DNA of 64,000 nucleotides from Bacteroidales bacterium (GTDB taxonomy: Bacteria; Bacteroidota; Bacteroidia; Bacteroidales; M50B96), in contig JAIOYV010000008.1 of assembly GCA_021740905.1 (NCBI GenBank), positions 9,543-73,542 of the forward strand. Direction: 5' to 3'. Of this stretch, positions 1-64,000 are shown one piece after another. The translations under genes were made by a program, and so were the position numbers. The notes under the pieces were generated by a model. It was not told the origin of the DNA. It was given only the letters and a program-made list of their open reading frames with translations, and did not search any database. The stretch's first letter is position 1, and every line of letters starts with the position of its first letter.

Positions 1-629
1 AGATTGAGGCCAAAGAGAATATCATTGCCAGCCTTATGCGCCAAAAAAAGTGGGAGGCTAAAAAAAGCCAAACGTTGTTATTCCAAATTGACTCCATTAA
101 GGAGCAATACCTCAACGTGATCGATTCCCTTTTAGTTGAAAGGGAGGGGCGGAAAGTAATCAATTCAAAACTATATGATCTGGAGGAAACGCTTGCCGGC
201 CTGACCAAAAAGATTGGGATTGCAAGTTTGCTTGTGGGTGATAATATTAAAGTTTCGCCATTGAAGATTTCGATGGGTGGAAAGCTGAAGAGTACTGCCT
301 TTGCCAAAAAGACAGACGAAATCAAGATTTGCATCGATATCCTTGAAAACAGGATTACGAAAGCCGGGATGAAAAATATCTATTTCGTAATTACCACACC
401 CGATGCAAAAATACTTGTCGATGGCGGAGGGGAAGCGCCCAAGTTTCAACATCCCGACTTTAAAAAGCTGGCCGAGTGCTCAAAAATTGAAACAATCGAC
501 TATCAAAACCAGAAGATAAATCTTTGTACAACCATAAAACCCGGGGAGATTGAAAATACCGGATTATACATCCTCGAAGTTTTCTGCGATGAAACCAAGC
601 TGGGCATAACTACCTTTTCGTTGAAGTAG
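1..629 (+). CDS. hypothetical protein, 5' end outside window
   Basis: The reading frame is open from the window edge in frame 3, and the first ATG at 36 is probably internal. No recognisable motifs. Confidence 0.35.
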   Translation, partial: IEAKENIIASLMRQKKWEAKKSQTLLFQIDSIKEQYLNVIDSLLVEREGRKVINSKLYDLEETLAGLTKKIGIASLLVGDNIKVSPLKISMGGKLKSTAFAKKTDEIKICIDILENRITKAGMKNIYFVITTPDAKILVDGGGEAPKFQHPDFKKLAECSKIETIDYQNQKINLCTTIKPGEIENTGLYILEVFCDETKLGITTFSLK

Positions 630-926
630 AGAGAGTGTGGCTTATCAAATGATTGGATAGTGCTTTTTGCCTACCCAAAGTTACTTCGCATCATTAGCAC
701 TTCGTGTGTCATATTGTTTATGGCTTCGCAACAACTTATTGACTTCCTAATGACGAGAAGCAAATGACTTTGCTTTAATTCCCCAACCTTATTTACAAAG
801 CCTGCTATTTTTTGATTTATGTCCCTCAATTTCCCATTTGAATTTAAATTACTATTTTTATCTGCCTCCAAATTGGAATAAAAGCACATAGTTAAATTGA
901 AATAGAAAATACTAAAAACAAACATT

Positions 927-2069
927 ATGGTTGATTTTTCATTGACAAAAGAACAACAGGCACTTGTTGAAAAATACCGCGATTTCGCCGATCGATTTAT
1001 CCGCCCCGACAGGCTAAAACATGACAAGCTCGCAGAATTCCCTTGGGACATAGTGAAGAAAGCGTATGATGAAGGCATCATGAATGGCCCCATGCCAAAG
1101 AAATTTGGCGGGAACGGATACAATATTTTCGAAGGGGCGTTGACCTCGGAAGAATTGGGTGCCGGCTGTATTGGTATCGGGATTTGTATCGATGCCAACA
1201 CCCTGGCTTTAACACCTATGCTTTTGGCTGCCAACGAAAAGCAGCAAGCCAAATTTTTTGGTCAGATAAACGAAGAAAAGGCAGTTGCAGCTTATTGCCT
1301 TACCGAGCCTAATGCCGGATCGGACGTGCAGGGTATTAAATCGACCGCTATTCTAACCGGCGACAAGTACATCCTGAACGGTCACAAGCGCTTTATCACC
1401 AATGGCGAAGCAGCCAGTTTCTTCACTGTTTTTGCCCAAACCGACCCCGAAAGAGGTTCGCGCAGTCTGAGTGCTTTTGTGGTTCCTGCCGATTTGCCGG
1501 GCATCGAAGTAAAGCCTCATCTCGAAAAAATGGGACAGAAAGCCTCTGTTCAGAATGAAATTATTTTTACCGATGTTGAAGTCCCCAAAGAAAACCTATT
1601 GGGTGAAGAAGGTCATGGATTTTTAATTGCCATGAAAACGTTCGACCGTACCCGTACCGGCGTTGCTGCCCTCAGTTTGGGTGCTGCCCGCGAAGCGTAC
1701 GAAATATCAAAAGAGTGGTCGAAAAACCGGATTCAATTTGGCAAACCAATCGCTGCCAACCAGGCTATTGGTTTTATGTTGGCCGATATGGCAACGCAAA
1801 TTGAAGCTGCCCGTTTGCTAACCTGGAATGCTGCCTGGAATTACGATACCGGTACAAAGAAGGCATCTCTTCTTTCAGCCATGTCAAAACTTTATGCTTC
1901 GGATGTAGCCATGGAAGTGGCCACGAATGCAGTTCAGGTAATGGGTGGCGATGGTTATTCAACCGAATTTGTGGTGGAGAAGATAATGCGCGACGTGAAA
2001 CTTTGCCAGATTTACGAAGGCACGAATCAAGTTCAGCGGATAGTTATTTCAAAAGCTATTTTGAAGTAG
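927..2069 (+). CDS. acyl-CoA dehydrogenase (short/medium-chain type)
   Basis: 380 aa with ACAD hallmarks: YCLTEPNAGSD, a C-terminal QIYEGTNQ-like motif and a typical three-domain length. Confidence 0.9.
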   Translation: MVDFSLTKEQQALVEKYRDFADRFIRPDRLKHDKLAEFPWDIVKKAYDEGIMNGPMPKKFGGNGYNIFEGALTSEELGAGCIGIGICIDANTLALTPMLLAANEKQQAKFFGQINEEKAVAAYCLTEPNAGSDVQGIKSTAILTGDKYILNGHKRFITNGEAASFFTVFAQTDPERGSRSLSAFVVPADLPGIEVKPHLEKMGQKASVQNEIIFTDVEVPKENLLGEEGHGFLIAMKTFDRTRTGVAALSLGAAREAYEISKEWSKNRIQFGKPIAANQAIGFMLADMATQIEAARLLTWNAAWNYDTGTKKASLLSAMSKLYASDVAMEVATNAVQVMGGDGYSTEFVVEKIMRDVKLCQIYEGTNQVQRIVISKAILK

Positions 2070-2117
2070 GAATTTAGTATCAAGTATCGAGTATCAAGAT
2101 ATTCGTATTTTTAGAAA

Positions 2118-2148
2118 AGCAGGAATCAGAAGTGGTTCCTGCTTTTTT
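2118..2148 (+). terminator. rho-independent terminator after the first ACAD gene
   Basis: Stem agcaggaa / ttcctgct followed by a T5 run immediately after the stop codon. Confidence 0.4.
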
Positions 2149-2296
2149 AATATAATCACACCCGATTCCCCAATTCCCTAATTCCCCAATTTCTAATTTA
2201 CTATTAAGAATCGTTCTATAAATTACCTTCGTTTTTTAGATTCAACCAGATAAAGTTATTTTCGCGCCAATATTTTTATTGAGAAAAATCTAAGAA

Positions 2297-4087
2297 TTGA
2301 ATATGGAAACGAATGAATTGATGATGGGAGTTGAGTTTCTGGTTAAAGAAACAGAAGCAAAAGACGTTTTTATACCTGAAGAATTTGACGAAGAACAGCA
2401 GATGATCGTAGATACTTGCTACGATTTCCTCAAGCAGGATGTGTACCCGAATTTTGATCGGATTGATAAGCACGAAAAAGGGTTGATTAAAGGCTTACTT
2501 GCAAAAGCCGGAGAACTGGGTTTGCTGGGAATTTCAATTCCCGAAGACCTGGGTGGCTTCGAACAATCTTACCTCACAAATATGCGCGCCAACGAAGCAT
2601 TCGGATCGGCACACTCTTTTTCGGTGGCCTATATGGCCCATACAGGAATCGGCACTTTGCCTATTCTTTATTATGGCACCGAAGAGCAAAAAGCAAAATA
2701 TATTCCCGATTTGGCATCTGGCGATAAAGCCGCAGCCTATTGTTTGACCGAACCCGATGCCGGCTCCGATGCGAATGCCGGACGGTCAAAGGCTGTTTTA
2801 TCAGAAGATGGAAAACATTATATCCTGAACGGTCAGAAAATGTGGATCACCAACGGCGGTTTTGCCGATACCTACACTGTTTTTGCCAAAATTGAAAACG
2901 ACCGGATTTTAAGCGCATTTATCGTCGAGCGCGATTGGGAAGGCGTAAGTGTTTCTGTTGAAGAAAACAAAATGGGGATCAAAGGTTCCTCTACCACCCA
3001 GGTATTCTTCAACGATGTGAAAGTACCCGTAGAAAACCTGCTGGGCAAGCGTGGCGAAGGTTTCCGTATTGCCATCAACATCCTGCACATTGGCCGGATA
3101 AAGTTGGGGGCTACCGTACTTGGATCGTGCAAACGCACCATCAACAATTCGGTGCAATATGCCAACGAGCGCAAACAATTCGGAAACCTGATCTCGACTT
3201 ATGGCGCCATTAAATTCAAATTGGCCGAGCAGGTAATCAAAACCTGGACGACCGAATCGGCAGTGTACCGTGCTTCTGCCGATATTCAAAAATTAATTGA
3301 GAAGTATGAAGCCGAAGGCATGGAACATGGTCCTGCCATAATCCAGGCCAATGCCGATTTTCAGGTCGAATGTGCCATGTTGAAAGTATTAGGTTCCGAA
3401 TCCCTGGATTACATTGTAGATGAGGGCGTACAGATTTTTGGGGGCATGGGTTTTTCTGCCGAAGCACCTGTCGATAGGGCTTACCGCGACTCGAGGATCA
3501 ACCGTATTTTCGAAGGCACCAACGAAATAAACCGTTTGTGGGCTGCCGACAATGCCATCAAAAAAGGGATGAAATGTAATTTCTCCCTGAAAGATGATTG
3601 TGCCGCTGTTTTGGCAAGTATAGATTCGCTTCCTGAAAAAGTAGATTTTAAAGAAGATTTCTACGAAAATAAGAAGGATGCAATCCAACGGATGAAAAAA
3701 GCCATTATGTTGATCATTGGGGCTGCCAACGAAAAATTCAGCCGTAAGATGGGCGACGAACAGGAAGTCCTTTTCAACATTGCCGATATGTTGATCGAGG
3801 TGTATGCTGCCGAATCGACCATTCTCAGGGTTGAAAAACTCGAGGGCATGAAGGGTGCCGATGCCGTGAAACTTTACAAAGACATAGCCGATGTTTATAC
3901 TTACGACATAGCCGCCAATGTAGCCAAGTACGCAAAAGATGCCATCTATTCATTTGTGGAAGAAGCCGATCAGCAAAAATTCCACAAAGCAATATGCCAT
4001 TTCACCAAAGTTCAAGGTGTAAATGTAAAAGAAGCCCGTCGCCGATTAGCCGACAAGGTGATTGAGGACAACATGTATAAGTTTTAA
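2297..4087 (+). CDS. acyl-CoA dehydrogenase family protein, long form with C-terminal extension
   Basis: 596 aa with YCLTEPDAGSD and an ACAD middle/C-terminal core followed by a roughly 200-aa tail, the FadE-like long-ACAD architecture. Confidence 0.85.
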   Translation: MNMETNELMMGVEFLVKETEAKDVFIPEEFDEEQQMIVDTCYDFLKQDVYPNFDRIDKHEKGLIKGLLAKAGELGLLGISIPEDLGGFEQSYLTNMRANEAFGSAHSFSVAYMAHTGIGTLPILYYGTEEQKAKYIPDLASGDKAAAYCLTEPDAGSDANAGRSKAVLSEDGKHYILNGQKMWITNGGFADTYTVFAKIENDRILSAFIVERDWEGVSVSVEENKMGIKGSSTTQVFFNDVKVPVENLLGKRGEGFRIAINILHIGRIKLGATVLGSCKRTINNSVQYANERKQFGNLISTYGAIKFKLAEQVIKTWTTESAVYRASADIQKLIEKYEAEGMEHGPAIIQANADFQVECAMLKVLGSESLDYIVDEGVQIFGGMGFSAEAPVDRAYRDSRINRIFEGTNEINRLWAADNAIKKGMKCNFSLKDDCAAVLASIDSLPEKVDFKEDFYENKKDAIQRMKKAIMLIIGAANEKFSRKMGDEQEVLFNIADMLIEVYAAESTILRVEKLEGMKGADAVKLYKDIADVYTYDIAANVAKYAKDAIYSFVEEADQQKFHKAICHFTKVQGVNVKEARRRLADKVIEDNMYKF

Positions 4088-4120
4088 GATCAGAAAAGTA
4101 GATAGTAATTCATAGTTTGA

Positions 4121-4159
4121 AAAAAGGGAGAATTGGCGGAGGTTGGTTCTCCTTTTTTT
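4121..4159. terminator. putative terminator
   Basis: An A-run, then stem gggagaa/ttctcc, then a T7 run directly after the ACAD stop. Confidence 0.35.
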
Positions 4160-4618
4160 GTGAAATTAGAAACTTGGGAAATGGTTTTAATAAATACCGT
4201 CCAAATTATGGGTGCAAAGGATATTTGTTAATTGATATATACTGATCTGTTTTACACGTAAATAATAATCTGTTTGTCACTAAATTAGGGTAAATTTCAG
4301 CAAACCATTTCATAGAATTAGGGTAAATTTCAAAATTTTCGGGACTCATTCCCAATAATTCAATGACACATTAGCTAAAGAAAAAGTTGAAAGGAGCTAT
4401 CTAAAAAATCCCGGTCAGGAAAATCAAACCATCAGTAAAATGTTGGATAATGAATATGGTTTGCGGTGAGTTGAAAATCATAAACATTTGCTACTTTTGG
4501 TAGCAATAATATAGCAGGAAAGTAAAATCGAAATCGTTTACCCAATTTTTGTTGAAGTCAGTTTGAATCAATTCACAAATAGATTTTGCTACTTTTGTTT
4601 ATTCATAAAAATTAGTAG

Positions 4619-5947
4619 ATGTCGCGTAGGATTAACCATATTATATCAGAGATTAAGGATCAATATCAATTAAATGACGATTTCAACCGGCCCTGGATAA
4701 TCGGGTTTAGTGGGGGGAAGGATTCAACCGCCTTGTTGCAACTTGTATGGCTTGCTGTAAAGCAAATACCACACGGGAAAAGACAACGAAAAATATATGT
4801 GGTTTGCAACGATACATTGGTCGAAAACCCGATAGTTGTGGATTATGTAACAGGTGTTTTGGAAAAAATTCAGAAAGCCGCCGTACAACAGGGTTTGCCA
4901 ATCGAAGCACAAAAAACAATTCCCCGGCTCGAAGACAGCTTTTGGGTGAATATCGTGGGACGTGGATATCCTGTGCCCAATAATGCTTTTCGCTGGTGTA
5001 CGGATAAGATGAAGATTAAACCTACCTCAAGGTTCATTACCGAGCAAGTGGCAGAAAACGGCGAAGCCATTATTTTGATCGGGACCCGAAGTGCCGAAAG
5101 TGCAACCCGGGCAAAATCTATTAAGAAGCACGAAATCAGGGGTAAGCGGTTGACCAATCACCCAAATCAGCACAATACTTATGTGTATTCACCCATCAAA
5201 GATTTAAAACTCGAAGAAGTCTGGTATATCATTAATGCCATGACATCGCCCTGGGGAGCTGACAATTCACAGTTGTTTCAAATTTATTTGGATGCCAGTG
5301 CCGACGATTATGAATGTCCGACCATGGTGACCGACAAAAGCCATTCATCTTGCGGACAAAGCCGTTTCGGTTGCTGGACCTGTACGGTGGTGAAAGAGGA
5401 TAAGTCGATGAGCGCGTTGGTTGACAAAGGCTACGAATGGTTGCGGCCCCTTTTGGATTTGCGCGAAAGTATGGTGGAGCAACGTAATATTTCTGAAAAC
5501 CGACTGCCTACACGCAGAAACGGACAACGGGCGGTAACCGACGATGGGCATAATCAGGGAACATATACTGATAAATACAGGGCCAAATTATTAATGCAAA
5601 TTCTCGAAGCCCAAAAGAAAGTGCAGGAACATAATCCCAAACTGGAATTAATTACCAATCAGGAACTCGTGGCCATACAGGTAATTTGGAACAGGGATTT
5701 ATGGTTCGATTACAAAGTGGCAGCTATTTATAATAAAGTCTATAATATAGAATTGGAAATGAAAACAAACGACGAGAAACTACAAAAAGAAATTGGCTTG
5801 CTCAGAGAAGTTTGTGAGGATGACCCAAAAGATTTTAAACTTATCCAGGAATTGTTGATTTTGCAAAAAAACAAAGCCTTGCTCAACCGGAAAAGAGGCC
5901 TCAAAGACGACATGGAACGAGTTATTGAGAAATATATTTATGCTTGA
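4619..5947 (+). CDS. DndC/SspD-like PP-loop ATP pyrophosphatase (PAPS reductase family) with DUF3440-like C-terminal domain
   Basis: PP-loop SGGKDS at residues 31-36 and a Cys cluster C-x13-C-x6-C-x2-C (ECP...SSCG...FGCWTC) as in DNA-sulfur-modification DndC-type proteins. Total length 442 aa. A TAnnTTTG -7 box lies about 20 bp upstream. Confidence 0.6.
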   Translation: MSRRINHIISEIKDQYQLNDDFNRPWIIGFSGGKDSTALLQLVWLAVKQIPHGKRQRKIYVVCNDTLVENPIVVDYVTGVLEKIQKAAVQQGLPIEAQKTIPRLEDSFWVNIVGRGYPVPNNAFRWCTDKMKIKPTSRFITEQVAENGEAIILIGTRSAESATRAKSIKKHEIRGKRLTNHPNQHNTYVYSPIKDLKLEEVWYIINAMTSPWGADNSQLFQIYLDASADDYECPTMVTDKSHSSCGQSRFGCWTCTVVKEDKSMSALVDKGYEWLRPLLDLRESMVEQRNISENRLPTRRNGQRAVTDDGHNQGTYTDKYRAKLLMQILEAQKKVQEHNPKLELITNQELVAIQVIWNRDLWFDYKVAAIYNKVYNIELEMKTNDEKLQKEIGLLREVCEDDPKDFKLIQELLILQKNKALLNRKRGLKDDMERVIEKYIYA

Positions 5948-6929
5948 AAAGAATCTGACATATTATTGTTTAAAGTTTGAAAAACTCCGAAGATATTTTA
6001 AAAACGGAGGAGCACCACACAAACCAATCCTACTAATAAGCCTAATTCAGGCATTTCAACAAGGTCTTTATAAATCAAAAGAAATTTTCATTCTACCCGA
6101 ATTGGTTGGCCTTTTCAAATCAAATTGGAACTTATTGGTGGATACGAATCACCATTGTCTTTTTACCCTTCCATTTTATCACCTGAGCACTGAGCCTTTT
6201 TGGCAGCTAAAGCCAAATGCCGGTTGCGAGTTATGGGTAAAATCAAAAAGTTCGATGCGTAGTTTTGCAAATCTTACCACTGCCGTAAAATATGCGATCA
6301 TTGATGCAGAATTAACCAGTTTGATGCTTAAAAAAGAAGAATCATCAATTTTAATTCAGTTCCTTCTTGAAAAGTATTTTCCAAATACTAAAAGCAATTT
6401 CAGTCAAGGAGGTAACAAGTATATTTTGGATATTGAAAAACAAATTGTTGAAGAATCACAGGAAAGCTATAAAACAAGATTGGAACTGATTCGAGATGAA
6501 ATTGATAATGATGCATTTCAGGAAGAAGTATTTGTAAGAAGTGGTATTTTTAAAAGAGAAGTCCCAAGGATTTATAATTTCACTTGTTGTATTTCTGGTT
6601 TGAGGGTTGATGCTTTGGACAATATTTCGATGATAGATGCTTGTCATATTGTTCCATTCTCGGAAAGCTATAATGATACTATTTCAAACGGGATTGCTCT
6701 ATGTCCAAATCTTCATAGAGCTTTTGACCGAGGATTAATATCGATCGATAACAACTATAAGGTGATTTTAAATGGTAATTTTTCTGAAAACTTCGATTCG
6801 ACCTACAACATAAAACAATTTGAAGGAAAAGTAATTTTGCTCCCAGAAAATCCTAATTATAAACCGTCTTTAGAGTCATTGAAAAGCCACAGAGAACGGT
6901 TTGGATTTTCTTCACTGAGAAAAATATGA
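5925..6929 (+). CDS. HNH endonuclease with N-terminal putative modified-DNA reader domain (type IV restriction-like)
   Basis: The C-terminal HNH motif is CHIVPFSE...NGIALCPNLHRAFDRGLISI. The N-terminal domain of about 190 aa is uncharacterised. The gene overlaps the upstream stop by 23 nt and is very AT-rich. Confidence 0.6.
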   Translation: MRNIFMLEKNLTYYCLKFEKLRRYFKNGGAPHKPILLISLIQAFQQGLYKSKEIFILPELVGLFKSNWNLLVDTNHHCLFTLPFYHLSTEPFWQLKPNAGCELWVKSKSSMRSFANLTTAVKYAIIDAELTSLMLKKEESSILIQFLLEKYFPNTKSNFSQGGNKYILDIEKQIVEESQESYKTRLELIRDEIDNDAFQEEVFVRSGIFKREVPRIYNFTCCISGLRVDALDNISMIDACHIVPFSESYNDTISNGIALCPNLHRAFDRGLISIDNNYKVILNGNFSENFDSTYNIKQFEGKVILLPENPNYKPSLESLKSHRERFGFSSLRKI

Positions 6930-7075
6930 CAAATAAAGACAACCCAAATAAAGACAAGATATAAAAAGGACATGAACTAACTTACCAGAAATTGCTCAAG
7001 GAAAAAAAAGAAACCTCGACTTGGTAATCTCTAAAAATGACAAAATAGTCCATATTCATGCAAGAGACCTCAAAG

Positions 7076-7228
7076 ATGAATAAGTCATTGTTGAACAGGA
7101 AAAAGAAATGCAGTGAGATTCAGTATCGCTTGACCCTGCAGCAAAAACTCAAAAAGGAGTCTGCCCTTGTAAGCCAGGAATCAATGATTGTATTGAAAGA
7201 ATTTGAGAAGATTGACAATTCGGATTAG
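7076..7228 (+). CDS. small ORF (50 aa), hypothetical
   Basis: ATG...TAG ORF below the ORF-track threshold, in an otherwise empty 360-bp gap. No motif support. Confidence 0.15.
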   Translation: MNKSLLNRKKKCSEIQYRLTLQQKLKKESALVSQESMIVLKEFEKIDNSD

Positions 7229-7332
7229 ATTGTTTTAGATTTGGATAGATTTTTAAAGTATAACCAATTGCAATTTTCCAAAAACATTGCTTACTTTTGG
7301 TAGCAACAAATGTTGATTATAACAATTTTGAA

Positions 7333-7545
7333 ATGGAAAGCTGTGAAACTTTATTAAAAAAAGCCATAAGGCTTAAAACCTCCGAACGATTCCTATTAAT
7401 CGATGGCCTAATCCGCAGTATCGATGAGCCTCAAAAAGAAATTGATGATATTTGGATAGAGGAAGCCAATAAGAGGCTGATTGCCCATCGTGAGGGAAAA
7501 TCAAATGCTATTTCTTATATGGATGTATTTGGGGAGGAAGAATAG
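7333..7545 (+). CDS. antitoxin, putative addiction-module component family
   Basis: Small acidic protein (MESCETLLKKAIRLKTSERFLLIDGLIRSIDEP...). Its stop is 3 nt before the toxin start. The internal ATG was chosen because a TACTTTTG -7 box sits about 30 bp upstream. Confidence 0.5.
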   Translation: MESCETLLKKAIRLKTSERFLLIDGLIRSIDEPQKEIDDIWIEEANKRLIAHREGKSNAISYMDVFGEEE

Positions 7546-7547
7546 GA

Positions 7548-7841
7548 ATGAAAATCTTATTTGACGAATTGGCTTCAAACGAATTAGAAGATGCCGTTGA
7601 ATATTATGATGATAAAGTTAAAGGATTGGGAAAAAAATTCAAAGAGGAAATAAAATCAGGTATCAAAAGAATTAGAGAGCATCCCCAAATGTGGCAGGAA
7701 GAAAAATATGGAATAAGACGATATTTGTTGTATCGATTTCCTTTTAAAATACTTTTTTCGATTGAAAAGGATTATATTCTGATCGTTGCAATTGCGCACT
7801 GCCACCGTCGACCAAATTATTGGATAAATAGAATCGTGTAA
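7548..7841 (+). CDS. type II toxin, RelE/ParE family
   Basis: 97 aa with a RelE/ParE-like fold signature (RYLLYRFPF...ILIVAIAHCHRRP), tightly coupled to the upstream small gene. Confidence 0.7.
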   Translation: MKILFDELASNELEDAVEYYDDKVKGLGKKFKEEIKSGIKRIREHPQMWQEEKYGIRRYLLYRFPFKILFSIEKDYILIVAIAHCHRRPNYWINRIV

Positions 7842-7924
7842 ATCATTTTTTTTAAAGATTCAAACTGTTTCTAAATCCAACCTTTCAACTCCGAACTCCT
7901 CAACTTTTCAACTCAGAACTTCCC

Positions 7925-8755
7925 CTACCCCTTCAAATCCCTTTTCTTCAAAATAAAAACAATCCCCGACAGGTAAATGGCAAACCAGCCCAGGCTTATG
8001 CCCAATGCACGGAGGGAAACATTGTCGTGGATTTCCTTGAAGATGTAGCGGCCAAAAGGCACTTTTATCAGGTTGTTCATCGACTTGATGGGGAAAAACT
8101 GCACGATATCGGCAGCCCATGTATCCCGCGAAAAGGGGGCGTTCTCCAAAATGGTAGAGGCTATTGGCTCGAACATCAGGGCGTAGAGGAAAAGGGCTAC
8201 AATCACAAACCCCGATTTTTTCACCACTAGCGATATAAAAAAGGCCATGGTGCAAAACAATACGATCTGATAAAAATATACAGCCACAAATTCCAGTTCA
8301 TCAAAAATAAATTGACTGCCCCACACGTGCGAATATATGGCCCCATGAATAATCCCCAGTACAAATAACAACGCTGTGCTTAATCCAGCCAGGCTAAGGA
8401 TCAACATCATTTTGCTCATCAGGTACTCGCGTTTGCTGATACCATCGATTATGTTTTGGCGAAGGGTGTTGTAGCTAATATCGTTTGTTACGGAAATGAT
8501 GACAATGAAAGTAAGTAGGATAATCCCGAACGAGGCCAGGTAGGTCATGTTTTGCCAGATGTCGGGGAAGTCGTAGATGGGGAAAATTGTGGGGTCGATG
8601 CCTTGAAATTCGGCCCCTTCGTGTTTCAGCCACTCCAAGAAAAGCCCGCCTCCTGCGGCTATCACCACCAGCGACAACATGTACATGCCAAGCAAAATCC
8701 AGAAAATGCGATAATTCTTTAGTTTGAGCCATTCTAATGTGAGGGTCCTAATCAT
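7925..8755 (-). CDS. ABC-2 family transporter permease
   Basis: 276 aa with six predicted transmembrane segments. Its start overlaps the stop of the ATPase gene in an ATGA-type overlap. Confidence 0.7.
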   Translation of the reverse strand: MIRTLTLEWLKLKNYRIFWILLGMYMLSLVVIAAGGGLFLEWLKHEGAEFQGIDPTIFPIYDFPDIWQNMTYLASFGIILLTFIVIISVTNDISYNTLRQNIIDGISKREYLMSKMMLILSLAGLSTALLFVLGIIHGAIYSHVWGSQFIFDELEFVAVYFYQIVLFCTMAFFISLVVKKSGFVIVALFLYALMFEPIASTILENAPFSRDTWAADIVQFFPIKSMNNLIKVPFGRYIFKEIHDNVSLRALGISLGWFAIYLSGIVFILKKRDLKG

Positions 8756-9644
8756 GTTCTTTCAGGATTTTAAGAAATTCTTGTTCCAAAGAATTGGTGT
8801 GGGTAACTAACTTTCGAAGGACAATATCTTTTTCAAAGCAAAAAGCATTGACATGGGTAGCATTATAATTTTCTTTTAGACTGAGATGCAGGCTGGTTGT
8901 GTTTTTACGTATGGTCTCCAGACCTTCAAAATTGGCTAAAACATCTTCCAGGTGATCCAGGTTTTCGTGGCTCACTTCAATGCGGTTTATTTCGCCCAAT
9001 GTATCTTCCACCAGGCCTTCGTGCAATTTTACCCCTTTGCGAAGGATGCAAAAATGGGTACATACTTTCTGCACTTCGTCCAACAGGTGGCTGGCCATGA
9101 TGATGGTTTTACCTTGTGCGGCAATGTCTTTTATAAGCGCGCGAACTTCGGCAATTCCTTCCGGGTCGAGGCCGTTGGTGGGTTCGTCGAGAATAAGCAC
9201 TGGGGGGTCGGAGAGGAGTGCTGCCCCAATCGACAAGCGCTGTTTCATGCCCAGGCTGTAGGCTTTGAACTTGTCGTCCTTGCGGTCATGCAAACCCACC
9301 ATTTTTAATACTGGTTCAATCCTGTCGGTACTGCATTGCTTGATATGGGCAACGATTTTCAGGTTTTGAACAGCCGTGAGGTAGGGATAAAAACTGGGGG
9401 TTTCCAAAATAGACCCGATCTTTTTACGAGCCTCCACATTCGATACATTGTCGAACCATCGAAAGATGCCTGAATCAGGTGCCACCACTTCGAGAATCAT
9501 TCCCAGAGTAGTTGTTTTTCCACTTCCGTTGGGGCCAAGAATACCGTAAACCTGACCTGGCAGGACTTTTAGGTCGAGTTTATTCACGGCCTGTATTTTT
9601 CCAAACCGCTTGGATAATTCGCGAATTTCGAGAGTTTGTTCCAA
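8748..9644 (-). CDS. ABC transporter ATP-binding protein
   Basis: Walker A GPNGSGKTT, ABC signature LSIG-like, and Walker B ILDEPTNGLD. Confidence 0.9.
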   Translation of the reverse strand: MEQTLEIRELSKRFGKIQAVNKLDLKVLPGQVYGILGPNGSGKTTTLGMILEVVAPDSGIFRWFDNVSNVEARKKIGSILETPSFYPYLTAVQNLKIVAHIKQCSTDRIEPVLKMVGLHDRKDDKFKAYSLGMKQRLSIGAALLSDPPVLILDEPTNGLDPEGIAEVRALIKDIAAQGKTIIMASHLLDEVQKVCTHFCILRKGVKLHEGLVEDTLGEINRIEVSHENLDHLEDVLANFEGLETIRKNTTSLHLSLKENYNATHVNAFCFEKDIVLRKLVTHTNSLEQEFLKILKEHD

Positions 9645-9645
9645 T

Positions 9646-10146
9646 TTAGCGTGAATTTAGCGTGAAAATATTGATCATGTCGTCCTGTTTGAAACTTTGG
9701 ATCATAGCTGGGATTTTGGCAAAGTCGATGTTTCCGATCAGGTAAAAAACATAAAGATCTTCCCCGGTGCTAACCGTACCCGTCAACTCGTTAACACGAC
9801 CCTCCTTTCCATATATCGAGAAATTCGTTTTGCCGCCCCACATATTGGCATATTCTTCGAAATCGTTGGCAAGGTAATCCTCCATAATTTTACGGTACGA
9901 TTTGTCGGCCAGGGCAGTGGAGTCGAGCGTGTAGACCAACAACTTTTCGATGCCCTCCACCATTTTATTGTAGTCCTCGTTCTTGGCCAGGTTGATCATG
10001 CGCAAAGTACTGGGGTAAAAGCAATATTTTTTATTGCAGGCAGTATCGGCATACGTTTTCAGGATGTCCTGTTGTGCAAAAAGGGGCTGCATTAGCCCCA
10101 GCGCAAAAACGAACAAAAACCATTTACTTCTTCTCGGCATTTTCAA
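9646..10146 (-). CDS. DUF4252-like secreted protein
   Basis: Signal peptide plus a DUF4252-like pattern, paralogous to the next gene and in the typical position downstream of an ECF sigma/anti-sigma pair. Confidence 0.5.
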   Translation of the reverse strand: MKMPRRSKWFLFVFALGLMQPLFAQQDILKTYADTACNKKYCFYPSTLRMINLAKNEDYNKMVEGIEKLLVYTLDSTALADKSYRKIMEDYLANDFEEYANMWGGKTNFSIYGKEGRVNELTGTVSTGEDLYVFYLIGNIDFAKIPAMIQSFKQDDMINIFTLNSR

Positions 10147-10651
10147 TTTTTTTCAGGTTTTCGAGGCCTTTTATTTTCATCGATCGGGCAATTTTTGATA
10201 TGTTTTTCAGGTCGATTTCGCCATACAAACTGAGCATCACAAAATTCTTTTTTCCGCCCACAACCATAATCAACTCCTCAATTTTGCCTTTATTTTCCTT
10301 GATCAAAAATTTCATGTCCTCGCTGGCATCCTGCACTGTCATCAATTCCTCATAACCCTCTTTGCTGATGTCGGCACATGCCTGGGCATATATTTTCGCT
10401 GAATTGGCCACACTGTCCGCAGCCAGTACTTTCAGACCTTTAAGTTTGCTCACGGCCTCAAGAAAGGCTTTTTCGTCGTCACCATCAGCTTCCAATTCGG
10501 TAAACAGGGAGAACATCTTACTGTTCACGGTCACTTTTGTGAAATCCTCGTTGTCGGCATACTGGTTGAAATATTTGGTAATCACACTTCCTTGTGCCAT
10601 GCCTGCAAAAGACAGCAAGCTTAATCCGATAATTAAAATGTTTGTTTTCAT
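10124..10651 (-). CDS. DUF4252-like secreted protein
   Basis: Signal peptide, then ITKYF..Y....F.KV.V..KMFSL motif characteristic of DUF4252. Confidence 0.55.
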   Translation of the reverse strand: MKTNILIIGLSLLSFAGMAQGSVITKYFNQYADNEDFTKVTVNSKMFSLFTELEADGDDEKAFLEAVSKLKGLKVLAADSVANSAKIYAQACADISKEGYEELMTVQDASEDMKFLIKENKGKIEELIMVVGGKKNFVMLSLYGEIDLKNISKIARSMKIKGLENLKKIENAEKK

Positions 10652-10752
10652 GTTTTTAAGTTATTAGATGGTTTAAAAATAATTTACTGATTTAGATTTA
10701 TAGGGTATTTTTGAGGTCATATATTCGAAGGACAGACTGGTTGAAATCTGGG

Positions 10753-10850
10753 AAGATTTCCTCCGCTGGCGGAGGCCAGGGGGTGGAATTAATTGCAGGA
10801 AATCCCCCCTCTTATTCTCCCCTGGGGGGGAGACAGTGCTATGTTGCAAT
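10753..10850 (+). repeat. dispersed ~100-bp intergenic repeat, copy 1
   Basis: Near-identical to 26866-26961. Shared blocks are CCGCTGGCGG..GG..AGGG.GTGGAATTAA.TGC, CCCCCCTCTTATTCTCCCC and GTTGCAATC. Confidence 0.55.
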
Positions 10851-10940
10851 TCATTAGAAGAAATTATGACGTTTGTCCAAACCATAGCCCCATTTTCAAT
10901 TTTAAACAGTTCAACTAAACTTTATATCCTACGGCCTGTC

Positions 10941-11372
10941 TCATTTTGAAATTAGTTGAGTTGCCTCTTCAAATTTCTGCAAGTTATCCACATAAGCCGT
11001 CCCTTTGTTCATGCCCGATGAAATTGACATAAGTGCCTGCCTTGTAATTTCAAAGGCTTTTTGTGGGTCATCGACCAGAAATTCGTTTTGTTTTTGAGAT
11101 TGTTGGAATAGGTAAGCCCCTCCCATAATTCCCACGAAAATTGCGGCTGCCATCATCCATTTTGGCAATAAGAATTTCCTGCCGGGATGTTTAAACTCAA
11201 CAGGCGGCTTTAGTACCGATGCTTTTTTCAGATGCTTGAAATAGCCGGCTTCAGAATCTGTTGAATTATTTTTGCTGAAATAATTTTTTAGGATTTTTTC
11301 TTCTTCTATGGTCGTTTCCCCAGCCCAATATTTTTCCTGTATTTCTTTAATTCGCGATTCCATAGTCTTCAA
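10941..11372 (-). CDS. putative anti-sigma factor / membrane protein
   Basis: 143 aa with one transmembrane segment. It overlaps the 3' end of the ECF sigma gene by 26 nt. Confidence 0.4.
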   Translation of the reverse strand: MKTMESRIKEIQEKYWAGETTIEEEKILKNYFSKNNSTDSEAGYFKHLKKASVLKPPVEFKHPGRKFLLPKWMMAAAIFVGIMGGAYLFQQSQKQNEFLVDDPQKAFEITRQALMSISSGMNKGTAYVDNLQKFEEATQLISK

Positions 11373-11856
11373 TTTTTTGCAACATCAACCTAATTTTTGC
11401 CCTTGTGCGGTGTAACGATATTTTCACTTCTCCCAAACTCAACCCCAATATTTCCGCTATGTCCTGGTATGTCATGTCTTCAACTTCGCGGAGATGAAAC
11501 ACTTCCTGGTGCTTTTCGGGCAATGTTTTCAGTATTTCATCCAGCCATCTCAAATGATCTTTCGCATGGATAGCATCGTCCGTATTTCCCGAGTCGAGGG
11601 TATTTAATTCCTTGTCACTTATCAACGTATAGCGATTCATCTTCACCCAGTCGTAACATTGGTTGCGGGTAATCCGCATGGCCCACGAATCGGGACTGAC
11701 AATTTCCGGAAGCTTGTCGCGCTTGTCCCAGATTTTCATTAGGCACTCTTGCACCACATCGGCTGCAGTTTCGCTGTCCTTCAAAATCGAAAAAGCGTAT
11801 CTGTATATCTTTTCCGAAGCCGGCATGATATGTTTTTCAAACAGTGCTTTCGACAT
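11347..11856 (-). CDS. RNA polymerase ECF-type sigma-70 factor
   Basis: Sigma-70 region 2 (DVVQECLMKIW) and a region 4 HTH (YQDIAEILGLSLGEVKISLHRTR). Confidence 0.85.
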   Translation of the reverse strand: MSKALFEKHIMPASEKIYRYAFSILKDSETAADVVQECLMKIWDKRDKLPEIVSPDSWAMRITRNQCYDWVKMNRYTLISDKELNTLDSGNTDDAIHAKDHLRWLDEILKTLPEKHQEVFHLREVEDMTYQDIAEILGLSLGEVKISLHRTRAKIRLMLQKIEDYGIAN

Positions 11857-11984
11857 AACAGGGGGGAGACGGTGGGAAAAAGGGAAAGTTACAGATTCAA
11901 GATATTTTTACCGCAAAGGCGCTGAGGCGAAAAGGGATATTTTGTTTTTCTTAGCGTCTCCGAGCCTTTACGGTTATGTTTTCT

Positions 11985-12827
11985 TTACAATTTAACACTC
12001 ATCCACTTCCCTCTAATCATTGCCCACGATTCAGTGATTCCAATTTCATTCAACATTACAATTGCTTCCTGGTACATTTTTAGGATTTCATCAGGATTGT
12101 GCGAGTCGGAGTTGAGTGATATGCGGATTTTATTTTCGTGCAGTTTTTTCAGAAGATAAACTGAGGGATATGGCTCGCTTATATAGCCCTTGTACATTCC
12201 CCGAGTGTTGACCTCAACAATTGGTTTGCATTCAACCAAACAATCCACTATCTTGTCTAATTCTTCGAGGTACCAGTCCTGTTGTTCAAGATCAGGAACA
12301 ATTTTGCCAAGGTTCAGTTTAATCTTGTCGATATGGCCAACTACATCGGGAGGATCGGTGGTTATCATTTTCCGGGAAAGCTCGAAAAAGCGTTTGGTGA
12401 TGGCTATTGGGTCGTTCTTAAAAACCCGCTTCAAGCCCTTTTGAAATTCTTTGAATGGCCCATCGACGCAGAAAAGGTAATCCCAGGGATTTTCATAAAG
12501 ATAATGAATGGAGCCAAACAAATAGTCCAATCCCTCCGTGTTTCGGAATAATGAGGCTCCCGAAAATTTGTGAATGAAATCTGTTTCAAGACCACAGTAC
12601 ACCTCAATCCGGTCCTTATACTTTTTCTTCAATTCACCGATTTCAAGAATATACTTACTGAGCTTGTCCTTTTCCACACACCAATGATTTGGAAACGGAA
12701 CAGGGGCATGACTTGAAAAACCATACGAAAGCAAACCCAATTCGATAGCCGCCAAAAGCATTTCTTCCGGTTTGTTGGCACCATCGCAATAATTTGTGTG
12801 GCTGTGGAAATTGTAGAGGTAGTTCAT
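11985..12827 (-). CDS. histidinol-phosphatase, PHP family (HisJ/HisK-like)
   Basis: N-terminal HSHTNYCDG metal-binding motif and PHP-domain length. Confidence 0.7.
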   Translation of the reverse strand: MNYLYNFHSHTNYCDGANKPEEMLLAAIELGLLSYGFSSHAPVPFPNHWCVEKDKLSKYILEIGELKKKYKDRIEVYCGLETDFIHKFSGASLFRNTEGLDYLFGSIHYLYENPWDYLFCVDGPFKEFQKGLKRVFKNDPIAITKRFFELSRKMITTDPPDVVGHIDKIKLNLGKIVPDLEQQDWYLEELDKIVDCLVECKPIVEVNTRGMYKGYISEPYPSVYLLKKLHENKIRISLNSDSHNPDEILKMYQEAIVMLNEIGITESWAMIRGKWMSVKL

Positions 12828-12894
12828 AAGATCTCTTTTGAGATTATTCTTTAACTTACTTCAGTTATATCAATGCACTTATACAATATTACTT

Positions 12895-12925
12895 AAAAAG
12901 CATCAATCCATTGATGTATTATTTT
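12895..12925. terminator. putative bidirectional terminator downstream of fic
   Basis: Perfect hairpin catcaat-cc-attgatg flanked by A-run and T-rich tracts. Confidence 0.35.
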
Positions 12926-12962
12926 GATGAGAATGGTTGGCGTATATGGTATCAACCCTTCC

Positions 12963-14063
12963 TCAATCCTCGATAATACGCATCAGGTCGTTGTTGATAT
13001 AGACATTCTCGTTGCCTATCTTTTTTAATTCAAGTACATTTATTTCGCATAGTTGGTCAAGATATTTTCGTGCCGTGTTCCGGCTTTTTATTTTGTCGCC
13101 AACCACCTGAATGGCTTTTATGTAGGGTTGAGTGAAAATGGCTTCGAGGAGAAAAAATGGGATATTGGGAAGTTTCTGTTCAACATACAGCCTGGTCGAT
13201 TGAAATTGATCCATTATTTCATCAATCTTGAAAATGGTGTAGTTGGCAGTTTCTTTTAAGGCCAAAAGCATAAACTTCAGCCATCTTTCCCACGATCCAA
13301 GTGTTGATACTGAGTTCAACAAATGATAATAGTCGTCTTTGTTGCGAATAATGTATTTGCTTAGGTATAAGATGGGAAATTTCAGGATGTCTTTTTTTAT
13401 AAGGATAAGGACGTTCAGGATTCGACCTGTTCTGCCATTGCCGTCCGAGAATGGATGAATGGCTTCGAATTGGTAATGGGCAATGGCCATTTTCAGCAAT
13501 GGGTCGTACGGATATTTCTCATCATCGTTTATAAAATCAAGAAGGTTTTGATAAAGCTTTACGATCAAACCTTCATTATTTGGAGGTGTATATACCACCT
13601 TGCCACTGGTAAGGCTCGATCCTCCTTTTACAATCCTCACATTCGCTTGTGGTGAACGAACGCCCTGAGAAGTTTCCTTTATTTTTTGGTAAATACTGAT
13701 CAGGGTGTTGAAATCGAGTTCCGTTTTATTTGCCAGTGAATTTATTCCCTCCCATAGCGATTCACGATATCTCAGTACCTCTTTGGCGGCAGGGCTTATA
13801 TTCGTGTCGGTGGTTGAAAGGGCTTTGTAAAGCTCATCCTCGGTGGTGAAGATATTTTCGATTTCGGAACTCGACTTTGCCTCCTTCAAGGCAATGGTGT
13901 TTACCAGCATCAGAGGGTTTGGCAATCGTTGCGACATGCCATCTAACTTCCCCAAAGACCTATTGGCCTGAGACAAAAGAAGAAGAACCTCCTTCGTGAG
14001 TATTTTATCTTCGCTGGGAGGAAGCAATGGTAAGTCGTTGAATGGTTTTTCGCGGTCGAACAT
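12963..14063 (-). CDS. Fic family protein (AMPylation/Doc-like)
   Basis: Fic motif HPFSDGNGRTGR. Start placed at ATG 14063 (MFDREKPF...). The TTG-extended start at 14090 was rejected. Confidence 0.85.
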   Translation of the reverse strand: MFDREKPFNDLPLLPPSEDKILTKEVLLLLSQANRSLGKLDGMSQRLPNPLMLVNTIALKEAKSSSEIENIFTTEDELYKALSTTDTNISPAAKEVLRYRESLWEGINSLANKTELDFNTLISIYQKIKETSQGVRSPQANVRIVKGGSSLTSGKVVYTPPNNEGLIVKLYQNLLDFINDDEKYPYDPLLKMAIAHYQFEAIHPFSDGNGRTGRILNVLILIKKDILKFPILYLSKYIIRNKDDYYHLLNSVSTLGSWERWLKFMLLALKETANYTIFKIDEIMDQFQSTRLYVEQKLPNIPFFLLEAIFTQPYIKAIQVVGDKIKSRNTARKYLDQLCEINVLELKKIGNENVYINNDLMRIIED

Positions 14064-14075
14064 ATTTTTTCGTTT

Positions 14076-14240
14076 GCACAAATATAGCAATAATTTGTGC
14101 GAACGGTGATTTTCCTGTCAAACTATGACCATATTTTAACCGTCTGCACAAAAATCAGAATAATTTGTGCAGACCCCTGTTTTTGTGTCAAACAATGACA
14201 AGTTTTATCTTGATCGCACAATATTGATCATTTTTTGTGC
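14076..14240. promoter_or_regulatory. 3 x 70-bp direct repeats each containing a 25-bp palindrome GCACAA-N13-TTGTGC, immediately upstream of fic
   Basis: Palindromes at 14076-14100, 14146-14170 and 14216-14240, with an exact 70-bp period. Units 1 and 2 also carry TGTCAAAC(T/A)ATGAC palindromes. Confidence 0.6.
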
Positions 14241-14352
14241 GAAGGCTGATTTTCCATTCTAGCACTAAGATAGAATCACTATAAAATAATTAATAAGACC
14301 ATTCAAGGTTTGATATTATAAATCCAGAAAGAGGAAAACAATTGTAGAAGTT

Positions 14353-15870
14353 TTACTTCCCAATCTTCTCCACCCCAGTCTTCAACCTACTCAAAGTTTC
14401 TTCCTTACCAATCACCTCAATAATATCGAACATGTGGGGACCTTTCGGTTCTCCTACAATACAAAGTCGGAAAGCATTCATCACAGCGCCCATTCCAAGT
14501 TCTTTTTCGGTGATCCAGGCTTTTACTTTTTCTTCGGTGTTGGAGGAAGAAAAATCCTCGGTGTTGGCCAAAACATTAGCCAGTTCTTGCATCAAAGCCG
14601 GGGTATTTTCTTTCCAATTCTTTTTCACAGCCCTGTTATCGTAATCGGCAGGTGCTTCAAAAAAGAAAGAGGCTTGGTCCCAAATTTCATGGACAAACTG
14701 CACTCGTTCTTTCACAAAACCAACTATCCTCTCCACCTTTCCAAGCACGGCTTCAATCCCTTTTTCTTTTAAGATGATTGAAAAGAGCTTGGCAATTTCA
14801 GCATTATCTTTTTTCTGAAGCCATTGCTGGTTGAACCATTTGGCTTTTTCAGGATCGAAACGCGAACCCGATTTGCCCACTTTTTCCAACGAGAAACTCT
14901 GAACCAATTCGTCAAGGTTGAAAATTTCTTGTTCGGTGCCAGGGTTCCAGCCAAGCAAAGCAAGCAAGTTTACAAATGCCTCGGCAAAATAACCCGATTC
15001 ACGATAGCCCATAAAAACCTCATCATCGGCCGTGGTCCATTCCGTAGGGAACACAGGGAAACCCATCTTGTCGCCATCGCGCTTGCTGAGTTTTCCCTTG
15101 CCTGTTGGTTTCAATAATAAAGGTAAATGAGCATACTCTGGTGAATCCCATCCAAAGGCCCGGTACAAAAGAACGTGCAAAGGCAGGGATGGCAGCCACT
15201 CTTCACCCCGGATCACATGCGAAATTTCCATCAGGTGGTCGTCGACAATGTTGGCCAGGTGGTATGTAGGCATTCCATCCGATTTGAATAACACCTTGTC
15301 GTCGAGAGTCGTTGTATTTACTTTTACTTCTCCCCGGATAATGTCATTCATCACAATTTCTTGATTTTCGGGCATTTTAAAACGGAGCACAAAAGGCTCA
15401 CCGGCATCGATTTTTTGCTTCACCAATTCTTCTGGCAAAACCAACGAATTGTTTAATTTTCCTCTTGTGGAGGTATCATAAGTAAAAGTAAGCTTTTCAG
15501 CCTCGTATTCTTCGCGCATTTTGTCAAGTTCTTCGGGAGTGTCAAAAGCAAAATAGGCATTGCCCGATTGAATTAACTGCTCGGCATATTGAAGATAGAT
15601 TTCTTTCCTTTCCGACTGCCTGTAAGGGCCATAATTTCCACCCTCTAAAATTCCTTCATCAAATTTTATCCCGCACCAGGCCAACGAATCCATTATGTAT
15701 TCCTCGGCACCCGGAACGAAACGGGTTTGGTCGGTATCTTCGATGCGAAGGATAAAATCGCCACCGTTCTTTTTGGCAAACAAATAATTGAAAAGGGCCG
15801 TGCGCACACCGCCTATATGCAAAGGCCCCGTTGGGCTGGGGGCAAATCGTACCCGTACTTTCTGTGACAT
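14353..15870 (-). CDS. gltX: glutamate--tRNA ligase
   Basis: Class I HIGH motif PTGPLHIGG and KMSKS-like LSKR. Start set at [12 protein letters not shown] (ATG complement at 15870). Confidence 0.9.
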
Positions 15871-16157
15871 ATTTAAAATTTTCGGCAAAGATAGGGAAAT
15901 GGGTGGATGTTGGAATTGAAAACCAAAAAACTCAGAATACTCCATATTCATCAGCATAAAGCTCTTTTTCTGACACAGATTTACGCATAAAACACGGATT
16001 TGGAAATAAGATATTTTTAAGAATGGACATAGTGTCAACCCTATTTATAAATGCACAAGTCCTGAACCCTGAGCCTTGAACCATCGGCCTACTTTTTCGT
16101 TTTCCTGATTGAATATTAAAATGTTTCTTTGCACTTTATATAAATTGATTATTTGAA

Positions 16158-17543
16158 ATGGGAATACTAACACAAGCATTAGGCCTGCTGTTGAGTTTAT
16201 CAATACTTGTTATCCTGCACGAAGCAGGGCATTTTATCATGGCCAGGATTTTTAATACCCGGGTCGAGAAATTTTATCTGTTTTTTAATCCCTGGTTTGA
16301 GCTTTTCAAAATAAAAAAAGGAGATACTGAATATGGAATCGGTTGGCTCCCTCTTGGCGGATATGTAAAAATTTCAGGGATGATCGACGAGTCTATGGAT
16401 AAGGAGGCAATGAAACTTCCACCCCAGCCATGGGAATTCCGAAGTAAACCAGCCTGGCAACGTCTATTGATTATGACAGGTGGGGTAGTGGTCAACTTTA
16501 TCCTGGCATTGTTTATTTATGCAATGATCCTGTATACTTATGGAAAAGAATACCTGCCTGCCGAAAATGTGAAGTATGGCTACGAATTTCACGAGGTGGC
16601 GCAAAATATTGGCCTCCAAAATGGGGATAAAATCCTGATGGTGGATACCATCAAAATAAAAGACTATTCCGATATTGTGCCCACTATTTTGATTGAAGGC
16701 GCCCACAACCTTACGATTGATCGTGATGGACAGCAAATGAAGATTGCTATCCCCGAAGGTTTCACCAAGGAAGTAATTGCCAAAGAGGTAAGAGGATTGA
16801 TCAGCCTCCGGGTCCCTTTTGTGGTGGATACTGTTTTAAGAACAAAGAAACCATCAGCCATCATGCTTTGGGTAAAAGAAGTATTCGGTAAGGATACTAC
16901 TTCTGTTGAAAAGCCAGGCTACCTCGCAGGATTCCAAAAGAACGACCGGATACTGGCAGTAAATGATATGCCTACACCATTTTATGGAGAATTCGAGGCT
17001 GAAAAACAGAAGCATGTCGGCGAACAGATCGAAGTGCTGGTTGACCGAAAAGGAGTTGAAAAGACATTGATTGTAGACCTGGGCGATGATGGGATGATTG
17101 GCATCGGCAACAAACCCCTTTCCTACCATTTCAGTGTGGAAAAAATTAATTACAGTTTTCTTGAAGCGATACCTGCAGGAATAGTAATGGGTGTGGAAAC
17201 ACTGATTTTCTACATCAAGCAAATGAAGCTCATTTTTACAAAAGAAGGGGCGCAGCAATTAGGTGGTTTCGGTGCTATTGGCGGCTTGTTCCCTAAAACC
17301 TGGGACTGGCATGTTTTCTGGAATATGACAGCCTTTATTTCCTTGGTGCTTGCATTTATGAATATTTTGCCCATCCCAGCCCTCGATGGAGGACATGTGG
17401 CCTTTCTTTTATTTGAAATGATAACAGGCCGTAAACCCGGCGACAAGTTCCTGGAATATGCTCAGATTGCAGGGATGGTCATCCTATTGGGCCTTTTATT
17501 ATTTGCCAATGGGAATGATATTTACAGGACTTTCTTTAAATAA
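16158..17543 (+). CDS. rseP: RIP metalloprotease RseP (site-2 protease)
   Basis: HEAGH zinc motif, PDZ region and C-terminal LDGGH motif. Confidence 0.85.
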   Translation: MGILTQALGLLLSLSILVILHEAGHFIMARIFNTRVEKFYLFFNPWFELFKIKKGDTEYGIGWLPLGGYVKISGMIDESMDKEAMKLPPQPWEFRSKPAWQRLLIMTGGVVVNFILALFIYAMILYTYGKEYLPAENVKYGYEFHEVAQNIGLQNGDKILMVDTIKIKDYSDIVPTILIEGAHNLTIDRDGQQMKIAIPEGFTKEVIAKEVRGLISLRVPFVVDTVLRTKKPSAIMLWVKEVFGKDTTSVEKPGYLAGFQKNDRILAVNDMPTPFYGEFEAEKQKHVGEQIEVLVDRKGVEKTLIVDLGDDGMIGIGNKPLSYHFSVEKINYSFLEAIPAGIVMGVETLIFYIKQMKLIFTKEGAQQLGGFGAIGGLFPKTWDWHVFWNMTAFISLVLAFMNILPIPALDGGHVAFLLFEMITGRKPGDKFLEYAQIAGMVILLGLLLFANGNDIYRTFFK

Positions 17544-17554
17544 GACAAGATAAC

Positions 17555-17986
17555 ATGAAAACTCTTATGAGATTGATTGGCGTATTGGCTGTGGCCTCGT
17601 TTTTTGCGAGTTGCAATTTAGACAATACAGCAAGCCCGTCCACACAGGATATTGTGTATAGCGACACCAGCCTGATCACAGGCGAGCTTTCGGTGGAGGT
17701 GCTCTATTTCGATCAAGCGGGCCAGAATTATAAACCTGCCCCATCGGGTACCGGTGTTTTCCTGTTTGCCACTTTCGAGGATTTGCAAAACAATATGCCT
17801 ATTTATGCCCTTCAGACCACAAACAGCAATTCAGTTTATTTTGGATTTATCAACTACGGAAATTATTACGTGCTGGGATTCAACAATACGAGCTTAAACA
17901 ATTACGAAGGTGTAAGCGTGGTACAGGTACGTCCCCGGCGACACGAAGTGCTTACCCTCAGCATGTATAAAACAGCAAAAAAATAA
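17555..17986 (+). CDS. hypothetical lipoprotein
   Basis: Signal peptide with lipobox FFASC. No other motifs. Confidence 0.4.
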   Translation: MKTLMRLIGVLAVASFFASCNLDNTASPSTQDIVYSDTSLITGELSVEVLYFDQAGQNYKPAPSGTGVFLFATFEDLQNNMPIYALQTTNSNSVYFGFINYGNYYVLGFNNTSLNNYEGVSVVQVRPRRHEVLTLSMYKTAKK

Positions 17987-17992
17987 GGCTCT

Positions 17993-18868
17993 ATGCTACA
18001 ATCGATGACCGGCTACGGAAAATCCGTGTGCGAATTAGACAGCAAAAAAATCACCATTGAAGTAAAATCACTCAACAGCAAACAACTGGATTTGAACATG
18101 CGCATCCCCGGCCTTTATAAGGAAAAGGAAATGCTAATCAGAAATGAAATTTCGAAGCAATTGGAAAGGGGAAAAGTGGATGTGGCCATATATCTCGAAG
18201 CCACCGGCGCAAGCAGTTCAAACCAGTTCAATGCAGCCGTTGTAAAAGACTATTTCAATCAACTAAAAAAAATACAGGAAGAACTTGGCTTTGCTGTCGA
18301 CCCGGCCATTATGCGCGGTATTATCCGTTTGCCAGAAGTGTTGGATACCCAACGCGAAGAATTAGACGAAACCGAATGGGACATAGTTTTTTCACATCTA
18401 TTGAAGGCCATTGAACAGGTGAAGGAATTTCGCAATCAGGAAGGTGAAGCCTTGGAAAAGGACATCCGGATGAGGGTTGAAAACATCGTTGTCCTGTCGA
18501 AAGAAGTGTTCCCTTTCGAGGCCGAACGTATCGAAACCATCCGTACCCGCCTCGACGACAACCTGAAAGAATTTGCCAATGGTAAAGCGCTTGACGGAAA
18601 CCGCCTTGAGCAGGAGATTGTTTATTATCTCGAAAAATTCGACATAACCGAAGAAAAAGTAAGGCTGGCCAATCATTGCAGTTATTTCACAGAAGTGGTT
18701 TCTGAGGCAGCTTCGCCAGGAAAAAAGCTGGGTTTCATAAGCCAGGAAATAGGCCGCGAGATCAATACCCTCGGATCGAAAGCCAACCACCACGAAATCC
18801 AAAAATTGGTGGTTAAAATGAAAGACGAATTGGAAAAAATAAAGGAGCAGTTGCTAAACGTGTTGTAG
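17993..18868 (+). CDS. yicC: YicC family stress-induced protein
   Basis: N-terminal MTGYG and YicC N- and C-terminal (DUF1732) architecture, 291 aa. Confidence 0.8.
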   Translation: MLQSMTGYGKSVCELDSKKITIEVKSLNSKQLDLNMRIPGLYKEKEMLIRNEISKQLERGKVDVAIYLEATGASSSNQFNAAVVKDYFNQLKKIQEELGFAVDPAIMRGIIRLPEVLDTQREELDETEWDIVFSHLLKAIEQVKEFRNQEGEALEKDIRMRVENIVVLSKEVFPFEAERIETIRTRLDDNLKEFANGKALDGNRLEQEIVYYLEKFDITEEKVRLANHCSYFTEVVSEAASPGKKLGFISQEIGREINTLGSKANHHEIQKLVVKMKDELEKIKEQLLNVL

Positions 18869-18995
18869 TTCTTCCAACCTTGCTTGCTGAACCATCATTA
18901 TTTCTTATTATTCAAAAAAACACAAATAGAATAATAAACCAGATTTAGTTTGGACAAAGTCCCAAATAATTTATTGATGCTTCGTTTAATTACTT

Positions 18996-20081
18996 CTAAA
19001 TATACTGTCCGGTAAAAAACTTATGAGTATCATCAATCGGAATAGGATTTTCAAGTATCCAATTTACAAAACTCTCCCATTTTTCAGAATTTGTCTCTTG
19101 CCATTTCGAGAATGAATCTTCGTCACCTGCTAATAGCAACCAGTGATTGTATGCTTCAAAATGCCCACTTTCCAATAGATTTTTCTGGTAATCAAAAAGG
19201 ACATTGGGAAAGTTTTTATGTTGTTCGTTTTCAAAATACAACCTCACAAAATTTGTTCTTATCCTATCCAATACATCCAGGTTTATTTCTGTTTCACCAA
19301 TAATGGAAAGCATTAATGTAGGCTCATACGCTCCAATCCCGAAAGGTAACTTGAAATTTTCGGGATCACTTAAATCCTCTATATTTATCGCTGTATTTTT
19401 GCTAAAACTGACAGAAATCGAGCTATCCGAAATAAATTGGATTTCATTCTTATACGTGTTATAAAGAAACTCGCTGATTTCAAACGTCCGACGACTATTT
19501 GTTTCCAAATTAATGAAGATTTCGCCATACAACATTCCCCAAACTTTTTCGCTTGAACTCAAATATATCTTCGTGGCCCAAAAATAATTTGAAGGGAATT
19601 GTGGATCCACTTCTATTCCTTTTTCATAATAGTCCAGCGCATTCAAATATTCCTCTTTGTGAAGTTCCATATTGCCGCGTTCCAGGTAAAGACAACCGGA
19701 ATTTGGAAAAAGCTGGAGTCCTGTCTCATAAGTTTCTGTTGCCTTTTTTGGATTTTTGGAATAATCGTAATTATTACCAAGCATTTGATAAATCCGATCG
19801 TTCACATCAGGATGTTTCAATAATCCCTTTAGAATTTTTATCGCCTTTTTGTAATCAGTGTTCATGGAATAAGCATAGGCCATTTCGTAGGGATATCTAA
19901 GGCTCTCCGGATCAAGTTTGATGGCCACCTTTAAAAGTTTGATGGACTCTTCAATATATCCCGAATCCATTTTATTGATTGCAATCCTACCTATTTCGTA
20001 AGCTTTGTCCTGATTTGTTTGGCTGTAGGTTGAAAGGTTTAGCAGGCATAACAGACCAATGATTAGATTTTTCATAAGCAT
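18996..20081 (-). CDS. TPR-repeat secreted protein, hypothetical
   Basis: Signal peptide plus TPR-like repeats. AT-rich. Confidence 0.45.
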   Translation of the reverse strand: MLMKNLIIGLLCLLNLSTYSQTNQDKAYEIGRIAINKMDSGYIEESIKLLKVAIKLDPESLRYPYEMAYAYSMNTDYKKAIKILKGLLKHPDVNDRIYQMLGNNYDYSKNPKKATETYETGLQLFPNSGCLYLERGNMELHKEEYLNALDYYEKGIEVDPQFPSNYFWATKIYLSSSEKVWGMLYGEIFINLETNSRRTFEISEFLYNTYKNEIQFISDSSISVSFSKNTAINIEDLSDPENFKLPFGIGAYEPTLMLSIIGETEINLDVLDRIRTNFVRLYFENEQHKNFPNVLFDYQKNLLESGHFEAYNHWLLLAGDEDSFSKWQETNSEKWESFVNWILENPIPIDDTHKFFTGQYI

Positions 20082-20139
20082 TTTTTAAGTTTCAATAAAA
20101 ATAGATATTTTATTTATACCTACACCTGAGAAAAAGTTT

Positions 20140-21078
20140 TTATTGCCAAATCCTTGTATTCAAATCTAAATCTTCCACAATATCGGTGAACAGTCTAAAA
20201 TAGTCATAATTAATCCTGATGAACTCTTTATCGGATAATGGTTCAAAAATTCTTGGCTCAAACATATTTGTCAAAATTGGGATAGCCACATAAAGTCGAT
20301 TTTCTACAAATGAAAATGAAGTTTGACGATTGACTTTATTTTTATAGTCCAACATCCGTTGCATAAGGCTTGGTGAAAGGATATACCTGGACTCCACCTG
20401 GCTTTCACCTATTACCATGAATTCTTTTTCAAATACAGGGTCTTCCAGTTTTACAATTTCGGCATTTTTCATTTGCCCACTAAAATTCAGTTTGAATTTG
20501 CGCCATCGGGTTGTTGATTTTTCAGGCAGGACAACCGTTTTGGTCATAAAACTCTTATTAAAACCTGCGGTTATGATAATACCCGAAAATATCATTTCAG
20601 CTTTACTTCCATGATAAGCTTCAGTTTCTGAAAACATAATGGAAGTTTGTCCTATCCTGCATCGAACAAAATCATCACCACCAGTCGAATCCACTGTTTT
20701 ACTCATCAAAAGACTTCTTTGCATCAGGGCTTTAGACATTCGTTGTCGGGGTAGATATTCTACATCGTCGAACAAATATTGTAACATGGGCAAGAGGATT
20801 TCCTTCTTAAATTTAGGAGTAAGCATTATTCGGGTCTGGCGTATAGTAATAGCTGAATATCCTAAAAAAGCGAAAGTTGGAAATGCAGAAAGGAATACTA
20901 AAATTGGCTCGGGGTTTTTAACCATTAAATAAATAAGAATAGCTGCAAAGGGAACGCTGATAAAAAAATATCGGATGGATTCTCGGATGCCGGATTTTCT
21001 TTTTTCTTCTAAAGCAATAAGCTTGTCGTAAAGGATTTTATTGAATAGAACATCAAAATCCCCTGAGCCATTTTTCAT
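20140..21078 (-). CDS. membrane protein, possibly DUF3137 family (LemA-associated)
   Basis: Two transmembrane segments, located directly downstream of lemA as is typical for DUF3137. Assignment is from memory only. Confidence 0.35.
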   Translation of the reverse strand: MKNGSGDFDVLFNKILYDKLIALEEKRKSGIRESIRYFFISVPFAAILIYLMVKNPEPILVFLSAFPTFAFLGYSAITIRQTRIMLTPKFKKEILLPMLQYLFDDVEYLPRQRMSKALMQRSLLMSKTVDSTGGDDFVRCRIGQTSIMFSETEAYHGSKAEMIFSGIIITAGFNKSFMTKTVVLPEKSTTRWRKFKLNFSGQMKNAEIVKLEDPVFEKEFMVIGESQVESRYILSPSLMQRMLDYKNKVNRQTSFSFVENRLYVAIPILTNMFEPRIFEPLSDKEFIRINYDYFRLFTDIVEDLDLNTRIWQ

Positions 21079-21083
21079 GTTGA

Positions 21084-21686
21084 TTAGCTGTTGAATAATT
21101 CTTTGGCATTGATATTTTGCCTTTCATTATTTGATATTTCAAACACGCTCTGGGGGCTGAATTTTAAAAGATCGGCCAAGATATTATAAGGAAACATCTG
21201 GATGTGATTGTTATAATCGGTAACAGCCGCATTGAAATACCTTCTTGAGGCAGATATTTGTTCTTCGGTGGAATTCCAGCTTGCCTGTAAGTGTAAAAAA
21301 TTGGCACTGGCCTTTAAGTCTGGGTAATTCTCCACATTTAACAAAAGCCTGTCGGCATGTTTCTGAAGGGCATTGTATTTTTCAAGTTTTTCGTCTGACG
21401 GAATCTCACTACTTACTTGTGACCTTAATTTAGTGATTTCCACAAAAACGGTTTTCTCATGAGCCATGTATTGTTTCACCAACTCCACTAAGTTTGGCAA
21501 CAGATCGTATCGTTTTTTTAACATGGCATCAATTGAGGCAAAAGCATTATTTACCTCATTTCGCTTTCTGATGATAGTATTGTAGAGACCAATAATTATT
21601 AAAATCACCAGTCCAACAATTCCATAAATGATATAATCTGTGTACATAGTATAAGAGTTTAAACTTGATGGTAGATGTAAATTCAA
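21084..21686 (-). CDS. lemA: LemA family protein
   Basis: N-terminal transmembrane segment then LemA core (IRKRNEVNNAF...YDLLPNLVE...). Confidence 0.75.
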   Translation of the reverse strand: MNLHLPSSLNSYTMYTDYIIYGIVGLVILIIIGLYNTIIRKRNEVNNAFASIDAMLKKRYDLLPNLVELVKQYMAHEKTVFVEITKLRSQVSSEIPSDEKLEKYNALQKHADRLLLNVENYPDLKASANFLHLQASWNSTEEQISASRRYFNAAVTDYNNHIQMFPYNILADLLKFSPQSVFEISNNERQNINAKELFNS

Positions 21687-21847
21687 TGTTCACCAAAAAT
21701 AACAATTATGTTTGAATGGAGAAACCTTAACAAGGAAATATTATTATGGTGATTTATTAAACTTCTTGATGCAATCGTGCTATAGCTGGAGAAATATAAA
21801 CTAAAAAATTGTAGTTTTACGAATATCGAAATAGCACAATTATACTT

Positions 21848-22522
21848 ATGAACAAAAAAGTTATCATCACAGGTGCAACCGGAATGGTTGGCAAAGGTGT
21901 TCTCCTCGAATGTCTTGATCACGAATCCATTGGCGAAGTCCTGGTCATTGGGCGTAATTCCATCGGCATGGACCATCCCAAATTAAAAGAACTGACCCAT
22001 GAGGATTTTTTAGATTTCTCGAAAGTTAAAGATCAACTCATTGGATACGATGGATGTTTCTTTTGCATGGGAATAAGCGCAGCCGGATTAAAGGAAGCGG
22101 AATACAAAAAAATCACCTACGACTTCACCCTTTCGATGGCAAAAACACTGTTTGAATTAAATCCCGATATGACCTTTAGCTATGTTTCAGGCCAGGGAAC
22201 CGATTCAACAGAAAAAGGCCGGATGATGTGGGCACGGGTGAAGGGCAAAACGGAAAACGACCTGTTAATGCTGGGATTCAGGCAGGCTTTTATGTTTAGG
22301 CCTGGAGCAATAATTCCCTTACGAGGCATCAAATCCCGGACAAAAAGCTACCAGTTTATGTATGATTATTTTATGTGGTTGGTGAAACTCATAAAATTTC
22401 TTTCGCCCAATTCGGTCGTAAACACCACACAAATAGGCCTGGCAATGATAAACTCAATGTTGAATGGCTATGACAAAAAGATTTTAATCCCCAGAGATAT
22501 CATTAAACTTTCCAAAATGTAG
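21848..22522 (+). CDS. NAD(P)H-binding protein (atypical SDR)
   Basis: Rossmann motif ITGATGMVG at the N-terminus. Confidence 0.7.
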   Translation: MNKKVIITGATGMVGKGVLLECLDHESIGEVLVIGRNSIGMDHPKLKELTHEDFLDFSKVKDQLIGYDGCFFCMGISAAGLKEAEYKKITYDFTLSMAKTLFELNPDMTFSYVSGQGTDSTEKGRMMWARVKGKTENDLLMLGFRQAFMFRPGAIIPLRGIKSRTKSYQFMYDYFMWLVKLIKFLSPNSVVNTTQIGLAMINSMLNGYDKKILIPRDIIKLSKM

Positions 22523-22574
22523 TATTAATCTGCAGTTTTAAAAAAGTATAGACTTATGATTGCAGAGCAACCTT

Positions 22575-23459
22575 CTAACCCATCTTTACAGATGTCATGG
22601 TTAACGAACCACCAACAGGTTGATCGTTGAAAATGCATGTCTCATCATTATTGTCTTTTAGTGCCAGGGTGTATATAAGAGGAAGAAAATGCTCTGGAGT
22701 AGGTATTGCCAGCTCGAAGGCTTTTCCCTGTGATTTGTAGTTTATGAGGTTTTGAAAATTACCATCAAGAATGTAGCCTTTCATTTTTTCATTGGCTTCT
22801 GTGGCCCAGTCATAAGCATAAGGCTGCCCGGAAAGTCTGTCCCAGGCTACCATTCCAAGATTATGCACCATGTTTCCACTCCCTATAATCAGGATACCTT
22901 TTTCACGAAGCTTGCTTAATTCACGTGCTAAATCGAAGTGATATTGTGCCGGTTGGGTATAATCCAGGCTGAGCTGAATAGTTGGTATGTCCGCATTTGG
23001 ATATAGATGTTTAATAACACTCCATGCACCATGATCCAATCCCCATTTTTCATCGAGGGCTAAGGTTGTCTTTTCGACCAGGTTTTTGGTTTCTTCAGCT
23101 AAAGCTGGACTGCCCGGTGCAGGATACTGAACCTCGTATAGTTTTGAAGGAAATCCGCCAAAATCATGGATAGTTCTCGGATTTTGCATAGCAGTAACAT
23201 AAGTTCCCTTTGTTTCCCAATGAGCCGAAATACAAATAATTGCCTTGGGTTTGCTTATCGTCTTACCAACTTCTCTAAACCCCTGAACAAACTCATTTTC
23301 TTCAATCGCGTTCATCGGACTCCCATGGCCGAGAAAGAGAACGGGCATTTTTTCAGTTTTATCCAACAAGTTGGTCAATTCATTAAGGGCATTGAGTTTC
23401 ATCGATTTTGAAATTAAAGGCAACAGCGCTAAATATTTAAGAAAATCTTTTCTATTCAT
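22575..23459 (-). CDS. class III extradiol dioxygenase, LigB/YgiD family (4,5-DOPA dioxygenase-like)
   Basis: LFLGHGSPMN...ISAHWET motifs. Start set at MNRKDFLKYLA, which has a Tat-like signal. Confidence 0.7.
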   Translation of the reverse strand: MNRKDFLKYLALLPLISKSMKLNALNELTNLLDKTEKMPVLFLGHGSPMNAIEENEFVQGFREVGKTISKPKAIICISAHWETKGTYVTAMQNPRTIHDFGGFPSKLYEVQYPAPGSPALAEETKNLVEKTTLALDEKWGLDHGAWSVIKHLYPNADIPTIQLSLDYTQPAQYHFDLARELSKLREKGILIIGSGNMVHNLGMVAWDRLSGQPYAYDWATEANEKMKGYILDGNFQNLINYKSQGKAFELAIPTPEHFLPLIYTLALKDNNDETCIFNDQPVGGSLTMTSVKMG

Positions 23460-23701
23460 TTTTAAAGCATAAAAAAACAGGATAGCCCAGTAGGAGTATA
23501 GCCTGATACTATTTGCATATATGAAACACAGCATAGCCAAAGAATGTTTTTGAGTAGATCAGAGTAGAATTTAGTTGGCTTAAGAATTGAAATTTGTCAT
23601 ACTCCTTATGACCTTTTCCAGGTTTCTGTTTTAATTGTCTGGAGTATCATGGCAAAAAATACAATACGGCTATATCCTTTCTCATAAAATAACCGTGCTT
23701 A

Positions 23702-24484
23702 CTAATTCCCATCAAAACCATTGAACCAGATTTTTAACTGCGATACTTTTTCGCGGCTGACAATAATCTCCTTGTCAAAATCGAAGAGGAGCTTTATTTT
23801 CAGCCGGCTGTTGGAGTAGACCAGCACATCGGCTATGGAATTGATCTGGACAATGAAAGTACGGTTCACCCGAAAGAATACCGAAGGATCGAGAATCTCT
23901 TCCAGTTGTTCGAGCCGGTAGTCGATAATGTATTGTTTTTTGGCATCGGTGACTAAGTACACAGTACGGCCATCGGCATAAAACAGCGATATATTTTCGG
24001 TGGCGATGGTGCGGATATGATCGCCCACCTTCACCATGAAACGGGTTTTGTAGCTCTTCTGAAATTGCGACAATACCAGGCTCAACTCCTCGAACTGTTG
24101 CTTTTGTTTGGTGTCGGGGAGGTTGGCCTGCAACGATTTTATTTTTTCCATGCTCCAGTGCAGGTCATCGAAACGGATGGGTTTCAACAGGTAGTCGATG
24201 CTGTTTAGTTTGAAAGCTTCGATGGCATATTCATTGAAAGCCGTGGTGAAAATGATGGGTTTCTGGATGTTGATCTGTGTGAAAATATCGAAACTTAAAC
24301 CATCGCTCAACTGTATGTCAAGAAAGAGTAAATCAACATGATTTGCAGGATCTCTCAACCATTCAACGGTTTGTGAAACCGACGAAAAGATGCCCATAAT
24401 TTCGATGGCCGAATCGTATTTCGTAAGGAGCCGTTCAAGTTTTTCGGCAGCTGGTTTTTCGTCTTCAACAATAATTACTTTCAT
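23702..24484 (-). CDS. LytTR family two-component response regulator
   Basis: Receiver domain (MKVIIVEDE...D) plus a C-terminal LytTR DNA-binding domain. Confidence 0.85.
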   Translation of the reverse strand: MKVIIVEDEKPAAEKLERLLTKYDSAIEIMGIFSSVSQTVEWLRDPANHVDLLFLDIQLSDGLSFDIFTQINIQKPIIFTTAFNEYAIEAFKLNSIDYLLKPIRFDDLHWSMEKIKSLQANLPDTKQKQQFEELSLVLSQFQKSYKTRFMVKVGDHIRTIATENISLFYADGRTVYLVTDAKKQYIIDYRLEQLEEILDPSVFFRVNRTFIVQINSIADVLVYSNSRLKIKLLFDFDKEIIVSREKVSQLKIWFNGFDGN

Positions 24485-24563
24485 GTGTATAAATTTTTTT
24501 AACCGCAAAGTTTCTTAGACTCAAAGTATAAATTTCAAAATGAATCCACCAAAAATTACTTTT

Positions 24564-25628
24564 TTAATCTGTGAATTTGTGGCATTCTTCAAGTACCATT
24601 TTAAGCAAAGGTATTTTAATCAATTGCATACCATCCTCTTCGATGTATTCGAAGGGCAAATCGGAAAAATACAGGTACGATGTTTTCATCCTTTCGAGCC
24701 GGTTCGAATAGTCATGTCCGGGTCCGAGCCTTTTGTTCAAGGGATGTTTAATTTGAAGGTAATCATCATTCAGTGATACATCTATCGTGAGGCCCTGATG
24801 CTGATCAATAATGCTGGTCCGGCAGGCAATTTCGAGTAAACTCAAAAGGGCACAGGGTATCAACAGTTTTTCCGATTGTTTTTTGCTGATATTTTGAACA
24901 AGATTGATTTGCCCTGAATATCGGGTATTTAAAATATAGAGAAGCGAATCAACCAGTTTCAATTCCTCCCGTAAAGGCACAAGGTCGTTGTTTCGGTTGT
25001 GCAGACAGTAGCGATAAAACGCCGACAAATGCCCGATGAACTCATCGGCTTCTTTTTTCGAGCGGTGGATCAACCCAATAAGGCTTTCAAAACTGTCGAA
25101 AAGCAAGCCCGGGTTTACTTCGTTTTTAAAACTCTCTAGGTCGGCCTCAAGGTTTTTTCGGAGCAAGGTTTCTGCATTTATCTTTACTTCATTTTTCTTA
25201 TCAAGGAAAAAAAGGCTTAGGTGGATAAGGTTGTACAACAAGCTGGTTAGTAAAAACATGGCGTTGAAAGTAATCAACTCGGTGCGGAAAGAGGTAAAGC
25301 CCACCACAAACCGGAAATAGAACCACAAGCCCAAACTGACAATCAGGATGCTGAGAAGAAACCCTGCCCCAAATTGCAGGATGATGTGCCAGGTATGGCG
25401 ATTTTGTCGGGTCATAATTTTACCAATCAACAGGTTGATGGCACGAATAGCCTCGAACTGGATATAGCACAATGCAATGGTCACGAAAATTTCCTGGCTA
25501 AAGAAATTCTCTTTAAGCCATGTCAACGAATCGAAAATCAATAGAATAAGGATATAGACCACCGAGCCGTAAAGCATGGGTGCAATAAGCCTGAAAACAA
25601 TGCGGTTCAGAAAAATATCAGGCTTCAT
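24564..25628 (-). CDS. sensor histidine kinase (LytS/His_kinase type)
   Basis: Multi-transmembrane N-terminus with a C-terminal His-kinase internal region and ATPase region. Overlaps the next kinase by 11 nt. Confidence 0.7.
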   Translation of the reverse strand: MKPDIFLNRIVFRLIAPMLYGSVVYILILLIFDSLTWLKENFFSQEIFVTIALCYIQFEAIRAINLLIGKIMTRQNRHTWHIILQFGAGFLLSILIVSLGLWFYFRFVVGFTSFRTELITFNAMFLLTSLLYNLIHLSLFFLDKKNEVKINAETLLRKNLEADLESFKNEVNPGLLFDSFESLIGLIHRSKKEADEFIGHLSAFYRYCLHNRNNDLVPLREELKLVDSLLYILNTRYSGQINLVQNISKKQSEKLLIPCALLSLLEIACRTSIIDQHQGLTIDVSLNDDYLQIKHPLNKRLGPGHDYSNRLERMKTSYLYFSDLPFEYIEEDGMQLIKIPLLKMVLEECHKFTD

Positions 25629-26700
25629 AATTGGCAGGGATTAGAGGTAAAAGCACAGTAAAATTCTCGTTGCAACGCATCGTTACTTTTTCATCGGTAA
25701 AAAAAGCATAGCGTTTTCTGATGTTCTCCAGGCCAATTTTCATCGATTGACCCACCGGGGGTTTACGCAGCATTTTATCGTCCAGTACAATATGCCCTGG
25801 TTTTGGCCTGAACGGATTGCTAATTTCAAGAAAGCTTCCTTCTTTCACAGAAATCCTGATTTCAAGAGGCTCCTCTTCAGACATCCGGTTGTGTTTTAGG
25901 GCATTTTCAAGGAGCATTTGTAGGCTAAGGGGTGGGATTTTGGAGGTCATAAATTCTGTGCCGATTTCAATTTTTAGCTTGAATAAGTGCTCAAAACGGA
26001 CACCCATTAAGTTGGCATAGCCTTGCACCATTTCTATTTCGTCCGACAAACTAATCAGTTTTTGTTCATGTGTTTGGAGGATATACTGAAAAGAACCGGA
26101 CAGGTCGCGGATAAATTTTTCGGCTATTTTGCTATCACGATAAAGAAGTGAAGAAACCGTGTTGAGCGAATTGAACAAATAATGCGGGCTTAACTGGCTT
26201 TTCAATGCTTCGAACTGAAGGTTCAACAACCTGCGTTTTTGTTTCTCTTCTTCAATTTGGATGGCGGTGAAAAAGTTGAACGAAAAGAAAGCGAAGTCGA
26301 CAATTTCGGCAAGGAAAACCAGAAAAGTGGAAATGATGAGCAACTTCCAGTGCATATCGCCAAAAGCCAAGGGCATTCGAGCTGTTTCATTTCTGAATAA
26401 ATAATACTCGGCCAACCAGGTTATTAGCAACACGAAACCCGTTATCAGGACGGCCTGGTACACAAATCCAACGATAAAACGAAGTCCCAGTTGTTTTTTC
26501 CAGTGAAACCAACCATTGAGTTGATTTGCCGATAGATAATAGATAAACCCGGCAAGACCGCCCACACAAATCGAAAACAGAAAGTCATCAAAATGGCTGG
26601 ATAGGGAAGGGAACACACCATTGAAGCTATACGACAAATACGTGTACACCACCAATCCGAGCAATGATGCGATTCCGATAATCCAACCCTGTTTTTTCAA
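25618..26700 (-). CDS. sensor histidine kinase (LytS/His_kinase type), paralog
   Basis: Same architecture as 24564-25628, including HYLFNSLN and ENA-KHN motifs. Confidence 0.7.
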   Translation of the reverse strand: MKKQGWIIGIASLLGLVVYTYLSYSFNGVFPSLSSHFDDFLFSICVGGLAGFIYYLSANQLNGWFHWKKQLGLRFIVGFVYQAVLITGFVLLITWLAEYYLFRNETARMPLAFGDMHWKLLIISTFLVFLAEIVDFAFFSFNFFTAIQIEEEKQKRRLLNLQFEALKSQLSPHYLFNSLNTVSSLLYRDSKIAEKFIRDLSGSFQYILQTHEQKLISLSDEIEMVQGYANLMGVRFEHLFKLKIEIGTEFMTSKIPPLSLQMLLENALKHNRMSEEEPLEIRISVKEGSFLEISNPFRPKPGHIVLDDKMLRKPPVGQSMKIGLENIRKRYAFFTDEKVTMRCNENFTVLLPLIPANYEA

Positions 26701-26865
26701 ATCTATTCTATTTTGATTACTTAAAGCCAGAAATTCAAAAGTAAGAATTTGTTCCTAATAATGAATTTCCGGCTTGGAAAACTGGTTTGCGAAATAAACT
26801 GTGCTGTTTAATATTTTAATCTTTCGGCTAAAACATTTGCAAAAATGCCTAATTATGTAATCAGG

Positions 26866-26961
26866 GAGGATTTTCCCCGCTGGCGGGGGTTAGGGAGTGG
26901 AATTAAATGCTGATTCCCCCCTCTTATTCTCCCCAAGGGCAGACAATTCTCCGTTGCAATC
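26866..26961 (+). repeat. dispersed ~100-bp intergenic repeat, copy 2
   Basis: Matches copy 1 at 10753-10850 over nearly its full length, in the same orientation. Confidence 0.55.
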
Positions 26962-27129
26962 TTTTGTGAATGTTATTATAGATTCTCTTTTAATTTCACA
27001 ACAATATTGTCTTTTAAAGACCTGACACAAAATTTATATTCCCTAATCACTCCTTTTCTCCAATTTAAGTTCTGAACAAAAACCCGGATGTTTCAAAATG
27101 GGTCAATAATCTGATTGAAACCCCAAGGC

Positions 27130-28821
27130 TTAGTTCAGTTCTTTCATCACTCGGTCGCGTTCCGACTGAGAGGAAATGGTACTTGCAACTTCCCTGTATT
27201 TCGAAACATACTCCAATTCCTTTGGCATAATCTGGGCAAGCTCAACCAGCACACTTGCTTTTTCGGTATTCGACGCCAACCTTGTAGTACTGTGCAATAT
27301 CCCAAAAATATAATCTGGATTCAGTTTTCCTTTTCTGATTAATTCACGTAGTACCCGCCCATGCTCCGTATCGCTCGAAATGGTATTTACTGTAAGGAAA
27401 AAAGCTTCAACCACCGATTTATTTAATTCGAGATGTGGAATTAAATCGCGCATCACATAGCCCAATTCCATGTTTGACGAAAGGCGCTTTGTGGCATAGA
27501 GGAACTCAATCATGGCATCAGTATTTAGGGTCTGGGCACTGATCAGGTCGCGCAGTACCCGGCCTTTTTCGGTATTACTCGACAAACTGTTGACCGTGGC
27601 AAAATAAGCAAGCATAATCTCCTTGTCGTTCAAATCGATGTTCTTCATTCCCCGCAACACCGTCCCCAGTTCAACATTCGAGCTGATTCGTTTGGCCGAA
27701 TAGAGATAAGCAATCATGGCATCTTTATTCAGTTGTGTTTTTCGGTACAATTCGCGCAGTACCCGGCCACCTTCCGTATTGCTTGTGAGACTGGTAACCG
27801 CCGCAAAATAAGCTTCGATCACATCGGGATTGGTGAAATTAACTTTCTTGATGGAATGTAATACCGATGCCAGCTCAGTGTTCGACGTTATCTTTTTAGT
27901 GGTGACCAAATAGGAAATGAAGGCCTCATCCGAAAGATCCTGCTTCGTAAGCAAATCGCGCAGTACACTGCCACTTTCGGTGCTGCTTTCCATTTTGTTT
28001 ACCACATTGAAATAAGCCTCCGAAATCAAGGGGTTGTTTATATTAATTTTTGGATTGATGGTCCTTAAAACGGATCCGCGCTCGGTGTTTGAATACATCT
28101 TTGCAACACTCCGCAAATAGGCGGCACACACATCGGGATCGGTGATGAACAACTCAAAATGTTTGCGGTAAAATTTGGCACATTCGGTTTCGGAACTAAT
28201 CCTGACCGGTATGTTTTCGATGATGGATATTTTTTCAATTTTCGTTAAACCAGGTTGCGACATTAATGCCGAAAAATATTCAGCCTTTACCGAATTGGAT
28301 GGCAATAGGTTAATTTCAGCAATCACCCCATCGACGCCTTTGCTGGCATATATGCGCTTGGCTCGGTTCTCTGCATCAATTCCGGTAGCCCTGATCACTT
28401 CAATCAGCACTTCGCCCAACCATTTTTTCCCTTCCGGTTCGTAAGGCTGTTCATTCCGGTTTTCGTAAAACTTGCGGGTTAACTGTCCATTCGAATCGCT
28501 TTCGATACTTATGGTCCGCTTGTTCCCAAAAGTTTTTTGGCTGAACCTTAGATAGCCTCCAGGTGAGATACTTTTTAAGTCCCGGTCGTTGTCGGTGACA
28601 CGGATTTCTCCTTTTAATTCGATATCGAGATCGGAGGTTGGAGTGGATACTCTGTAACTCGAAAGACCTCCAGTTCCATAGGTACAGTTGACAATTTTAC
28701 AATCGCCGGAGTAGCTCATTGTTGAACTTTTATGAGCCGAGCAACTCCAAAATGAAGTGGCAATAGGAATTACAACGATAAGCAAAGATCGAAAAATTTG
28801 GCGCAATCTTCTTTTTTCCAT
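27130..28821 (-). CDS. lipoprotein with about 10 tandem ~37-aa repeats (S-N-T-E-x-G-x-V-L-R-x-L core), function unknown
   Basis: Signal peptide and lipobox (FWSC). The repeats read AYLxSVAKMYSNTERGSVLRTI, SNTEGGRVLRELY, SNTEKGRVLRDLI and so on. Confidence 0.5.
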   Translation of the reverse strand: MEKRRLRQIFRSLLIVVIPIATSFWSCSAHKSSTMSYSGDCKIVNCTYGTGGLSSYRVSTPTSDLDIELKGEIRVTDNDRDLKSISPGGYLRFSQKTFGNKRTISIESDSNGQLTRKFYENRNEQPYEPEGKKWLGEVLIEVIRATGIDAENRAKRIYASKGVDGVIAEINLLPSNSVKAEYFSALMSQPGLTKIEKISIIENIPVRISSETECAKFYRKHFELFITDPDVCAAYLRSVAKMYSNTERGSVLRTINPKININNPLISEAYFNVVNKMESSTESGSVLRDLLTKQDLSDEAFISYLVTTKKITSNTELASVLHSIKKVNFTNPDVIEAYFAAVTSLTSNTEGGRVLRELYRKTQLNKDAMIAYLYSAKRISSNVELGTVLRGMKNIDLNDKEIMLAYFATVNSLSSNTEKGRVLRDLISAQTLNTDAMIEFLYATKRLSSNMELGYVMRDLIPHLELNKSVVEAFFLTVNTISSDTEHGRVLRELIRKGKLNPDYIFGILHSTTRLASNTEKASVLVELAQIMPKELEYVSKYREVASTISSQSERDRVMKELN

Positions 28822-28924
28822 GACGTTTAGTTTTGGTTTCTTAAATTCAATGCAATGATCGAAAGAATTAACACTCTATTAAAATGCAATGAACTGAACC
28901 GTTGATTTTGTGTAGTGAACGGTT

Positions 28925-29215
28925 TTCAGTCTTCAGTCCACAGTTCGCAGTAGGCAGTCTCCAGACGGCAGTCGATTTACCCCTCTGAAGATTTAGCGTA
29001 GCTGGACCCTCGGGAATAAGTAGTTGGTGATTGACAACACGGCAGATGTAGAGACGCAATTTATTGCGTCTTTGCGTTTTATTTGATCCATAATAACAGA
29101 TGGAAATTCAACGGGTTTAAAGACGCAATTTATTGCGTCTCTACATGAACAATATTGTCGATTTTTGACTTCCGGACAGACTGAAGACTGCCAACTGGAA
29201 ACTGCGGACTAGAGA
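28925..29215. repeat. ~290-bp inverted-repeat element with twin internal palindromes (MITE-like)
   Basis: The outer arms are cagtcttcagtccacag... and ...ggacagactgaagactg. The inner 25-bp inverted repeats at 29047-29071 and 29121-29145 each contain the palindrome GACGCAATTTATTGCGTC. Confidence 0.45.
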
Positions 29216-29351
29216 CTATCATCTAACTAAATTGTTAGTACCCTGATAATATTGCCTTTACGCAATCGAGTCAGGTTTCTGCCAAATTTCCACTTTCCAG
29301 CTTCCAGTTTCAATACCCACATGAGGCAATTAAAAGACTGCCAGATGAGAA

Positions 29352-30521
29352 CTATCCTTTTACAACAGCCAACGGGCTTAACTCCACCACAATATCCACC
29401 AAGTCACTCTGATTTTCCATTACCACATCGATGTTTTTGTAGGCCGAGGGTGCTTCGTCAAGGTCGCTTTTATGACGGATTGAATGGATGATCCCCTGTT
29501 TGTCGAGACGGGCTATTTCGGCTTCGAGATTGAGTTCGCGCTGGGCTTGCTTGCGGCCCATCAGGCGGCCTGCGCCGTGCGAGCATGAGGTAAAACTTTC
29601 GGGGTTTCCCTTCCCCCGGACAATGTAGCTTTTGGTGCCCTGCGATCCGGGGATGATTCCGATTTCACCCTCACGGGCGCTGGTTGCCCCTTTTCGGTGG
29701 ACAATCACATTCGATCCAAAATGATTTTCCCAGGCGGCATAATTGTGGGCAATGTTCACAAAATCAAATTCCTCAAATCTTTTTCCCACAAAATCCAGAA
29801 AGATACCTTTTATCGTGTCCATCATCAATTTCCGGTTGGCAAAGGCAAAGTCGACACAGTATTGCATTTCGTTGAAATAGTCCTTCGCCTCCTGTGTTTC
29901 TATGGGCAGGAAAGCCAAATCCATTTTCTTGTCCACCTCACTATGCCATTGTTCGTTCAGCTTTTTGGCCAGGCGGTTGTAATGCTCGGCTACTTTCAAA
30001 CCAATGTTCCGGCTTCCCGAGTGGATCATAATCCAGATATGTCCATCGTTACCTTTCTGGATTTCGATAAAATGATTGCCTCCTCCCAACGTACCGATTT
30101 GACCACGGGCTGCATCGAATTGCCTTTGAACAATGCCATACTGAGGCACTTTTTCCATCGAGGGCATCAGCATAACATCCTTTTTTTCTGGGTGATGCTT
30201 AAAGCCTAATGGGATGGAGTTGCGGATGGCTCCCATTATTTTTTTCAGTTCTTTTTCTTGTATCGAATGAAGGTTGGTTTTTACGGCACACATGCCACAG
30301 CCAATGTCTACCCCAACCGCATTGGGCACAATTACTCCTTTGGTTGCCAACACCCCGCCAATGGGCATTCCGTAGCCTTCGTGACTGTCGGGCATAATGG
30401 CCACATGCCTGAAGGCAAAGGGCAGGTTGGCGATGTTTTTGGCTTGTTTCAAAGCACCCTCTTCAATGTTGTTAAGCCAAAGTTTGATGGGGATATTTTC
30501 TGTTGAAATTACTTGTTGCAT
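29352..30521 (-). CDS. rtcB: RNA-splicing ligase RtcB
   Basis: RtcB motifs PDSHEGYG, GCGMC and NHAGR-like, length 389 aa. Confidence 0.85.
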   Translation of the reverse strand: MQQVISTENIPIKLWLNNIEEGALKQAKNIANLPFAFRHVAIMPDSHEGYGMPIGGVLATKGVIVPNAVGVDIGCGMCAVKTNLHSIQEKELKKIMGAIRNSIPLGFKHHPEKKDVMLMPSMEKVPQYGIVQRQFDAARGQIGTLGGGNHFIEIQKGNDGHIWIMIHSGSRNIGLKVAEHYNRLAKKLNEQWHSEVDKKMDLAFLPIETQEAKDYFNEMQYCVDFAFANRKLMMDTIKGIFLDFVGKRFEEFDFVNIAHNYAAWENHFGSNVIVHRKGATSAREGEIGIIPGSQGTKSYIVRGKGNPESFTSCSHGAGRLMGRKQAQRELNLEAEIARLDKQGIIHSIRHKSDLDEAPSAYKNIDVVMENQSDLVDIVVELSPLAVVKG

Positions 30522-30561
30522 TTTATTAAAATATTCAGATTATCAATTGAAAAAATATTAT

Positions 30562-31236
30562 CTAAGGAATTTTGAATTGTTTTTTCTGAATTAATACTCT
30601 TCTCTTGTCAATCACATTGTCAAATCTAAAAATGTCTAAACTCCAGTTAAGTAATTCTTTATCCAACCAATCTATACCTTCAATAATTTCTCTTTTATAG
30701 TTCGTTAGGGCTGAAATACTCCAAGTGATTGATTCGTGATGAAATATCCGGTTTCTCAATTTTCTTACTCCGTTGAATTTAGAACTCATTGTCTTTCTTT
30801 GTCTAATTTGTTTTGGGCAATTGGGAAAAGCAAGACGCAAATTTTTCCATAAGCTCATTTCAAATTTTGAATCAAGCAAAGAGGTCCAAAATCCAAAGGA
30901 TAATTCTGAAATTACTTTACCGGGAGTAATTGTTTTCTTTTCACGTAATATATTAGCTCTGGCTTCTGATACACGGTCTATTTGAAAACGCGAAACAATT
31001 TTTATAAAATCAGAATTTTCAAACCAATTTTCATCATTGAATCTGCGTTTAAGCTGATGATCAAAGTTATTCCTTAGACCAACTTCCAAAAATGAAAGCA
31101 TAGGATAAAATGACTCCGCTATCTCAATATTTGCTTTGTAATGAGCAATTGCACTTTCGAAACTTCCAGAGTGATAAATCATATAAGGTTTTAGCCGTTC
31201 AGTTGAAATTATTTTTTCTATTGTATTCTTGTCCAT
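30562..31236 (-). CDS. Abi-like protein (AbiD/AbiF, Abi_2 family), putative abortive-infection protein
   Basis: C-terminal LRNRIFHHESI matches the Abi_2 RNxxAHH signature. AT-rich. Start taken at the internal MDKNTIEK. Confidence 0.5.
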   Translation of the reverse strand: MDKNTIEKIISTERLKPYMIYHSGSFESAIAHYKANIEIAESFYPMLSFLEVGLRNNFDHQLKRRFNDENWFENSDFIKIVSRFQIDRVSEARANILREKKTITPGKVISELSFGFWTSLLDSKFEMSLWKNLRLAFPNCPKQIRQRKTMSSKFNGVRKLRNRIFHHESITWSISALTNYKREIIEGIDWLDKELLNWSLDIFRFDNVIDKRRVLIQKKQFKIP

Positions 31237-31404
31237 TTTTATTATCTTTGCAGTGCAGTCCCGGTAATTCCTCTCCCAGTTTTTATGCTGGTGATGAAGC
31301 CGGGTTTTTTCTTTTCTTTTCTCAGCTTTCAAAGGTAACATTCATTTTCTAAAATTAACAAGTTGGTATAGCCTGTGATAATGGGATATTGAAATGACAT
31401 TGAC

Positions 31405-31436
31405 CAATTAAAAATTGCCCCGAAAACCTTTCGGCT
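31405..31436 (-). terminator. putative terminator of SPFH gene
   Basis: 12-bp imperfect hairpin gccccgaaaacc-tttc-ggcttccggggc. Confidence 0.35.
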
Positions 31437-31450
31437 TCCGGGGCAAAACA

Positions 31451-32554
31451 TCACTTAACGGGAGAAAAGATGTCTCTTAGCTGATCGACCACCAGTGCAC
31501 CATTCGACAGCGTGATGCTGTTGATTTTTTCGGCGATCTTTTCAACATATTCCATTTCTTTCAATTTGAACAACATGCTGTTGTCTTCCATCAGTTTGGC
31601 AGTATTCAACAGGCTTCTTGTAGAGGCTGTCTCTTCCCTTCGGGTGATCGTATTGGCTTGTGCCCTTTTTTCGGCTACCAAAACCTGGTTCATTATTTCC
31701 CTCACCTCGCCAGGCAAGATTACATCCCGGATTCCACCGTTCAGGATTTCAACGCCCAACTCGCTGGCTTTGTCTTTCAACACATTCAGGATGTATGGGG
31801 CAACCTGCTCTTTGTTTTCCAATAATTCGTCGAGGTTGCGTGTACCCACATATTCCCTCAAAGCCAACTGAATCAACACATACAGTTGCCTGTCAAAATC
31901 TTTGTTTTCGACCAAAGCCCTTGTTACATCAGTAACTTTGTACTGGGCAAAGAAATTCACCCTCAGGGCAGCTTTATCTTTTGTAAGTATTTCCTGACCC
32001 GAAATTTCCATTTGCAACTGCCTCATATCAGCTTTTTTCAAAGCCAGGGCTGTTGGATTTTTCCAGTAGAAATAGATGCCAGGGGCTACTTCTTTTTCGA
32101 ACCTGCCATCTTTAAACAACAGGCCTTTTTCGTAGTCTTCCACAACATAAACCCGGATGTAAGGCAAAAGCTGAGGTTTTTGCAACAGACTCCTGTCTAT
32201 GCTTTTGTCTATTTCGATCTCATTCAAATCTACTTTGCTGAAACTGTATTCGGTAACCCCTTTCCAGAAAGCATATCGACCGGCTGTTAAGACATTTTTA
32301 AAAATGCCATTTTCGTATTGCACAACAATCTCGTTGTCTTTTACTTCAACCATTGTCAGCATTTCTTCCAATTGCTCATCCCTCAAAAGGATATTCAAGT
32401 CGATGGTTGGATAAAATGGCTTAACCATGTTGTATAAAATTGCTGTTGTGCCAGACGCCAACCAGTAGCGACCCTCGGTAAGCACCTTTGTGTAGTTTCC
32501 GTTTTTGAAAACCAGGGCTACAAAGCCTGTGTTTATTCGTACTCTTTTCATCAT
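31451..32554 (-). CDS. SPFH/band-7 (slipin-like) domain protein
   Basis: C-terminal band-7 core with coiled coil (EVREIMNQVLVAEKRAQANTI...). Confidence 0.65.
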   Translation of the reverse strand: MMKRVRINTGFVALVFKNGNYTKVLTEGRYWLASGTTAILYNMVKPFYPTIDLNILLRDEQLEEMLTMVEVKDNEIVVQYENGIFKNVLTAGRYAFWKGVTEYSFSKVDLNEIEIDKSIDRSLLQKPQLLPYIRVYVVEDYEKGLLFKDGRFEKEVAPGIYFYWKNPTALALKKADMRQLQMEISGQEILTKDKAALRVNFFAQYKVTDVTRALVENKDFDRQLYVLIQLALREYVGTRNLDELLENKEQVAPYILNVLKDKASELGVEILNGGIRDVILPGEVREIMNQVLVAEKRAQANTITRREETASTRSLLNTAKLMEDNSMLFKLKEMEYVEKIAEKINSITLSNGALVVDQLRDIFSPVK

Positions 32555-33040
32555 TTTAATTTTTTAACTAGCTAATAGAAAATGCCAATAACTGCGTTAC
32601 GCTCAACTTGCAAGTCAGTCACTTACAAAAGTAAGCTCCTGACCTGCAAGCTTCGCAAGCCTTATTCTTGACATTTTCAATTAGCTACATTGTTTGTTTT
32701 CATTTTCTTTTTGAAACTTGAAGAAGGCATATAAAGCAATCCATTGCGAAATGGCGGAAGGCTGATTAAGCAACTACTTGCCAGTCTCATTTCGTCGAAA
32801 ACCGATAAGCCGAAAAGGGTCGCTCCCTTTGGTAAAATCAATTTCTTCAAAAGATCAACAGGAAAATAGTTGCGGTATCCTCATTCTTTCAAAGCTACTT
32901 CACAACTGTTCCTTTACCCGAAAGCAAGGAACCAGACTGCTTTATTGCTTTCAACTTTTGGCAACCATTTTTAGAAGTGGTTTACTTCTCTGAAGATGGA
33001 GTGACAATCCATTGCATTCAACCGCTCTGCCATCCCGGAA

Positions 33041-33131
33041 ACCGGGAGTGGGATTCGAACCCACGATCTCTGTTTGATGTTCTACCAACTGAACTATCCC
33101 AAAACTAATGGGAGAGGGAATCGAACCCTCG
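33041..33131 (-). pseudogene. two tandem tRNA-like remnants (T-arm plus acceptor 3' halves, one with intact D-arm)
   Basis: GTGGGTTCGAATCCCAC and GAGGGTTCGATTCCCTC T-arms lie 67 bp apart. There is no complementary 5' acceptor and the anticodon region is too short, so neither folds into a canonical tRNA. Confidence 0.3.
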
Positions 33132-33455
33132 CGCTTCAAGGTGGAGGAAACAGTTTTTAAACCGGGCAGCATATCATACCTAATATAAGCACGACACTAC
33201 AAAGCTATACAGAAACTTACGTCAGGTCCCGGAGAATCAACTTTTCCACAGCTTCCCTTTTTACAGGAAGATTTTTTGTGCTGAAAGCACAGTATTTTCA
33301 AAGAACTAATTTGTTAAAACAAGACATTATTATTTCAACTACGCAAAAAGATTGCGCATTATCAATTTTCAGGAAATACATTTTTTATTCGAATTCCGAA
33401 AAAAAGAGGAGAAGAAGTTTGAACCTTGCCGGCAATAATTGTTCAAACTTCAGGA

Positions 33456-33953
33456 TCAAAACATAAGAGTCCAGCGCTTTTGACGGCAACGTTTAATGTT
33501 GTCTTTTATCATCATTAATTCGCGTTCGTCGAAACACCATTTAATGGCCAGCTTATATTGCTCAACAGCTTTTCTAAAATGGCCAACCACTTCGTTCATG
33601 CGCCCAAACTCGTTGAAGATAAATGACTTCTTTACACCTCCAACTTTCAGGGCTTGCTTCAATAAGGCACCCAATTCGTCGAAACGTTGCGTCTCGAATA
33701 AAATGTGCGACATGTGCAAATAAGCCGGGCTGTACGAAGGCGAATATTTCAAGGCCATCGCGATATGTTTTTCGGCTTTTACCATATCATCGAGGTGAAC
33801 TAAATACAGCCATCCCATGTGATTATGCGCTTTTCCGTATTGAGGCTCAATGGTAAGTGCATCCTCTAAAAAGCGCATGCCTTCCATATACTCATTTTGC
33901 TCGAAAGCCCTTTCGGCATCTAAGATGTACTGTTGTAAAACCATTGTTTCCAT
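33456..33953 (-). CDS. TPR repeat protein
   Basis: TPR-like helices. Start set at METMVLQQY to avoid overlap with tRNA-Glu. Confidence 0.5.
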   Translation of the reverse strand: METMVLQQYILDAERAFEQNEYMEGMRFLEDALTIEPQYGKAHNHMGWLYLVHLDDMVKAEKHIAMALKYSPSYSPAYLHMSHILFETQRFDELGALLKQALKVGGVKKSFIFNEFGRMNEVVGHFRKAVEQYKLAIKWCFDERELMMIKDNIKRCRQKRWTLMF

Positions 33954-33998
33954 GATATTTAATTTATTCTTATTTATATTCCTGTTCCGGGAACTTTG

Positions 33999-34071
33999 TA
34001 TCGGGCAGGGGATTCGAACCCCTTTTTCTACCGTGAAAGGGTAGTGTCCTGGCCGATTAGACGAGCCCGAC
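33999..34071 (-). tRNA. tRNA-Glu (anticodon UUC)
   Basis: Hand fold gives acceptor GTCGGGC/GCCCGAT, D-arm GTCT..GGAC, anticodon stem CTACC/GGTAG with loop CTTTCAC, and T-arm AGGGG-TTCGAAT-CCCCT. Confidence 0.8.
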
Positions 34072-34387
34072 ATTTTTTACCACAAACAAAAAGCCCGGGT
34101 GAGTGGCCCGGGCTTTTTGTAGAAATTTCTTGTTCAGTTTTATCTCTTCATTTTACTCCCGGATATACCTATCCTTATCTCATAAGCTCCTTGGCCTACA
34201 AATAGTGAGTCGATATGTAAATTCGGGTTTTTCATCTTTATTGTTTTTTACCGCCGCAAATGTAGTATCATTTTTTAATAATCAAAATAAAAATGTGAAT
34301 TATTTTAATTTTATTTTAATAACTACGCAATCTATTTGCGTATTAATTGAAATGAATCTATTTTTGCCTACATAATAAAATGAAATT

Positions 34388-35392
34388 ATGCCGGTAAACA
34401 AGAACGCACTGATCCGCTATAAAACAATTGACAACTGCCTGAGAAACACAACACATAGGTGGACCCTCGAAGATTTGATAGAAGCCTGTTCGGATGCACT
34501 TTACGAATACGAAGGAATTAAAAAACGGGTGAGCAAGCGGACTATCCAGGCCGACATCCAGACTATGCGTGGCGATAAACTCGGTTACAATGCACCCATC
34601 CGGGTTGAAGACAAAAAATATTATTCCTATACCGACCCCGGTTATAGCATTAGCAATACAGCGATTAGTGCGAATGAAATATCAAAAATGAGCGAGGCAA
34701 TCGAGCTTTTAAAGCATTTTACCGGATTCTCATATTTTAGCGACTTAACAGGACTGGTACAAAAACTGGAAGATAAAATCCATTCTGAAAAAAATAAAAG
34801 CTACCAGGTGATCGATATCGAAAAGAATGATGATTTGAAAGGCATTCAGTTTATTAATCCCATTTATAAAGCTATCATAAATAAGGTAGTGCTCGATATT
34901 TGGTACCAGTCGTTTAAAGCCCGGCGACCCGGAAAAATGGTTTTCTATCCTATTTTATTAAAAGAATACCGCAACAGGTGGTATGTAGTCGGGAAGAAAA
35001 AGGATGCTACAAACCTGATTACCTTAGCCCTCGACCGGATTGTTGAAATTGATGCACAACCCGACGAAGAATTTAACCTGAAAGAAGTAGTTGATGCTGC
35101 AACGTATTACAAGGATGTGATTGGTGTTACCGTAAATAGTGGCAAGGCAGTTAATGTGCACCTTTGGATCGATGCAGAAAATGCCCCTTATGTGTTGACC
35201 AAACCACTGCACCACTCACAGCAAATTATAAGGGAAACCAACGAGGGAACCGAAATAGTAATAAAAGTAATCCCCAACTTTGAATTGGAACGTGAAATAC
35301 TTGGGTTTGGCGAAAACATGAAAGTGCTTGCCCCCCAGACTTTACAAGCCCGGATTGCAAAGCGCTTGCAACAGGCTTCGCTGCAATATTAA
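34388..35392 (+). CDS. WYL domain-containing transcriptional regulator
   Basis: N-terminal HTH (SKRTIQADIQTM) and a WYL domain core (NRWYVVG...LALDRIVEI). Confidence 0.7.
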   Translation: MPVNKNALIRYKTIDNCLRNTTHRWTLEDLIEACSDALYEYEGIKKRVSKRTIQADIQTMRGDKLGYNAPIRVEDKKYYSYTDPGYSISNTAISANEISKMSEAIELLKHFTGFSYFSDLTGLVQKLEDKIHSEKNKSYQVIDIEKNDDLKGIQFINPIYKAIINKVVLDIWYQSFKARRPGKMVFYPILLKEYRNRWYVVGKKKDATNLITLALDRIVEIDAQPDEEFNLKEVVDAATYYKDVIGVTVNSGKAVNVHLWIDAENAPYVLTKPLHHSQQIIRETNEGTEIVIKVIPNFELEREILGFGENMKVLAPQTLQARIAKRLQQASLQY

Positions 35393-35418
35393 CCAGCGTG
35401 AGGAATCAGCTTTTCTAT

Positions 35419-37023
35419 TTAATTGCTTCTCTTGATGATCCTTTGACAAGAATCCTTTCCGTCCATCATTATCCTTATGAGATACAAACCATCGGGTTGG
35501 CTTTGTAAATCTACCCGGTCATGAATCCCGGAAGGTAATGACACTATTTTTTGGCCTACCAGATTATATACTGAAACACTGAAAAGTGCGATGTTGCTTA
35601 CGTCTGTAAATTGAATTTGAAAGATTCCAGTTGATGGGTTTGGATACAAATTGAAGTGGGACGCATTATCAACTTCCTTATAAACATCTCCAACAAATCC
35701 CACACACCCATTGTAATTCTGTATCGGTAAATCAATTATCTGAAAAGATTGGATTCTGATTTCAAAATAGTTTGATTGAATTACAGCCATATTCGATAAA
35801 TCAATTTCTATTGTGTCGAAAGGAATGGGGTAAGGAGTTGGGCCCCAATAGTCACAATCTCCAGAAACACCTAATGAATCAGTGTTAATTATGCCAAATT
35901 GAGGATTTAATAAGTCCTTCGATCCTTGTACAGGACCCGATCCAAAAACCAAAAATTCTTCATTCGAAAGATTATCGCAATCGAAAACTGCATCAAAAAA
36001 ATAGTAATGCCCCAATAAGCTATCTGAATTATTATCAAACCAATAGATGCCTCCAGGGCTTACCATAATCAACTCGCCGTTATTTCTTTTTTTCAGGCGT
36101 AGAGGGTAATTTGATAAACCCCAATAATAATTATTAGGTTGCCAACCAATAACTTGTGAGATATTTCCAGATAAATCCAAAGAGATTAATGACAAACTGT
36201 TGTTTGGGGCTTCCGTCTTAGCATAAATAGTAAATCCAGTATCGCTTGCAATAACATCATCGGCAACCGAATAATAACCATCTGAAACATTTTGACCCTT
36301 AAACCAATCAGTTGTTCCATCTGAATTTAATTTTGTTATATATTGTCTTGTTGAATTAGATCCTTGTGGTTTGTATGTGCTACCAACGGCTACAAAACCT
36401 GAGTCATTTGTTTCCGTGATAGATCTAGGTTCGGTTCGATGACTAATTACAGAATCCCTTTTGCACCAAATTGGGTTTCCGAGCGAATCTAATTTGGCAT
36501 AAGCACTATTTGTATATCCATAATAATAGGGTGGATAACACGAATATCCCGCAAGGATAAATCCTTTATCGTATGTTTGTTGGATATGATTAACAGATTC
36601 ATAGCCTCCTAAATCAATTTCGCTCGACCAGACTTTGTCCCCATCATCCGAGATTTTCAGGCAGAAAAAATTATCTTTTAATACAGAATCATTGTGCAGG
36701 TTGCCCGCCAAAACAAAGCACGAATCGTAAGTGCTGATAATGCTGGAAAATCCCCCTTGCTGATCGATTATCCTGGACCAGACCATATTGCCCAAGGAGT
36801 CTATTTTGCAGTAAAATGGCCTAGTGCTATAATTGGTATTATAAACAAATGTATATCCACCAATAATATATCCACCCCCGAAGGATTTCTCCATTGAATT
36901 AGCAACAAGCGCAGTGTCATCAAGATAATAGGTCCTCGGGAAGTAGGACTGTGCCGAAGAATTAATTGCAAAAGTAAAAACCAGTAGGGTAATTACATAC
37001 AAGCTCATGTGTTTTGTTTTCAT
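35419..37023 (-). CDS. T9SS type A sorting domain-containing protein (beta-propeller-like N-terminus)
   Basis: C-terminal Por-secretion-tail motif (LYPNPSTGIFQIQF...GLYLIRI) with a signal peptide. Confidence 0.75.
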   Translation of the reverse strand: MKTKHMSLYVITLLVFTFAINSSAQSYFPRTYYLDDTALVANSMEKSFGGGYIIGGYTFVYNTNYSTRPFYCKIDSLGNMVWSRIIDQQGGFSSIISTYDSCFVLAGNLHNDSVLKDNFFCLKISDDGDKVWSSEIDLGGYESVNHIQQTYDKGFILAGYSCYPPYYYGYTNSAYAKLDSLGNPIWCKRDSVISHRTEPRSITETNDSGFVAVGSTYKPQGSNSTRQYITKLNSDGTTDWFKGQNVSDGYYSVADDVIASDTGFTIYAKTEAPNNSLSLISLDLSGNISQVIGWQPNNYYWGLSNYPLRLKKRNNGELIMVSPGGIYWFDNNSDSLLGHYYFFDAVFDCDNLSNEEFLVFGSGPVQGSKDLLNPQFGIINTDSLGVSGDCDYWGPTPYPIPFDTIEIDLSNMAVIQSNYFEIRIQSFQIIDLPIQNYNGCVGFVGDVYKEVDNASHFNLYPNPSTGIFQIQFTDVSNIALFSVSVYNLVGQKIVSLPSGIHDRVDLQSQPDGLYLIRIMMDGKDSCQRIIKRSN

Positions 37024-37349
37024 AGTCAGATCGGATTAGGTTATCATTTTAAATCGAATTATGCCATTGTAATTGAAATTCTGAAACTGAATGGAACTTT
37101 GGCTAAATTACAATAAAATCAGATTGGTAGATGATACAAAATGATCAGTCCTTTAAATTAACAACTTTTTATTTTTTGGAGGACAGTCGGAAAAACTTCC
37201 ACATATTTTCCGCTTGATCCGATCAAAACTTTGATGGAGGGAATTCGTTTGGCGTAAAAACAAATAGGGCTTTTGTCGCGGTGAAATAATACACACCAAA
37301 ACAAAAGCCCTACAAGTTAAAAGATCTAATCTGTTATTTTAATCAACCA

Positions 37350-37739
37350 TTAATCTGGTTGGCTGAGCAATTCTTCGTAAGTTCCTACATCGAGCAATCC
37401 GTCGAGGTCGCCATCTGCATTGGTCATTTCGATTTTGATCATCCAGCCACCGCCATAAGGATCGCCATTTACGAGGTCGGGGCTGTTTTGCAATTCTTCG
37501 TTTACTTCGCGAATGCCACCCGAAACAGGCATAAACATATCGCTCACGGTTTTTACTGCCTCGATAGTGCCAAATACTTCGCCTTGTTGAAGCACTTCGT
37601 CAATCGTTTCAATTTCAATAAAAACGATATCGCCAAGTTGTTGCTGGGCATAGTCGGTAATCCCCACAGTGGCAATGTTCCCATCCACACGTACCCATTC
37701 GTGATCGCGTGTATACTTTAAATCTGCTGGTAAATTCAT
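37350..37739 (-). CDS. gcvH: glycine cleavage system protein H
   Basis: Lipoyl-lysine motif EAVKTVSD, 129 aa. Confidence 0.9.
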   Translation of the reverse strand: MNLPADLKYTRDHEWVRVDGNIATVGITDYAQQQLGDIVFIEIETIDEVLQQGEVFGTIEAVKTVSDMFMPVSGGIREVNEELQNSPDLVNGDPYGGGWMIKIEMTNADGDLDGLLDVGTYEELLSQPD

Positions 37740-37885
37740 AATTTATTAGTTTGAGTATTCTATAAAACAATCCGTAAAAAACTGTAAGGCAAAAGTATAA
37801 AATAATCTTGTCGAAAACCGTTTATCAAGCTTTTTAAATATATGTTTTGCAATAGGTTTTAACCTATAACGAATTATTCAATTCC

Positions 37886-38935
37886 TTACTTTTTCTTGCG
37901 ATGGATCACAATAATTCGTTGGCTGATGAGATCGTTTAGTGTCACATTTGGATAATTTGTCTGGACCATATCCAGGATTCGTTTATCAACCATTCTTAGG
38001 TATTGTTCTTTTGGGTAGGTTATCATCGAAAGCAACTCTAAGCCCGACTCCTCAGAATATTTCACCATATCGCTTTGTGTCATTCTATTGATTCCATTCA
38101 AATAAAAGGCCATGGCATGGCTAGCCCATTGAGGCTGAATCTCTTCATTAAAACGTTTGAAGTCGTTGTGATTCAATAAAACATGGCCCCATGGAAAATC
38201 AATTGTACAGGCACTGTGCCCACCAATAATAGAGAAGAATGGATTGTAGTCGTGAACCGAAATTCCGCCTGGTTTTAGCAGGGCATTTATACTTTTTAAT
38301 GCGGCCAATGGATCGTGTAAATGTTCTAGCACGTCCCAGCTACAAACTACGTCGAAGCTTTCCTTCGGAAGAGTTGAATTGCAAATATCGTCATCGGCAA
38401 ACGACACCTTCGATGAATTTTTAAAACACTTTCCAACCAAATCCCTCAAGTCTTTCAGATTCTGATTTACTTCCTCCAGTTCTTTTGTTTCAAGCTCCCG
38501 GTCGTCTTTTGCTTTTAGCTTATAGCCCGAAAATTCGGTGCCTACTACTTCTTTGGCCCCTTGTTCTGCAAACGAAAAAGTGCTTCCCCCGGCATGGCAT
38601 CCAACCTCCAATATGCTGCATTGCGAAATATCGGGTTTATAGATATTGATAATGGGTAATATCCTTTCGGTGGCAATTCTTCCATCTCTGGCTATTTGCT
38701 CTATTTTGCCCGGACTGGTATCCAAAGTTTTGCCGTCGGTACTAAAAATATTTTGCCATCCGGGTTTGAATTTAGACCTTAAGCCATTGTATAATTTATG
38801 TTCATTTCCTTTTTCATCAGTAAATACTCCTTTTACAGGAAATTGGGATAAGTCGATGGGTTGCTCAAACATATTTTGCAACAACTTGTTCCTTTTGGCC
38901 TTATCAATAAAATACTTGATTATTTTTTGTTTCAT
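37886..38935 (-). CDS. class I SAM-dependent methyltransferase
   Basis: Motif I ILEVGCHAGG and the post-motif VVCSWDVLEHLHDP. Confidence 0.7.
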   Translation of the reverse strand: MKQKIIKYFIDKAKRNKLLQNMFEQPIDLSQFPVKGVFTDEKGNEHKLYNGLRSKFKPGWQNIFSTDGKTLDTSPGKIEQIARDGRIATERILPIINIYKPDISQCSILEVGCHAGGSTFSFAEQGAKEVVGTEFSGYKLKAKDDRELETKELEEVNQNLKDLRDLVGKCFKNSSKVSFADDDICNSTLPKESFDVVCSWDVLEHLHDPLAALKSINALLKPGGISVHDYNPFFSIIGGHSACTIDFPWGHVLLNHNDFKRFNEEIQPQWASHAMAFYLNGINRMTQSDMVKYSEESGLELLSMITYPKEQYLRMVDKRILDMVQTNYPNVTLNDLISQRIIVIHRKKK

Positions 38936-39034
38936 CCTCGTTTATTTATTTACGCATACAAAGGAAATAGATTTTTGATATACCTCAAAACAAATAAGGC
39001 TGTACCAATGAAATATCAACGCATCTCAATTGAC

Positions 39035-39916
39035 TTATCTTCCTGCCTTTAAGAATCGTTGCCTAAATACTTCTTTGTTATCAGCATGAAAAACAATATG
39101 GTAATAACCTGAATTTAGAAATGAAACATCAATTTTATCGGTCAAGGGGCCAGAATAAACTATTTTGCCAGAAAGATCAAAAATATTGAAGTCGGTGGCT
39201 TGCATCCTTCTTGTAATGTAGAGATCGGACAAAACCGGATTTGGATAAACAGCTATTTCATTCGATACTTCTAATTCTTCTTTTCCCATGTATGAGGTAT
39301 CGTAGCAAAAATCGTCGAAGTAACTGTATAAATCATAAGACCAGAAGGAAAACATGGCCGGTGTCATGAATTGAACATCATTTACCTCAAACTGAAATAT
39401 ATTATTTATGTACACCTTTATGTCGCCATTGACATATCTCTCCAAGGTCATTTTAAACCATTCATTTAGCCCAAATATGGGAGCAACCGAGGCCAGTATG
39501 GTAGATGTGCCATTGACTGTTTTCAAAAGTTTTAATGTGGGGTTGTCGGTAGCCATTGGAATCATGGAGAGTTGATAGAAATTGTCGTTGTCGTCGTGGT
39601 GAAATCTGAAATAGACATCGGAATAGTACCCGGTTAAATAGAACCAACCCGAGTAAGTGCCAAAGCAGAACTCGTTATCGGCACTATTGACCTGTGCATA
39701 TCCACCTGATTTAAAAATCTTCAAGGAATAAATGCCACCATGTGCCTGTTCTGTACTGATATATGCCGAATCGGATGCAATTACCCAATCCGACATACTT
39801 CCACTTTCAAAATCGCTCATGTAGATACACTGGGAATTTACACTCAATGATGCAATTGTAAAAGCTATTGATAAAAATATCAGGTTGTGACCTTTGGTAT
39901 TTTTCTTAGTTCTCAT
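39035..39916 (-). CDS. T9SS type A sorting domain protein carrying the cluster-specific N-terminal domain
   Basis: N-terminal module of about 190 aa (CIYMSDFESG...DDFCY), paralogous to domains in 41047-42993 and 43002-46385. C-terminal Por tail (VYPNPVLSDLYI...). Confidence 0.65.
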   Translation of the reverse strand: MRTKKNTKGHNLIFLSIAFTIASLSVNSQCIYMSDFESGSMSDWVIASDSAYISTEQAHGGIYSLKIFKSGGYAQVNSADNEFCFGTYSGWFYLTGYYSDVYFRFHHDDNDNFYQLSMIPMATDNPTLKLLKTVNGTSTILASVAPIFGLNEWFKMTLERYVNGDIKVYINNIFQFEVNDVQFMTPAMFSFWSYDLYSYFDDFCYDTSYMGKEELEVSNEIAVYPNPVLSDLYITRRMQATDFNIFDLSGKIVYSGPLTDKIDVSFLNSGYYHIVFHADNKEVFRQRFLKAGR

Positions 39917-39985
39917 TTTTTTAAGCGTATTTATGATTTGAAATTCGAATCTATAAAAATATACTTTTTTGCGTTTGTAAAAACA

Positions 39986-41023
39986 TCACTTGTGGTCCAT
40001 CATCAAACCATTTTTCGACCAGGCAGGACAATTTACTGCACGCATTTTTTTTGATCTATTGGCAAAACGCAACGATAAGGATTGATAGACAAGAGATACC
40101 TCCACACCCCCTTTACCATTGGTTGCCGGGTAAAGTTTCGAGATGTTTACATCATAGCTGGTCATTACCCGAAGGTTGAAAAAATCAAACCCAACAAGGG
40201 GGATAAAATCTCCTGTTGAACGGAACCAACCCCCGACCAGAAAAGCCGTGTTTCTTGCATAGAACAGGAAGTTGGTACCTATAACCATTTCATGCGCATT
40301 CTTTTGCCTTGTAAGGTAGGCGGCCGGTTCAAGAAAGATATTGCTCCTTATCTTGATATTTGCGCCGGAATTGATTGTAGTTTTTATGGCCTTACGGTTT
40401 GATTCAGAATAAAATGAATCATTCGGTCTTGCAAGGTGATACAGGCTAAAGCCTACATACAAATTAGAAATATGCTTTAACTTCGCAGAGATGATCATGC
40501 CGGTTGCCACATCGAAAAATGAAAATGAATTAACCGTATTGTTTTCCCCTGAAGAAATAAAAGGGTAAAACTGTTCGCCATTCCATTGGTTGCCAAAGGT
40601 TAGCATATTGTAGTTGATGCTCTTTTGTCCAAAACTCCCGTTCATGCCAACAGAAATACGGATTTTCTTCCTCTTGTCGAGCAATTTATGATAGGCAATA
40701 TTCAGCGATGTCTGGGAATTTCGAAGTGTCCCCGTACCGGCTTCGTCCATAAACATGGTTCCCCCAATCCCAAACCAATTAGGGCTTCTCTTATTCGGTT
40801 TCAATTTAAAATCGAAAGAAACCAACTGTGTTTCATAAGGGGTTGTAAAACTGATCCATTGTGATTTATAATTGAACCCAAACCGAAAGTCGTTGCTAAA
40901 ATAGCCGGCAAGGGCCGGGTTTATGGTAATTGGGGCAGCATAAAACTGGGAGAAATGAATGTCTTGTGAAAGAGCAATCCTACAAGCAATCAAGAGAATA
41001 ATATGTATGGTGAAAAATCTCAT
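39986..41023 (-). CDS. type IX secretion system membrane protein PorP/SprF family
   Basis: N-terminal DIHFSQFYAAPITINPALAG signature and beta-barrel length of 345 aa. It lies downstream of a type B CTD gene, as sprF does with sprB. Confidence 0.8.
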   Translation of the reverse strand: MRFFTIHIILLIACRIALSQDIHFSQFYAAPITINPALAGYFSNDFRFGFNYKSQWISFTTPYETQLVSFDFKLKPNKRSPNWFGIGGTMFMDEAGTGTLRNSQTSLNIAYHKLLDKRKKIRISVGMNGSFGQKSINYNMLTFGNQWNGEQFYPFISSGENNTVNSFSFFDVATGMIISAKLKHISNLYVGFSLYHLARPNDSFYSESNRKAIKTTINSGANIKIRSNIFLEPAAYLTRQKNAHEMVIGTNFLFYARNTAFLVGGWFRSTGDFIPLVGFDFFNLRVMTSYDVNISKLYPATNGKGGVEVSLVYQSLSLRFANRSKKMRAVNCPAWSKNGLMMDHK

Positions 41024-41046
41024 TTCCTACCTTAGTCGTTTTAAGT

Positions 41047-42993
41047 TTATCTCAACAAGCTCACATTTCCTTGGTCGGATATTGCACGGCCATTATAAAA
41101 TATAAGTTTTAATACCCAGACATAAACATCCATTTCGCAATCTTTTCCCCGATATGTCCCATCCCAACCTATATCTTGCCTATCGGAAGAAAAAATCATT
41201 TGTCCGAACCGGTTAAAAACAGTGAATTCCATTTCTTGAAAGTTCTGTCCATAAACATATAATATATCATTTTCACCATCGTTGTTTGGCGAAAAGCCTG
41301 TTGGTACACCATAGTTGTTATCGCACTCGACAATTGATATAGCATCTTTGGCTGTACAACCATTCTTTTCAACCTCAACCCAAATTATCTGATTGGAACC
41401 CCCTACTACGATGGTTTGGGTAGTTTCGCCTGTTGACCATAGAAAATTACTACCGGGATTGTCTGCATCCAGTACTAATGTATTTCCCCCGCAAAGTGTG
41501 ATATCGCTACCCAATGATACTGTCGGATTTGGAACCAAAAAAACCATAACTGAGTCAGTAATCGTACAAATATCATTATAAATTGTTACCGAGTAAACTC
41601 CTTCATAGTTCACTTCGATGATCTGGGTAATCTCGCCTGTGGACCAGAGAAAAGCTGTTCCCAGACTTCCGGCATCAAGCAATGCTTTTTCCCCTTCACA
41701 AACCCCTATATTTTCTTCAAAAGGGCCATTAAATCCCGGAAGAGGAGACACTAATATTGTATCGGATGAAGAACAATTCTGATCTGAAACCAATACCCAA
41801 TAGATGCCACTTGTATTTATTGAAATGGTCGACGTTGTTTCACCTGTTGACCAACTATAACTATATCCCGAAGAACCAGAACTTAAATTGATTATGTCCC
41901 CATCACATATAGAAGTGTCTTCGCCCAAATCAACATAAGGTAGAGGATAAAAGCTAACCATAATTGTATCTGATGATGTGCAGTATTGATCTGAAACCTG
42001 AATCCAATAGAGGCCCTCTGTATTTATTGAAATGTTCGACGAGGTTTCACCTGTTGACCACAGATAGTTTTGCCCCATATTGCCGGAATGTAAATCGACT
42101 ATTTCGCCCGGACAAACTGTGGTATCTGCACCTAGATCAACAAGAGGGAGTGGGTTAAATAGTACAAAAATTGTGTCGGATAAAGTCATCCCCATCGAAT
42201 CAACAGCCTGTACAGAATATAAACCCGTAGTGCTTACATCAATTGTATTTCCATAAGCAAGCCCATTATTCCACACATAATTCAACAATCCGCTTCCTGC
42301 ATCAAGTTGCACGATATCTCCTTCGCAGGCAATAACATTGTTTCCAAGATCGATCGGATTGCTTACTAAACATGATATATAGCAGAAATCATCCAAGTAA
42401 GTTGTTTCATCATAGGCCAGGAATTCCACATTGGAGGGCATTATAAATGTTGCATCGATTACACTAATCTGCAACGCCCCATTGATATAGACTTTAATAT
42501 CCCCATTCAATTCTCTTTCAACTTTCATCTCAAACCATTGGTTAACATTAAAAACTGGTGGAATTTCAGCTAGTGTTGTTGCATTTCCGTTTACCAATTT
42601 TACTAGTTTAAGCTTAGGATTATCGGTGTTAAGGGGCATCATGGCAAGCTGGTAAAAATTGTTGGAATTTTGATAATAAAATCGAAAATATGCATCGGTT
42701 ACTGGGCCGGATATCCAAAACCAGGCAGTGTAGACTCCACAGCCAAACATATTTTGATTGCTTTGAATGATGGGATAATTACCACTGAGGGTCATTTTCA
42801 AGGCATAATTGCCAGTATGGACCTGCTGTGTAGAAATCACATTGTTTCCGGCAAGTATGGTCCAATCAGTCAATACTCCACTTTCAAAATCGGTTGAGAA
42901 ATCGCATTGGGAATAAGTAATTGAGTTTGCCAGGATTAAAGCAAAGACAACGAATAATTGTATATGCAATTTATATTTTCTTACGGTTTCCAT
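41047..42993 (-). CDS. T9SS type B (gliding-motility-associated CHU_C) sorting domain protein with Ig-like repeats
   Basis: C-terminal GFSPNNDGENDILYV motif (type B CTD). About five tandem repeats of 65-75 aa of the form C.G....L.AG..G..Y.WSTGETT. N-terminal cluster-specific domain. Confidence 0.75.
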   Translation of the reverse strand: METVRKYKLHIQLFVVFALILANSITYSQCDFSTDFESGVLTDWTILAGNNVISTQQVHTGNYALKMTLSGNYPIIQSNQNMFGCGVYTAWFWISGPVTDAYFRFYYQNSNNFYQLAMMPLNTDNPKLKLVKLVNGNATTLAEIPPVFNVNQWFEMKVERELNGDIKVYINGALQISVIDATFIMPSNVEFLAYDETTYLDDFCYISCLVSNPIDLGNNVIACEGDIVQLDAGSGLLNYVWNNGLAYGNTIDVSTTGLYSVQAVDSMGMTLSDTIFVLFNPLPLVDLGADTTVCPGEIVDLHSGNMGQNYLWSTGETSSNISINTEGLYWIQVSDQYCTSSDTIMVSFYPLPYVDLGEDTSICDGDIINLSSGSSGYSYSWSTGETTSTISINTSGIYWVLVSDQNCSSSDTILVSPLPGFNGPFEENIGVCEGEKALLDAGSLGTAFLWSTGEITQIIEVNYEGVYSVTIYNDICTITDSVMVFLVPNPTVSLGSDITLCGGNTLVLDADNPGSNFLWSTGETTQTIVVGGSNQIIWVEVEKNGCTAKDAISIVECDNNYGVPTGFSPNNDGENDILYVYGQNFQEMEFTVFNRFGQMIFSSDRQDIGWDGTYRGKDCEMDVYVWVLKLIFYNGRAISDQGNVSLLR

Positions 42994-43001
42994 ATTATCT
43001 T

Positions 43002-46000
43002 CTAATTTGCTGGATACAACAAGGTAACTGTAATAAGCATCTTAATTTGATACCCTTCTCCAGGGTTCATGTTTCCAATCGTATTTACAGCATACAAAGG
43101 CCAATATATTAAGCCATTGGAGTTTTTGATAATTACGACATTGTTCGCTATGGTGGAAAGCATCACTTCAACCGAGGCTGGTGTTTTTCGTAAATAACCA
43201 ATAATGTTCCACCCCTGACTTATCTCGAATGGGGTAAGCTCTGGGGTAATTATTGTACCGATTACTTGTAATATTTGTGGATTAACCATTTTAACCTGAT
43301 AGCCCTCACCAATTATCATATTGCCTATGGTATTCAAATTATAAATAGGCCAATAAATGAGTCCCGTCTCGTTTTTAGCAATTGTCAGGTTTGGGTATAA
43401 ATTACTCAATACTGCTCCAACGTCAGGGTTCACTGGCTCGATATACGTGGAGATAATGCTCCATCCCTGTTGTAGAGAAATGATCTGGGATTCAATATAA
43501 TTAATAAGCATTGTGTCTGATCCTGAACAGGAGTTTGAATCTGTTATCAGGATAATTATTTCATTATAGCCTGGTGATAAATTTATTGAGTCCAACAGGA
43601 TATTTGCATTGGTAGAACCATCGCTCCACAAATAGTCCTGAAACCCCGATCCTGCATTAAGAAGAAGGCTCTGACCAATATTAAGGATGGTATCCTCCCC
43701 AAGATTAATAACAGGCAACGCATTTTGATCAACAAAAATCGTATCCTCAATGGTTTCCTCACATTGATTCTCTATCCACACACTATAATATCCCGGATCG
43801 CTTATGTTGATTTGCTGGGTAATTTCGCCTGTTGACCACAGATAGTTACAGTTGGGATTTCCGGCATCGAGGAAAAGGCTGCTACCAATACAAAATGAAG
43901 TGTCGTTTCCCAATTGGGCAACCGGCCCGGGGAATATATCAATAAAAATGGAGTCGGAAGATTCGCAGCCTGACATGGAAACATTCACCCAAACCTGCTC
44001 AGGGACCAGCGGGTATATTTCGATGGTCTGGCTTGTGTACCCATTCGACCAGGAATAACTTGCCCCCGCATTTCCGGCATCGAGAAGAATAGTATCCTTT
44101 ACACAAATAATAGTGTCGTTGCCAAGAAAAACCGAAGGCAAGGGTATTACCTCAACATGTATTGTATCGGAGCTTGAACAGCCCGAGTTGCTCACGGTCA
44201 CCACATAGATTGTAGATAAGGCAGGTGAGACGGCAACAACCTGGCTCGTATCACCAGTCGTCCATTGATAACTATACCCGGGGTTTTGGGAATCAAGATA
44301 AGCGGTATCGCCCGTGCAAATACTCGTATCTGTCAGATTTAATAGGGGAGGGCTTACCTCGTCCACAAAAACCACATCGGAGGCTGTTCCGCAAATATTG
44401 CTTACAAAAACAAAGTAGAACCCTGTGGTGCTAACTTGAATAGCCTGCGTGGTCTCATTGGTCGACCACAAATAGGTTGAAAAGGGAGTATTGCAATTGA
44501 GTAGAATGCTATCGCCTATGCAAAAATTCAGATTGTTTCCCAGATCAACATTCGGGATAGGAACAAAAAGAATGTAGACGGAATCTTCGGCGGTAAGCCC
44601 GCACATATTGGTGGCCGTTACGGAATACATGCCTGTTGAGTTCACAATAATGGAATCGGAACTTTGATCGGTCGACCAGACATAAGAACTATTTGAACCG
44701 GATGGATAAAGGACAACCGAACTTCCATTGCAAAGAGTAGTATCGTTTATCAAGGAAACCGTAAAGGTGTCAATCACGGTGACTACCATAGTGTCGGAGG
44801 AATAGCATCCATTGCTTTCGGCCAACACAGTATAAGTAGTAGAAGTTGGTGGGATTACTACAATGGTATCGGTGGTTTCGCTTGTCGACCATAAATAATT
44901 ATAACCAGTTGATCCTGTGTTTAGGTTTAATGTATCATAAGGACAAATAGTGGTATCGTTTCCAAGATTTACGACCGGGGTGGGATAGAAGCTCACTACA
45001 ATCGTATCCGTAAAGACTGCCCCAGCGGGGTCTTCAGCTTGCACATAATAGGTCCCGGAGTTGATTACATTGAGGATGCTCCCATAAGCCAGGCCACCAT
45101 TCCATATATAGTTCAACAAGCCACTACCTGCACTAAGTTGAATACTGTCGCCCTCACAGGCAAAAACATCACTTCCCAGTTGGATGGAATAAATTGCCGC
45201 AGAGCTATCGGGAAATTGTTTGTAGCAAAAGTCATCCATATAGGTGGTTGGATCCCAATCTGAAAAAACTATTTGTGTGGGAGTCATAAAAGTGCTATCG
45301 TTGACTGAAATCTGCAACGAACTGTTGATATAGATCTTTATATCCCCATTGGCGTATCGGTCAACTGTCATTTTAAACCATTGGTTAATGCCAAAAACAG
45401 GAGGGGTTTGTGCCAATGTTATAGTACTTCCATTTACTTTTTTTGTTAGTTTAAGTTTAGGATTATCGGTATTTTGAGGCAACATTCCAAGCTGGTAAAA
45501 ATTGTTGGAATTTTGATAATGAAAGCGAAAATAGACATCCGTATTGGGACCGGTCAACCAAAACCAGGCTGAATAACTTCCAAAACCAAACGTATCAATG
45601 TTGCTGATCATGGTTGGATAAGCCCCTGTTGCAAACATTTTCACCGAATTGTTACCACTTACCGAAACAAATTGTGAAAGATTTATAGATCCCGTAGTTA
45701 CTGTCCAGTCAAGCAAGGTGGAATCCTCAAAATCATAGTAAATATCGCAATCATTGGTCGGGACAGAAGTGGCTGTATAGCAAAAATCATCGAAATAAGT
45801 GGTATAGTCATAGCCCCATACGGCAACCTTTCCGGGCTGTGTAAAGGTGGTATCGATTACAGAAAACTGAATAACATCATTTATTTTAACCACTATTTCA
45901 TTGTTTAGGTTTCTGATGACCGTCAGCTTAATCCATGAATTCTGTGGGAAAACAGGTGGGATATTGGCCAGGAATGTATTCACCCCTCCAACTTTTTTGG

Positions 46001-46385
46001 TCAGAGTTAGGGCAGGGTTCCAGGTACCTTGAGGAACCAGCCCTACCTGGTAATAATTGTTTGCATCCTGGTGATGAAATTGAAGATATCCTGCTGCATA
46101 AGACTGGGTCATGTAAAACCAGGCAGTATATTCACCGTACGAAAAATTGTTTTGATTGCTGAGGATTTTTGGGTAGCTACCACTATTGGTCATTTTTAAG
46201 GCATAATTGCCAGAATGTACCTGCTGTGTGGAAACCACATTGGTTCCGGCAACAATGCTCCAATCCGTCAAAGTGCCGGATTCAAAATCTGAAGAGAAAT
46301 CGCACTGGGCATACGAAATCGACCCAAGCCCACTTGTTAACAAAAGGGCTAGGATCAGGATTAAACATTTTACATTCGTTTTCAT
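43002..46385 (-). CDS. giant cell-surface repeat protein (two N-terminal family domains, about nine Ig-like repeats, two C-terminal ~90-aa repeats)
   Basis: Start set at MKTNVKCLILIL (signal peptide). No canonical type A or B CTD. The C-terminal GWNII...IYWP...GEGYQ.KM repeats are shared with the lipoprotein at 46418-47020. Confidence 0.7.
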   Translation of the reverse strand: MKTNVKCLILILALLLTSGLGSISYAQCDFSSDFESGTLTDWSIVAGTNVVSTQQVHSGNYALKMTNSGSYPKILSNQNNFSYGEYTAWFYMTQSYAAGYLQFHHQDANNYYQVGLVPQGTWNPALTLTKKVGGVNTFLANIPPVFPQNSWIKLTVIRNLNNEIVVKINDVIQFSVIDTTFTQPGKVAVWGYDYTTYFDDFCYTATSVPTNDCDIYYDFEDSTLLDWTVTTGSINLSQFVSVSGNNSVKMFATGAYPTMISNIDTFGFGSYSAWFWLTGPNTDVYFRFHYQNSNNFYQLGMLPQNTDNPKLKLTKKVNGSTITLAQTPPVFGINQWFKMTVDRYANGDIKIYINSSLQISVNDSTFMTPTQIVFSDWDPTTYMDDFCYKQFPDSSAAIYSIQLGSDVFACEGDSIQLSAGSGLLNYIWNGGLAYGSILNVINSGTYYVQAEDPAGAVFTDTIVVSFYPTPVVNLGNDTTICPYDTLNLNTGSTGYNYLWSTSETTDTIVVIPPTSTTYTVLAESNGCYSSDTMVVTVIDTFTVSLINDTTLCNGSSVVLYPSGSNSSYVWSTDQSSDSIIVNSTGMYSVTATNMCGLTAEDSVYILFVPIPNVDLGNNLNFCIGDSILLNCNTPFSTYLWSTNETTQAIQVSTTGFYFVFVSNICGTASDVVFVDEVSPPLLNLTDTSICTGDTAYLDSQNPGYSYQWTTGDTSQVVAVSPALSTIYVVTVSNSGCSSSDTIHVEVIPLPSVFLGNDTIICVKDTILLDAGNAGASYSWSNGYTSQTIEIYPLVPEQVWVNVSMSGCESSDSIFIDIFPGPVAQLGNDTSFCIGSSLFLDAGNPNCNYLWSTGEITQQINISDPGYYSVWIENQCEETIEDTIFVDQNALPVINLGEDTILNIGQSLLLNAGSGFQDYLWSDGSTNANILLDSINLSPGYNEIIILITDSNSCSGSDTMLINYIESQIISLQQGWSIISTYIEPVNPDVGAVLSNLYPNLTIAKNETGLIYWPIYNLNTIGNMIIGEGYQVKMVNPQILQVIGTIITPELTPFEISQGWNIIGYLRKTPASVEVMLSTIANNVVIIKNSNGLIYWPLYAVNTIGNMNPGEGYQIKMLITVTLLYPAN

Positions 46386-46417
46386 CTTATTGGGGTTTAA
46401 GGTATTTACGTTCAGCA

Positions 46418-47020
46418 TCAAATTTCGTTGGTTGGAAATGAGAACTGGGTTTCTTCTGAGCATCTAATTTGATAAGCCTGGCCCGGACATAAGGAATCTA
46501 TTGCGTCTGCGCCGAAAGATGGCCAAAAGGCACCACCATCTTCATCTTTCATTATGATAAGGTTGTCACCAATAATCTCATACAAGTTCCAGGTTGTCAT
46601 CATAGTTTTTCGGATATAAGGTATTAATGTCCAATCATGATGCGGTATGCTTTCTGATGGCCCTCTTAAAGTAAAAATAATCTTTTCAGGTTTGCAAACA
46701 GTTCCAGTAAGTTGAAGGGTAAATTCTTCAAGGGCCCTGATATTATAGCCTTTAAAAAATAGAATTCGGTTTAAACTATAATTTCCTGTTTCAGGCCAAT
46801 ACATTGATGAGTCATAGGGGTTTTGGATGATCTGTATTTTATCCAGATGATCTGCAAACAAAATTTCTATATCCTCAGAAATTTCAAGATAAGTAGAAAA
46901 AAAGTTCCAACCTTCGTTGATATGGATTTCCTGTACCTCGATAGGCCCGTGATCTTCCTTTTGGCAGGCCAACAAAATCAAGAGAAATGCAAGATAAAAG
47001 CTAGATCGATTTCGTTTCAT
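46418..47020 (-). CDS. lipoprotein with two ~90-aa repeats homologous to the giant protein C-terminus
   Basis: Lipobox LLACQ, then the same GW.(I/F)(I/F)STY.E....YWP....GQAYQI pattern twice. Confidence 0.5.
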   Translation of the reverse strand: MKRNRSSFYLAFLLILLACQKEDHGPIEVQEIHINEGWNFFSTYLEISEDIEILFADHLDKIQIIQNPYDSSMYWPETGNYSLNRILFFKGYNIRALEEFTLQLTGTVCKPEKIIFTLRGPSESIPHHDWTLIPYIRKTMMTTWNLYEIIGDNLIIMKDEDGGAFWPSFGADAIDSLCPGQAYQIRCSEETQFSFPTNEI

Positions 47021-47237
47021 TTCAGTTAATTGAACAATGGACTAAAAGTAAAGTATTTAGATGGCATTACCAAATTTCAGGAATTGTTTCGCAGCATGTA
47101 ATTGTTGAAAAATGATTTCCTGAAATCAGTAGGTATATAGAGATCATACCGAGGTACAAGCCTTGCGTCTCGAAATAGAAACCCTAATTATATTATACAT
47201 AAAACGGGATAAATTACCGCAGTGATTACATTAAGGA

Positions 47238-47353
47238 ATTATGATTACACCCCTTTGGGGCTTGGTCTATCTGATACCTTATGTGTCCCAGGGCTATTTT
47301 TGACTTCGTCAAAAAATACACCCTGGGCTAATGATAACACCCCTTTGGGGCTA
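47238..47353. repeat. hairpin element flanked by 22-bp direct repeats (ATGAT(T/A)ACACCCCTTTGGGGCT)
   Basis: Direct repeats at 47238-47263 and 47328-47353, each with a CCCC-TTT-GGGG mini-hairpin. Between them is a stem of about 18 bp, cccagggctatttttgac / gtcaaaaaatacaccctggg. Confidence 0.4.
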
Positions 47354-47469
47354 GATTAAATTCGAATATGGAAAGATGTAGAACAAAATCAATGATTTAT
47401 GAACAATGAAATTTTGTTAAGGAAAATATGTCGTGCATCCCTTACTGCTTACAAGGGACTACGGACTGT

Positions 47470-47545
47470 GTAATGCCGACTGCATACTCCAGACTGTGAA
47501 CTACCTACTGTGGACTGAAGTCTGCCTACTGTGGACTGCCCCCCT
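47470..47545 (-). repeat. solo copy of the 28.9-kb inverted-repeat arm, with internal duplication
   Basis: Its reverse complement shares cttcagtccacag, cagtaggcag and cagtct(c/g)gag blocks with 28925-28975. CTACTGTGGACTG occurs twice in tandem. Confidence 0.4.
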
Positions 47546-47640
47546 AAGCCAAGGCTTCGGAGGATAGACCGACTGGATTCTTCTTTCTTCAAAGATTCTT
47601 CTTACTTTCGCGGTCATTGTAAATCATTAAAATTGAAGAT

Positions 47641-48243
47641 ATGTTTTCAGGAATTGTAGAAGAAGCCGCCAAAGTAATTGCCCTCGAAAAAGAAAGGGAA
47701 AACCTGCACATCACCATGGAATGTTCCTTTGTGAAAGAATTAAAAATCGACCAGAGTATTTCGCACAATGGGGTGTGCCTTACAGTGGTCAAAACCACCG
47801 ATAATACCTACACAGTAACGGCCATCAAAGAAACCCTCGACAAAACCAACCTGGGGAAACTGGAGATTGGCAGCAAGGTAAATCTCGAACGTAGCGCCAA
47901 GCTCGATGGCCGCCTGGATGGGCACATGGTGCAAGGTCATGTTGACCAGACTGCGGTTTGCACCGAAGTTACCGAAGCCGATGGAAGCTGGTATTTTACT
48001 TTTGAGTACGAGCCGACCCAGGATGATTATATCACCGTTGAAAAGGGTTCGGTTTCGGTGAATGGCGTGAGCCTTACAGTGGTGAATTCGAAAGACCGTT
48101 CGTTCCAGGTGGCCATTATTCCGTTTACATACGATATGACCAATTTTCATCAAATCAAACCCGGCACTGTTGTCAATCTTGAGTTTGATATACTTGGAAA
48201 ATATATTGCGAAGATTGTCAGGCAACAGCTCGGCAAAGCATAA
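47641..48243 (+). CDS. ribE: riboflavin synthase (alpha subunit)
   Basis: MFSGIVEE...HNGVCLTV N-terminal half and a duplicated SVNGVSLTV half, 200 aa. Confidence 0.9.
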   Translation: MFSGIVEEAAKVIALEKERENLHITMECSFVKELKIDQSISHNGVCLTVVKTTDNTYTVTAIKETLDKTNLGKLEIGSKVNLERSAKLDGRLDGHMVQGHVDQTAVCTEVTEADGSWYFTFEYEPTQDDYITVEKGSVSVNGVSLTVVNSKDRSFQVAIIPFTYDMTNFHQIKPGTVVNLEFDILGKYIAKIVRQQLGKA

Positions 48244-48268
48244 TAATGTGAATCCTGACAACCCAAAT

Positions 48269-49909
48269 ATGGAATTACATGATATTATTAGGTTGAGAAA
48301 GCACCATAATTTATTATGGTGGTTAATATCATTATGGTGGTTGAGGCAACACCATAATTTATTATGGTGGATTATGATACCCGCTATAGCTATGGCCTCC
48401 TGCGCAACTCCACACTATCCCGAAAACGTGCAGAAAACACTCGACATAGCCGGTGAAAACAGGAAGGAGCTCGAAAAAACCCTAATACATTACAGCCAGG
48501 AAAAAGACAGTCTCAAATATCAGGCGACCTGTTTCCTGATCGGCAATATGGGCAGTAAACATAGCTACCTAACTTTCGATTTGGTGGATAGTACCGATGC
48601 AATAATCCCCTGGGAAGTATTTTTTTTCGAAAACTATTCCGAGCTTCTGGATGCCTGGGACAGCCTGGAAAACAACCGGGGCAAAATCCATTTCAAACGC
48701 GACAAACACATTCCCGACCATGAGGTTATCAACGCCGATTACTTGATCAAAAACATCGACCAGGCTTTTGAAGCGTGGCAGTTTCCCTGGGCAAAGCAAT
48801 TAAGTTTTGATCAATTCTGTGAGTTTGTCTTGCCATATCGTTGCACCAACGAACCCCTCGAAGAATGGCGCGCGTATTTTCTAAAGGAATATGCCTGGCT
48901 GAAAGATTCCATGCAAAACTCAGACGATCCGGTTAGGGCTTGTAGCTTGATCAACAATGAAATCCGGTCGTGGTTTCGTTTCGATGAACGCTTTTACGAA
49001 CATCCCACCGACCAGGGACTGAGCGAGCTGTTAGACAAGAAAATGGGCCGTTGCGAAGACATGACCAACCTGGCCGTCATGGCCATGCGAGCCTGGGGCA
49101 TCCCGGTGATGAGCGACTACACGCCTTATTGGGCCAATACCGGGAACAACCATGCATGGAATGCCCTGTTGGACAAAAACGGGAACACCCTTATTTTTAT
49201 GGGTGGAGAAGCAAACCCCCTCGAATATAAATTGAAAAACATCAAAGCCAAAGTGCTCCGAAAGACCTTCTCCAAACAGCCCGAAAGCATCATGGAAGTG
49301 AAACAGGAATGGGAAAAAGTGCCGCCATACCTAAACTCGGCTACTCAGATTGATGTAACCAAAGAATACGGGAAAGTGGCTGATGTTAGGGTTCAACTTA
49401 AAGAAGAAAAACCGGACAGTGTTGAATTTGCCTACCTCTGTGTGTTCAATTCCGGCGAATGGAAAGCCATTCATTGGGGGAAAATTGGCGATGGGAATGG
49501 GGTTGTTTTTACAGATATGGGGTTGGGCATTGCTTATCTACCGGCTTATTATAAAAACAACAAAATAATCCCGGCAGGGCCTGCTTTTATTTTGAATATA
49601 AATGGCGATACCGAAGAATTGATTGCCGTGAATAATGCCACCAGCGCACATACATTCTTTACTACGACCAAACGCACCTCAGGGCAAACCACAGAGGATA
49701 TTGGACAAGGCGATTTGGAAAATGGACTGGTTTATCAGCTATTTTTCTGGGACAACAAATGGCAATTGATTAAAGAAGGTGCTGTGAAGAACAATGTTTT
49801 TGTTGCCGATGGCATACCTGCAAACGCATTACTTTGGTTGAAGAAAAAAGATGGCCGCGAAGAAGAACGGATTTTTACTTTGGTTGAAGGCCTGCAGGTT
49901 TGGTGGTAA
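48269..49909 (+). CDS. transglutaminase-like cysteine protease superfamily protein
   Basis: Cys-His core GRCEDMTNLAVMAMRAWGIP...HAWNAL. The start is ambiguous between 48269 and 48374 (MIPAIAMASC). The 48170 start overlapping ribE was rejected. Confidence 0.6.
   Translation: MELHDIIRLRKHHNLLWWLISLWWLRQHHNLLWWIMIPAIAMASCATPHYPENVQKTLDIAGENRKELEKTLIHYSQEKDSLKYQATCFLIGNMGSKHSYLTFDLVDSTDAIIPWEVFFFENYSELLDAWDSLENNRGKIHFKRDKHIPDHEVINADYLIKNIDQAFEAWQFPWAKQLSFDQFCEFVLPYRCTNEPLEEWRAYFLKEYAWLKDSMQNSDDPVRACSLINNEIRSWFRFDERFYEHPTDQGLSELLDKKMGRCEDMTNLAVMAMRAWGIPVMSDYTPYWANTGNNHAWNALLDKNGNTLIFMGGEANPLEYKLKNIKAKVLRKTFSKQPESIMEVKQEWEKVPPYLNSATQIDVTKEYGKVADVRVQLKEEKPDSVEFAYLCVFNSGEWKAIHWGKIGDGNGVVFTDMGLGIAYLPAYYKNNKIIPAGPAFILNINGDTEELIAVNNATSAHTFFTTTKRTSGQTTEDIGQGDLENGLVYQLFFWDNKWQLIKEGAVKNNVFVADGIPANALLWLKKKDGREEERIFTLVEGLQVWW
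48302..48369. promoter_or_regulatory. two perfect 20-bp palindromes CACCATAATTTATTATGGTG (plus a half-site) between ribE and the transglutaminase-like gene
   Basis: Palindromes at 48302-48321 and 48350-48369 and a half-site at 48329-48341. If translated they give an odd HHNLLWW repeat. Confidence 0.45.
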
Positions 49910-50091
49910 AATGTTTTAAAGATGAATTCTATAAAAGATGAATTGAAAATGTCAGCCGATATTTATGCTGAATTATATGATAGGGATGATGACATAAAGT
50001 TTTTGACTGAGGCTGCATTGAATGATATTGATTCAGAAGTTGAGCAAGTAAAGGTAGAAGTATTTGTCAATAAGGAAGAGAGTTAAACCGA

Positions 50092-50379
50092 TTAAACAGC
50101 AACATTAATATGGGTTTCAGGATTTTGATAAAGCGGATGTGTCGAAACTCCCAGAAGCTCATGCAGTTCATATATTTCATCGATGGACAAAAAGGACAAA
50201 AACCTTCCATCAATAATCTCAAAATCTTCTCTTTGCTTAGGGTTTAATTTTTCAATTTGAGGAAATTTATCCAGTGGAACCAGAATGGTTCTGTCATTGC
50301 TTAATTGTAAAAACATAATGCTGTTGCCAATAAAGCTTATGCCTTTAATATTTAGTGTGTTTACGTCCTTCGTTTTCAT
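50092..50379 (-). CDS. DUF2442 family protein
   Basis: 95 aa with a C-terminal ...LSIDEIYELHELLG pattern typical of DUF2442, overlapping the upstream DUF4160 gene by 4 nt. Confidence 0.55.
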   Translation of the reverse strand: MKTKDVNTLNIKGISFIGNSIMFLQLSNDRTILVPLDKFPQIEKLNPKQREDFEIIDGRFLSFLSIDEIYELHELLGVSTHPLYQNPETHINVAV

Positions 50380-50675
50380 AATCTAATAGCTTTTACAGGT
50401 TTCATCTCAAAAAATAATTCCAATTGTCCGAGTAATATTTCTTTATGCTCGATAATAAGTTTTTCGATTTCAATCAATTCCTTTTTTGAAAAATCGCCCT
50501 GTTTATTTTCATCAATTTCAATGACTGGTTCGAGCCAAAACTTACATGTTGTTTTATAACCCTTATGAGCAAAACTTACATGTATATGTTTTCTGTCTTC
50601 TAAAATATCTGATGAAAATATCAGAAAAATATACTTGCTCAAAATAAGTAATTTGCCCATTCTCTTCATTAACAA
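50376..50675 (-). CDS. DUF4160 family protein
   Basis: HIHVSFAHKGYKTTCKFWLEP matches the DUF4160 pattern (HxHV...KFWL), in the standard DUF4160-DUF2442 gene pair. Confidence 0.6.
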   Translation of the reverse strand: MLMKRMGKLLILSKYIFLIFSSDILEDRKHIHVSFAHKGYKTTCKFWLEPVIEIDENKQGDFSKKELIEIEKLIIEHKEILLGQLELFFEMKPVKAIRL

Positions 50676-50853
50676 TTCTATACAAATATACTTTTTTTAA
50701 TAGAATTTGACAACCAAGAAATTTTCCAGGTAAAGACAAGTGAAAGCCTTGAACATTGATCCTTTATGTGTTCATATTTTGGGTTTTTCCAGAACATAGA
50801 AAGAAACTTTGTAGATTTGCAGCCTGATTTGTTTGAGTGAGAGATTTCATATT

Positions 50854-51765
50854 ATGTCGATACAAATAAAGAATATTACAAAATTATATGGGGAGCAGAA
50901 AGCCCTCGATAATGTTTCCTTTGATATTAAAACCGGAGAAATAGTTGGTTTCCTTGGTCCCAATGGGGCCGGAAAATCAACCTTAATGAAAATCATCAAT
51001 GGTTTTATCCCTCCCACTTCCGGGGATGTGTGGGTGAACGAGCTGGATGTGGTGGAAAATCCTATTGAAGTGAAGAAGATAATTGGCTACCTGCCCGAAA
51101 ACAACCCGCTTTATCTGGATATGTACGTGAAAGAATACCTGGCTTTTGTTGCCGGGATTTATAAAATCGGGAAGTCCCGCGATTCAAAAATAAAGGAAGT
51201 GATTGAGCAAACCGGCTTGGGCCCTGAGCAACACAAAAAAATCGGAGCCCTGTCCAAAGGCTACCGGCAGCGGGTTGGGTTGGCCCAGGCATTGATCCAC
51301 GATCCGGCTGTCCTGATTTTAGACGAACCCACTTCCGGCCTTGACCCCAACCAGATTGTAGAAATCCGCAACCTCATCTCAACCGTGGGCAAGCAAAAAA
51401 CGGTGATGCTTTCCACGCATATCATGCGGGAAGTAGAGGCCATCTGCGACCGCGTGGTCATCATCAACAAAGGAAAGATTGTGGCTGATGATACGGCCAA
51501 AGAAATTTCGTCTTCAACCAGCGAAAGGTTCCAGACCATCCAGGTGGAGTTCAACAAGGAAGTCCAGAAAAGCGACCTGGGCAAGATTGAAGGGGTGACA
51601 AAAGTGGCTCATTTCAAAGACAACATCTGGCTGTTACAAGCCCGGCCGCAGGATGATATCCGCCCACGTATTTTCAACTTTGCTGTAAAACACAACTTTC
51701 AGGTACTGTCGATGCAAAAACAGGAGCTTAACCTGGAGAAGGTATTCCAGGAACTGACGAAGTAA
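50854..51765 (+). CDS. ABC transporter ATP-binding protein (GldA-like)
   Basis: Walker A GPNGAGKST, signature LSKGYRQR, Walker B ILDEPTSGLD. Start placed at MSIQIKNITK. Confidence 0.8.
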   Translation: MSIQIKNITKLYGEQKALDNVSFDIKTGEIVGFLGPNGAGKSTLMKIINGFIPPTSGDVWVNELDVVENPIEVKKIIGYLPENNPLYLDMYVKEYLAFVAGIYKIGKSRDSKIKEVIEQTGLGPEQHKKIGALSKGYRQRVGLAQALIHDPAVLILDEPTSGLDPNQIVEIRNLISTVGKQKTVMLSTHIMREVEAICDRVVIINKGKIVADDTAKEISSSTSERFQTIQVEFNKEVQKSDLGKIEGVTKVAHFKDNIWLLQARPQDDIRPRIFNFAVKHNFQVLSMQKQELNLEKVFQELTK

Positions 51766-51939
51766 TATTTGAAACAGGATCAGTAGCCCTATGGCTTTAG
51801 CCCGGGGATTTTGGGTGACTTGAAGCCTGGACTTTAGTCCAACATCCTGAAGTTGGCTTAAAAGCCTTTCACAATATGCGTTTCTTCAACCCCGATCAAA
51901 AGATACGGGACTACTGAAGAAACTGGCATTTTCTCAAAA

Positions 51940-54747
51940 CTATAGCTTCACAAGCCTCAAATTCTGCATACGCCCATCATTCGAAATCCTGCAAAAATAG
52001 ATGCCCGGTGTGGCTTCTGACCCATTCCAGGGGATAGTCCTATATCTTTCTCCATGGGTTGAAGTTTCTTGTTGCCAAACCCTTTGGCCTGCAAAATTGA
52101 AAATCTCCACATTCAATTTACCAGGCTTCATCCCACCTATCAAAATTGTGAAATCTCCATTCGATGGATTGGGGTAAACCATGCCCTGCAGTTCTTTGCT
52201 GTTTTCAATTTCTTCGATACCAATAAACTCAAGAACCGGTTGGGGCAACTTAACATCTGTATAAAATTTATATTCTCCAGCAACCAGGTTGATGTTTGCA
52301 TTTACATCACTCACATTGATTGAATCACCTGTCCAGTACTCATACCACCATCCGGTATGTTGGAATTTTGGACTAACTACACCAGCATTGACATCGAAAT
52401 TTCCAATGATAGTGACATTCATGGATGGATCGGTTAAATTGATCCTTTTAAAATTGCTGGTTAACGAATACAAAAAATCAGTGGAACTAAAAACCGGATA
52501 TGTTTTTTTCAGATGGATAAGCGCCTTGTAAACGTGGAAAAGATGATTCCTGTCGGGGATATCAAAATATTCCCAATGTGTAGGTTTTTCGCCTGTACGT
52601 CCATTGAAATCAATGCTGATATCGTATCCCAGCTCGCCAAACTGCCAGATCATTTTAGGACCGGGAATAGGAAAAAAGAAGTTGGCAGCCAAAGCCATCC
52701 TATCTAAAGCCGTGGCTAAAACTTTCGTGCTATAGTATCCACTGGATGCACCATATTCAATATTTTTATACATCAAACGCTCTTCGTCGTGGCTTTCCAT
52801 ATAGGTAACAAGATGCGGTGAATTCCATCCCCTATTTGCATAATAACCCCACGAAAAATTGCTGGGATATCCCATTGCAGCTTCCTGATAATCATAGGTC
52901 ATATTGCCCCACAACATACACCCGTAGTTGGCTAGTTCTTTTTCTTCGGTATTATCGGTCCAGTGTTCCAAAATTACATACGCATCGGGGTTTACATCCC
53001 AAATTGCATCCGACATACGTTTAACAATAGCTATGCGTGAAGCATCGTAATTCCAACCTTCACCAATTGTATTGGTCAATCCTTTGGTAAAATCGAATCG
53101 GAAACCATCGATATTATACTCTTCAAGCCAAAATTTATTTGCACGGTCGACAAATTGCTGAGTGTACACACTTTCGTGATTCCAGTCGTGAAACCAACAC
53201 CAGGGTTCATGAGGGCAGGTGGCATTGAACCAGGGATTATTCGTGGCGACTTCATTATTTGCTACATCCCAATAAAGTCGTGCCATTGGGTTTACGTCTT
53301 GGGCATGATTCCATACTACATCTAAAATTACGGCCATTCCGCTTATATGGCATGAGTCGATCAATTCTTTCAATTTGTTTTTAGGCCCATAATATTTATC
53401 GGGTGCAAAATAGAAACTTGGGTTATAGCCCCAGCTTGAGTTCCCACCAAACTCCATCACCGGCATAAGCTCAATAGCGTTTACACCAAGGTATTTCAGA
53501 TAGGTCAAAGAATCTATAAGTGTTTGATAATTGCTCTCGTCGGTAAAATCGCGAATCAATAATTCATAAATAACAAGATCGCCTTTCTCGGGAGGGGTGA
53601 AGTTAATATAGTTCCAGCTATACTCATCTTGAGCCGTTTGAAAAACTGAAGCTATTCCAAAAGATGGGTCGGTTGGATATTCGATTAAATCGGGGTAGGA
53701 ACTTTCTGGAATCCATTTATCATCCCATGGATCGCTAACTTTTTCGGTATATGGATCTCCTGTAAGAATTTCGTCATCAATAAGATACTGGAAAACATAT
53801 TCTTTGCCTGGTATTACACTATCAATTTCGATCCAATAGATATCGCCCGCAGTATTTCGCTTCATTAGGTATTCTTCTTCGAGTTCCCAATTTGAGAAAT
53901 CGCCTCCTGCAAATACAAACTCCTTGTTAGGGGCATGCAGGCAGAGAACTACAGTTTCGTCATCGATATAGTTGATCCCGTATTCTATCCCGGCGGGAGG
54001 ATTTTCGGTAACAACCGGTGGGACCACAAAATAATAGGTTGAATCGTAGTCCACTTCCGTGACATTCCAGGCTTTTGCTACCAACCAGGTTTTCCCGGTA
54101 GCATCCACAGTGACTGTCGATTGTAATTGAGTCCCACTCACTTTCGATACGAGGGTATTGCCTTTGTACAAAGCCACTGAATCGGAAAGCGAAGCTTCAA
54201 TTTGAACGTTGATCTGATCAGACATGTCTACGATATAGTGAGACTGATCGGGCGTTATAAAAGAAACATTAAGGCCTTCATCATACACATTAACAAATAT
54301 ATCACCGCCTGAATCGGTTTTTCCTTCCAGCCAGTTTCCTCCAACTTGTACACCACTGCGGAAAACAAAAGCCATCTGCAAAATGGTTTCTCCGGCAGGT
54401 ACTCCATAGTAACTTCGTATCGTTGGTCCAATTTCAAGGGTGTACATATCGCCTCCAATATTGGTAAGTTTGGTTTCGGGAGTGTTTTGCCCCCAATTGG
54501 TAACTACGTATTTCCAATCACCTGGTCCAGTGCTATTATTGGTAATTACCCCGGTATGGGCGTACACATCACCAGTATAGCCAGCCAATCCGGCACTGCC
54601 AAGAGCAGCATTGAATGTGATAACCACAGATTGATCGTCGGTGGGGAACGGTGGGTCGGAGGCAATAAGTTGGGCCGATAAGCTTCCGCTTATGAATAGA
54701 ATGGCAAAAAATAGTATGATCCCAGAGAGTTTTCCTGATACTTTCAT
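51940..54747 (-). CDS. GH13 alpha-amylase family glycoside hydrolase with T9SS type A sorting domain
   Basis: GH13 regions (GVNAIELMPV, DVVWNHA, GFRFDFTKG) plus a C-terminal Por tail (VYPNPSNGDFTILI...GIYFCRI). Start placed at MKVSGKLSG. Confidence 0.8.
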   Translation of the reverse strand: MKVSGKLSGIILFFAILFISGSLSAQLIASDPPFPTDDQSVVITFNAALGSAGLAGYTGDVYAHTGVITNNSTGPGDWKYVVTNWGQNTPETKLTNIGGDMYTLEIGPTIRSYYGVPAGETILQMAFVFRSGVQVGGNWLEGKTDSGGDIFVNVYDEGLNVSFITPDQSHYIVDMSDQINVQIEASLSDSVALYKGNTLVSKVSGTQLQSTVTVDATGKTWLVAKAWNVTEVDYDSTYYFVVPPVVTENPPAGIEYGINYIDDETVVLCLHAPNKEFVFAGGDFSNWELEEEYLMKRNTAGDIYWIEIDSVIPGKEYVFQYLIDDEILTGDPYTEKVSDPWDDKWIPESSYPDLIEYPTDPSFGIASVFQTAQDEYSWNYINFTPPEKGDLVIYELLIRDFTDESNYQTLIDSLTYLKYLGVNAIELMPVMEFGGNSSWGYNPSFYFAPDKYYGPKNKLKELIDSCHISGMAVILDVVWNHAQDVNPMARLYWDVANNEVATNNPWFNATCPHEPWCWFHDWNHESVYTQQFVDRANKFWLEEYNIDGFRFDFTKGLTNTIGEGWNYDASRIAIVKRMSDAIWDVNPDAYVILEHWTDNTEEKELANYGCMLWGNMTYDYQEAAMGYPSNFSWGYYANRGWNSPHLVTYMESHDEERLMYKNIEYGASSGYYSTKVLATALDRMALAANFFFPIPGPKMIWQFGELGYDISIDFNGRTGEKPTHWEYFDIPDRNHLFHVYKALIHLKKTYPVFSSTDFLYSLTSNFKRINLTDPSMNVTIIGNFDVNAGVVSPKFQHTGWWYEYWTGDSINVSDVNANINLVAGEYKFYTDVKLPQPVLEFIGIEEIENSKELQGMVYPNPSNGDFTILIGGMKPGKLNVEIFNFAGQRVWQQETSTHGERYRTIPWNGSEATPGIYFCRISNDGRMQNLRLVKL

Positions 54748-55151
54748 TTTTAATCGCGTTAATGAGTTTGTAATCCTCACAAAAATACGCAAAAGAAATA
54801 GGAAAAAGCAAGGATTATTTCGCTTCAAGTATTGAATTTGAATAATTTACAACAATGAAACAAGGCTGTTTTGTTCTTTCAAACGTTTGCATGAAATGAT
54901 TTCATGGCACGAAAAAAATTCATATTTTCAGAATATATTTAAGGATTATGCTTGCAGGCTTTGATATGTTCGATTATTTGGTTTATGCAGGCCCCAAATT
55001 CGTTTTTGATCTGATGCTCCCAAAAGCAGAAAGTCCATATCCAAGAAAATAACTGAAAGATTTTACAATTTCATTTGGACCCTATTTTTATTAGGTCTAT
55101 TTTTACAAGCGTCCCTGTTTAAAATTCATTTCATTAATAATATTTTGAATT

Positions 55152-56537
55152 ATGATAATTGAGAATACTCGCCAGTTTTTAAGGGCCAGAGCAGAAGAGT
55201 TTGGAGCTAAAATAGAAAATGAATTTAATAAACCATATGTTGAGCGAAATAAGACCAGAGAAGATGATCTGAATGATAATGGAGCATTTTTTGGATTTAT
55301 TAGTCCTGACGAAGAACCGTCAGGTGCCTATCACGATTTCTCATTTGTTGTTTTTCCAAACAAGGTAAATAAACCATGGGTAGTTGGTTTAATTGTAGGT
55401 ACTCTTGGATTTAAAAATGATTATGAATTAGCTACTTATCCCGGATTAAGAAGATTATTTTCAAGCATTATCGATAAAAATGGATTCTGTAAATCTGACT
55501 TCACTGATATTGAATCAAGTTTACCAAAATCATTTACCAGTATCGAAGATATTCAGCACATTAAGAAAACAGTAAATACCTACTCAAAGTTTACTATAGT
55601 TTGTCAAATTATTAATAACCCTGAGTCTAAATCTGGAAAAAATGTCTTATCTGGGTTTTTAGCAGCCTACGCTAAAATGCGTGATTGGCCCAGTAATAGT
55701 AAACATCGAAGCGCAATATCTGATTCCTTATTAAAATTTACAAATGAAAGAGATGATAATGATTTTGATAAGGTTATACAACTAATTCAGGAACGCAAAT
55801 ACATTATCCTACAAGGGCCTCCTGGAACTGGAAAAACAAGGTTAGCAAAAGAAGTTTCCGATTTGATGGGTGCAAAACAGTTTTTTACGCAATTTCATGC
55901 AGAAACATCATATTCTGACTTCATATACGGCATTAGACCCGATATAAGTAACTCGATTTTATCCTATAAGGGTGTTGATGGAATCTTTTCAGAGGCATTA
56001 GATTATGCCATAAAACATAAAGAAAATACAGTTCTTATTATTGATGAAATCAATCGTGCCAATTTATCCAATGTTTTGGGACCAATTTTCTATCTGTTCG
56101 AGCACAAACAAGACATTTCAAATGTGCAAATAGAAATCTCACCATCTCTTAGTCTTAATAAAATTCCTAATAATTTTTTTGTAATTGCTACTATGAACAC
56201 AGCGGATAGAAGTCTTGCTGTTGTAGATTTTGCTTTACGTAGAAGATTTGCATGGTATACATTGTATCCTAAACCAATATCTATCGAAAAGTTTTATTCT
56301 GAGGATTTTCAAAAGTTCAAAGAAATTTTTGAATGGTATGCAAATTCAAATGAGCTTTCGTTACAACCTGGCCAAGGGTATTTTATTGCCGAATCAGAAG
56401 AAGAAATGCAGAATAGAATAAGGTATGAGTTACTTCCACTTATTAGAGAATATCTCGTTGAAGGATTTTTAAAAAATTCAAAGGAAGAATTTAATACCTA
56501 CTTTATGAACAGGATAAATATGTCTCTTTTTGAATGA
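55152..56537 (+). CDS. McrB-family AAA+ GTPase (type IV restriction, specificity and motor subunit) with unrecognised N-terminal domain
   Basis: Walker A GPPGTGKT, McrB signature IDEINRAN, and NTADRS / ALRRRF motifs. N-terminal region of about 215 aa has no known DNA-binding motif. Confidence 0.75.
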   Translation: MIIENTRQFLRARAEEFGAKIENEFNKPYVERNKTREDDLNDNGAFFGFISPDEEPSGAYHDFSFVVFPNKVNKPWVVGLIVGTLGFKNDYELATYPGLRRLFSSIIDKNGFCKSDFTDIESSLPKSFTSIEDIQHIKKTVNTYSKFTIVCQIINNPESKSGKNVLSGFLAAYAKMRDWPSNSKHRSAISDSLLKFTNERDDNDFDKVIQLIQERKYIILQGPPGTGKTRLAKEVSDLMGAKQFFTQFHAETSYSDFIYGIRPDISNSILSYKGVDGIFSEALDYAIKHKENTVLIIDEINRANLSNVLGPIFYLFEHKQDISNVQIEISPSLSLNKIPNNFFVIATMNTADRSLAVVDFALRRRFAWYTLYPKPISIEKFYSEDFQKFKEIFEWYANSNELSLQPGQGYFIAESEEEMQNRIRYELLPLIREYLVEGFLKNSKEEFNTYFMNRINMSLFE

Positions 56538-57898
56538 GCACTATAAAGGATGTTTTTTATGAAATGCCATGCCTGACAGAAAGTAGTCCAATCATTAATG
56601 GTCAGGTTATTAGACGAAAATGGTTTAAATATGCTGATAAAAGGCATATAGGCCAATATTTGTATAAATTTATTCAGTATAATCATTCAGCACTTAGTTT
56701 TCTTGGTGTTACTCCATCTATTATTGGTAGTGATCAGAATATTGGAATTTCGTTCAGAACAACTGAATTTATAGGGGCAATCCCATTAAGAGCACCTGAT
56801 ACTGGGAAACAAATTGGAGATTTTATAGTATCACCAAGATTTATTGGTAAAGACAGATACACTGACTATATTGAAATATTAAATGTACTTGATGCCGAAA
56901 TAAATCCTTCATTTATTGATAGTCTTCCATTAACATCAGGTCGTAATTATAGACCCCCTGATTATTTAGAGGCAATTAAATTCATTGAAAGTCTTGAAGC
57001 CTTATTAAAAATGAAATGGAATAAATTTGATGTCTCAACAAAATACAGTTCAAATCCATCCGGTCAAATTAAATGGAAACAATACATCGACAATTCATAT
57101 AAAGTTGAACAAACAATTAAATTTCCTACACGAAAAAATATACTACACGAAAAACATATTGAGTATTCACAAATTCGCTATGTATTTGATTTATCTAAAG
57201 ATATTTTAAAGTCAACAAATACTCCACAATCGATTAAACTTACAATCTCAAATCGCCTTGATTCGATTACCGAAAAACTTCATTTTCTTAATCCCATTGA
57301 AACATCAAACATTCAAATTAGGGCATTTGATAATCCGTCAGTTAAGAAATGTAAAGAACATGCGAATAAAATCCTTAATAAATTAGTTTCAGAAAGTACG
57401 GCATGGCGTGTTGATTACTCTGATGTGTTTGAAAAATTAGTTCAACGAGTTTTTATTGAATCAACAAAATTAATAGGAGGCCGGTTGCTCTGCAATCAAA
57501 AAATTAAATCTCAACTAAATAACAAGTATTCTTGGGAGTTAAAATATCTTGAACCCGATGCAATTTTCCAAAAGGGCAACAATATTTTTTACATCGATGC
57601 AAAATATAAGTCTCATTTATTTAATAAGTATGATCAAAGTAGAACATTAAAAGAAGATCATCGGAAAGACTTACATCAAATTATTGCCTATTCCTCTTTC
57701 AATATACTTTTGAACAAAGTTAGCTTCTTATGTTTTCCATCTAATCGAATAGAAATAAAAGATACAACATATATAAATTCATTGAACAATTCAAATATTA
57801 CTATTAAGTTAGTCGGAATCCCAATAAAGAAGGATTATCTGGAAGATGCAGCTAAAATGATTGCTTCTGAAATTAATAATATTGTAAGGACAAATTAA
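56534..57898 (+). CDS. McrC-like nuclease subunit
   Basis: ATGA start/stop overlap with the McrB-like gene. C-terminal PD-(D/E)xK-like motif YIDAKYK, 454 aa. Confidence 0.65.
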   Translation: MSTIKDVFYEMPCLTESSPIINGQVIRRKWFKYADKRHIGQYLYKFIQYNHSALSFLGVTPSIIGSDQNIGISFRTTEFIGAIPLRAPDTGKQIGDFIVSPRFIGKDRYTDYIEILNVLDAEINPSFIDSLPLTSGRNYRPPDYLEAIKFIESLEALLKMKWNKFDVSTKYSSNPSGQIKWKQYIDNSYKVEQTIKFPTRKNILHEKHIEYSQIRYVFDLSKDILKSTNTPQSIKLTISNRLDSITEKLHFLNPIETSNIQIRAFDNPSVKKCKEHANKILNKLVSESTAWRVDYSDVFEKLVQRVFIESTKLIGGRLLCNQKIKSQLNNKYSWELKYLEPDAIFQKGNNIFYIDAKYKSHLFNKYDQSRTLKEDHRKDLHQIIAYSSFNILLNKVSFLCFPSNRIEIKDTTYINSLNNSNITIKLVGIPIKKDYLEDAAKMIASEINNIVRTN

Positions 57899-57901
57899 CA
57901 A

Positions 57902-57933
57902 CAGAGGCGCAAAGAATATACTTTGCGCCTCTG
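57902..57933. terminator. bidirectional rho-independent terminator between mcrC-like and nqrF (convergent)
   Basis: 13-bp perfect stem cagaggcgcaaag / ctttgcgcctctg with a 6-nt loop. Confidence 0.55.
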
Positions 57934-57961
57934 CGGTGATTATAATTAAAACAGTAAAATT

Positions 57962-59227
57962 CTATCCGCCAAAGTCGTCGAAGGCTACCATTTCGTCGGG
58001 CACACCATAGTCGTAGAGCATCTTGTTTACGGCATCGTTCATCATGGGTGGGCCACAGAGATAGTATTCGATATCTTCCGGCTCTTCATGCTTGCTCAGG
58101 TAGTCGTCCATAATTACCTGGTGGATGAAGCCAGTGCGACCGGTCCAATTATCTTCTTCTTTGGGTTCTGAAAGGGCAATGTGAAATGTGAAATTAGGGA
58201 ATTCTTTTTCGATGGCCCTGAAATGTTCTTCGTAAAAGATTTCGCGCTTGGAACGAGCTCCATACCAAAAAGTGGCTTTGCGGCCAGTCTTCACGGTATT
58301 GAACAAATGGAAAATATGCGACCGCATAGGAGCCATTCCTGCACCACCACCAATAAACATCATTTCGTTTTGGGTATCTTTGATAAAGAATTCGCCATAA
58401 GGTCCTGAAATGGTTACTTTATCGCCTGGCTTGCGCGAGAAAACAAAAGAGGAACAAATACCGGGATTCACATTCATAAAGCCATTTTTCGCCCTGTCCC
58501 AGGGTGGTGTGGCAATACGGATGTTCAGCATGATAATGGTATTCTCGGCTGGGTGGGAAGCCATTGAGTAAGCCCGATAGGTTGGCTCGGGGTTGCTCAT
58601 CTTCAGGTCGAACATATTGAATTTTTCCCACTCGTCGCGGAATTCTTCTTCAATAACCATGTCCTTAAAGTCGACAGCGATTTTGGGCACATCGATTTGG
58701 ATATATCCACCCGATTTGAAATCGAGCACTTCTCCTTCGGGTAATTTCACCACAAATTCCTTAATGAAAGTGGCCACATTGCGGTTCGACACAACCTCAC
58801 ATTCCCACTTCTTGATCCCCATAATTTCGGGATGGATGTGGATTTTCATGTCTTCCTTAATCTTCACCTGGCAACCCAACCGCCATTGGTTTTGTTGCTC
58901 TTTACGGGTAAAGAACCCTTTCTCGGTAGGAAGGATAGTACCACCACCCTCTAAAACCTGGGCCTTGCACATTCCACATGTACCACCACCACCGCAAGCC
59001 GATGGAAGGAATATTTGGTTATACGACAATGCGTTGAGAATGGTAGATCCAGGTTCTATGACCAGTTCTTTTTCATCGTTGATTGTCAGTTTAACTTCGC
59101 CCGATGGCATCAATTTAGCTTTTGCGTACAGCAGGATCGCCACCAACGCCAGAATGGTGGCAAGAAAAGCAACAATACTAATTATCATGATTGTTGAAAC
59201 GCCCGCACTTGCTTCTAATAGGATCAT
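57962..59227 (-). CDS. nqrF: Na+-translocating NADH:quinone oxidoreductase subunit F
   Basis: 2Fe-2S ferredoxin Cys motif CGGGGTCGMC plus FAD/NAD-binding domain. Start placed at MILLEAS. Confidence 0.9.
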   Translation of the reverse strand: MILLEASAGVSTIMIISIVAFLATILALVAILLYAKAKLMPSGEVKLTINDEKELVIEPGSTILNALSYNQIFLPSACGGGGTCGMCKAQVLEGGGTILPTEKGFFTRKEQQNQWRLGCQVKIKEDMKIHIHPEIMGIKKWECEVVSNRNVATFIKEFVVKLPEGEVLDFKSGGYIQIDVPKIAVDFKDMVIEEEFRDEWEKFNMFDLKMSNPEPTYRAYSMASHPAENTIIMLNIRIATPPWDRAKNGFMNVNPGICSSFVFSRKPGDKVTISGPYGEFFIKDTQNEMMFIGGGAGMAPMRSHIFHLFNTVKTGRKATFWYGARSKREIFYEEHFRAIEKEFPNFTFHIALSEPKEEDNWTGRTGFIHQVIMDDYLSKHEEPEDIEYYLCGPPMMNDAVNKMLYDYGVPDEMVAFDDFGG

Positions 59228-59255
59228 ATTCGAAAATTTTTCTTGTCGAAACAAA

Positions 59256-59876
59256 TTATAATTTAATTCCCATGAAACTCATAAAGGCAATGCCCATAAG
59301 TCCCGTAGCTATAAAAGTAATACCGAGTCCACGCAAAGGTGCCGGTACGTTTGAGTAGGAGATTTTCTCGCGAATAGCGGCAATACCTACCACTGCCAGG
59401 AACCATCCTACACCAGAACCCAAGCCAAATACCGATGCTTCGGCAATGGAGCTATACTCACGTTCTTGCATAAACAAGGCACCACCCAAAATGGCGCAGT
59501 TTACTGCGATAAGTGGAAGGAAAATTCCCAATGCCGAATACAGCGAAGGGGAAACTTTTTCCACTATCATTTCAACCAACTGTACCATGGATGCAATTAC
59601 TGCAATGAACATGATGAAGCTAAGGAAACCAAGATCGATATTGGCCGCTGCATCGCCAAGCAACCAGTCCAAAGCACCCTTTTTCAAGATGTAATTCTCA
59701 AGCATATAATTTACCGGGATGGTGATCCCCAACACGAAAATTACTGCAATCCCGAGACCTGTCGAGGTCTCCACGGTCTTTGATACGGCCAGGTACGAAC
59801 ACATACCCAGGAAGTAGGCAAAGATCATGTTGTCAATAAAAATCGATTTTACGAAAATATTCAATAACTCTTCCAT
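59256..59876 (-). CDS. nqrE: Na+-NQR subunit E
   Basis: 206-aa polytopic membrane protein of the NqrE/RnfA family, in operon position. Confidence 0.9.
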
Positions 59877-59890
59877 ATCGTGATTTCTAT

Positions 59891-60523
59891 TTAGTCTTCG
59901 ATTAATTCGCGGGTCCTGCTACGCTGGACCCAAATAATAATTCCCACTACGATCAAGGCCATCGGCGGCAGGATCATCAATCCATTGTTTTCGTAGCCAA
60001 TACTGTAAATCCCCAGTTTTTCAAATACGGGGTATTCCCAAACAGTGCCCGATCCAAGCAACTCGCGCAAAAAGGCCACTAAGATCAGGATCACCCCATA
60101 GCCGGCGGCATTCCCAACCCCATCGAGGAACGATGGCCAGGGTTTGTTGCCCAAGGCGAATGCTTCCAAGCGGCCCATAATGATACAGTTGGTAATGATG
60201 AGGCCAACGAAAACCGAGAGTTGTTTGCTTACGTCGTAAAGAAACGCCTTTAGTACCTGGTCGACCAATATCACCAGCGAGGCGATAACCACCAACTGTA
60301 CTATAATCCTGATCCGGTTTGGGATCGTATTTCGCAGCAATGAGATTATCACATTGGCAAAGGCCAGCACCGCCAATACCGACAAGGACATAACCACAGC
60401 CGGTTCCACTTTAACCGTGACCGCCAGTGCAGAACAGATACCCAACACCTGCACGGTAATCGGGTTATCGACATTCAGTGGGTTTGTCAATAATTTTAAG
60501 TCTTTTGATGAAAACAGGCTCAT
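59891..60523 (-). CDS. nqrD: Na+-NQR subunit D
   Basis: 210-aa NqrD/RnfE family membrane protein. Confidence 0.9.
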
Positions 60524-60527
60524 ATCC

Positions 60528-61355
60528 TTAATTTGTTTTAATTTCTAATTCAACTTCGCTTTCCTTCTGTGCTTTCAGGAAAGGCTCGTAGGCACTCAAA
60601 CAATCCTGCAACATATCATATAGCCCCATGCTTGTGATTGTCCCGCCAGAAATGGCATCGACCCCATGAACCAGGTCGCCGGCATTGGCTGCCGAGCCTT
60701 TTCCGCCTTTATACACTTTGATGCCTTCGAAGCTACCATTGGTGCCAAAAAGTTTTTTTCCTTTGAATGGTTCCTCAAACCAACTTGCGTTGATATCGGC
60801 GCCTAATCCCGGGGTTTCACCTTTGTGGTCGAAGATTGCTCCGTAAATGGTGTTGAAGTCACTTTCGAGCGAAACATAACCCCAAATCGGGCCCCATAAC
60901 CCTTTGCCACGTACAGGGATAATAACATATTCGCCATCATCCTTCTTGCATTTGAAAATGGGGAGTTGCCTTTCGTTTGTGACTTCGGCTAATTTGTCTT
61001 CGGCTTCCTTTTTATCTGCACCACTAACTTTTGCAATCAACGAACGGAGAGCTTTTATCTCAAACATCTTATCGACTTGTGGTTTCAGCTTAACATCGAA
61101 ACCTTTGCCTTCGATTTTTTCTCCTTCTGCATTCAATACTTTGTCTTCAACAATGTATTTATCGTACAATCCTTCTGCATTTTCGACAGTACTTTCAATC
61201 CCTACGGAGGCAAGTATGCTTTGAATTTTTTCAATCCTGACATTTTTTTCCTGAAGAGGCTGAAGGTTGATCGCGGTAAACGAAAGGATGGCAGCAACAA
61301 CAATCACCATTATCGAGGCGTACATGAAAGTATATAAATTTCCTTGCGTGTTCAT
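60528..61355 (-). CDS. nqrC: Na+-NQR subunit C
   Basis: FMN-binding domain with the SGGTITS flavinylation motif. Confidence 0.85.
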   Translation of the reverse strand: MNTQGNLYTFMYASIMVIVVAAILSFTAINLQPLQEKNVRIEKIQSILASVGIESTVENAEGLYDKYIVEDKVLNAEGEKIEGKGFDVKLKPQVDKMFEIKALRSLIAKVSGADKKEAEDKLAEVTNERQLPIFKCKKDDGEYVIIPVRGKGLWGPIWGYVSLESDFNTIYGAIFDHKGETPGLGADINASWFEEPFKGKKLFGTNGSFEGIKVYKGGKGSAANAGDLVHGVDAISGGTITSMGLYDMLQDCLSAYEPFLKAQKESEVELEIKTN

Positions 61356-61396
61356 AGTATATCTATTGTTTTAATAACAACTTCACTTTAATTAAA

Positions 61397-62563
61397 CTAC
61401 GCAGCAACTTTGGCGCGTTTTAGCCTGCGCTTAATATTGCCTTGTATAATATAATAGTCAATAAGGGGTGCAAACACATTCATTAATAGAATGGCAAGCA
61501 TCACGCCTTCCGGATAAGCTGGATTTAGTACTCTTACCAGGATGGCTATAAATCCTGTAAGGAAACCATAAATCCATTTCCCTCGTTCGGTTTGAGCTGC
61601 AGTTACCGGATCGGTAGCCATAAAAATACCACCAAAAGCAAATCCGCCTAGGAGTAAATGCTGATAAGCTGGAAGTGCCATGTATGGATTGGTATCGGTA
61701 GCAAAACCATTTAAAATAAGGCCCATTGCCAAACCACCTGCAAAGAAGGAAAGCATAATCTTCCAGCTTCCCACACCCGTGTAAAGCAAGAATATAGCAC
61801 CTAATAAAATGGCCAAAGTGGATGTTTCACCTATCGAACCGGGTATAATCCCCAGGAACATATCCCAGGTGCTGGGCAATTTGTCCATAAGGCCAGAGGC
61901 TGCATTGGCGAGAGGTGTTGCACCGGAAAAACCATCTACAATTCCTTCTCCACCAGCCATTCCTTCGATCCAAACTTTATCGCCCGACATGTGTGAAGGA
62001 TAAGCAAAAAACAAGAACGCCCTGGCTGTAAGTGCCGGATTAACGATGTTCATCCCTGTGCCACCAAATACTTCTTTGCCAATAACCACAGCGAAAATAG
62101 TAGCCACGGCCACCATCCACAAAGGAACATCAACCGGGACTATTAATGGTATCAGCATCCCCGAAACCAAAAAGCCTTCGTTTACTTCGTGGTGCCTGAT
62201 CTGGGCAAAAATAAATTCAACCCCCAAACCGGCCACATACGACACTATAATAATAGGAAGGATTTTCAGGAAGCCAAACCAAAAGGCTTCCATCAATGTA
62301 TATTCCTGTCCGGTCGATAAAGCATGTTGATAGCCTGTGTTCCACATTCCAAACAACAGGGCTGGGATCAAAGCCATCACAACCACGCTCATGGCCCGTT
62401 TCATGTCCATGTTGTCGCGGATGTGCGAACCTTTAAAAGTTACCTTATTGGGAACAAATAAGAAAGTTTCAAAGGCCTCGAAGGTCGAATGAAGTTTCTC
62501 AAATTTCCCACCTTTCTCAAAGTTAGGTTTTATGTTGTCAACTAGTTTTCTAAGTCCATTCAT
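61397..62563 (-). CDS. nqrB: Na+-NQR subunit B
   Basis: 388 aa, NqrB/RnfD family, with conserved SGAT-P FMN site. Confidence 0.9.
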   Translation of the reverse strand: MNGLRKLVDNIKPNFEKGGKFEKLHSTFEAFETFLFVPNKVTFKGSHIRDNMDMKRAMSVVVMALIPALLFGMWNTGYQHALSTGQEYTLMEAFWFGFLKILPIIIVSYVAGLGVEFIFAQIRHHEVNEGFLVSGMLIPLIVPVDVPLWMVAVATIFAVVIGKEVFGGTGMNIVNPALTARAFLFFAYPSHMSGDKVWIEGMAGGEGIVDGFSGATPLANAASGLMDKLPSTWDMFLGIIPGSIGETSTLAILLGAIFLLYTGVGSWKIMLSFFAGGLAMGLILNGFATDTNPYMALPAYQHLLLGGFAFGGIFMATDPVTAAQTERGKWIYGFLTGFIAILVRVLNPAYPEGVMLAILLMNVFAPLIDYYIIQGNIKRRLKRAKVAA

Positions 62564-62606
62564 CTGGATACATTTTTGAAATTGAAAGTAGCTTTATGCC
62601 GCTTAA

Positions 62607-63956
62607 TTATCCAAGTTCTTTAATCATTAATTCAAGGCCTTTCCGGAGAATTGACTGCACCTCGATTTTAGAAGTACATACAAATTCGCAAAGTGCCATA
62701 TCTTCTTCAATCACCTCATAAATACCAAGTTGCTCCATCTTGTCGATGTCTTCGGCAAGGATGGCCTTGATGAGGGGTACGGGAAGGATGTCCATAGGAA
62801 ATACTTTGTCGTATTCGCCCGACATCACGAAAGCCCTTTCGCCCCCGTGGAAATTCGAATCGACCTTAAATTCCTTGTTGGGTGTAAGCCACGAAAAGAA
62901 GGAACGGGAGGTAGAGTACTTACCAATTCCAGGCAAAGCCCATCCAAACATTTCATAATAATTTCCTTCCGGGATTACTGTAATCAGCGAATCGTAAAAC
63001 CCAATGAACCCGTTCTTTGGAATATGAGTCCCTGTTAGCACATTACCCGATATGTAGCGGAGATCTCCATCGGCCACATTTTTACTGACAAGGGGCTCAA
63101 TCGAAGCACCCATCATGGTACGGTAGTACTGTGGTTTAGTCACTTCGGAACCAGCCAATGCAACAATACGTTCCACATTATAATGTCCGGTCTCGAATAA
63201 CCTGCCCACAAACACAACATCCTGCGGGTTGATGTACCAAACAATATCGCCCTTGTTTATAGGCTCGATGTGGTGGATTTGTATGCCTACATTACCAGCA
63301 GGGTGAGGGCCTTCAAAAAGAGTTTGCTCAACAGCATTTGTCTTTTTCAACGGACTGGCTGTGTTTTCACCATTCAGGTTAAGATGTACCTTTCCGTCGG
63401 TCAATTTAGCCAGCGCATCAATCCCTTTTTGGAATTCCGACATCTGATTTTGCAGAATGAAGTCCATGTCCGGAGCTAAGGGTGCAGAATCGAAGCCCGA
63501 AATGTGAATCGATTTTGGCACATCTGCCGGATTGGCAACAATACCATAGGGGCGCTGTCGGATAAAAGGCCACAAACCACTTTTAAGCAAGTTATCTTTT
63601 ATTTGCTCGCGCGACATAGTGCCGGCGTCACCATGAGTAAAGGCTTCAAATTCTTGTTTCCCGTCTGCCTCGACAACTATTTCAAGAATACGTCGTCGTT
63701 CGCCTCTGTTGATGGCAGAAACTTTTCCGCTAACAGGCGAGGTGAACAGCACATTTTCTTTGTACTTATCGTGAAACAGAGGGCTACCAGCTTTTACTTC
63801 ATCCCCGACTTTTACGTCCATCTTGGGTGTAAGCCCAGGAAAGTCGGTTGGCTTAATAGCATAAAAATCAGATTGCTCAACAGTTTGCAGGGTCTTTTCG
63901 GCTTTGCCTTTAAGCTTAATATCCAAGCCTTTCCTGATCTTTATTGTTTTTGACAT
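62607..63956 (-). CDS. nqrA: Na+-NQR subunit A
   Basis: 449 aa NqrA N- and C-terminal domains, first gene of the operon. Confidence 0.9.
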   Translation of the reverse strand: MSKTIKIRKGLDIKLKGKAEKTLQTVEQSDFYAIKPTDFPGLTPKMDVKVGDEVKAGSPLFHDKYKENVLFTSPVSGKVSAINRGERRRILEIVVEADGKQEFEAFTHGDAGTMSREQIKDNLLKSGLWPFIRQRPYGIVANPADVPKSIHISGFDSAPLAPDMDFILQNQMSEFQKGIDALAKLTDGKVHLNLNGENTASPLKKTNAVEQTLFEGPHPAGNVGIQIHHIEPINKGDIVWYINPQDVVFVGRLFETGHYNVERIVALAGSEVTKPQYYRTMMGASIEPLVSKNVADGDLRYISGNVLTGTHIPKNGFIGFYDSLITVIPEGNYYEMFGWALPGIGKYSTSRSFFSWLTPNKEFKVDSNFHGGERAFVMSGEYDKVFPMDILPVPLIKAILAEDIDKMEQLGIYEVIEEDMALCEFVCTSKIEVQSILRKGLELMIKELG

Positions 63957-64000
63957 GTTAAACTTTTGATTTCTTAAAATTTAGCCAAAAATAATATTTT

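Follow-up and report, generated by a model that had tools for sequence, protein, structure and literature searches.

A DndC gene overlapping the gene for a predicted phosphorothioate-reading HNH nuclease, which occupies the place of dndD in Bacteroidota

Introduction

How writers of DNA phosphorothioation (PT) and nucleases that read PT can coexist in one cell is a puzzle, and the locus described here touches upon it. According to published genetics PT cannot be written without DndD and DndE, and LC-MS showed no PT for a PAPS-reductase locus, reported from Bacteroides dorei, that lacks dndD (PMC10853773, PMC12914056). All characterised nucleases with a sulfur-binding domain (SBD), for their part, cut PT-DNA and do not spare it (PMC7461809, PMC10602919). 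In the 64-kb stretch of Bacteroidales DNA analysed here (the window), a dndC gene overlaps a gene encoding a predicted SBD fused to an HNH nuclease, and neither dndD nor dndE is present. What does a component of a PT writer do beside such a nuclease, and what became of its usual partner? An earlier note on this DNA, made from the sequence alone, had proposed a two-gene module in which the nuclease partner of a DndC-like enzyme has been swapped. We identify both proteins, follow the arrangement through related genomes and weigh what it may mean for the relation between PT writing and PT restriction.

Results

Judged by its sequence, the first gene encodes a bona fide DndC and not a CysH, SspD or DUF3440/IbrA-type protein. 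The product scored 453.5 bits against TIGR03183, whose equivalog cutoff is 290.4, with profile positions 2-446 of 447 aligned, and 500 bits against the PADLOC DndC model. Of the DndC/SspD-like assignment in the earlier note the first half thus stood and the second did not, the PADLOC SspD model giving 46.8 bits over residues 27-173 only. Matches to CysH, BrxP and tRNA-thiolation enzymes were weak and partial, and the protein clustered with neither the CysH nor the tRNA-thiolation enzymes. A DUF3440-like tail had also been suspected; PF11922 gave no match at E<=0.1, the neighbour is an HNH protein, and the C-terminal half is a normal DndC tail within the TIGR03183 match.

The PP-loop SGGKDS, correctly recognised before, the specificity loop and all five conserved cysteines are present in the window DndC. 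The cysteine cluster begins with an x11 interval where x13 had been given (C233-x11-C245-x6-C252-x2-C255), and C127 is the further cysteine, at which the stretch GYPVPNNAFRWC ends, after the specificity loop. The roles assigned to this loop and to Cys146 as an Fe-S ligand are those of E. coli DndC, in which the Fe-S cysteines are C146, C273, C280 and C283, plus C262 (PMC12193691). The cluster is kept in every examined nuclease-linked DndC, and the window DndC still has the C-terminal region by which the E. coli protein binds DndD. At all 131 alignment columns that show no variation among 71 DndD-linked DndCs it has the common residue, and no relaxation of selection was seen. Upstream of dndC lies the box TACTTTTG of the type TAnnTTTG, which we take to be the Bacteroidetes promoter consensus; such boxes precede dndC in many related loci, and this one is probably the promoter for both dndC and the nuclease gene.

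The open reading frame of the second gene offers possible starts at 5925 and 5940 and ends at 6929 on the forward strand. The true start is almost certainly the ATG at 5940 (tATGcttga), because homologues (3253 were found) and an identical NCBI-annotated protein of 329 aa, from a Bacteroidales MAG, begin there. From this start the two genes share 8 nt, not the 23 nt reported earlier, and the overlap is predicted to give translational coupling. The same 'Y-x-Y-A' overlap junction recurs in three related loci (L005, L007 and L085).

The N-terminal part of the protein, which had been likened to the modified-DNA reader of ScoMcrA, is indeed of this type. Its family profile matches the SBD of Hga (PDB 8H0L, with PT-DNA) at E=5e-15, and 8H0L is the top Foldseek match of the AlphaFold2 model (E=8e-9, TM 0.85, rmsd 2.3 A; pLDDT 80-94 across the SBD part), followed by the SBDs of SprMcrA and ScoMcrA. 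The sulfur-pocket residues of Hga are H25, K26, L75, P76 and H79 (PMC10602919), and those of ScoMcrA used in the comparison were H116, R117, Y164 and P165. The window residues set beside them (Table 1) were followed through two alignments of relatives, one of 14 and one of 46 sequences. H27, K28 and P78 do not vary in either. L77 and H81 do not vary in the smaller alignment; in the larger, H81 is kept in >=90% and L77 in <90%. NF045808, the 'PT-DNA-binding restriction endonuclease' family, aligns end to end at 91.3 bits, which is under its cutoff of 180, and PF26340 (DNA-SBD_ScoMcrA) gave no match at E<=0.1.

The HNH partner proposed earlier was confirmed by a match of PF13391 (HNH_2) to the C-terminus at E=3e-13. 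Of the candidate catalytic residues, N250 and H259 are invariant across the relatives and H236 is kept in >=90%. Further matches of the model are VcaM4I and TagI, both modification-dependent HNH enzymes; confidence in the HNH part of the model is low (pLDDT <50 for residues 225-249). A DndI or SspE identity was considered and rejected: neither DUF262 (DGQQR NTPase) nor the DUF1524 HNH gave a Pfam match, and the N-terminal fold is that of an SBD. The protein very probably binds Rp-PT linkages and cuts DNA.

Table 1. Coordinates of the dndC/nuclease pair, its sequence elements and the adjacent toxin-antitoxin (TA) genes in the window
Feature	Position	Strand	Remarks
TAnnTTTG-type Bacteroidota -7 promoter-like box, TACTTTTG	4592-4599	+	20 nt 5' of the dndC ATG
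dndC, DNA phosphorothioation sulfurtransferase	4619-5947	+	442 aa; intact, full length
PP-loop SGGKDS, ATP pyrophosphatase motif	4709-4726	+	residues 31-36; identical across all compared DndCs
DndC specificity-loop counterpart, GRGYPVPNNAFRWC	4958-4999	+	residues 114-127; matches E. coli B7A G135-W145 and Cys146
Cysteine cluster C233 to C255	5315-5383	+	counterpart of E. coli DndC C262, C273, C280, C283
SBD-HNH gene, predicted PT-reading domain fused to HNH nuclease	5940-6929	+	329 aa
Nuclease start codon over last dndC codons and stop, ATGCTTGA	5940-5947	+	8-nt overlap
Predicted sulfur-binding domain (SBD)	5940-6389	+	about residues 1-150; pocket H27, K28, L77, P78, H81
Pocket codons H27, K28	6018-6023		
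Pocket codons L77, P78, H81	6168-6182		
HNH_2 nuclease core	6585-6749	+	about residues 216-270; candidate catalytic H236, N250, H259
PF09720 antitoxin	7297-7545		TA pair beside dndC/nuclease
PF05016 ParE	7548-7841		TA pair beside dndC/nuclease

The pair stands by itself in the window. By tblastn no homologue of dndD, the dndE-ATPase fusion, AlbA_2 or cysteine desulfurase was found in the 64 kb (best E=0.08), in line with the earlier statement that dnd genes are absent nearby, and dndC and the nuclease gene without dndD or dndE make up the minimal form of the layout described below. No meaningful RNA families or tRNAs were found around the pair. The neighbouring ParE/RelE TA pair was likewise borne out (Table 1). 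That the genes are AT-rich relative to their flanks held for the nuclease gene, which alone shares a GC of 0.32-0.36 with the TA pair, and not for the dndC body (0.43-0.46), which is like the flanks (0.42-0.49). With L005 or L085, whose genomic contexts differ, the window has nothing but the 2.25-kb pair in common, and beyond it the flanks of the window had no homology to any fetched locus. A search for close relatives carried by phages or plasmids gave distant homologues only (<=38% identity).

Close relatives of the nuclease, at 49-74% identity, provided 73 informative loci, and the expected co-conservation of the two genes was evident among them. A dndC or a dndC remnant lies directly upstream in 42 of the 73 (58%), as a full-length adjacent gene in 19 of these 42, an adjacency far beyond chance. 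Most of the remnants keep the 5' end of dndC. The association spans Bacteroidales, Flavobacteriales and Cytophagales and is also found in Methylococcaceae; graded forms of the layout occur in cultured strains of Pontibacter indicus, Larkinella, Plebeiibacterium marinum, Flavobacterium species, Nibrella viscosa and Dyadobacter. The arrangement of dndC with an SBD-HNH gene is widespread in Bacteroidota and kept by selection, and we found no description in the literature of this pair in the dndD slot. In 31 of the 73 loci the nuclease is found without dndC, in roughly ten to fourteen more it is near short dndC remnants, and DndC is therefore dispensable for the nuclease.

Which gene gave way to the nuclease can be read from the relatives of DndC. 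In 71 of 76 close relatives the next gene encodes DndD (TIGR03185, 284 bits), followed by a fusion of DndE to a HerA/FtsK-like ATPase. Between L017 and L159 dndC and the flank of dndE-ATPase and AlbA_2 are common, and a 1.0-kb nuclease segment stands in place of a 2.3-kb dndD; between L016 and L106 both flanks are common and a 1.2-kb segment stands in place of 6.2 kb. C-terminal DndD fragments lie downstream of the nuclease gene in at least eight loci. The nuclease gene thus occupies the place of dndD or of its N-terminal half. The swap of partners that the earlier note had envisaged is real, with the difference that the displaced partner was DndD, an ABC ATPase, and not a ParB-like nuclease paired with a DUF3440/IbrA protein. 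Fuller forms than that of the window are found: dndC and SBD-HNH may be followed by a C-terminal dndD fragment, dndE-ATPase, dndB and, further on, a cysteine desulfurase; by dndE-ATPase and AlbA_2; or, further on, by a desulfurase. The Cytophagales desulfurase near the pair falls below every NCBIfam cutoff and has IscS as its best match, and the position of a desulfurase at the end of the full Pontibacter cluster suggests a DndA role. The replacement may have happened once or many times: junction types differ among loci on both sides of the nuclease, but deletions in the descendants of one ancestor could account for them.

This geometry bears on two alternatives. The nuclease gene replaces the N-terminal half of DndD and is not added to it, the remaining writer genes are conserved, and the Ssp writer has a nickase in SspB (PMC12914056); the nuclease might on these grounds be an accessory of the writer, a nick by HNH or targeting to hemi-modified sites by the SBD replacing the DndD head in PT synthesis. 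We regard this as barely credible, however, since nuclease-only loci are common, the PT-dependent HNH enzymes that have been characterised cut at a distance of several bases from the modification (PMC7461809) and the role would be without precedent. Alternatively, the two genes could be independent neighbours, with DndC working with dndD and dndE located elsewhere to write one PT motif and the nuclease restricting DNA that carries PT in other sequence contexts. Sequence preferences of SBDs do differ (PMC7470945, PMC10602919), DndDE loci without dndC have been reported in many taxa (PMC10853773), and the window DndC retains the region that would bind DndD. Yet independence explains neither the presence of the nuclease in the exact dndD slot, with overlapping codons and in many lineages, nor the movement of the 2.25-kb pair as a unit, and it is very unlikely.

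DndC in nuclease-linked loci is under strong purifying selection. Its dN/dS in nuclease-linked pairs was 0.023 (L075/L081), 0.043, 0.031 and 0.047, compared with 0.038-0.041 in DndD-linked pairs, and the DndD fragment and DndE-ATPase are likewise constrained in the nuclease-linked operons. In L075 and L081, from two Dyadobacter genomes with 20 kb of shared synteny, only the pair plus a desulfurase is present. Our earlier working hypothesis of DndC as a decaying relic of a disrupted operon was downgraded by the dN/dS values, the synteny and the kept motifs. Signs of erosion were also recorded: the DndC C-terminus is lost in the nuclease-linked L017, L020, L030 and L032, the 5' end of DndE-ATPase is lost in L020, L021 and L030, and N/S is elevated along the branches of L017 and L034. 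The tree interleaves nuclease-linked DndCs with DndD-linked ones, L085 for instance being 98% identical to L086 of the DndD-linked group, and recombination with intact operons could therefore account for some of what looks like conservation.

These observations allow a takeover to be considered, in which a stand-alone, PT-dependent type IV SBD-HNH gene replaced dndD and dndC is a leftover. Loss of dndD would have ended PT writing and so made the nuclease tolerable, and dndC would persist for promoter or translational coupling, or the event would be recent or refreshed by recombination. In keeping with this, the characterised SBD-nucleases all depend on PT and cannot coexist with a matching dnd cluster (PMC7461809, PMC6224610, PMC10602919), and dndD is missing or truncated in every case beside this nuclease. 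Nuclease-only loci and dndC remnants, mostly holding the 5' end, are frequent, the erosion of dndD and dndE-ATPase forms a graded series, and the interleaved tree and the raised N/S on two branches fit as well. A takeover is nonetheless rather unlikely. DndC dN/dS stays at 0.02-0.05 in nuclease-linked pairs, including vertically inherited pair-only loci of two Dyadobacter species at a dS of about 1.5; truncated DndD, DndE-ATPase and DndB are still open and constrained in the fuller forms; the catalytic motifs of DndC are all retained; and a promoter or coupling role would leave amino acids unconserved.

Discussion

DndC and the nuclease probably form a co-selected functional unit and are not mere neighbours or a relic. 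Our preferred reading, that a Dnd system has been remodelled with the SBD-HNH protein as its co-selected reader-nuclease partner, is held more tentatively, with a chance that falls a little short of even. The window would then represent the minimal form of a remodelled system common in Bacteroidota, in which the loss of the ATPase head of DndD would limit genome-wide self-marking by the operon. DndC would keep a selectable catalytic role, perhaps with the help of a housekeeping desulfurase of the IscS type and of its own specificity loop.

The direction in which PT would act on the nuclease is a separate matter. By analogy with its characterised relatives, we lean slightly towards PT on incoming DNA provoking cutting. 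A PT-provoked nuclease alongside an active writer would be self-destructive, and for this reason the role of DndC is left unexplained in that direction. The reverse, protection of self DNA from this nuclease by PT, is unlikely. It would follow the logic of DndI and SspE: DndC would write PT through partners in trans or DndE-ATPase, and the SBD would sense self PT and restrain HNH on host DNA or license attack on unmarked invaders. PT writers accompanied by PT-sensing HNH nickases are established in IscS-DndBCDE-DndI and SspABCD-SspE (PMC11662687), Pontibacter carries a ScoMcrA-type SBD-HNH gene in divergent orientation beside a dnd cluster that is intact, SBD-SRA-HNH genes lie directly 3' of Dnd modification genes (Rakesh et al.), and the fuller forms retain dndB and a desulfurase. 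On the other hand, the nuclease lacks a nearby writer in 31 of 73 loci, where it would be toxic or useless, and has no ATPase or translocase for scanning between sparse PT sites; dndD and dndE are absent from the window, and PT inhibition has been demonstrated for no SBD enzyme. This whole scheme of DndC writing a self mark therefore appears quite improbable.

That the pair is a restriction-modification module can be offered only as a hypothesis, because the characterised SBD-nucleases cut PT-DNA, DndD and DndE are absent, and 31 of 73 loci have the nuclease but no dndC. A more novel reading would have writer and reader act on the same DNA molecule. In a 'mark and cut' version, DndC, freed from the scanning head of DndD, would phosphorothioate foreign DNA, incoming or replicating, and the coupled SBD-HNH would cut the freshly marked DNA; in a maintenance version, the SBD would guide DndC and HNH to hemi-modified sites. 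Either would be a long shot, and if true would be a reader-coupled modification of the DNA backbone without described precedent.

The DndD-DndE pair has been called the obligate core of Dnd, and here a reader-nuclease coupled to DndC takes the place of DndD. The graded forms bear on whether DndC acts without DndD, on whether nucleases of this SBD-HNH clade are triggered or held back by PT, and on how lineages shift between PT writing and PT restriction. The compact family of predicted PT-reading nucleases could also serve PT mapping.

In relation to known systems, the window resembles the DndABCDE writer in having a DndC above the equivalog cutoff, whose closest relatives reside in dndC-dndD-dndE operons. 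It differs in lacking dndD, dndE, dndB and dndA, and DndE of this Bacteroidota clade is fused to a HerA/FtsK-like ATPase. With ScoMcrA, SprMcrA, EcoWI and Hga the nuclease has in common an N-terminal sulfur-binding fold, an H-K...L-P-x-x-H pocket and a C-terminal nuclease, which is of the HNH_2 type as in EcoWI and SprMcrA, and its relatives also occur as stand-alone genes, like type IV SBD-nucleases. Unlike these enzymes it has no SRA domain, scores below the NF045808 cutoff and does not match PF26340. Published SBD-HNH genes are near dnd clusters in <3.6% of cases, whereas in this clade 58% of the informative loci have dndC or a remnant of it just 5' of the nuclease gene, which takes the dndD slot. 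The window encodes part of a PT writer together with a nuclease predicted here to be a PT-sensing HNH enzyme, a combination also known from IscS-DndBCDE-DndI and SspABCD-SspE; those systems keep a complete writer, unlike the window, and their sensor combines a DUF262/ParB-like NTPase and a DUF1524 HNH where that of the window would be an SBD. Closest in layout are the SBD(wHTH)-SRA-HNH genes downstream of Dnd modules, proposed as restriction or suicide effectors (Rakesh, Aravind & Krishnan 2024), in which an SBD-HNH nuclease is likewise encoded alongside dnd modification genes. There the nuclease gene follows a DndD-DndE core that is intact and that the authors hold to be obligate, whereas here a nuclease without SRA displaces DndD itself.

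A nuclease gene in the place of dndD

A reciprocal scan of metagenomes with the window DndC as query gave 76 informative loci (64-83% identity), in 71 of which dndC was followed by a 705-aa DndD (TIGR03185 284 bits, cutoff 246) and then by DndE fused to a HerA/FtsK-like P-loop ATPase; in one only, L085, the nuclease composed of a sulfur-binding domain (SBD) and HNH stood after dndC instead of DndD. Two locus pairs are clean substitutions. By DNA comparison, L017 (Plebeiibacterium marinum) and L159 have dndC and a dndE-ATPase and AlbA_2 flank in common, with a 1.03-kb nuclease segment in the former where the latter has a 2.27-kb dndD, and L016 and L106 share dndC and the region 6 kb downstream, around segments of 1.19 kb and 6.15 kb, respectively. 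At least eight loci have a remnant of the DndD C-terminal part after the nuclease gene, beginning at DndD residue 287, 316, 359, 366, 376, 409 or 534-540; these fragments are without the Walker A half, vary in start point and have no ATG close to their 5' ends. Elsewhere the nuclease gene is directly followed by dndE-ATPase (sometimes 5'-truncated), AlbA_2 or unrelated genes. The DndE of these Bacteroidota dnd operons is fused to a P-loop ATPase of about 400 aa (HerA/FtsK/DUF87-like) and is not a small stand-alone protein; we found no description of this fusion in the papers on DNA phosphorothioation (PT) that were consulted.

The Cytophagales harbour a series of layouts. Pontibacter indicus has the full cluster dndC-dndD-dndE-ATPase-x-dndB ... 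cysteine desulfurase, a Larkinella strain and one 7.4-Mb genome have dndC-nuclease-'dndD-dndE-ATPase-x-dndB ('dndD being the C-terminal fragment), and Nibrella viscosa and two Dyadobacter species have dndC-nuclease ... desulfurase only. Upstream of the intact dndC-dndD-dndE-ATPase-dndB cluster of P. indicus (L171) lies a divergent gene for a different, ScoMcrA-type SBD-HNH protein (PF26340 and HNH_2; identity to the window nuclease about 25%), and the same combination is found in L069 and L062, so these loci encode a PT reader-nuclease next to a complete writer.

The pair in the window

The first gene is of the DndC type, as the earlier note proposed: TIGR03183 (DndC) matches its product end to end (453.5 bits, cutoff 290.4) and the PADLOC DndC models reach 500 bits, with only short weak matches to SspD, BrxP, TilS and TtcA models. 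The DUF3440-like tail once ascribed to it gave no match in a profile search. Its PP-loop SGGKDS is at residues 31-36, the loop GRGYPVPNNAFRWC terminates in C127, and the cysteine cluster is present as C233-x11-C245-x6-C252-x2-C255, the first spacing being x11 rather than the x13 first read. Counterparts in E. coli B7A DndC are the PP-loop, the 'specificity loop', C146, C262, C273, C280 and C283 (PMC12193691).

For the nuclease gene the most likely start is ATG 5940 (tATGcttga), because homologues and an identical NCBI-annotated protein of 329 aa begin there; the overlap with dndC is thus real, at 8 nt rather than 23 nt. NF045808, 'phosphorothioated DNA-binding restriction endonuclease', covers the whole protein below its cutoff (91 bits against 180), and Pfam places HNH_2 at the C-terminus. 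A profile built from 14 relatives matches the Hga sulfur-binding domain (PDB 8H0L, E=5e-15), whose sulfur pocket in the crystal structure consists of H25, K26, L75, P76 and H79 (PMC10602919). Aligned with these are H27, K28, L77, P78 and H81 of the window nuclease; H27, K28 and P78 are invariant in alignments of 14 and 46 relatives, L77 and H81 in that of 14, and among the 46 H81 is kept in at least 90% and L77 in less than 90%. An AlphaFold2 model (mean pLDDT 73; SBD 80-94, residues 190-250 poor) has 8H0L as best structural match (TM 0.85, rmsd 2.3 A); next come TagI and VcaM4I, then the SprMcrA and ScoMcrA SBDs. Candidate HNH residues are N250 and H259, both invariant, and H236 (at least 90% of relatives). 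Profile and model thus agree with the ScoMcrA-like reader domain that had been suggested, and the nuclease is predicted to be a phosphorothioate reader fused to HNH.

The neighbouring ParE-type toxin-antitoxin (TA) pair and the reported lack of dndD and dndE nearby were both borne out, a search of the 64-kb window for traces of dndD, dndE-ATPase, AlbA_2 and desulfurase having found none. The AT-richness attributed to both genes holds for the nuclease gene, which with the TA pair alone is AT-rich (GC 0.32-0.36), whereas the body of dndC has a base composition like that of the flanks. At 113 nt upstream of dndC is a 19-nt palindrome, TTGCTACTTTTGGTAGCAA, which includes a TAnnTTTG promoter-like box; a second copy with 3 mismatches overlaps the antitoxin gene start, and two matches occurred in 0 of 100 shuffles. 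The palindrome may serve the pair and the TA module as a common promoter or operator that links them. A related TTTGCTACTTTTG is also present, and 5 kb downstream of the pair is an ORF with the Fic/Doc-typical motif HPFSDGNGRTGR.

Features of the window and of comparison loci (L-numbers) around nuclease or DndC relatives
Feature	Location	Coordinates	Strand	Remark
dndC ORF	window	4619-5947	+	442 aa
Nuclease ORF	window	5925/5940-6929	+	same strand as dndC
Acyl-CoA dehydrogenase genes (n=2)	window			upstream of pair
Terminator-like hairpin	window	4138-4152		upstream of pair
Palindrome	window	4488-4506
Related TTTGCTACTTTTG	window	4587-4599
Palindrome, second copy	window	7288-7306
TA pair PF09720/ParE	window	7297-7841		downstream of pair
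ABC transporter	window		opposite	downstream of pair
Fic/Doc-motif ORF	window	12963-14090	-	375 aa
DndE-ATPase fusions	L090; L017; L171	11444-13024; 10963-12504; 11411-12961		PF08870 and weak HerA_C/DUF87/FtsK matches
DndD C-terminal fragments	L033; L034; L031	11102-12064; 11034-12050; 4959-6032
DndD C-terminal fragments	L037; L170; L169	2681-3925; 10425-11579; 10666-11529
Accessory genes around pair	L028; L006	1895-3786; 7760-9836
Fused DndC-like/SBD-HNH ORF	L049	9140-10972		610 aa
PbeABCD/CxC-type cluster	L054	693-10842
GC-rich element, about 90 nt	L034	10975-11051
ScoMcrA-type SBD-HNH gene	L171	6942-7835		divergent

Recurrence of the pair

Scanning one genome per species yielded 421 relatives of the nuclease, of which the best 80 (49-74% identity) were examined; 73 loci had enough upstream sequence to be informative, in a sample picked by similarity and so enriched for intact nucleases. 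Full-length dndC lay immediately upstream in 19 of the 73, which confirms the co-conservation at issue in the earlier note. In the others dndC was set apart by a PIN-like and an ASCH gene (2), interrupted by a contig end (4), frameshifted or truncated (3), present as short pieces, mostly of its 5' end (14, three of them being a DndC-like gene of Methylococcaceae that is shorter and 40% identical), or absent (31). The pairing is real and specific. In the nuclease tree, which like all trees here is neighbour-joining without support values, dndC-present, remnant and absent states are dispersed throughout.

Accessory genes recur around the pair, as in L028, L048, L019 and L006. They include genes for a 500-aa PIN-like and an ASCH-domain protein between dndC and the nuclease gene. 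In several loci ParB-like 370-aa and uncharacterised 330-aa proteins are encoded downstream of the nuclease gene or dndE-ATPase. A Methylococcaceae MAG (L049) has a single ORF in which a short DndC-like N-terminal domain, with PP-loop and cysteine cluster, without the C-terminal tail and 40% identical to the window DndC, is fused to SBD-HNH; the parts are separate ORFs in the sister loci L043 and L046. In another (L054), a relative of the window nuclease (54% identity) is located within a dnd-related cluster that includes dnd_restrict_1, a DndD-like ABC ATPase, dnd_assoc_4 and a PT-associated methyltransferase. Just past the nuclease stop in L034, L018, L021, L022, L025 and L033 is a GC-rich element that recurs in Flavobacteriia loci whatever genes come next; L033 and L034 share it at 91-93% identity, against about 80% for their coding DNA, and it scores 37 bits (E=1e-6) against the Rfam Flavo-1 RNA (RF01705), below the gathering score of 42.

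Selection versus decay

The graded series of layouts first suggested decay, in which a PT-dependent restriction gene would have disabled the writer and left the other dnd genes to degenerate. Some erosion is genuine. The last 35-45 DndC residues are gone in L017, L020, L030 and L032, L021 has a deletion from 'dndD into dndE-ATPase, downstream of a junction also found in L033 and L034, and N/S is higher on the L017 and L034 branches. This explanation was abandoned on dN/dS and synteny, since DndC is as constrained in nuclease-linked pairs (dN/dS 0.023, 0.043, 0.031, 0.047) as in DndD-linked pairs (0.038-0.041), by pairwise Nei-Gojobori estimates with dS near saturation in several comparisons. 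Most telling against it are L075 and L081 of two Dyadobacter species: the loci are collinear along 20 kb (nucleotide identity 80-88%), and both have the pair-only layout, with a DndC dN of 0.035 at dS of about 1.5. PP-loop, specificity loop and cysteines are kept in all nuclease-linked DndCs; the window DndC has no change at the 131 columns invariant across 71 DndD-linked DndCs, and N/S is not raised on its branch. The C-terminal DndD fragments are likewise subject to purifying selection (L033 against L034, 88% amino-acid identity at saturated dS; dN/dS 0.053 for L018 and L025), and DndE-ATPase has dN/dS of 0.03-0.09.

In the DndC tree, nuclease-linked copies are interleaved with DndD-linked ones. 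The L085 DndC is 98% identical to that of DndD-linked L086 and 82% to the nearest nuclease-linked copy, with a similar pattern in L016, L017, L034 and L005. From this interleaving, and from unequal dS between dndC and the nuclease gene of one locus, it follows that recombination is frequent at the 3' boundary of dndC; it could refresh dndC, a caveat to the argument from constraint.

Mode of action

We take as established that the pair recurs as a mobile unit of 2.25 kb upheld by selection in several lineages. Judged from sequence, we likewise take the window DndC to be probably catalytically intact, and the two genes are predicted to be co-transcribed and translationally coupled; with the structural model, the partner of DndC is taken to have a putatively intact PT pocket and HNH core. 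That the nuclease is a co-selected reader partner in a remodelled Dnd system is tentatively put forward, at slightly less than an even chance. Its activity would be PT-provoked and type IV-like, which is favoured because cleavage of PT-DNA and restriction of dnd clusters are common to all SBD-nucleases tested so far (PMC6224610, PMC7461809, PMC10602919) and because the nuclease persists without dndC in many genomes; self-marking by the operon may be limited by its lack of the ATPase head of DndD. This direction gives no account of the selected function of DndC. Its conservation would be accounted for if PT were a protective self mark in the style of DndI or SspE, if dndD and dndE were provided in trans with non-overlapping motif specificities, if the nuclease were an accessory of the writer, or if DndC marked DNA that the nuclease then cut, but each of these alternatives clashes with other observations.

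Relation to known systems

Fewer than 3.6% of SBD-HNH genes have dnd genes nearby according to Lutz et al. (PMC7461809). A survey from 2026 of the genes around DndC made a neighbouring P-loop NTPase a requirement and left HNH unmentioned; it also reported that PT was absent from a Bacteroides strain in which a PAPS reductase lies next to an ATPase and dndD is missing (PMC12914056). Rakesh, Aravind and Krishnan regarded DndD/CxC-DndE as the obligate core and described SBD-SRA-HNH genes appended 3' of Dnd modules (PMC10853773). We found no description in the literature of an SBD-HNH gene in place of dndD right after dndC. The SBD-SRA-HNH genes lie downstream of Dnd modules; the window nuclease gene occupies the dndD slot directly after dndC.

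What the first reader, a model, noticed from the sequence alone, without database searches (positions are those of the whole stretch)
10753..10850. Novel ~100-bp dispersed intergenic repeat (two copies in this window), candidate small RNA or REP-like element
Copies at 10753-10850 and 26866-26961 are about 85% identical over their length and in the same orientation. Both lie directly upstream of minus-strand genes (the DUF4252 gene and a histidine kinase) and inside regulatory-protein operons. The first 20 nt of copy 1 are diverged, while the GTGGAATTAA core (starting 10783), the CCCCCCTCTTATTCTCCCC block and the GTTGCAATC 3' end are conserved. The conserved blocks include a C-rich/G-rich segment, CCCCCCTCTTATTCTCCCCTGGGGGGG, that can pair. 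This argues for a structured element rather than neutral DNA.
Basis: seen in the sequence. Interest (0 to 1): 0.55.

Follow-up and report, generated by a model that had tools for sequence, protein, structure and literature searches.

The report
Paired triplex-forming DNA repeat (BoxC-like)
The two ~105-110-bp intergenic copies are real, but they are a Bacteroidota version of an already described kind of bacterial repeat (BoxC / PIT / "TM" intrastrand-triplex motifs, here as an inverted pair), not a new small RNA.

Summary
The repeat exists: 10742-10850 and 26856-26960, same orientation, 81% identical (78% counting gaps), GC 50-53% inside 30%-GC spacers. It matches no Rfam family, plasmid or phage. 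Each copy is an imperfect palindrome of two "hairpin + mirror-image purine tail" modules on opposite strands, tails facing inward. Unit B (minus strand) reads TCTCCCC-loop-GGGGAGA-ATA-AGAGGGGGG. Unit A (plus strand) reads CC(T/C)CCGC-TG-GCGG(A/G)GG-(CCA/TTA)-GGGGGTGG. This is the class II purine-motif intrastrand triplex architecture of E. coli BoxC / PIT / TMECO repeats (Hoyne 2000; Holder 2015), including their tail-to-tail doublets with a ~16-bp spacer. Unit B's 18-nt mirror core followed by its hairpin partner recurs in Patescibacteria, Chloroflexota, Ignavibacteria, Spirochaetota and others. Across other hairpins in those loci the tail follows the stem by the mirror rule. A 96%-identical relative carries both copies at the same sites. 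More distant relatives lack them or hold another palindrome. Stems are conserved more than loops and spacers (p=0.0016). Window copy 2 has a decayed pyrimidine arm. There is one compensatory change, no terminator, no G-quadruplex, no TIR or TSD. Verdict: new member of a known kind, most likely a non-B-DNA-forming dispersed repeat without shown regulatory function. Low to moderate interest.

The parts
10742..10850 (.). Copy 1 of the ~109-bp doublet element, lying between the putative anti-sigma ORF (10941-11372, -) and the DUF4252 gene (10124-10651, -)
   Evidence: GC 53% against 31% in the rest of the spacer
10742..10759 (.). Copy 1 left conserved flank (TGAAATCTGGGAAGATTT), shared by the paralogous and orthologous copies but outside the triplex modules
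   Evidence: alignment A4
10760..10786 (+). Copy 1 unit A: Y arm CCTCCGC (10760-10766), loop TG, R arm GCGGAGG (10769-10775), loop 2 CCA, tail GGGGGTGG (10779-10786). The hairpin is perfect but the triplex is imperfect (2 mismatched triplets)
   Evidence: Compared with the other three copies (CCCCCGC/GCGGGGG) it carries a compensatory T-A pair. It is not reported by my ITxF-like scan
10787..10803 (.). Copy 1 inner spacer (AATTAATTGCAGGAAAT). The two inward-facing tails plus GGAAT/ATTCC can form a central hairpin
   Evidence: helix 2 is 94% paired
10804..10833 (-). Copy 1 unit B, read on the - strand: Y arm TCTCCCC (10833-10827), loop CCCA, R arm GGGGAGA (10822-10816), loop 2 ATA, mirror tail AGAGGGGGG (10812-10804). 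This is a class II purine-motif intrastrand triplex motif
   Evidence: (one of only 2 hits in the window; shuffles average 0.07)
10834..10850 (.). Copy 1 right conserved flank (CAGTGCTATGTTGCAAT)
   Evidence: alignment A4
26856..26960 (.). Copy 2 of the doublet element, lying between the 563-aa repeat-protein ORF (27130-28821, -) and the LytS-type histidine kinase gene (25618-26700, -)
26874..26900 (+). Copy 2 unit A: Y arm TCCCCGC (26874-26880), loop TG, R arm GCGGGGG (26883-26889), loop 2 TTA, tail GGGAGTGG (26893-26900)
   Evidence: The ortholog in L080 (CCCCCGC-TG-GCGGGGG-TTA-GGGGGTG) passes the ITxF-like criteria
26916..26943 (-). Copy 2 unit B, read on the - strand: decayed Y arm TCTGCCC (26943-26937), loop TT, R arm GGGGAGA (26934-26928), loop 2 ATA, tail AGAGGGGGG (26924-26916). 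The 17-bp mirror repeat is intact, while the hairpin is weakened by one substitution and a 2-nt deletion
   Evidence: 7-nt stem, 1 mismatch; the L080 ortholog has the intact arm TCTCCCC-TTGG-GGGGAGA

Best explanation
Each copy is an inverted, tail-to-tail doublet of two G/C-rich potential intrastrand-triplex modules, the BoxC / PIT / TM class (class II purine motif).

On the G-rich strand of a module, a pyrimidine arm pairs with a purine arm to form a hairpin. After a 3-nt turn (ATA, TTA or CCA), a purine tail that is the mirror image of the purine arm can lie antiparallel in the major groove, forming G.G-C, A.A-T and T.A-T triplets. The mirror repeat would also allow H-DNA in the supercoiled duplex.

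The fold can only arise when the duplex is opened by replication, transcription or supercoiling. By analogy with E. coli TMECO, the expected consequence is a very stable non-B structure that can stall polymerases and makes the locus prone to small deletions and rearrangements.

The whole ~109-bp unit, including ~18-nt flanks outside the modules, has been copied to at least two intergenic sites in this Bacteroidota lineage. I read it as a dispersed, selfish or near-neutral genomic repeat rather than a regulator of the neighbouring sigma-factor or two-component operons.

Shown here: the sequence architecture, the mirror-rule covariation in the wider class, paralogy, presence/absence among relatives, stronger conservation of stems than of loops, and decay of one arm.

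Inferred: actual triplex formation, polymerase stalling and instability, and the mode of spread.
For: Architecture. Unit B fits the published ITxF definition, and the two unit B copies are the only G/C-rich class II hits in 64 kb on both strands, against 0.07 per dinucleotide shuffle. The ortholog L080 passes for both units, tail-to-tail with a 20-bp gap.

Same layout as E. coli. The hrpB-mrcB BoxC doublet reads CCCTCTCCC-TGT-GGGAGAGGG-CCG-GGGTGAGGG, a 17-nt spacer, then ACCCTCACCC-TAA-CCCTCTCCC-TCAA-GGGAGAGGG (coordinates from Table 1 of PMC4666352).

Wider class. The 18-mer mirror core was found in 18 genome loci, 53 metagenome loci and 1 viral locus from many phyla. In most of them it is followed by a loop and GGGGGAGA. 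In hairpins not near that core, the 3' flank matches the mirror of the purine arm in 20 of 55 cases. It matches a direct copy in 10 and random permutations in 5.8, with 19 distinct stem/tail combinations.

Literature (PMC4666352). TMECO folds into a triplex in CD and NMR with Tm 70-82 C. It is always intergenic, and its loops are less conserved than its stems. Doublets always pair two subtypes. Copies are often mutated or deleted between strains.

Here. Stems have 36/42 invariant columns against 39/69 for the rest of the element (Fisher p=0.0016). The element is present at both sites in the 96% relative. It is replaced by another palindrome in the 93% relatives and absent in the 62-75% relatives. 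Copy 2 has lost part of its Y arm, and a ~130-141-bp indel lies next to it.
Against: Unit A in both window copies has two mismatched triplets. Its purine arm contains a C, so it fails the strict definition. Its one compensatory change preserves the hairpin but not the triplet.

Neither unit matches the TMECO sequence consensus.

Only two sites are known, in each of two related genomes, so genome-wide copy number is unknown.

The element diverges between orthologs about as fast as the adjacent spacer DNA (85-86% against 80-96%). There is therefore no measurable hyper-instability or overall constraint.

In E. coli the triplex was not detected in vivo by DMS footprinting.

The stem-versus-loop test rests on four non-independent sequences.
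Confidence: 0.75

Rival explanations
1. Non-autonomous mobile element (MITE- or REP/REPIN-like). The 109-bp imperfect palindrome would be moved in trans by a transposase, for example a single-strand HUH/RAYT-type enzyme that recognises the hairpins. This reading can coexist with the triplex reading.
For: The whole unit, including flanks outside the triplex modules, is shared by the two sites. Presence/absence varies among relatives, and a different palindrome occupies site 1 in the 93% relatives. The inverted-doublet layout resembles REPINs.
Against: I found no terminal inverted repeats or target-site duplication by inspecting the four copies and their flanks. There is no GTAG-type REP head. 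No Y1 transposase family appears among the precomputed Pfam hits for the ~34 kb annotated around the copies. No copy was found in plasmids, phages or IMG/VR. Holder et al. likewise found no link of TMECO to mobile elements.
Confidence: 0.3
2. RNA-level cis element inside the operons. The GC-rich hairpins in the polycistronic mRNA would act as a 3'-exonuclease barrier, a processing site or an attenuator between the upstream gene and the DUF4252 or kinase gene. Alternatively the element would be a small RNA gene.
For: Both copies have the same orientation relative to co-directional flanking genes. Three hairpins are predicted consistently. There is one compensatory pair in hairpin A. The copy 1 sense strand folds with z = -3.5.
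Against: No Rfam family is reached; the best hit is whalefall-1 at 19.9 bits against a gathering score of 37. The copy 2 sense strand has z = 0.0. Covariation is not above shuffles (125/500). There is no terminator-like U-tract. The element is absent from the same operons in 62-75% relatives, which keep other conserved upstream blocks. PIT elements showed no promoter or terminator activity in E. coli (cited in PMC4666352).
Confidence: 0.12
3. G-quadruplex / hairpin / duplex switch, as proposed for the same E. coli repeats (HPG1/HPG2; Kaplan et al. 2016, PMC5100583).
For: The class is G-rich, and the E. coli units contain four G3 tracts.
Against: Neither copy has four G3+ tracts on either strand. 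Only a weak two-tetrad pattern exists in unit A, and unit B has none. Unit B is nevertheless the most conserved and most widespread module.
Confidence: 0.03
4. A short protein-coding gene. Gene callers predict a 70-aa ORF (10673-10885, -) across copy 1.
For: The ORF is called in L019 and L074.
Against: It has no Pfam hit. The paralogous copy differs by 2-, 2- and 1-nt indels and has no equivalent ORF. In L080 a 48-aa ORF is called on the opposite strand. The peptide is simply the translation of the G/C runs.
Confidence: 0.02

Closest known systems
E. coli BoxC / PIT element / TMECO doublets (Bachellier et al. 1990s; Hoyne, Edwards, Viari & Maher 2000; Holder et al. 2015, PMC4666352)
   Same: Both have the class II order Y arm, loop, R arm, 3-nt loop, mirror purine tail. 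Both are G/C-rich and strictly intergenic. Both form tail-to-tail inverted doublets of two different subtypes about 16-20 bp apart, 76-85 bp in total. The TTA second loop occurs in both. Stems are better conserved than loops, and copies are mutated or deleted between close relatives.
   Different: Stems are 7-8 nt instead of 9-10. The stem sequences differ (GGGGAGA/AGAGGGG and GCGGGGG/GGGGGTG against GGGAGAGGG/GGGTGAGGG). The two units of a doublet have unrelated stems rather than the same stem with different loops. Unit A has a C in its purine arm. About 18-nt conserved flanks are part of the repeat. No G3x4 quadruplex potential exists. The host is an uncultivated Bacteroidota, not Enterobacteria.
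Unit B-type TM found here in other phyla (TCTCCCCC-loop-GGGGGAGA-ATA-AGAGGGGG)
   Same: The purine arm, second loop and tail are identical (the 18-nt mirror core), followed by the matching pyrimidine arm.
   Different: Those copies are mostly solitary, or paired with other unit types such as GGAGGG/GGGGTGAGG. None has the unit A partner or the flanks of the window element.
REP / BIME / REPIN elements
   Same: Short, GC-rich, palindromic, intergenic repeats that are often in inverted pairs and vary between strains.
   Different: No conserved GTAG-type head, no associated RAYT seen, and the defining feature here is a mirror-repeat tail rather than only an inverted repeat.
Rfam whalefall-1 (RF01762)
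   Same: A UCUCYCC/GGRGAGA hairpin followed by a G-rich block. This is the only Rfam model giving a weak hit on unit B.
   Different: The score is 19.9 and 12.0 bits against a gathering score of 37. The model's G-rich block lies 24 nt away. The element is not a member.

Membership tests
Intrastrand triplex motif, class II purine type (PIT / TM, ITxF definition) | Three consecutive blocks Y-R-RH on one strand, stems 6-15 nt, loops 1-6 nt, at most one mismatched triplet when the stem is 7 nt or longer | tested here: met
   Unit B passes in copy 1 (8 nt with 1 mismatch, or 7 nt perfect) and in copy 2 (7 nt with 1 mismatch), and in L074 and L080. Unit A passes only in L080. Unit A in both window copies has 2 mismatches and fails.
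Intrastrand triplex motif, class II purine type (PIT / TM, ITxF definition) | The tail is the antiparallel mirror of the purine arm, giving G.G-C, A.A-T or T.A-T triplets rather than a direct repeat | tested here: met
   GGGGAGA-ATA-AGAGGGG is a perfect mirror in all 4 copies. Class-wide, mirror matches number 20/55 against 10 direct and 5.8 permuted.
Intrastrand triplex motif, class II purine type (PIT / TM, ITxF definition) | More frequent than in shuffled sequence, and G/C-rich | tested here: met
   2 hits in the window against a mean of 0.07 in 30 dinucleotide shuffles.
Intrastrand triplex motif, class II purine type (PIT / TM, ITxF definition) | The single strand actually folds into a triplex (CD, NMR, melting) | not testable with these tools
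   Shown only for E. coli TMECO oligonucleotides (PMC4666352).
BoxC / TMECO sequence family of Enterobacteria | Consensus CCCTCNCCC-N3-6-GGGNGAGGG-N3-GGGNGAGGG | tested here: not met
   The stems are TCTCCCC/GGGGAGA/AGAGGGG and CCCCCGC/GCGGGGG/GGGGGTG. The structural class is the same but the sequence family is different.
BoxC / TMECO sequence family of Enterobacteria | Inverted tail-to-tail doublets combining two subtypes, with a ~16-bp spacer | tested here: met
   The window spacers are 17 and 15 bp, and the L080 gap is 20 bp. E. coli 164547-164631 has a 16-17 bp spacer.
BoxC / TMECO sequence family of Enterobacteria | Dispersed in many copies per genome | tested here: inconclusive
   Two sites in the 64-kb window, and the same two sites in 34 kb of the relative. 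No complete genome was available, and the lineage was not found in the genome or JGI metagenome scans.
REP / BIME (RAYT-associated) | 20-40-bp palindrome with a conserved 5' tetranucleotide head, and a RAYT (Y1 transposase) gene in the genome | tested here: inconclusive
   There is no GTAG-like head in the units. No Y1_Tnp appears among the precomputed Pfam hits around the copies. The rest of the genome was not available.
MITE | Terminal inverted repeats and a target-site duplication | tested here: not met
   The end flanks are not inverted copies of each other, and no duplicated bases border either copy (inspection).
Any Rfam 15 family | Score at or above the gathering threshold | tested here: not met
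Intrinsic terminator | GC-rich hairpin followed by a T/U run | tested here: not met
   0 terminator-like sites in either spacer, on both strands.
G-quadruplex-hairpin switch (HPG1/HPG2) | Four G3+ tracts with 1-7-nt loops | tested here: not met
   None on either strand of either copy.

The most novel reading that the evidence does not exclude
The 109-bp doublet is an actively propagating unit whose hairpin-plus-mirror-tail modules are the recognition structure for an unknown single-strand DNA enzyme. Such an enzyme could be a transposase, a recombinase, or a repair or replication-restart factor. The near-identical unit B modules in Patescibacteria, Chloroflexota, Ignavibacteria, Spirochaetota, Proteobacteria and Bacteroidota would then reflect a shared, still undiscovered mechanism that creates or spreads triplex motifs, rather than convergence on the few stable G-rich mirror sequences.
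Probability: 0.08. Interest if true: 0.65.

Novelty: new member of a known kind. Interest (0 to 1): 0.25.

Why it matters
It removes a false lead: this is neither a new sRNA nor a new repeat class. It also documents a distinct sequence family of the poorly understood intrastrand-triplex repeats in an uncultivated Bacteroidota lineage. One point bears on an open question. Unit B keeps a perfect mirror, triplex-type symmetry but cannot form a canonical G-quadruplex. This favours the triplex or mirror-repeat property over the G4 property as the conserved feature of this class. Gene callers also turn the element into a spurious 70-aa ORF, which matters for annotation.

Tried and rejected
- **Rfam.** I ran the gathering threshold on the whole window and permissive scans of both spacers. 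Only sub-threshold noise appeared (whalefall-1 at 19.9 bits).
- **RNA and DNA folding of both strands**. Z-scores are inconsistent between the copies, so they give no support for a dedicated RNA.
- **Covariation on the 4-copy alignment**. One compensatory pair, not above shuffles.
- **Metagenome scan for the composite** (GGAATTAA-N5-18-18-mer). Zero hits.
- **18-mer scans of genomes, metagenomes and IMG/VR**. These found the module in many phyla but no second lineage with the composite element. blastn of the element against all 79 loci found only the orthologs.
- **Plasmid and phage blastn.** No match.
- **Terminator and promoter scans.** Nothing above shuffles.
- **G4 regex.** Negative.
- **Extending the genome beyond the window.** Look-ups with end proteins gave nothing or only 620 bp, so genome-wide copy number could not be obtained.
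- **Hyper-mutability of the element.** Not seen. Ortholog identity of the element (85-86%) is about that of the flanking spacer (80-96%).
- **TIR and TSD search by eye.** Negative.

Full report
**1. Observation.**

The two copies are real. By blastn and MAFFT they span 10742-10850 and 26856-26960 on the + strand (E=3e-19). Identity is 81% of aligned bases, or 78% counting four gap columns.

The 19-nt core CCCCCCTCTTATTCTCCCC occurs exactly twice in the window against 0.01 expected. The copies are G+C islands (53% and 50%) in spacers of about 30% G+C, in a window of 40%.

Gene context:
- Copy 1 lies between a putative anti-sigma ORF and a DUF4252 gene, downstream of an ECF sigma factor gene.
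- Copy 2 lies between a 563-aa repeat protein and the first of two LytS-type kinase genes, which are followed by a LytTR regulator.
- All these genes are on the minus strand (Pfam marks).

The source is an uncultivated Bacteroidota. The identical DUF4252 protein is labelled "MAG: Bacteroidales bacterium", and its homologues are mostly Cytophagales-like.

**2. Anatomy.**

Each copy has two modules on opposite strands.

- **Unit B**, read on the minus strand, is TCTCCCC-CCCA-GGGGAGA-ATA-AGAGGGGGG. This is a pyrimidine arm, a loop, the complementary purine arm, a 3-nt turn, and a purine tail that is the exact mirror image of the purine arm.
- **Unit A**, on the plus strand, is CCTCCGC-TG-GCGGAGG-CCA-GGGGGTGG in copy 1 and TCCCCGC-TG-GCGGGGG-TTA-GGGAGTGG in copy 2.

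The tails face each other across a 15-17-bp spacer. About 18 nt on either side are also shared between copies. The element is therefore an imperfect palindrome. Folding either strand as DNA gives three hairpins: hairpin A, a central hairpin formed by the two tails, and hairpin B.

**3. The lead from other genomes.**

I scanned one genome per species for the 18-nt mirror core. It gave 18 loci in Patescibacteria, Chloroflexota, Ignavibacteriales, Spirochaetota, a gammaproteobacterium and others. In 14 of the 18, the core is followed by a short loop and GGGGGAGA, which is the same module. The metagenome scan gave 53 more loci with the same pattern in most of them, and IMG/VR gave one.

The same loci contain other hairpins with different stems. 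Their 3' tails follow the stem by the mirror rule, with A kept or replaced by T:
- AAGGGGAGG is followed by GGTGGGGTT or GGAGGGGTT.
- AAGAGGGGA is followed by AGGGGAGTT.
- GGAGGGGGAGGA is followed by AGGAGGGGGAGG.
- GGGAGAGGG is followed by GGGTGAGGG.

Excluding everything near the searched core, 20 of 55 hairpins with asymmetric arms have a mirror-matching tail. Ten match a direct copy and 5.8 match random permutations. G.G-C, A.A-T and T.A-T are exactly the triplets of the antiparallel purine-motif triple helix.

**4. This is a known class.**

A literature search with GGGTGAGGG led to Holder et al. 2015 (PMC4666352). The motif was first listed as BoxC in E. coli. Hoyne et al. (2000) rediscovered it as the PIT element (their term is "potential intrastrand-forming triplex"). 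Holder et al. catalogued it as TM/TMECO, with consensus CCCTCNCCC-N3-6-GGGNGAGGG-N3-GGGNGAGGG.

That paper reports the following:
- The single strand folds into a class II triplex (CD and NMR; Tm 70-82 C).
- The triplex was not detected in vivo by DMS footprinting.
- The motif is always intergenic and has no gene-class bias.
- It has no promoter or terminator activity (citing earlier work by Maher and colleagues).
- It blocks DNA polymerase in vitro.
- Its loops are less conserved than its stems.
- Copies are often mutated or deleted between strains.
- Five pairs among the 23 MG1655 copies are inverted doublets that always combine a TTA-loop unit with a CCG-loop unit.

I fetched one such doublet, NC_000913 164547-164631. 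It has the same tail-to-tail layout with a 16-17-bp spacer.

My re-implementation of the ITxF rules finds exactly two G/C-rich class II motifs in the 64-kb window, the unit B of each copy, against 0.07 per shuffle.

**5. Relatives.**

A 96%-identical relative (ENA ERZ24842147, 239.8-kb contig) carries the element at both orthologous sites (L074, L080). In L080 both units pass the ITxF-like rules, tail-to-tail with a 20-bp gap.

L080 also shows the ancestral forms: unit A CCCCCGC-TG-GCGGGGG-TTA-GGGGGTG and an intact unit B. The window's copy 2 has therefore lost part of its pyrimidine arm through one substitution and a 2-nt deletion. The window's copy 1 carries a compensatory T-A pair in hairpin A that the tail does not follow.

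At other identity levels:
- Relatives at 93% protein identity hold a different long palindrome at site 1.
- Relatives at 62-75% lack any such element at either site.
- Those relatives do keep another conserved block upstream of the kinase gene.
- A ~130-141-bp indel lies next to copy 2.

Across the four copies, the triplex and hairpin segments are invariant in 36 of 42 columns. The loops, spacer and flanks are invariant in 39 of 69 (p=0.0016). Overall ortholog divergence of the element (85-86% identity) is like that of the neighbouring spacer DNA (80-96%).

**6. Rivals.**

- **Small RNA or cis-regulatory RNA.** No Rfam family is reached. There is one compensatory pair, not above shuffles. Fold z-scores are inconsistent between copies. 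No terminator is found. The purine-motif triplex is stated not to form in RNA.
- **MITE or REP.** The whole unit was clearly copied, but I see no TIR, no TSD, no REP head and no nearby Y1 transposase. Nothing matches in plasmids or phages. This rival remains possible as the mode of spread.
- **G-quadruplex switch** (PMC5100583). Four G3 tracts are absent.
- **Coding.** The 70-aa ORF across copy 1 is not preserved in the paralog.

**7. Verdict.**

The finding is a genuine repeat, correctly sensed as structured and REP-like. It is a new sequence family, in Bacteroidota, of the known intrastrand-triplex (BoxC/PIT/TM) repeats in their known doublet form.

Mechanism: a transient hairpin-plus-third-strand fold of the G-rich strand when the DNA is single-stranded. 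The likely effects are on replication and local stability rather than on regulation of the neighbouring operons. The architecture and its evolutionary pattern are shown here. Triplex formation and its consequences are inferred from the E. coli work.

Limits:
- Unit A in the window is an imperfect member.
- Genome-wide copy number is unknown.
- The function of this class remains unresolved in the literature.

Noticed in passing
window 26715-26800 (read on the - strand): The block CGTTTATTTCGCAA...CAGTTTTCCAAGCCGGAAATTCA...TGAATTTCTGGCTTT lies upstream of the LytS-type kinase gene. It is conserved down to relatives with 62-73% protein identity and contains the inverted repeat GCCGGAAATTCA/TGAATTTCTGGC. 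It is probably the real promoter, operator or leader of this operon.
   Followed up: partly
window ~26965-27095: About 130-141 bp directly adjacent to copy 2 is present in the window but absent from the 96%-identical relative L080. This is an indel next to the triplex doublet.
   Followed up: partly
L076 ~400-520 (also L077, L078): Relatives with a 93%-identical DUF4252 protein carry a different long palindrome (AATCTGTGAATCTGTGGCA...TGCCACAGATTCACAGAT) at the position of copy 1. This spacer appears to be a hot spot for palindromic inserts.
   Followed up: no
window 33040-33103 (-): Rfam reports a 64-nt tRNA-like match (38.8 bits, missing the anticodon arm) that ARAGORN does not call. It lies about 900 bp from tRNA-Glu(TTC) at 33998-34071 and may be a tRNA remnant or integration scar.
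   Followed up: no
window 14071-14206: Two tandem ~70-bp units, each with an internal palindrome (TGCACAAA...TTTGTGCA), lie just upstream of the Fic-domain gene at 12963-14090 (family D5).
   Followed up: no
window 10673-10885 (-): Gene finders call a 70-aa ORF across copy 1 (also in L019 and L074). It is most likely an annotation artefact of the G/C-rich repeat.
   Followed up: partly
L008 (Dehalococcoidia chromosome OZ241984.1) 200-6850: Dozens of TMECO-like units (CCCTCTCCC-loop-GGGAGAGGG-CTA/TCA-GGGTGAGGG) alternate in orientation at ~60-130-bp spacing. This is a dense array of triplex motifs in a Chloroflexota genome.
   Followed up: no
L049 2078-2122: A single hairpin carries mirror tails on both sides (CCCCCTCTTAT-TCTCCCCC-loop-GGGGGAGA-ATAAGAGGGGG). 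Both strands can therefore form a class II motif from one hairpin.
   Followed up: no
window 41417-46322: Several internal direct repeat families (56-nt units in 6 copies, and 200-300-nt units about 2.8-3.4 kb apart at 74-76% identity). They probably lie within large repeat-domain protein genes (families D1-D3).
   Followed up: no

Follow-up and report, generated by a model that had tools for sequence, protein, structure and literature searches.

The question raised by this locus is why a single fic gene should be preceded by three evenly spaced palindromes, and which protein would use them. In the window (the whole 64-kb stretch of DNA analysed here), the intergenic region between the gltX stop codon (14353, minus strand) and the fic ATG (14063, minus strand) runs from 14064 to 14352, and within it we found three copies of GCACAA-N13-TTGTGC, here designated O1 to O3 (Table 1). 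An earlier reading made from the letters alone (hereafter the sequence-only reading) had described these palindromes, their exact period (70 bp from start to start, twice) and the 12-bp gap between the first of them and the fic ATG, all of which was found as claimed, with fic on the minus strand. The pattern gave a mean of 0.13 matches in shuffled sequence, 0/100 shuffles reached three, and no further GCACAA-N13-TTGTGC was present elsewhere in the 64-kb window. Around the invariant hexamers, complementarity extended in O1 to 13-nt arms (14071-14105; 92% complementary), in O2 to a perfect 11 bp (14142-14174) and in O3 to 8 bp (14214-14242). The three 70-bp units aligned without gaps with a mean column identity of 78% (73% over 66 nt between units 1 and 2); pairwise identity among the repeats was 72-84%, and the intervening 'spacers' were homologous to one another. 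The array went unreported by Tandem Repeats Finder because its units are too diverged. The sequence-only reading had also placed the sites seven helical turns apart; 70 bp is instead 6.7 turns of relaxed B-DNA, and makes seven turns only with a helical repeat of about 10.0-10.15 bp.

Two minor observations concern repeats elsewhere in the window. When the spacer was relaxed to 5-25 nt, a single extra match appeared, a GCACAA-N14-TTGTGC at 24977-25002 with a G+C-rich spacer and none of the unit's flanking context, which is probably due to chance. Tandem Repeats Finder reported short tandem repeats at 47492-47538 (period 21, 2.2 copies) and 57126-57159 (period 17, 1.9 copies).

We then examined the protein encoded downstream of the array. 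Three Pfam domains scored above their cut-offs, Fic_N (PF13784), Fic (PF02661) and SoFic-like_C (PF21248), which is a winged helix-turn-helix (wHTH), and all three are shared with SoFic of Shewanella oneidensis (SO_4266, mloA). SoFic is a full-length homologue with ~40% identity: phmmer matched residues 4-360 to SoFic chains (E 1e-75 to 1e-77), and an AlphaFold2 monomer model (pLDDT 81) was matched by Foldseek to SoFic 3zcn/3eqx at TM 0.88. The catalytic motif HPFSDGNGR (residues 203-211) fits HPFx[D/E]GN[G/K]R, with columns invariant in the homologue alignment, and the inhibitory motif [S/T]xxxE[G/N] is present within Fic as S65-SEI-E69-N70, aligned with SSEIEN of SoFic. By these motifs the protein is assigned to class II, like SoFic and CccR, and with an intramolecular inhibitory motif no antitoxin gene is therefore expected. 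The sequence-only reading had noted that no antitoxin gene accompanies fic and had treated this as a puzzle; the absence stands, as no conserved small ORF of the class I FicT/FicA type lies beside fic in the window or at homologous loci, and the puzzle does not, given the motif inside Fic. The predicted wHTH recognition helix spans residues 328-340, beginning S327-R-N-T-A-R-K-Y-L. Homologue N-termini and a 366-aa database entry (P0001) place the conserved start at ATG 14063 and not at TTG 14090, the start given by the ORF lister. The N-termini of many database homologues (383-386 aa) read through the operator, as does the TTG 14090 start in the window; these extensions look like start-codon misannotations, because the conserved ATG lies 12-18 nt after the palindrome.

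The main promoter element of Bacteroidota is the -7 box TAnnTTTGY (PMC12632263). On both strands of 14064-14352, TAnnTTTG matched once only, inside O1 (TATATTTG). The sequence-only reading had allowed that the fic promoter might map elsewhere, and the sole intergenic match lies within its first palindrome. The three sites are not equivalent, as only the proximal one overlaps a -7 box; across genomes, TAnnTTTG was found in 12/14 proximal units but in 0/13 distal ones (Fisher p 6e-6, on counts that are not independent events given the common ancestry of units and of loci), which sets aside tandem duplicated promoters as an identity for the array. The G of the fic -7 box lies 16 nt from the ATG. 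A TATCTTTG at 15886-15893 (minus strand) likewise lies 16 nt before the gltX ATG at 15870, and the equal distances suggest very short leaders in the source genome. No TTTG -33 element occurs at the canonical 19-21 nt from the fic -7 box, and the fic promoter is therefore assigned by its -7 box alone. A scan of the intergenic region with the sigma-70 consensus, which is ill-suited to Bacteroidota promoters, returned only weak promoter-like matches (9/12).

Table 1. Features of the fic locus, in window coordinates.
Feature	Position	Strand	Remarks
fic gene, 366 aa	12963..14063	-	ORF and translation; predicted SoFic-family class II Fic
O1, proximal operator palindrome (putative)	14076..14100		GCACAA-N13-TTGTGC; ends 12 nt before ATG
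Putative -7 promoter box TATATTTG	14079..14086	-	Made up of the final 5 nt of the O1 spacer and the TTG at the start of the ATG-proximal arm
Box 1	14114..14122	-	TTTGACAGG on the fic strand, then an AAAAT tract; ~15 nt upstream of the O1 left arm
O2, second operator palindrome (putative)	14146..14170		GCACAA-N13-TTGTGC; 70 bp from O1; without -7 box
Box 2	14185..14192	-	TTTGACAC on the fic strand; register as in box 1
O3, third operator palindrome (putative)	14216..14240		GCACAA-N13-TTGTGC; 140 bp from O1; without -7 box; accompanying box degenerate

Whether Fic orthologues elsewhere carry the same array, a check that the sequence-only reading had proposed, could be answered from homologous loci. 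All distinct loci encoding a Fic of at least 61% identity (15/15; orthologues 61-80% identity) carried one to three copies of the palindrome: one copy in 3, two in 10 and three in 2, these last being the window and its closest relative (L001, 80% identity), the only other locus with a third unit in matching register. The proximal copy began 37-43 nt and ended 12-18 nt before the ATG, the end position holding at 14/14 distinct orthologue loci. Although the units have diverged, every inter-unit interval in the GCACAA clade (15/15) was 70 bp (8) or 71 bp (7). The genes around fic varied: gltX and PHP in the window, and at other loci BNR/AAA_14, BNR-Sortilin/LGT, URO-D/epimerase, UvrD, PolA, YceG, ABC and AraC. 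The array was likewise present where the upstream gene was divergent or different, and across the homologous 9-kb loci copies stood solely upstream of fic. The array goes with fic, whatever the surrounding genes.

A DNA pattern scan of 185,579 species genomes (one per species), in which true units were sorted out by a flank-context score, agreed with this linkage: matches with unit-like flanks comprised 16 Fic-adjacent loci, one of them cut by a contig end with its remaining 100 nt encoding a Fic N-terminus, vs two clear orphans. With no other copy in 64 kb and the scan units linked to fic, the 70-bp unit is not the widespread, fic-unrelated genome repeat that the sequence-only reading had considered. 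The same palindrome was also found in two Firmicutes MAGs (Fic 37-38% identity), where it overlaps TTGAYT-N17-TAAAAT promoters at their -35/-10 elements. There was no phage association; viral contigs gave one Fic relative only, of the TGTCAA type.

Most matches in the pattern scan were unrelated, comprising coding repeats in DUF1016-like ORFs, Clostridia hairpins and cyanobacterial coding sequence. At seven loci (L005, L011, L087, L089, L096, L097 and L112) the pattern matched a repeated coding motif (...VQVPLAQ...) within DUF1016/YhcG-like ORFs of Bacteroidota and Ignavibacteria, unrelated to fic, and a moderately scoring non-Fic match (L065) was set aside as an inter-gene hairpin. Both orphans have the box and the palindrome without an adjoining fic: one (L102, 1047-1071) lies 350 nt from a DUF2975-like/XRE gene pair, and the other (L015, 409-433) abuts a tRNA-like sequence. 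Either could be what is left of a lost fic cassette, or an additional target.

As to the protein that reads the palindromes, the half-site differs between sister subclades, and it does so in step with substitutions in the first residues of the wHTH recognition helix. The helix SRNTA(R/S/T)KYL pairs with GCACAA (GCACAA-N13-TTGTGC), S(L/V)NTAKKYL with TGTCAA-N13-TTGACA, and SRTTSTKYM with GTACAT-N11-ATGTnC. The sister subclades have a common layout: the proximal palindrome stands ~15 nt from the ATG and includes a -7 box, and another copy lies 68-71 bp further upstream. For two homologues the operator was predicted from the helix alone and then found, as GTACAT-type sites 71 bp apart (P0080) and TGTCAA-type sites 69 bp apart (P0099). 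By this comparison, residues 328, 329 and 331 could form a recognition code that specifies GCACAA, TGTCAA or GTACAT. The units also bear what is, as judged from their alignment, the signature of a protein site rather than of a selected hairpin: invariant arms and a spacer fixed in length and free in sequence (83% A+T). More distant homologues mostly have other palindromes with wide spacing: 35/59 had perfect inverted repeat arms of at least 8 bp upstream vs 4.7 expected from shuffles. A 52%-identical homologue (L206) has four TGTCAA-type palindromes at 2355-2487, spaced 39, 29 and 40 bp and not arranged as a simple 70-bp array; its proximal palindrome again carries TATATTTG.

Each unit contains a second conserved element. 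The sequence-only reading had seen TGTCAAAC(T/A)ATGAC palindromes in units 1 and 2, and this sequence is indeed present at 14116 and 14186; it is palindromic only as GTCA-N5-TGAC, and across genomes the conserved part is TTTGACAG(G) on the fic strand only, so that a one-sided TTTGACAGGAAAAT box, not a palindrome, is the conserved feature. The TTTGACAGGAAAAT box lies ~15 nt upstream of each palindrome (consensus of 26 units), and the box 1 consensus is tTTGACaGgAAAa (13 proximal units). This box remains TTGACA in the GCACAA clade and also in the subclade in which the half-site became TGTCAA; it therefore does not follow the recognition helix, and its independence is seen in the lack of any co-switch with the half-site. 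The strongly conserved TTTGACAG box is not explained by a model of Fic self-repression. We considered it as a standard -33 element and rejected this, as it sits 32 nt from the -7 box, which is too far; a second promoter using it as -33 was likewise rejected, there being no TAnnTTTG at the right distance.

Close precedents exist for a Fic protein that binds its own promoter. CccR of Yersinia pseudotuberculosis is a class II Fic with an HTH that, as a dimer, represses its own gene from a palindrome at the -35/-10 region; the evidence comprises a footprint, EMSA, a lacZ fusion and a dimer mutant, and its DNA-binding helices are reported to lie 70 Å apart (PMC9755527). Like the window Fic, it unites in a single polypeptide the Fic domain, an intramolecular inhibitory helix and, at the C-terminus, a DNA-binding domain, and like O1, to judge from sequence comparison, its palindrome has widely separated half-sites overlapping its own core promoter. 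CccR acts as a dimer with negative autoregulation, which for the window Fic we propose from comparison only. The two also differ: CccR matches the window protein over the Fic core only (E 2.5e-10; fold TM 0.57), it is a T6SS effector, whereas nothing suggests this for the window Fic, and its evidence is experimental, whereas that for the window is comparative. Its operator is one AGATAATCAT-N26-ATGATAATCT, in contrast to three GCACAA-N13-TTGTGC copies 70 bp apart, and with both half-site and spacing different the window element was rejected as a CccR operator itself.

SoFic binds as a dimer to the 100 bp immediately upstream of its own gene, and it depends on the dimer for AMPylation as well as for DNA binding (bioRxiv 10.64898/2026.07.09.737422). 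In SoFic the helix AKRQTASVYL and a promoter 8-mer, ATGTCGAT (five copies), differ from SRNTARKYL and GCACAA in the window; unlike the window, the SoFic half-sites are not arranged as a simple 70-bp array, and the EF-Tu target is known for SoFic only. CbFic2 of Coxiella burnetii binds random DNA, which there affects the activity of the enzyme and not transcription (PMC10628234). Like the window Fic it combines a dimerisation helix, Fic and wHTH, and its DNA binding is coupled to dimerisation (PMC10628234), as would be the case for the window Fic. CbFic2 was, however, studied with random DNA, no specific site is known for it, its role is modification of host histone H3 and not autoregulation, and its fold matches the window protein at TM 0.58 only. 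By analogy, regulation of enzyme activity by DNA binding is a possible additional role for the window Fic.

We consider it likely that 14064-14255 is the promoter-operator of fic, at which a Fic dimer bound to O1 represses the gene while O2 and O3 act as auxiliary operators. The sequence-only reading had proposed an operator array serving fic and autoregulation by the wHTH of Fic itself, and comparative evidence and published precedent both support an array that serves fic and is probably bound by this domain. In the proposed mechanism, the dimer would set its two C-terminal winged-helix domains on both arms of GCACAA-N13-TTGTGC, whose half-site centres lie 19 bp (~65 Å) apart. Since O1 contains the -7 box, a dimer bound there would cover the box and exclude RNA polymerase, and fic would thereby repress itself. 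O2 and O3, 70 and 140 bp upstream, would serve as auxiliary operators that raise local occupancy, probably with cooperative repression, and the outcome would be a potentially toxic AMP-transferase held at a low, buffered level. We infer Fic as the binder, repression as the effect and the cooperativity of the distal sites.

Auxiliary sites are a feature of classical multi-operator repressor systems such as lac O1/O2/O3, gal OE/OI and lambda OR1-3. As in the window array, one operator lies over the promoter and extra sites at fixed distances are without promoter function, which suggests cooperativity here too. In the window the proposed repressor differs from these in being also an enzyme, encoded by the gene that it would regulate, and the spacing differs in being short (70-71 bp) and a non-integer number of 10.5-bp turns. 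Simple same-face looping between the operators is therefore not obviously favoured. The spacing is kept across subclades whose half-sites have switched, which would argue for a stereospecific dimer-dimer contact and cooperative repression.

Several other explanations of the array were weighed against self-repression by Fic. The palindromes might be operators of a different, unlinked host transcription factor, with Fic not the binder. The TTTGACAG box, which ignores changes in the Fic helix, lends some weight to this, as part of the unit must be constrained by something else. An unlinked factor, however, would leave it unexplained that fic takes the array along into unrelated neighbourhoods and a second phylum while no other neighbouring gene is conserved, that the half-sites switch with the Fic recognition helix and both blind predictions held, and that the window has no other copy, and we regard such a factor as distinctly improbable. 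An activity-centred explanation, in which DNA binding mainly controls the enzyme and phased sites set the oligomeric state of Fic and thereby its AMPylase/deAMPylase balance, draws on CbFic2, where DNA binding induces the dimer and switches activity, on the need for the SoFic dimer in both AMPylation and DNA binding, and on the fact that several evenly spaced sites exceed what is needed to occlude one promoter. Against it, one chromosomal array would have room for only some three dimers, little in comparison with any enzyme pool; the proximal site is built specifically over the -7 box; and CccR shows direct autorepression. We hold this explanation to be improbable, together with a sub-variant in which the units are duplicated promoters, which the lack of a -7 box in every distal unit contradicts.

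The palindromes might also be selected as structural RNA or DNA hairpins, whether read-through terminators or insulators after gltX, a 5'-leader structure or a REP/MITE-like palindromic repeat. All three are predicted to fold as hairpins, folding of the region is more stable than that of shuffled sequence (z -3.9 for the fic strand and -5.3 for the other), and the array does sit downstream of gltX. In addition, flank positions +/-2 and +/-3 are complementary in 23/26 units vs ~18.6 when permuted, a difference that shared ancestry may inflate, with two-sided flank changes that include T:A to C:G and T:A to A:T. Yet the arms keep one sequence and do not co-vary, and spacer length does not change; the array recurs whichever gene lies upstream and is not dispersed in the window; and O1 overlaps the -7 box and so would be largely untranscribed. 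We found no terminator-like site in 14064-14352 on either strand and no U-tract after the stems on the fic strand; intrinsic terminators were rejected on this ground together with the 9-13-nt loops and A+T-rich stems. An Rfam scan of 13800-14600 at E up to 10 gave sub-threshold matches only (best uup, 19.4 vs 36.8 bits, E 0.45). A purely structural origin is thus, in our judgement, highly improbable, while some hairpin or cruciform role for the palindromes is possible. Three further identities were considered and rejected: dispersed extragenic palindromes of the REP/BIME/MITE kind, with no further copies in 64 kb and copies at the 9-kb loci only upstream of fic; a CRISPR array or remnant (25-nt repeat, 45-nt spacer), whose repeats would be just 72-84% identical and whose 'spacers' are mutually homologous; and, by inspection, invertible-promoter inverted repeats, as arms of 6-13 bp only 13 bp apart are too small to invert.

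Returning to self-repression by Fic, the register of the array admits a bolder extension. The 70-71-bp interval corresponds to seven turns at 10.0-10.15 bp per turn, as in protein-wrapped DNA, and is kept in three half-site subclades, so that a wrapped complex is conceivable. The array could then nucleate a higher-order Fic-DNA complex, with the upstream DNA acting as the buffering 'antitoxin' of a one-gene toxin-regulator cassette and a helix-to-half-site recognition code alongside, a combination that we think rather unlikely. Were the wrapped complex real, the degree to which O1-O3 are occupied would reflect how much dimer is present, the dimer being the AMPylation-competent form in SoFic. 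Were the recognition code real, operators would be predictable across the SoFic family, the prediction for SoFic itself being ATGTCGAT.

Self-repression is already known for related Fic proteins; what is newly described here is the sequence of the site and its 70-bp spacing. Neither GCACAA-N13-TTGTGC, nor the correspondence of helix and half-site, nor a 70-71-bp multi-operator register was found in the literature searched. By comparison, the locus appears to work like that of CccR, and its protein appears to be a clear orthologue-level relative of SoFic. The wHTH-Fic architecture is represented by ~1,800 proteins in InterPro (bioRxiv 10.64898/2026.07.09.737422), for which one operator has so far been mapped (CccR) and SoFic binding has been narrowed to a 100-bp fragment. 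To these the locus and its relatives add a promoter model and a defined site of 25 bp for a Bacteroidota clade, natural specificity switches that would pin recognition to three helix positions, and a conserved multi-operator geometry of 70-71 bp for which single-operator models do not account. If confirmed, the locus would show by what means a toxin-like enzyme encoded by one gene is restrained where there is no antitoxin gene.

The operator of SoFic can be predicted in the same way. In the published 300-bp SoFic promoter fragment (Table S2, bioRxiv 10.64898/2026.07.09.737422) we found five exact ATGTCGAT/ATCGACAT 8-mers, at about -137, -107, -68, -57 and -28 of mloA, and these fall into the tested fragments as three in F1 (100 bp, best bound), two in F2 (middle) and none in F3 (distal). 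On this basis, ATGTCGAT is the predicted SoFic operator half-site. Five metagenomic genes whose helix is identical to that of SoFic (AKRQTASVYLKQL; L133, L137, L139, L152 and L154) have the same half-site upstream, in (ATA)TGTCGA palindromes.
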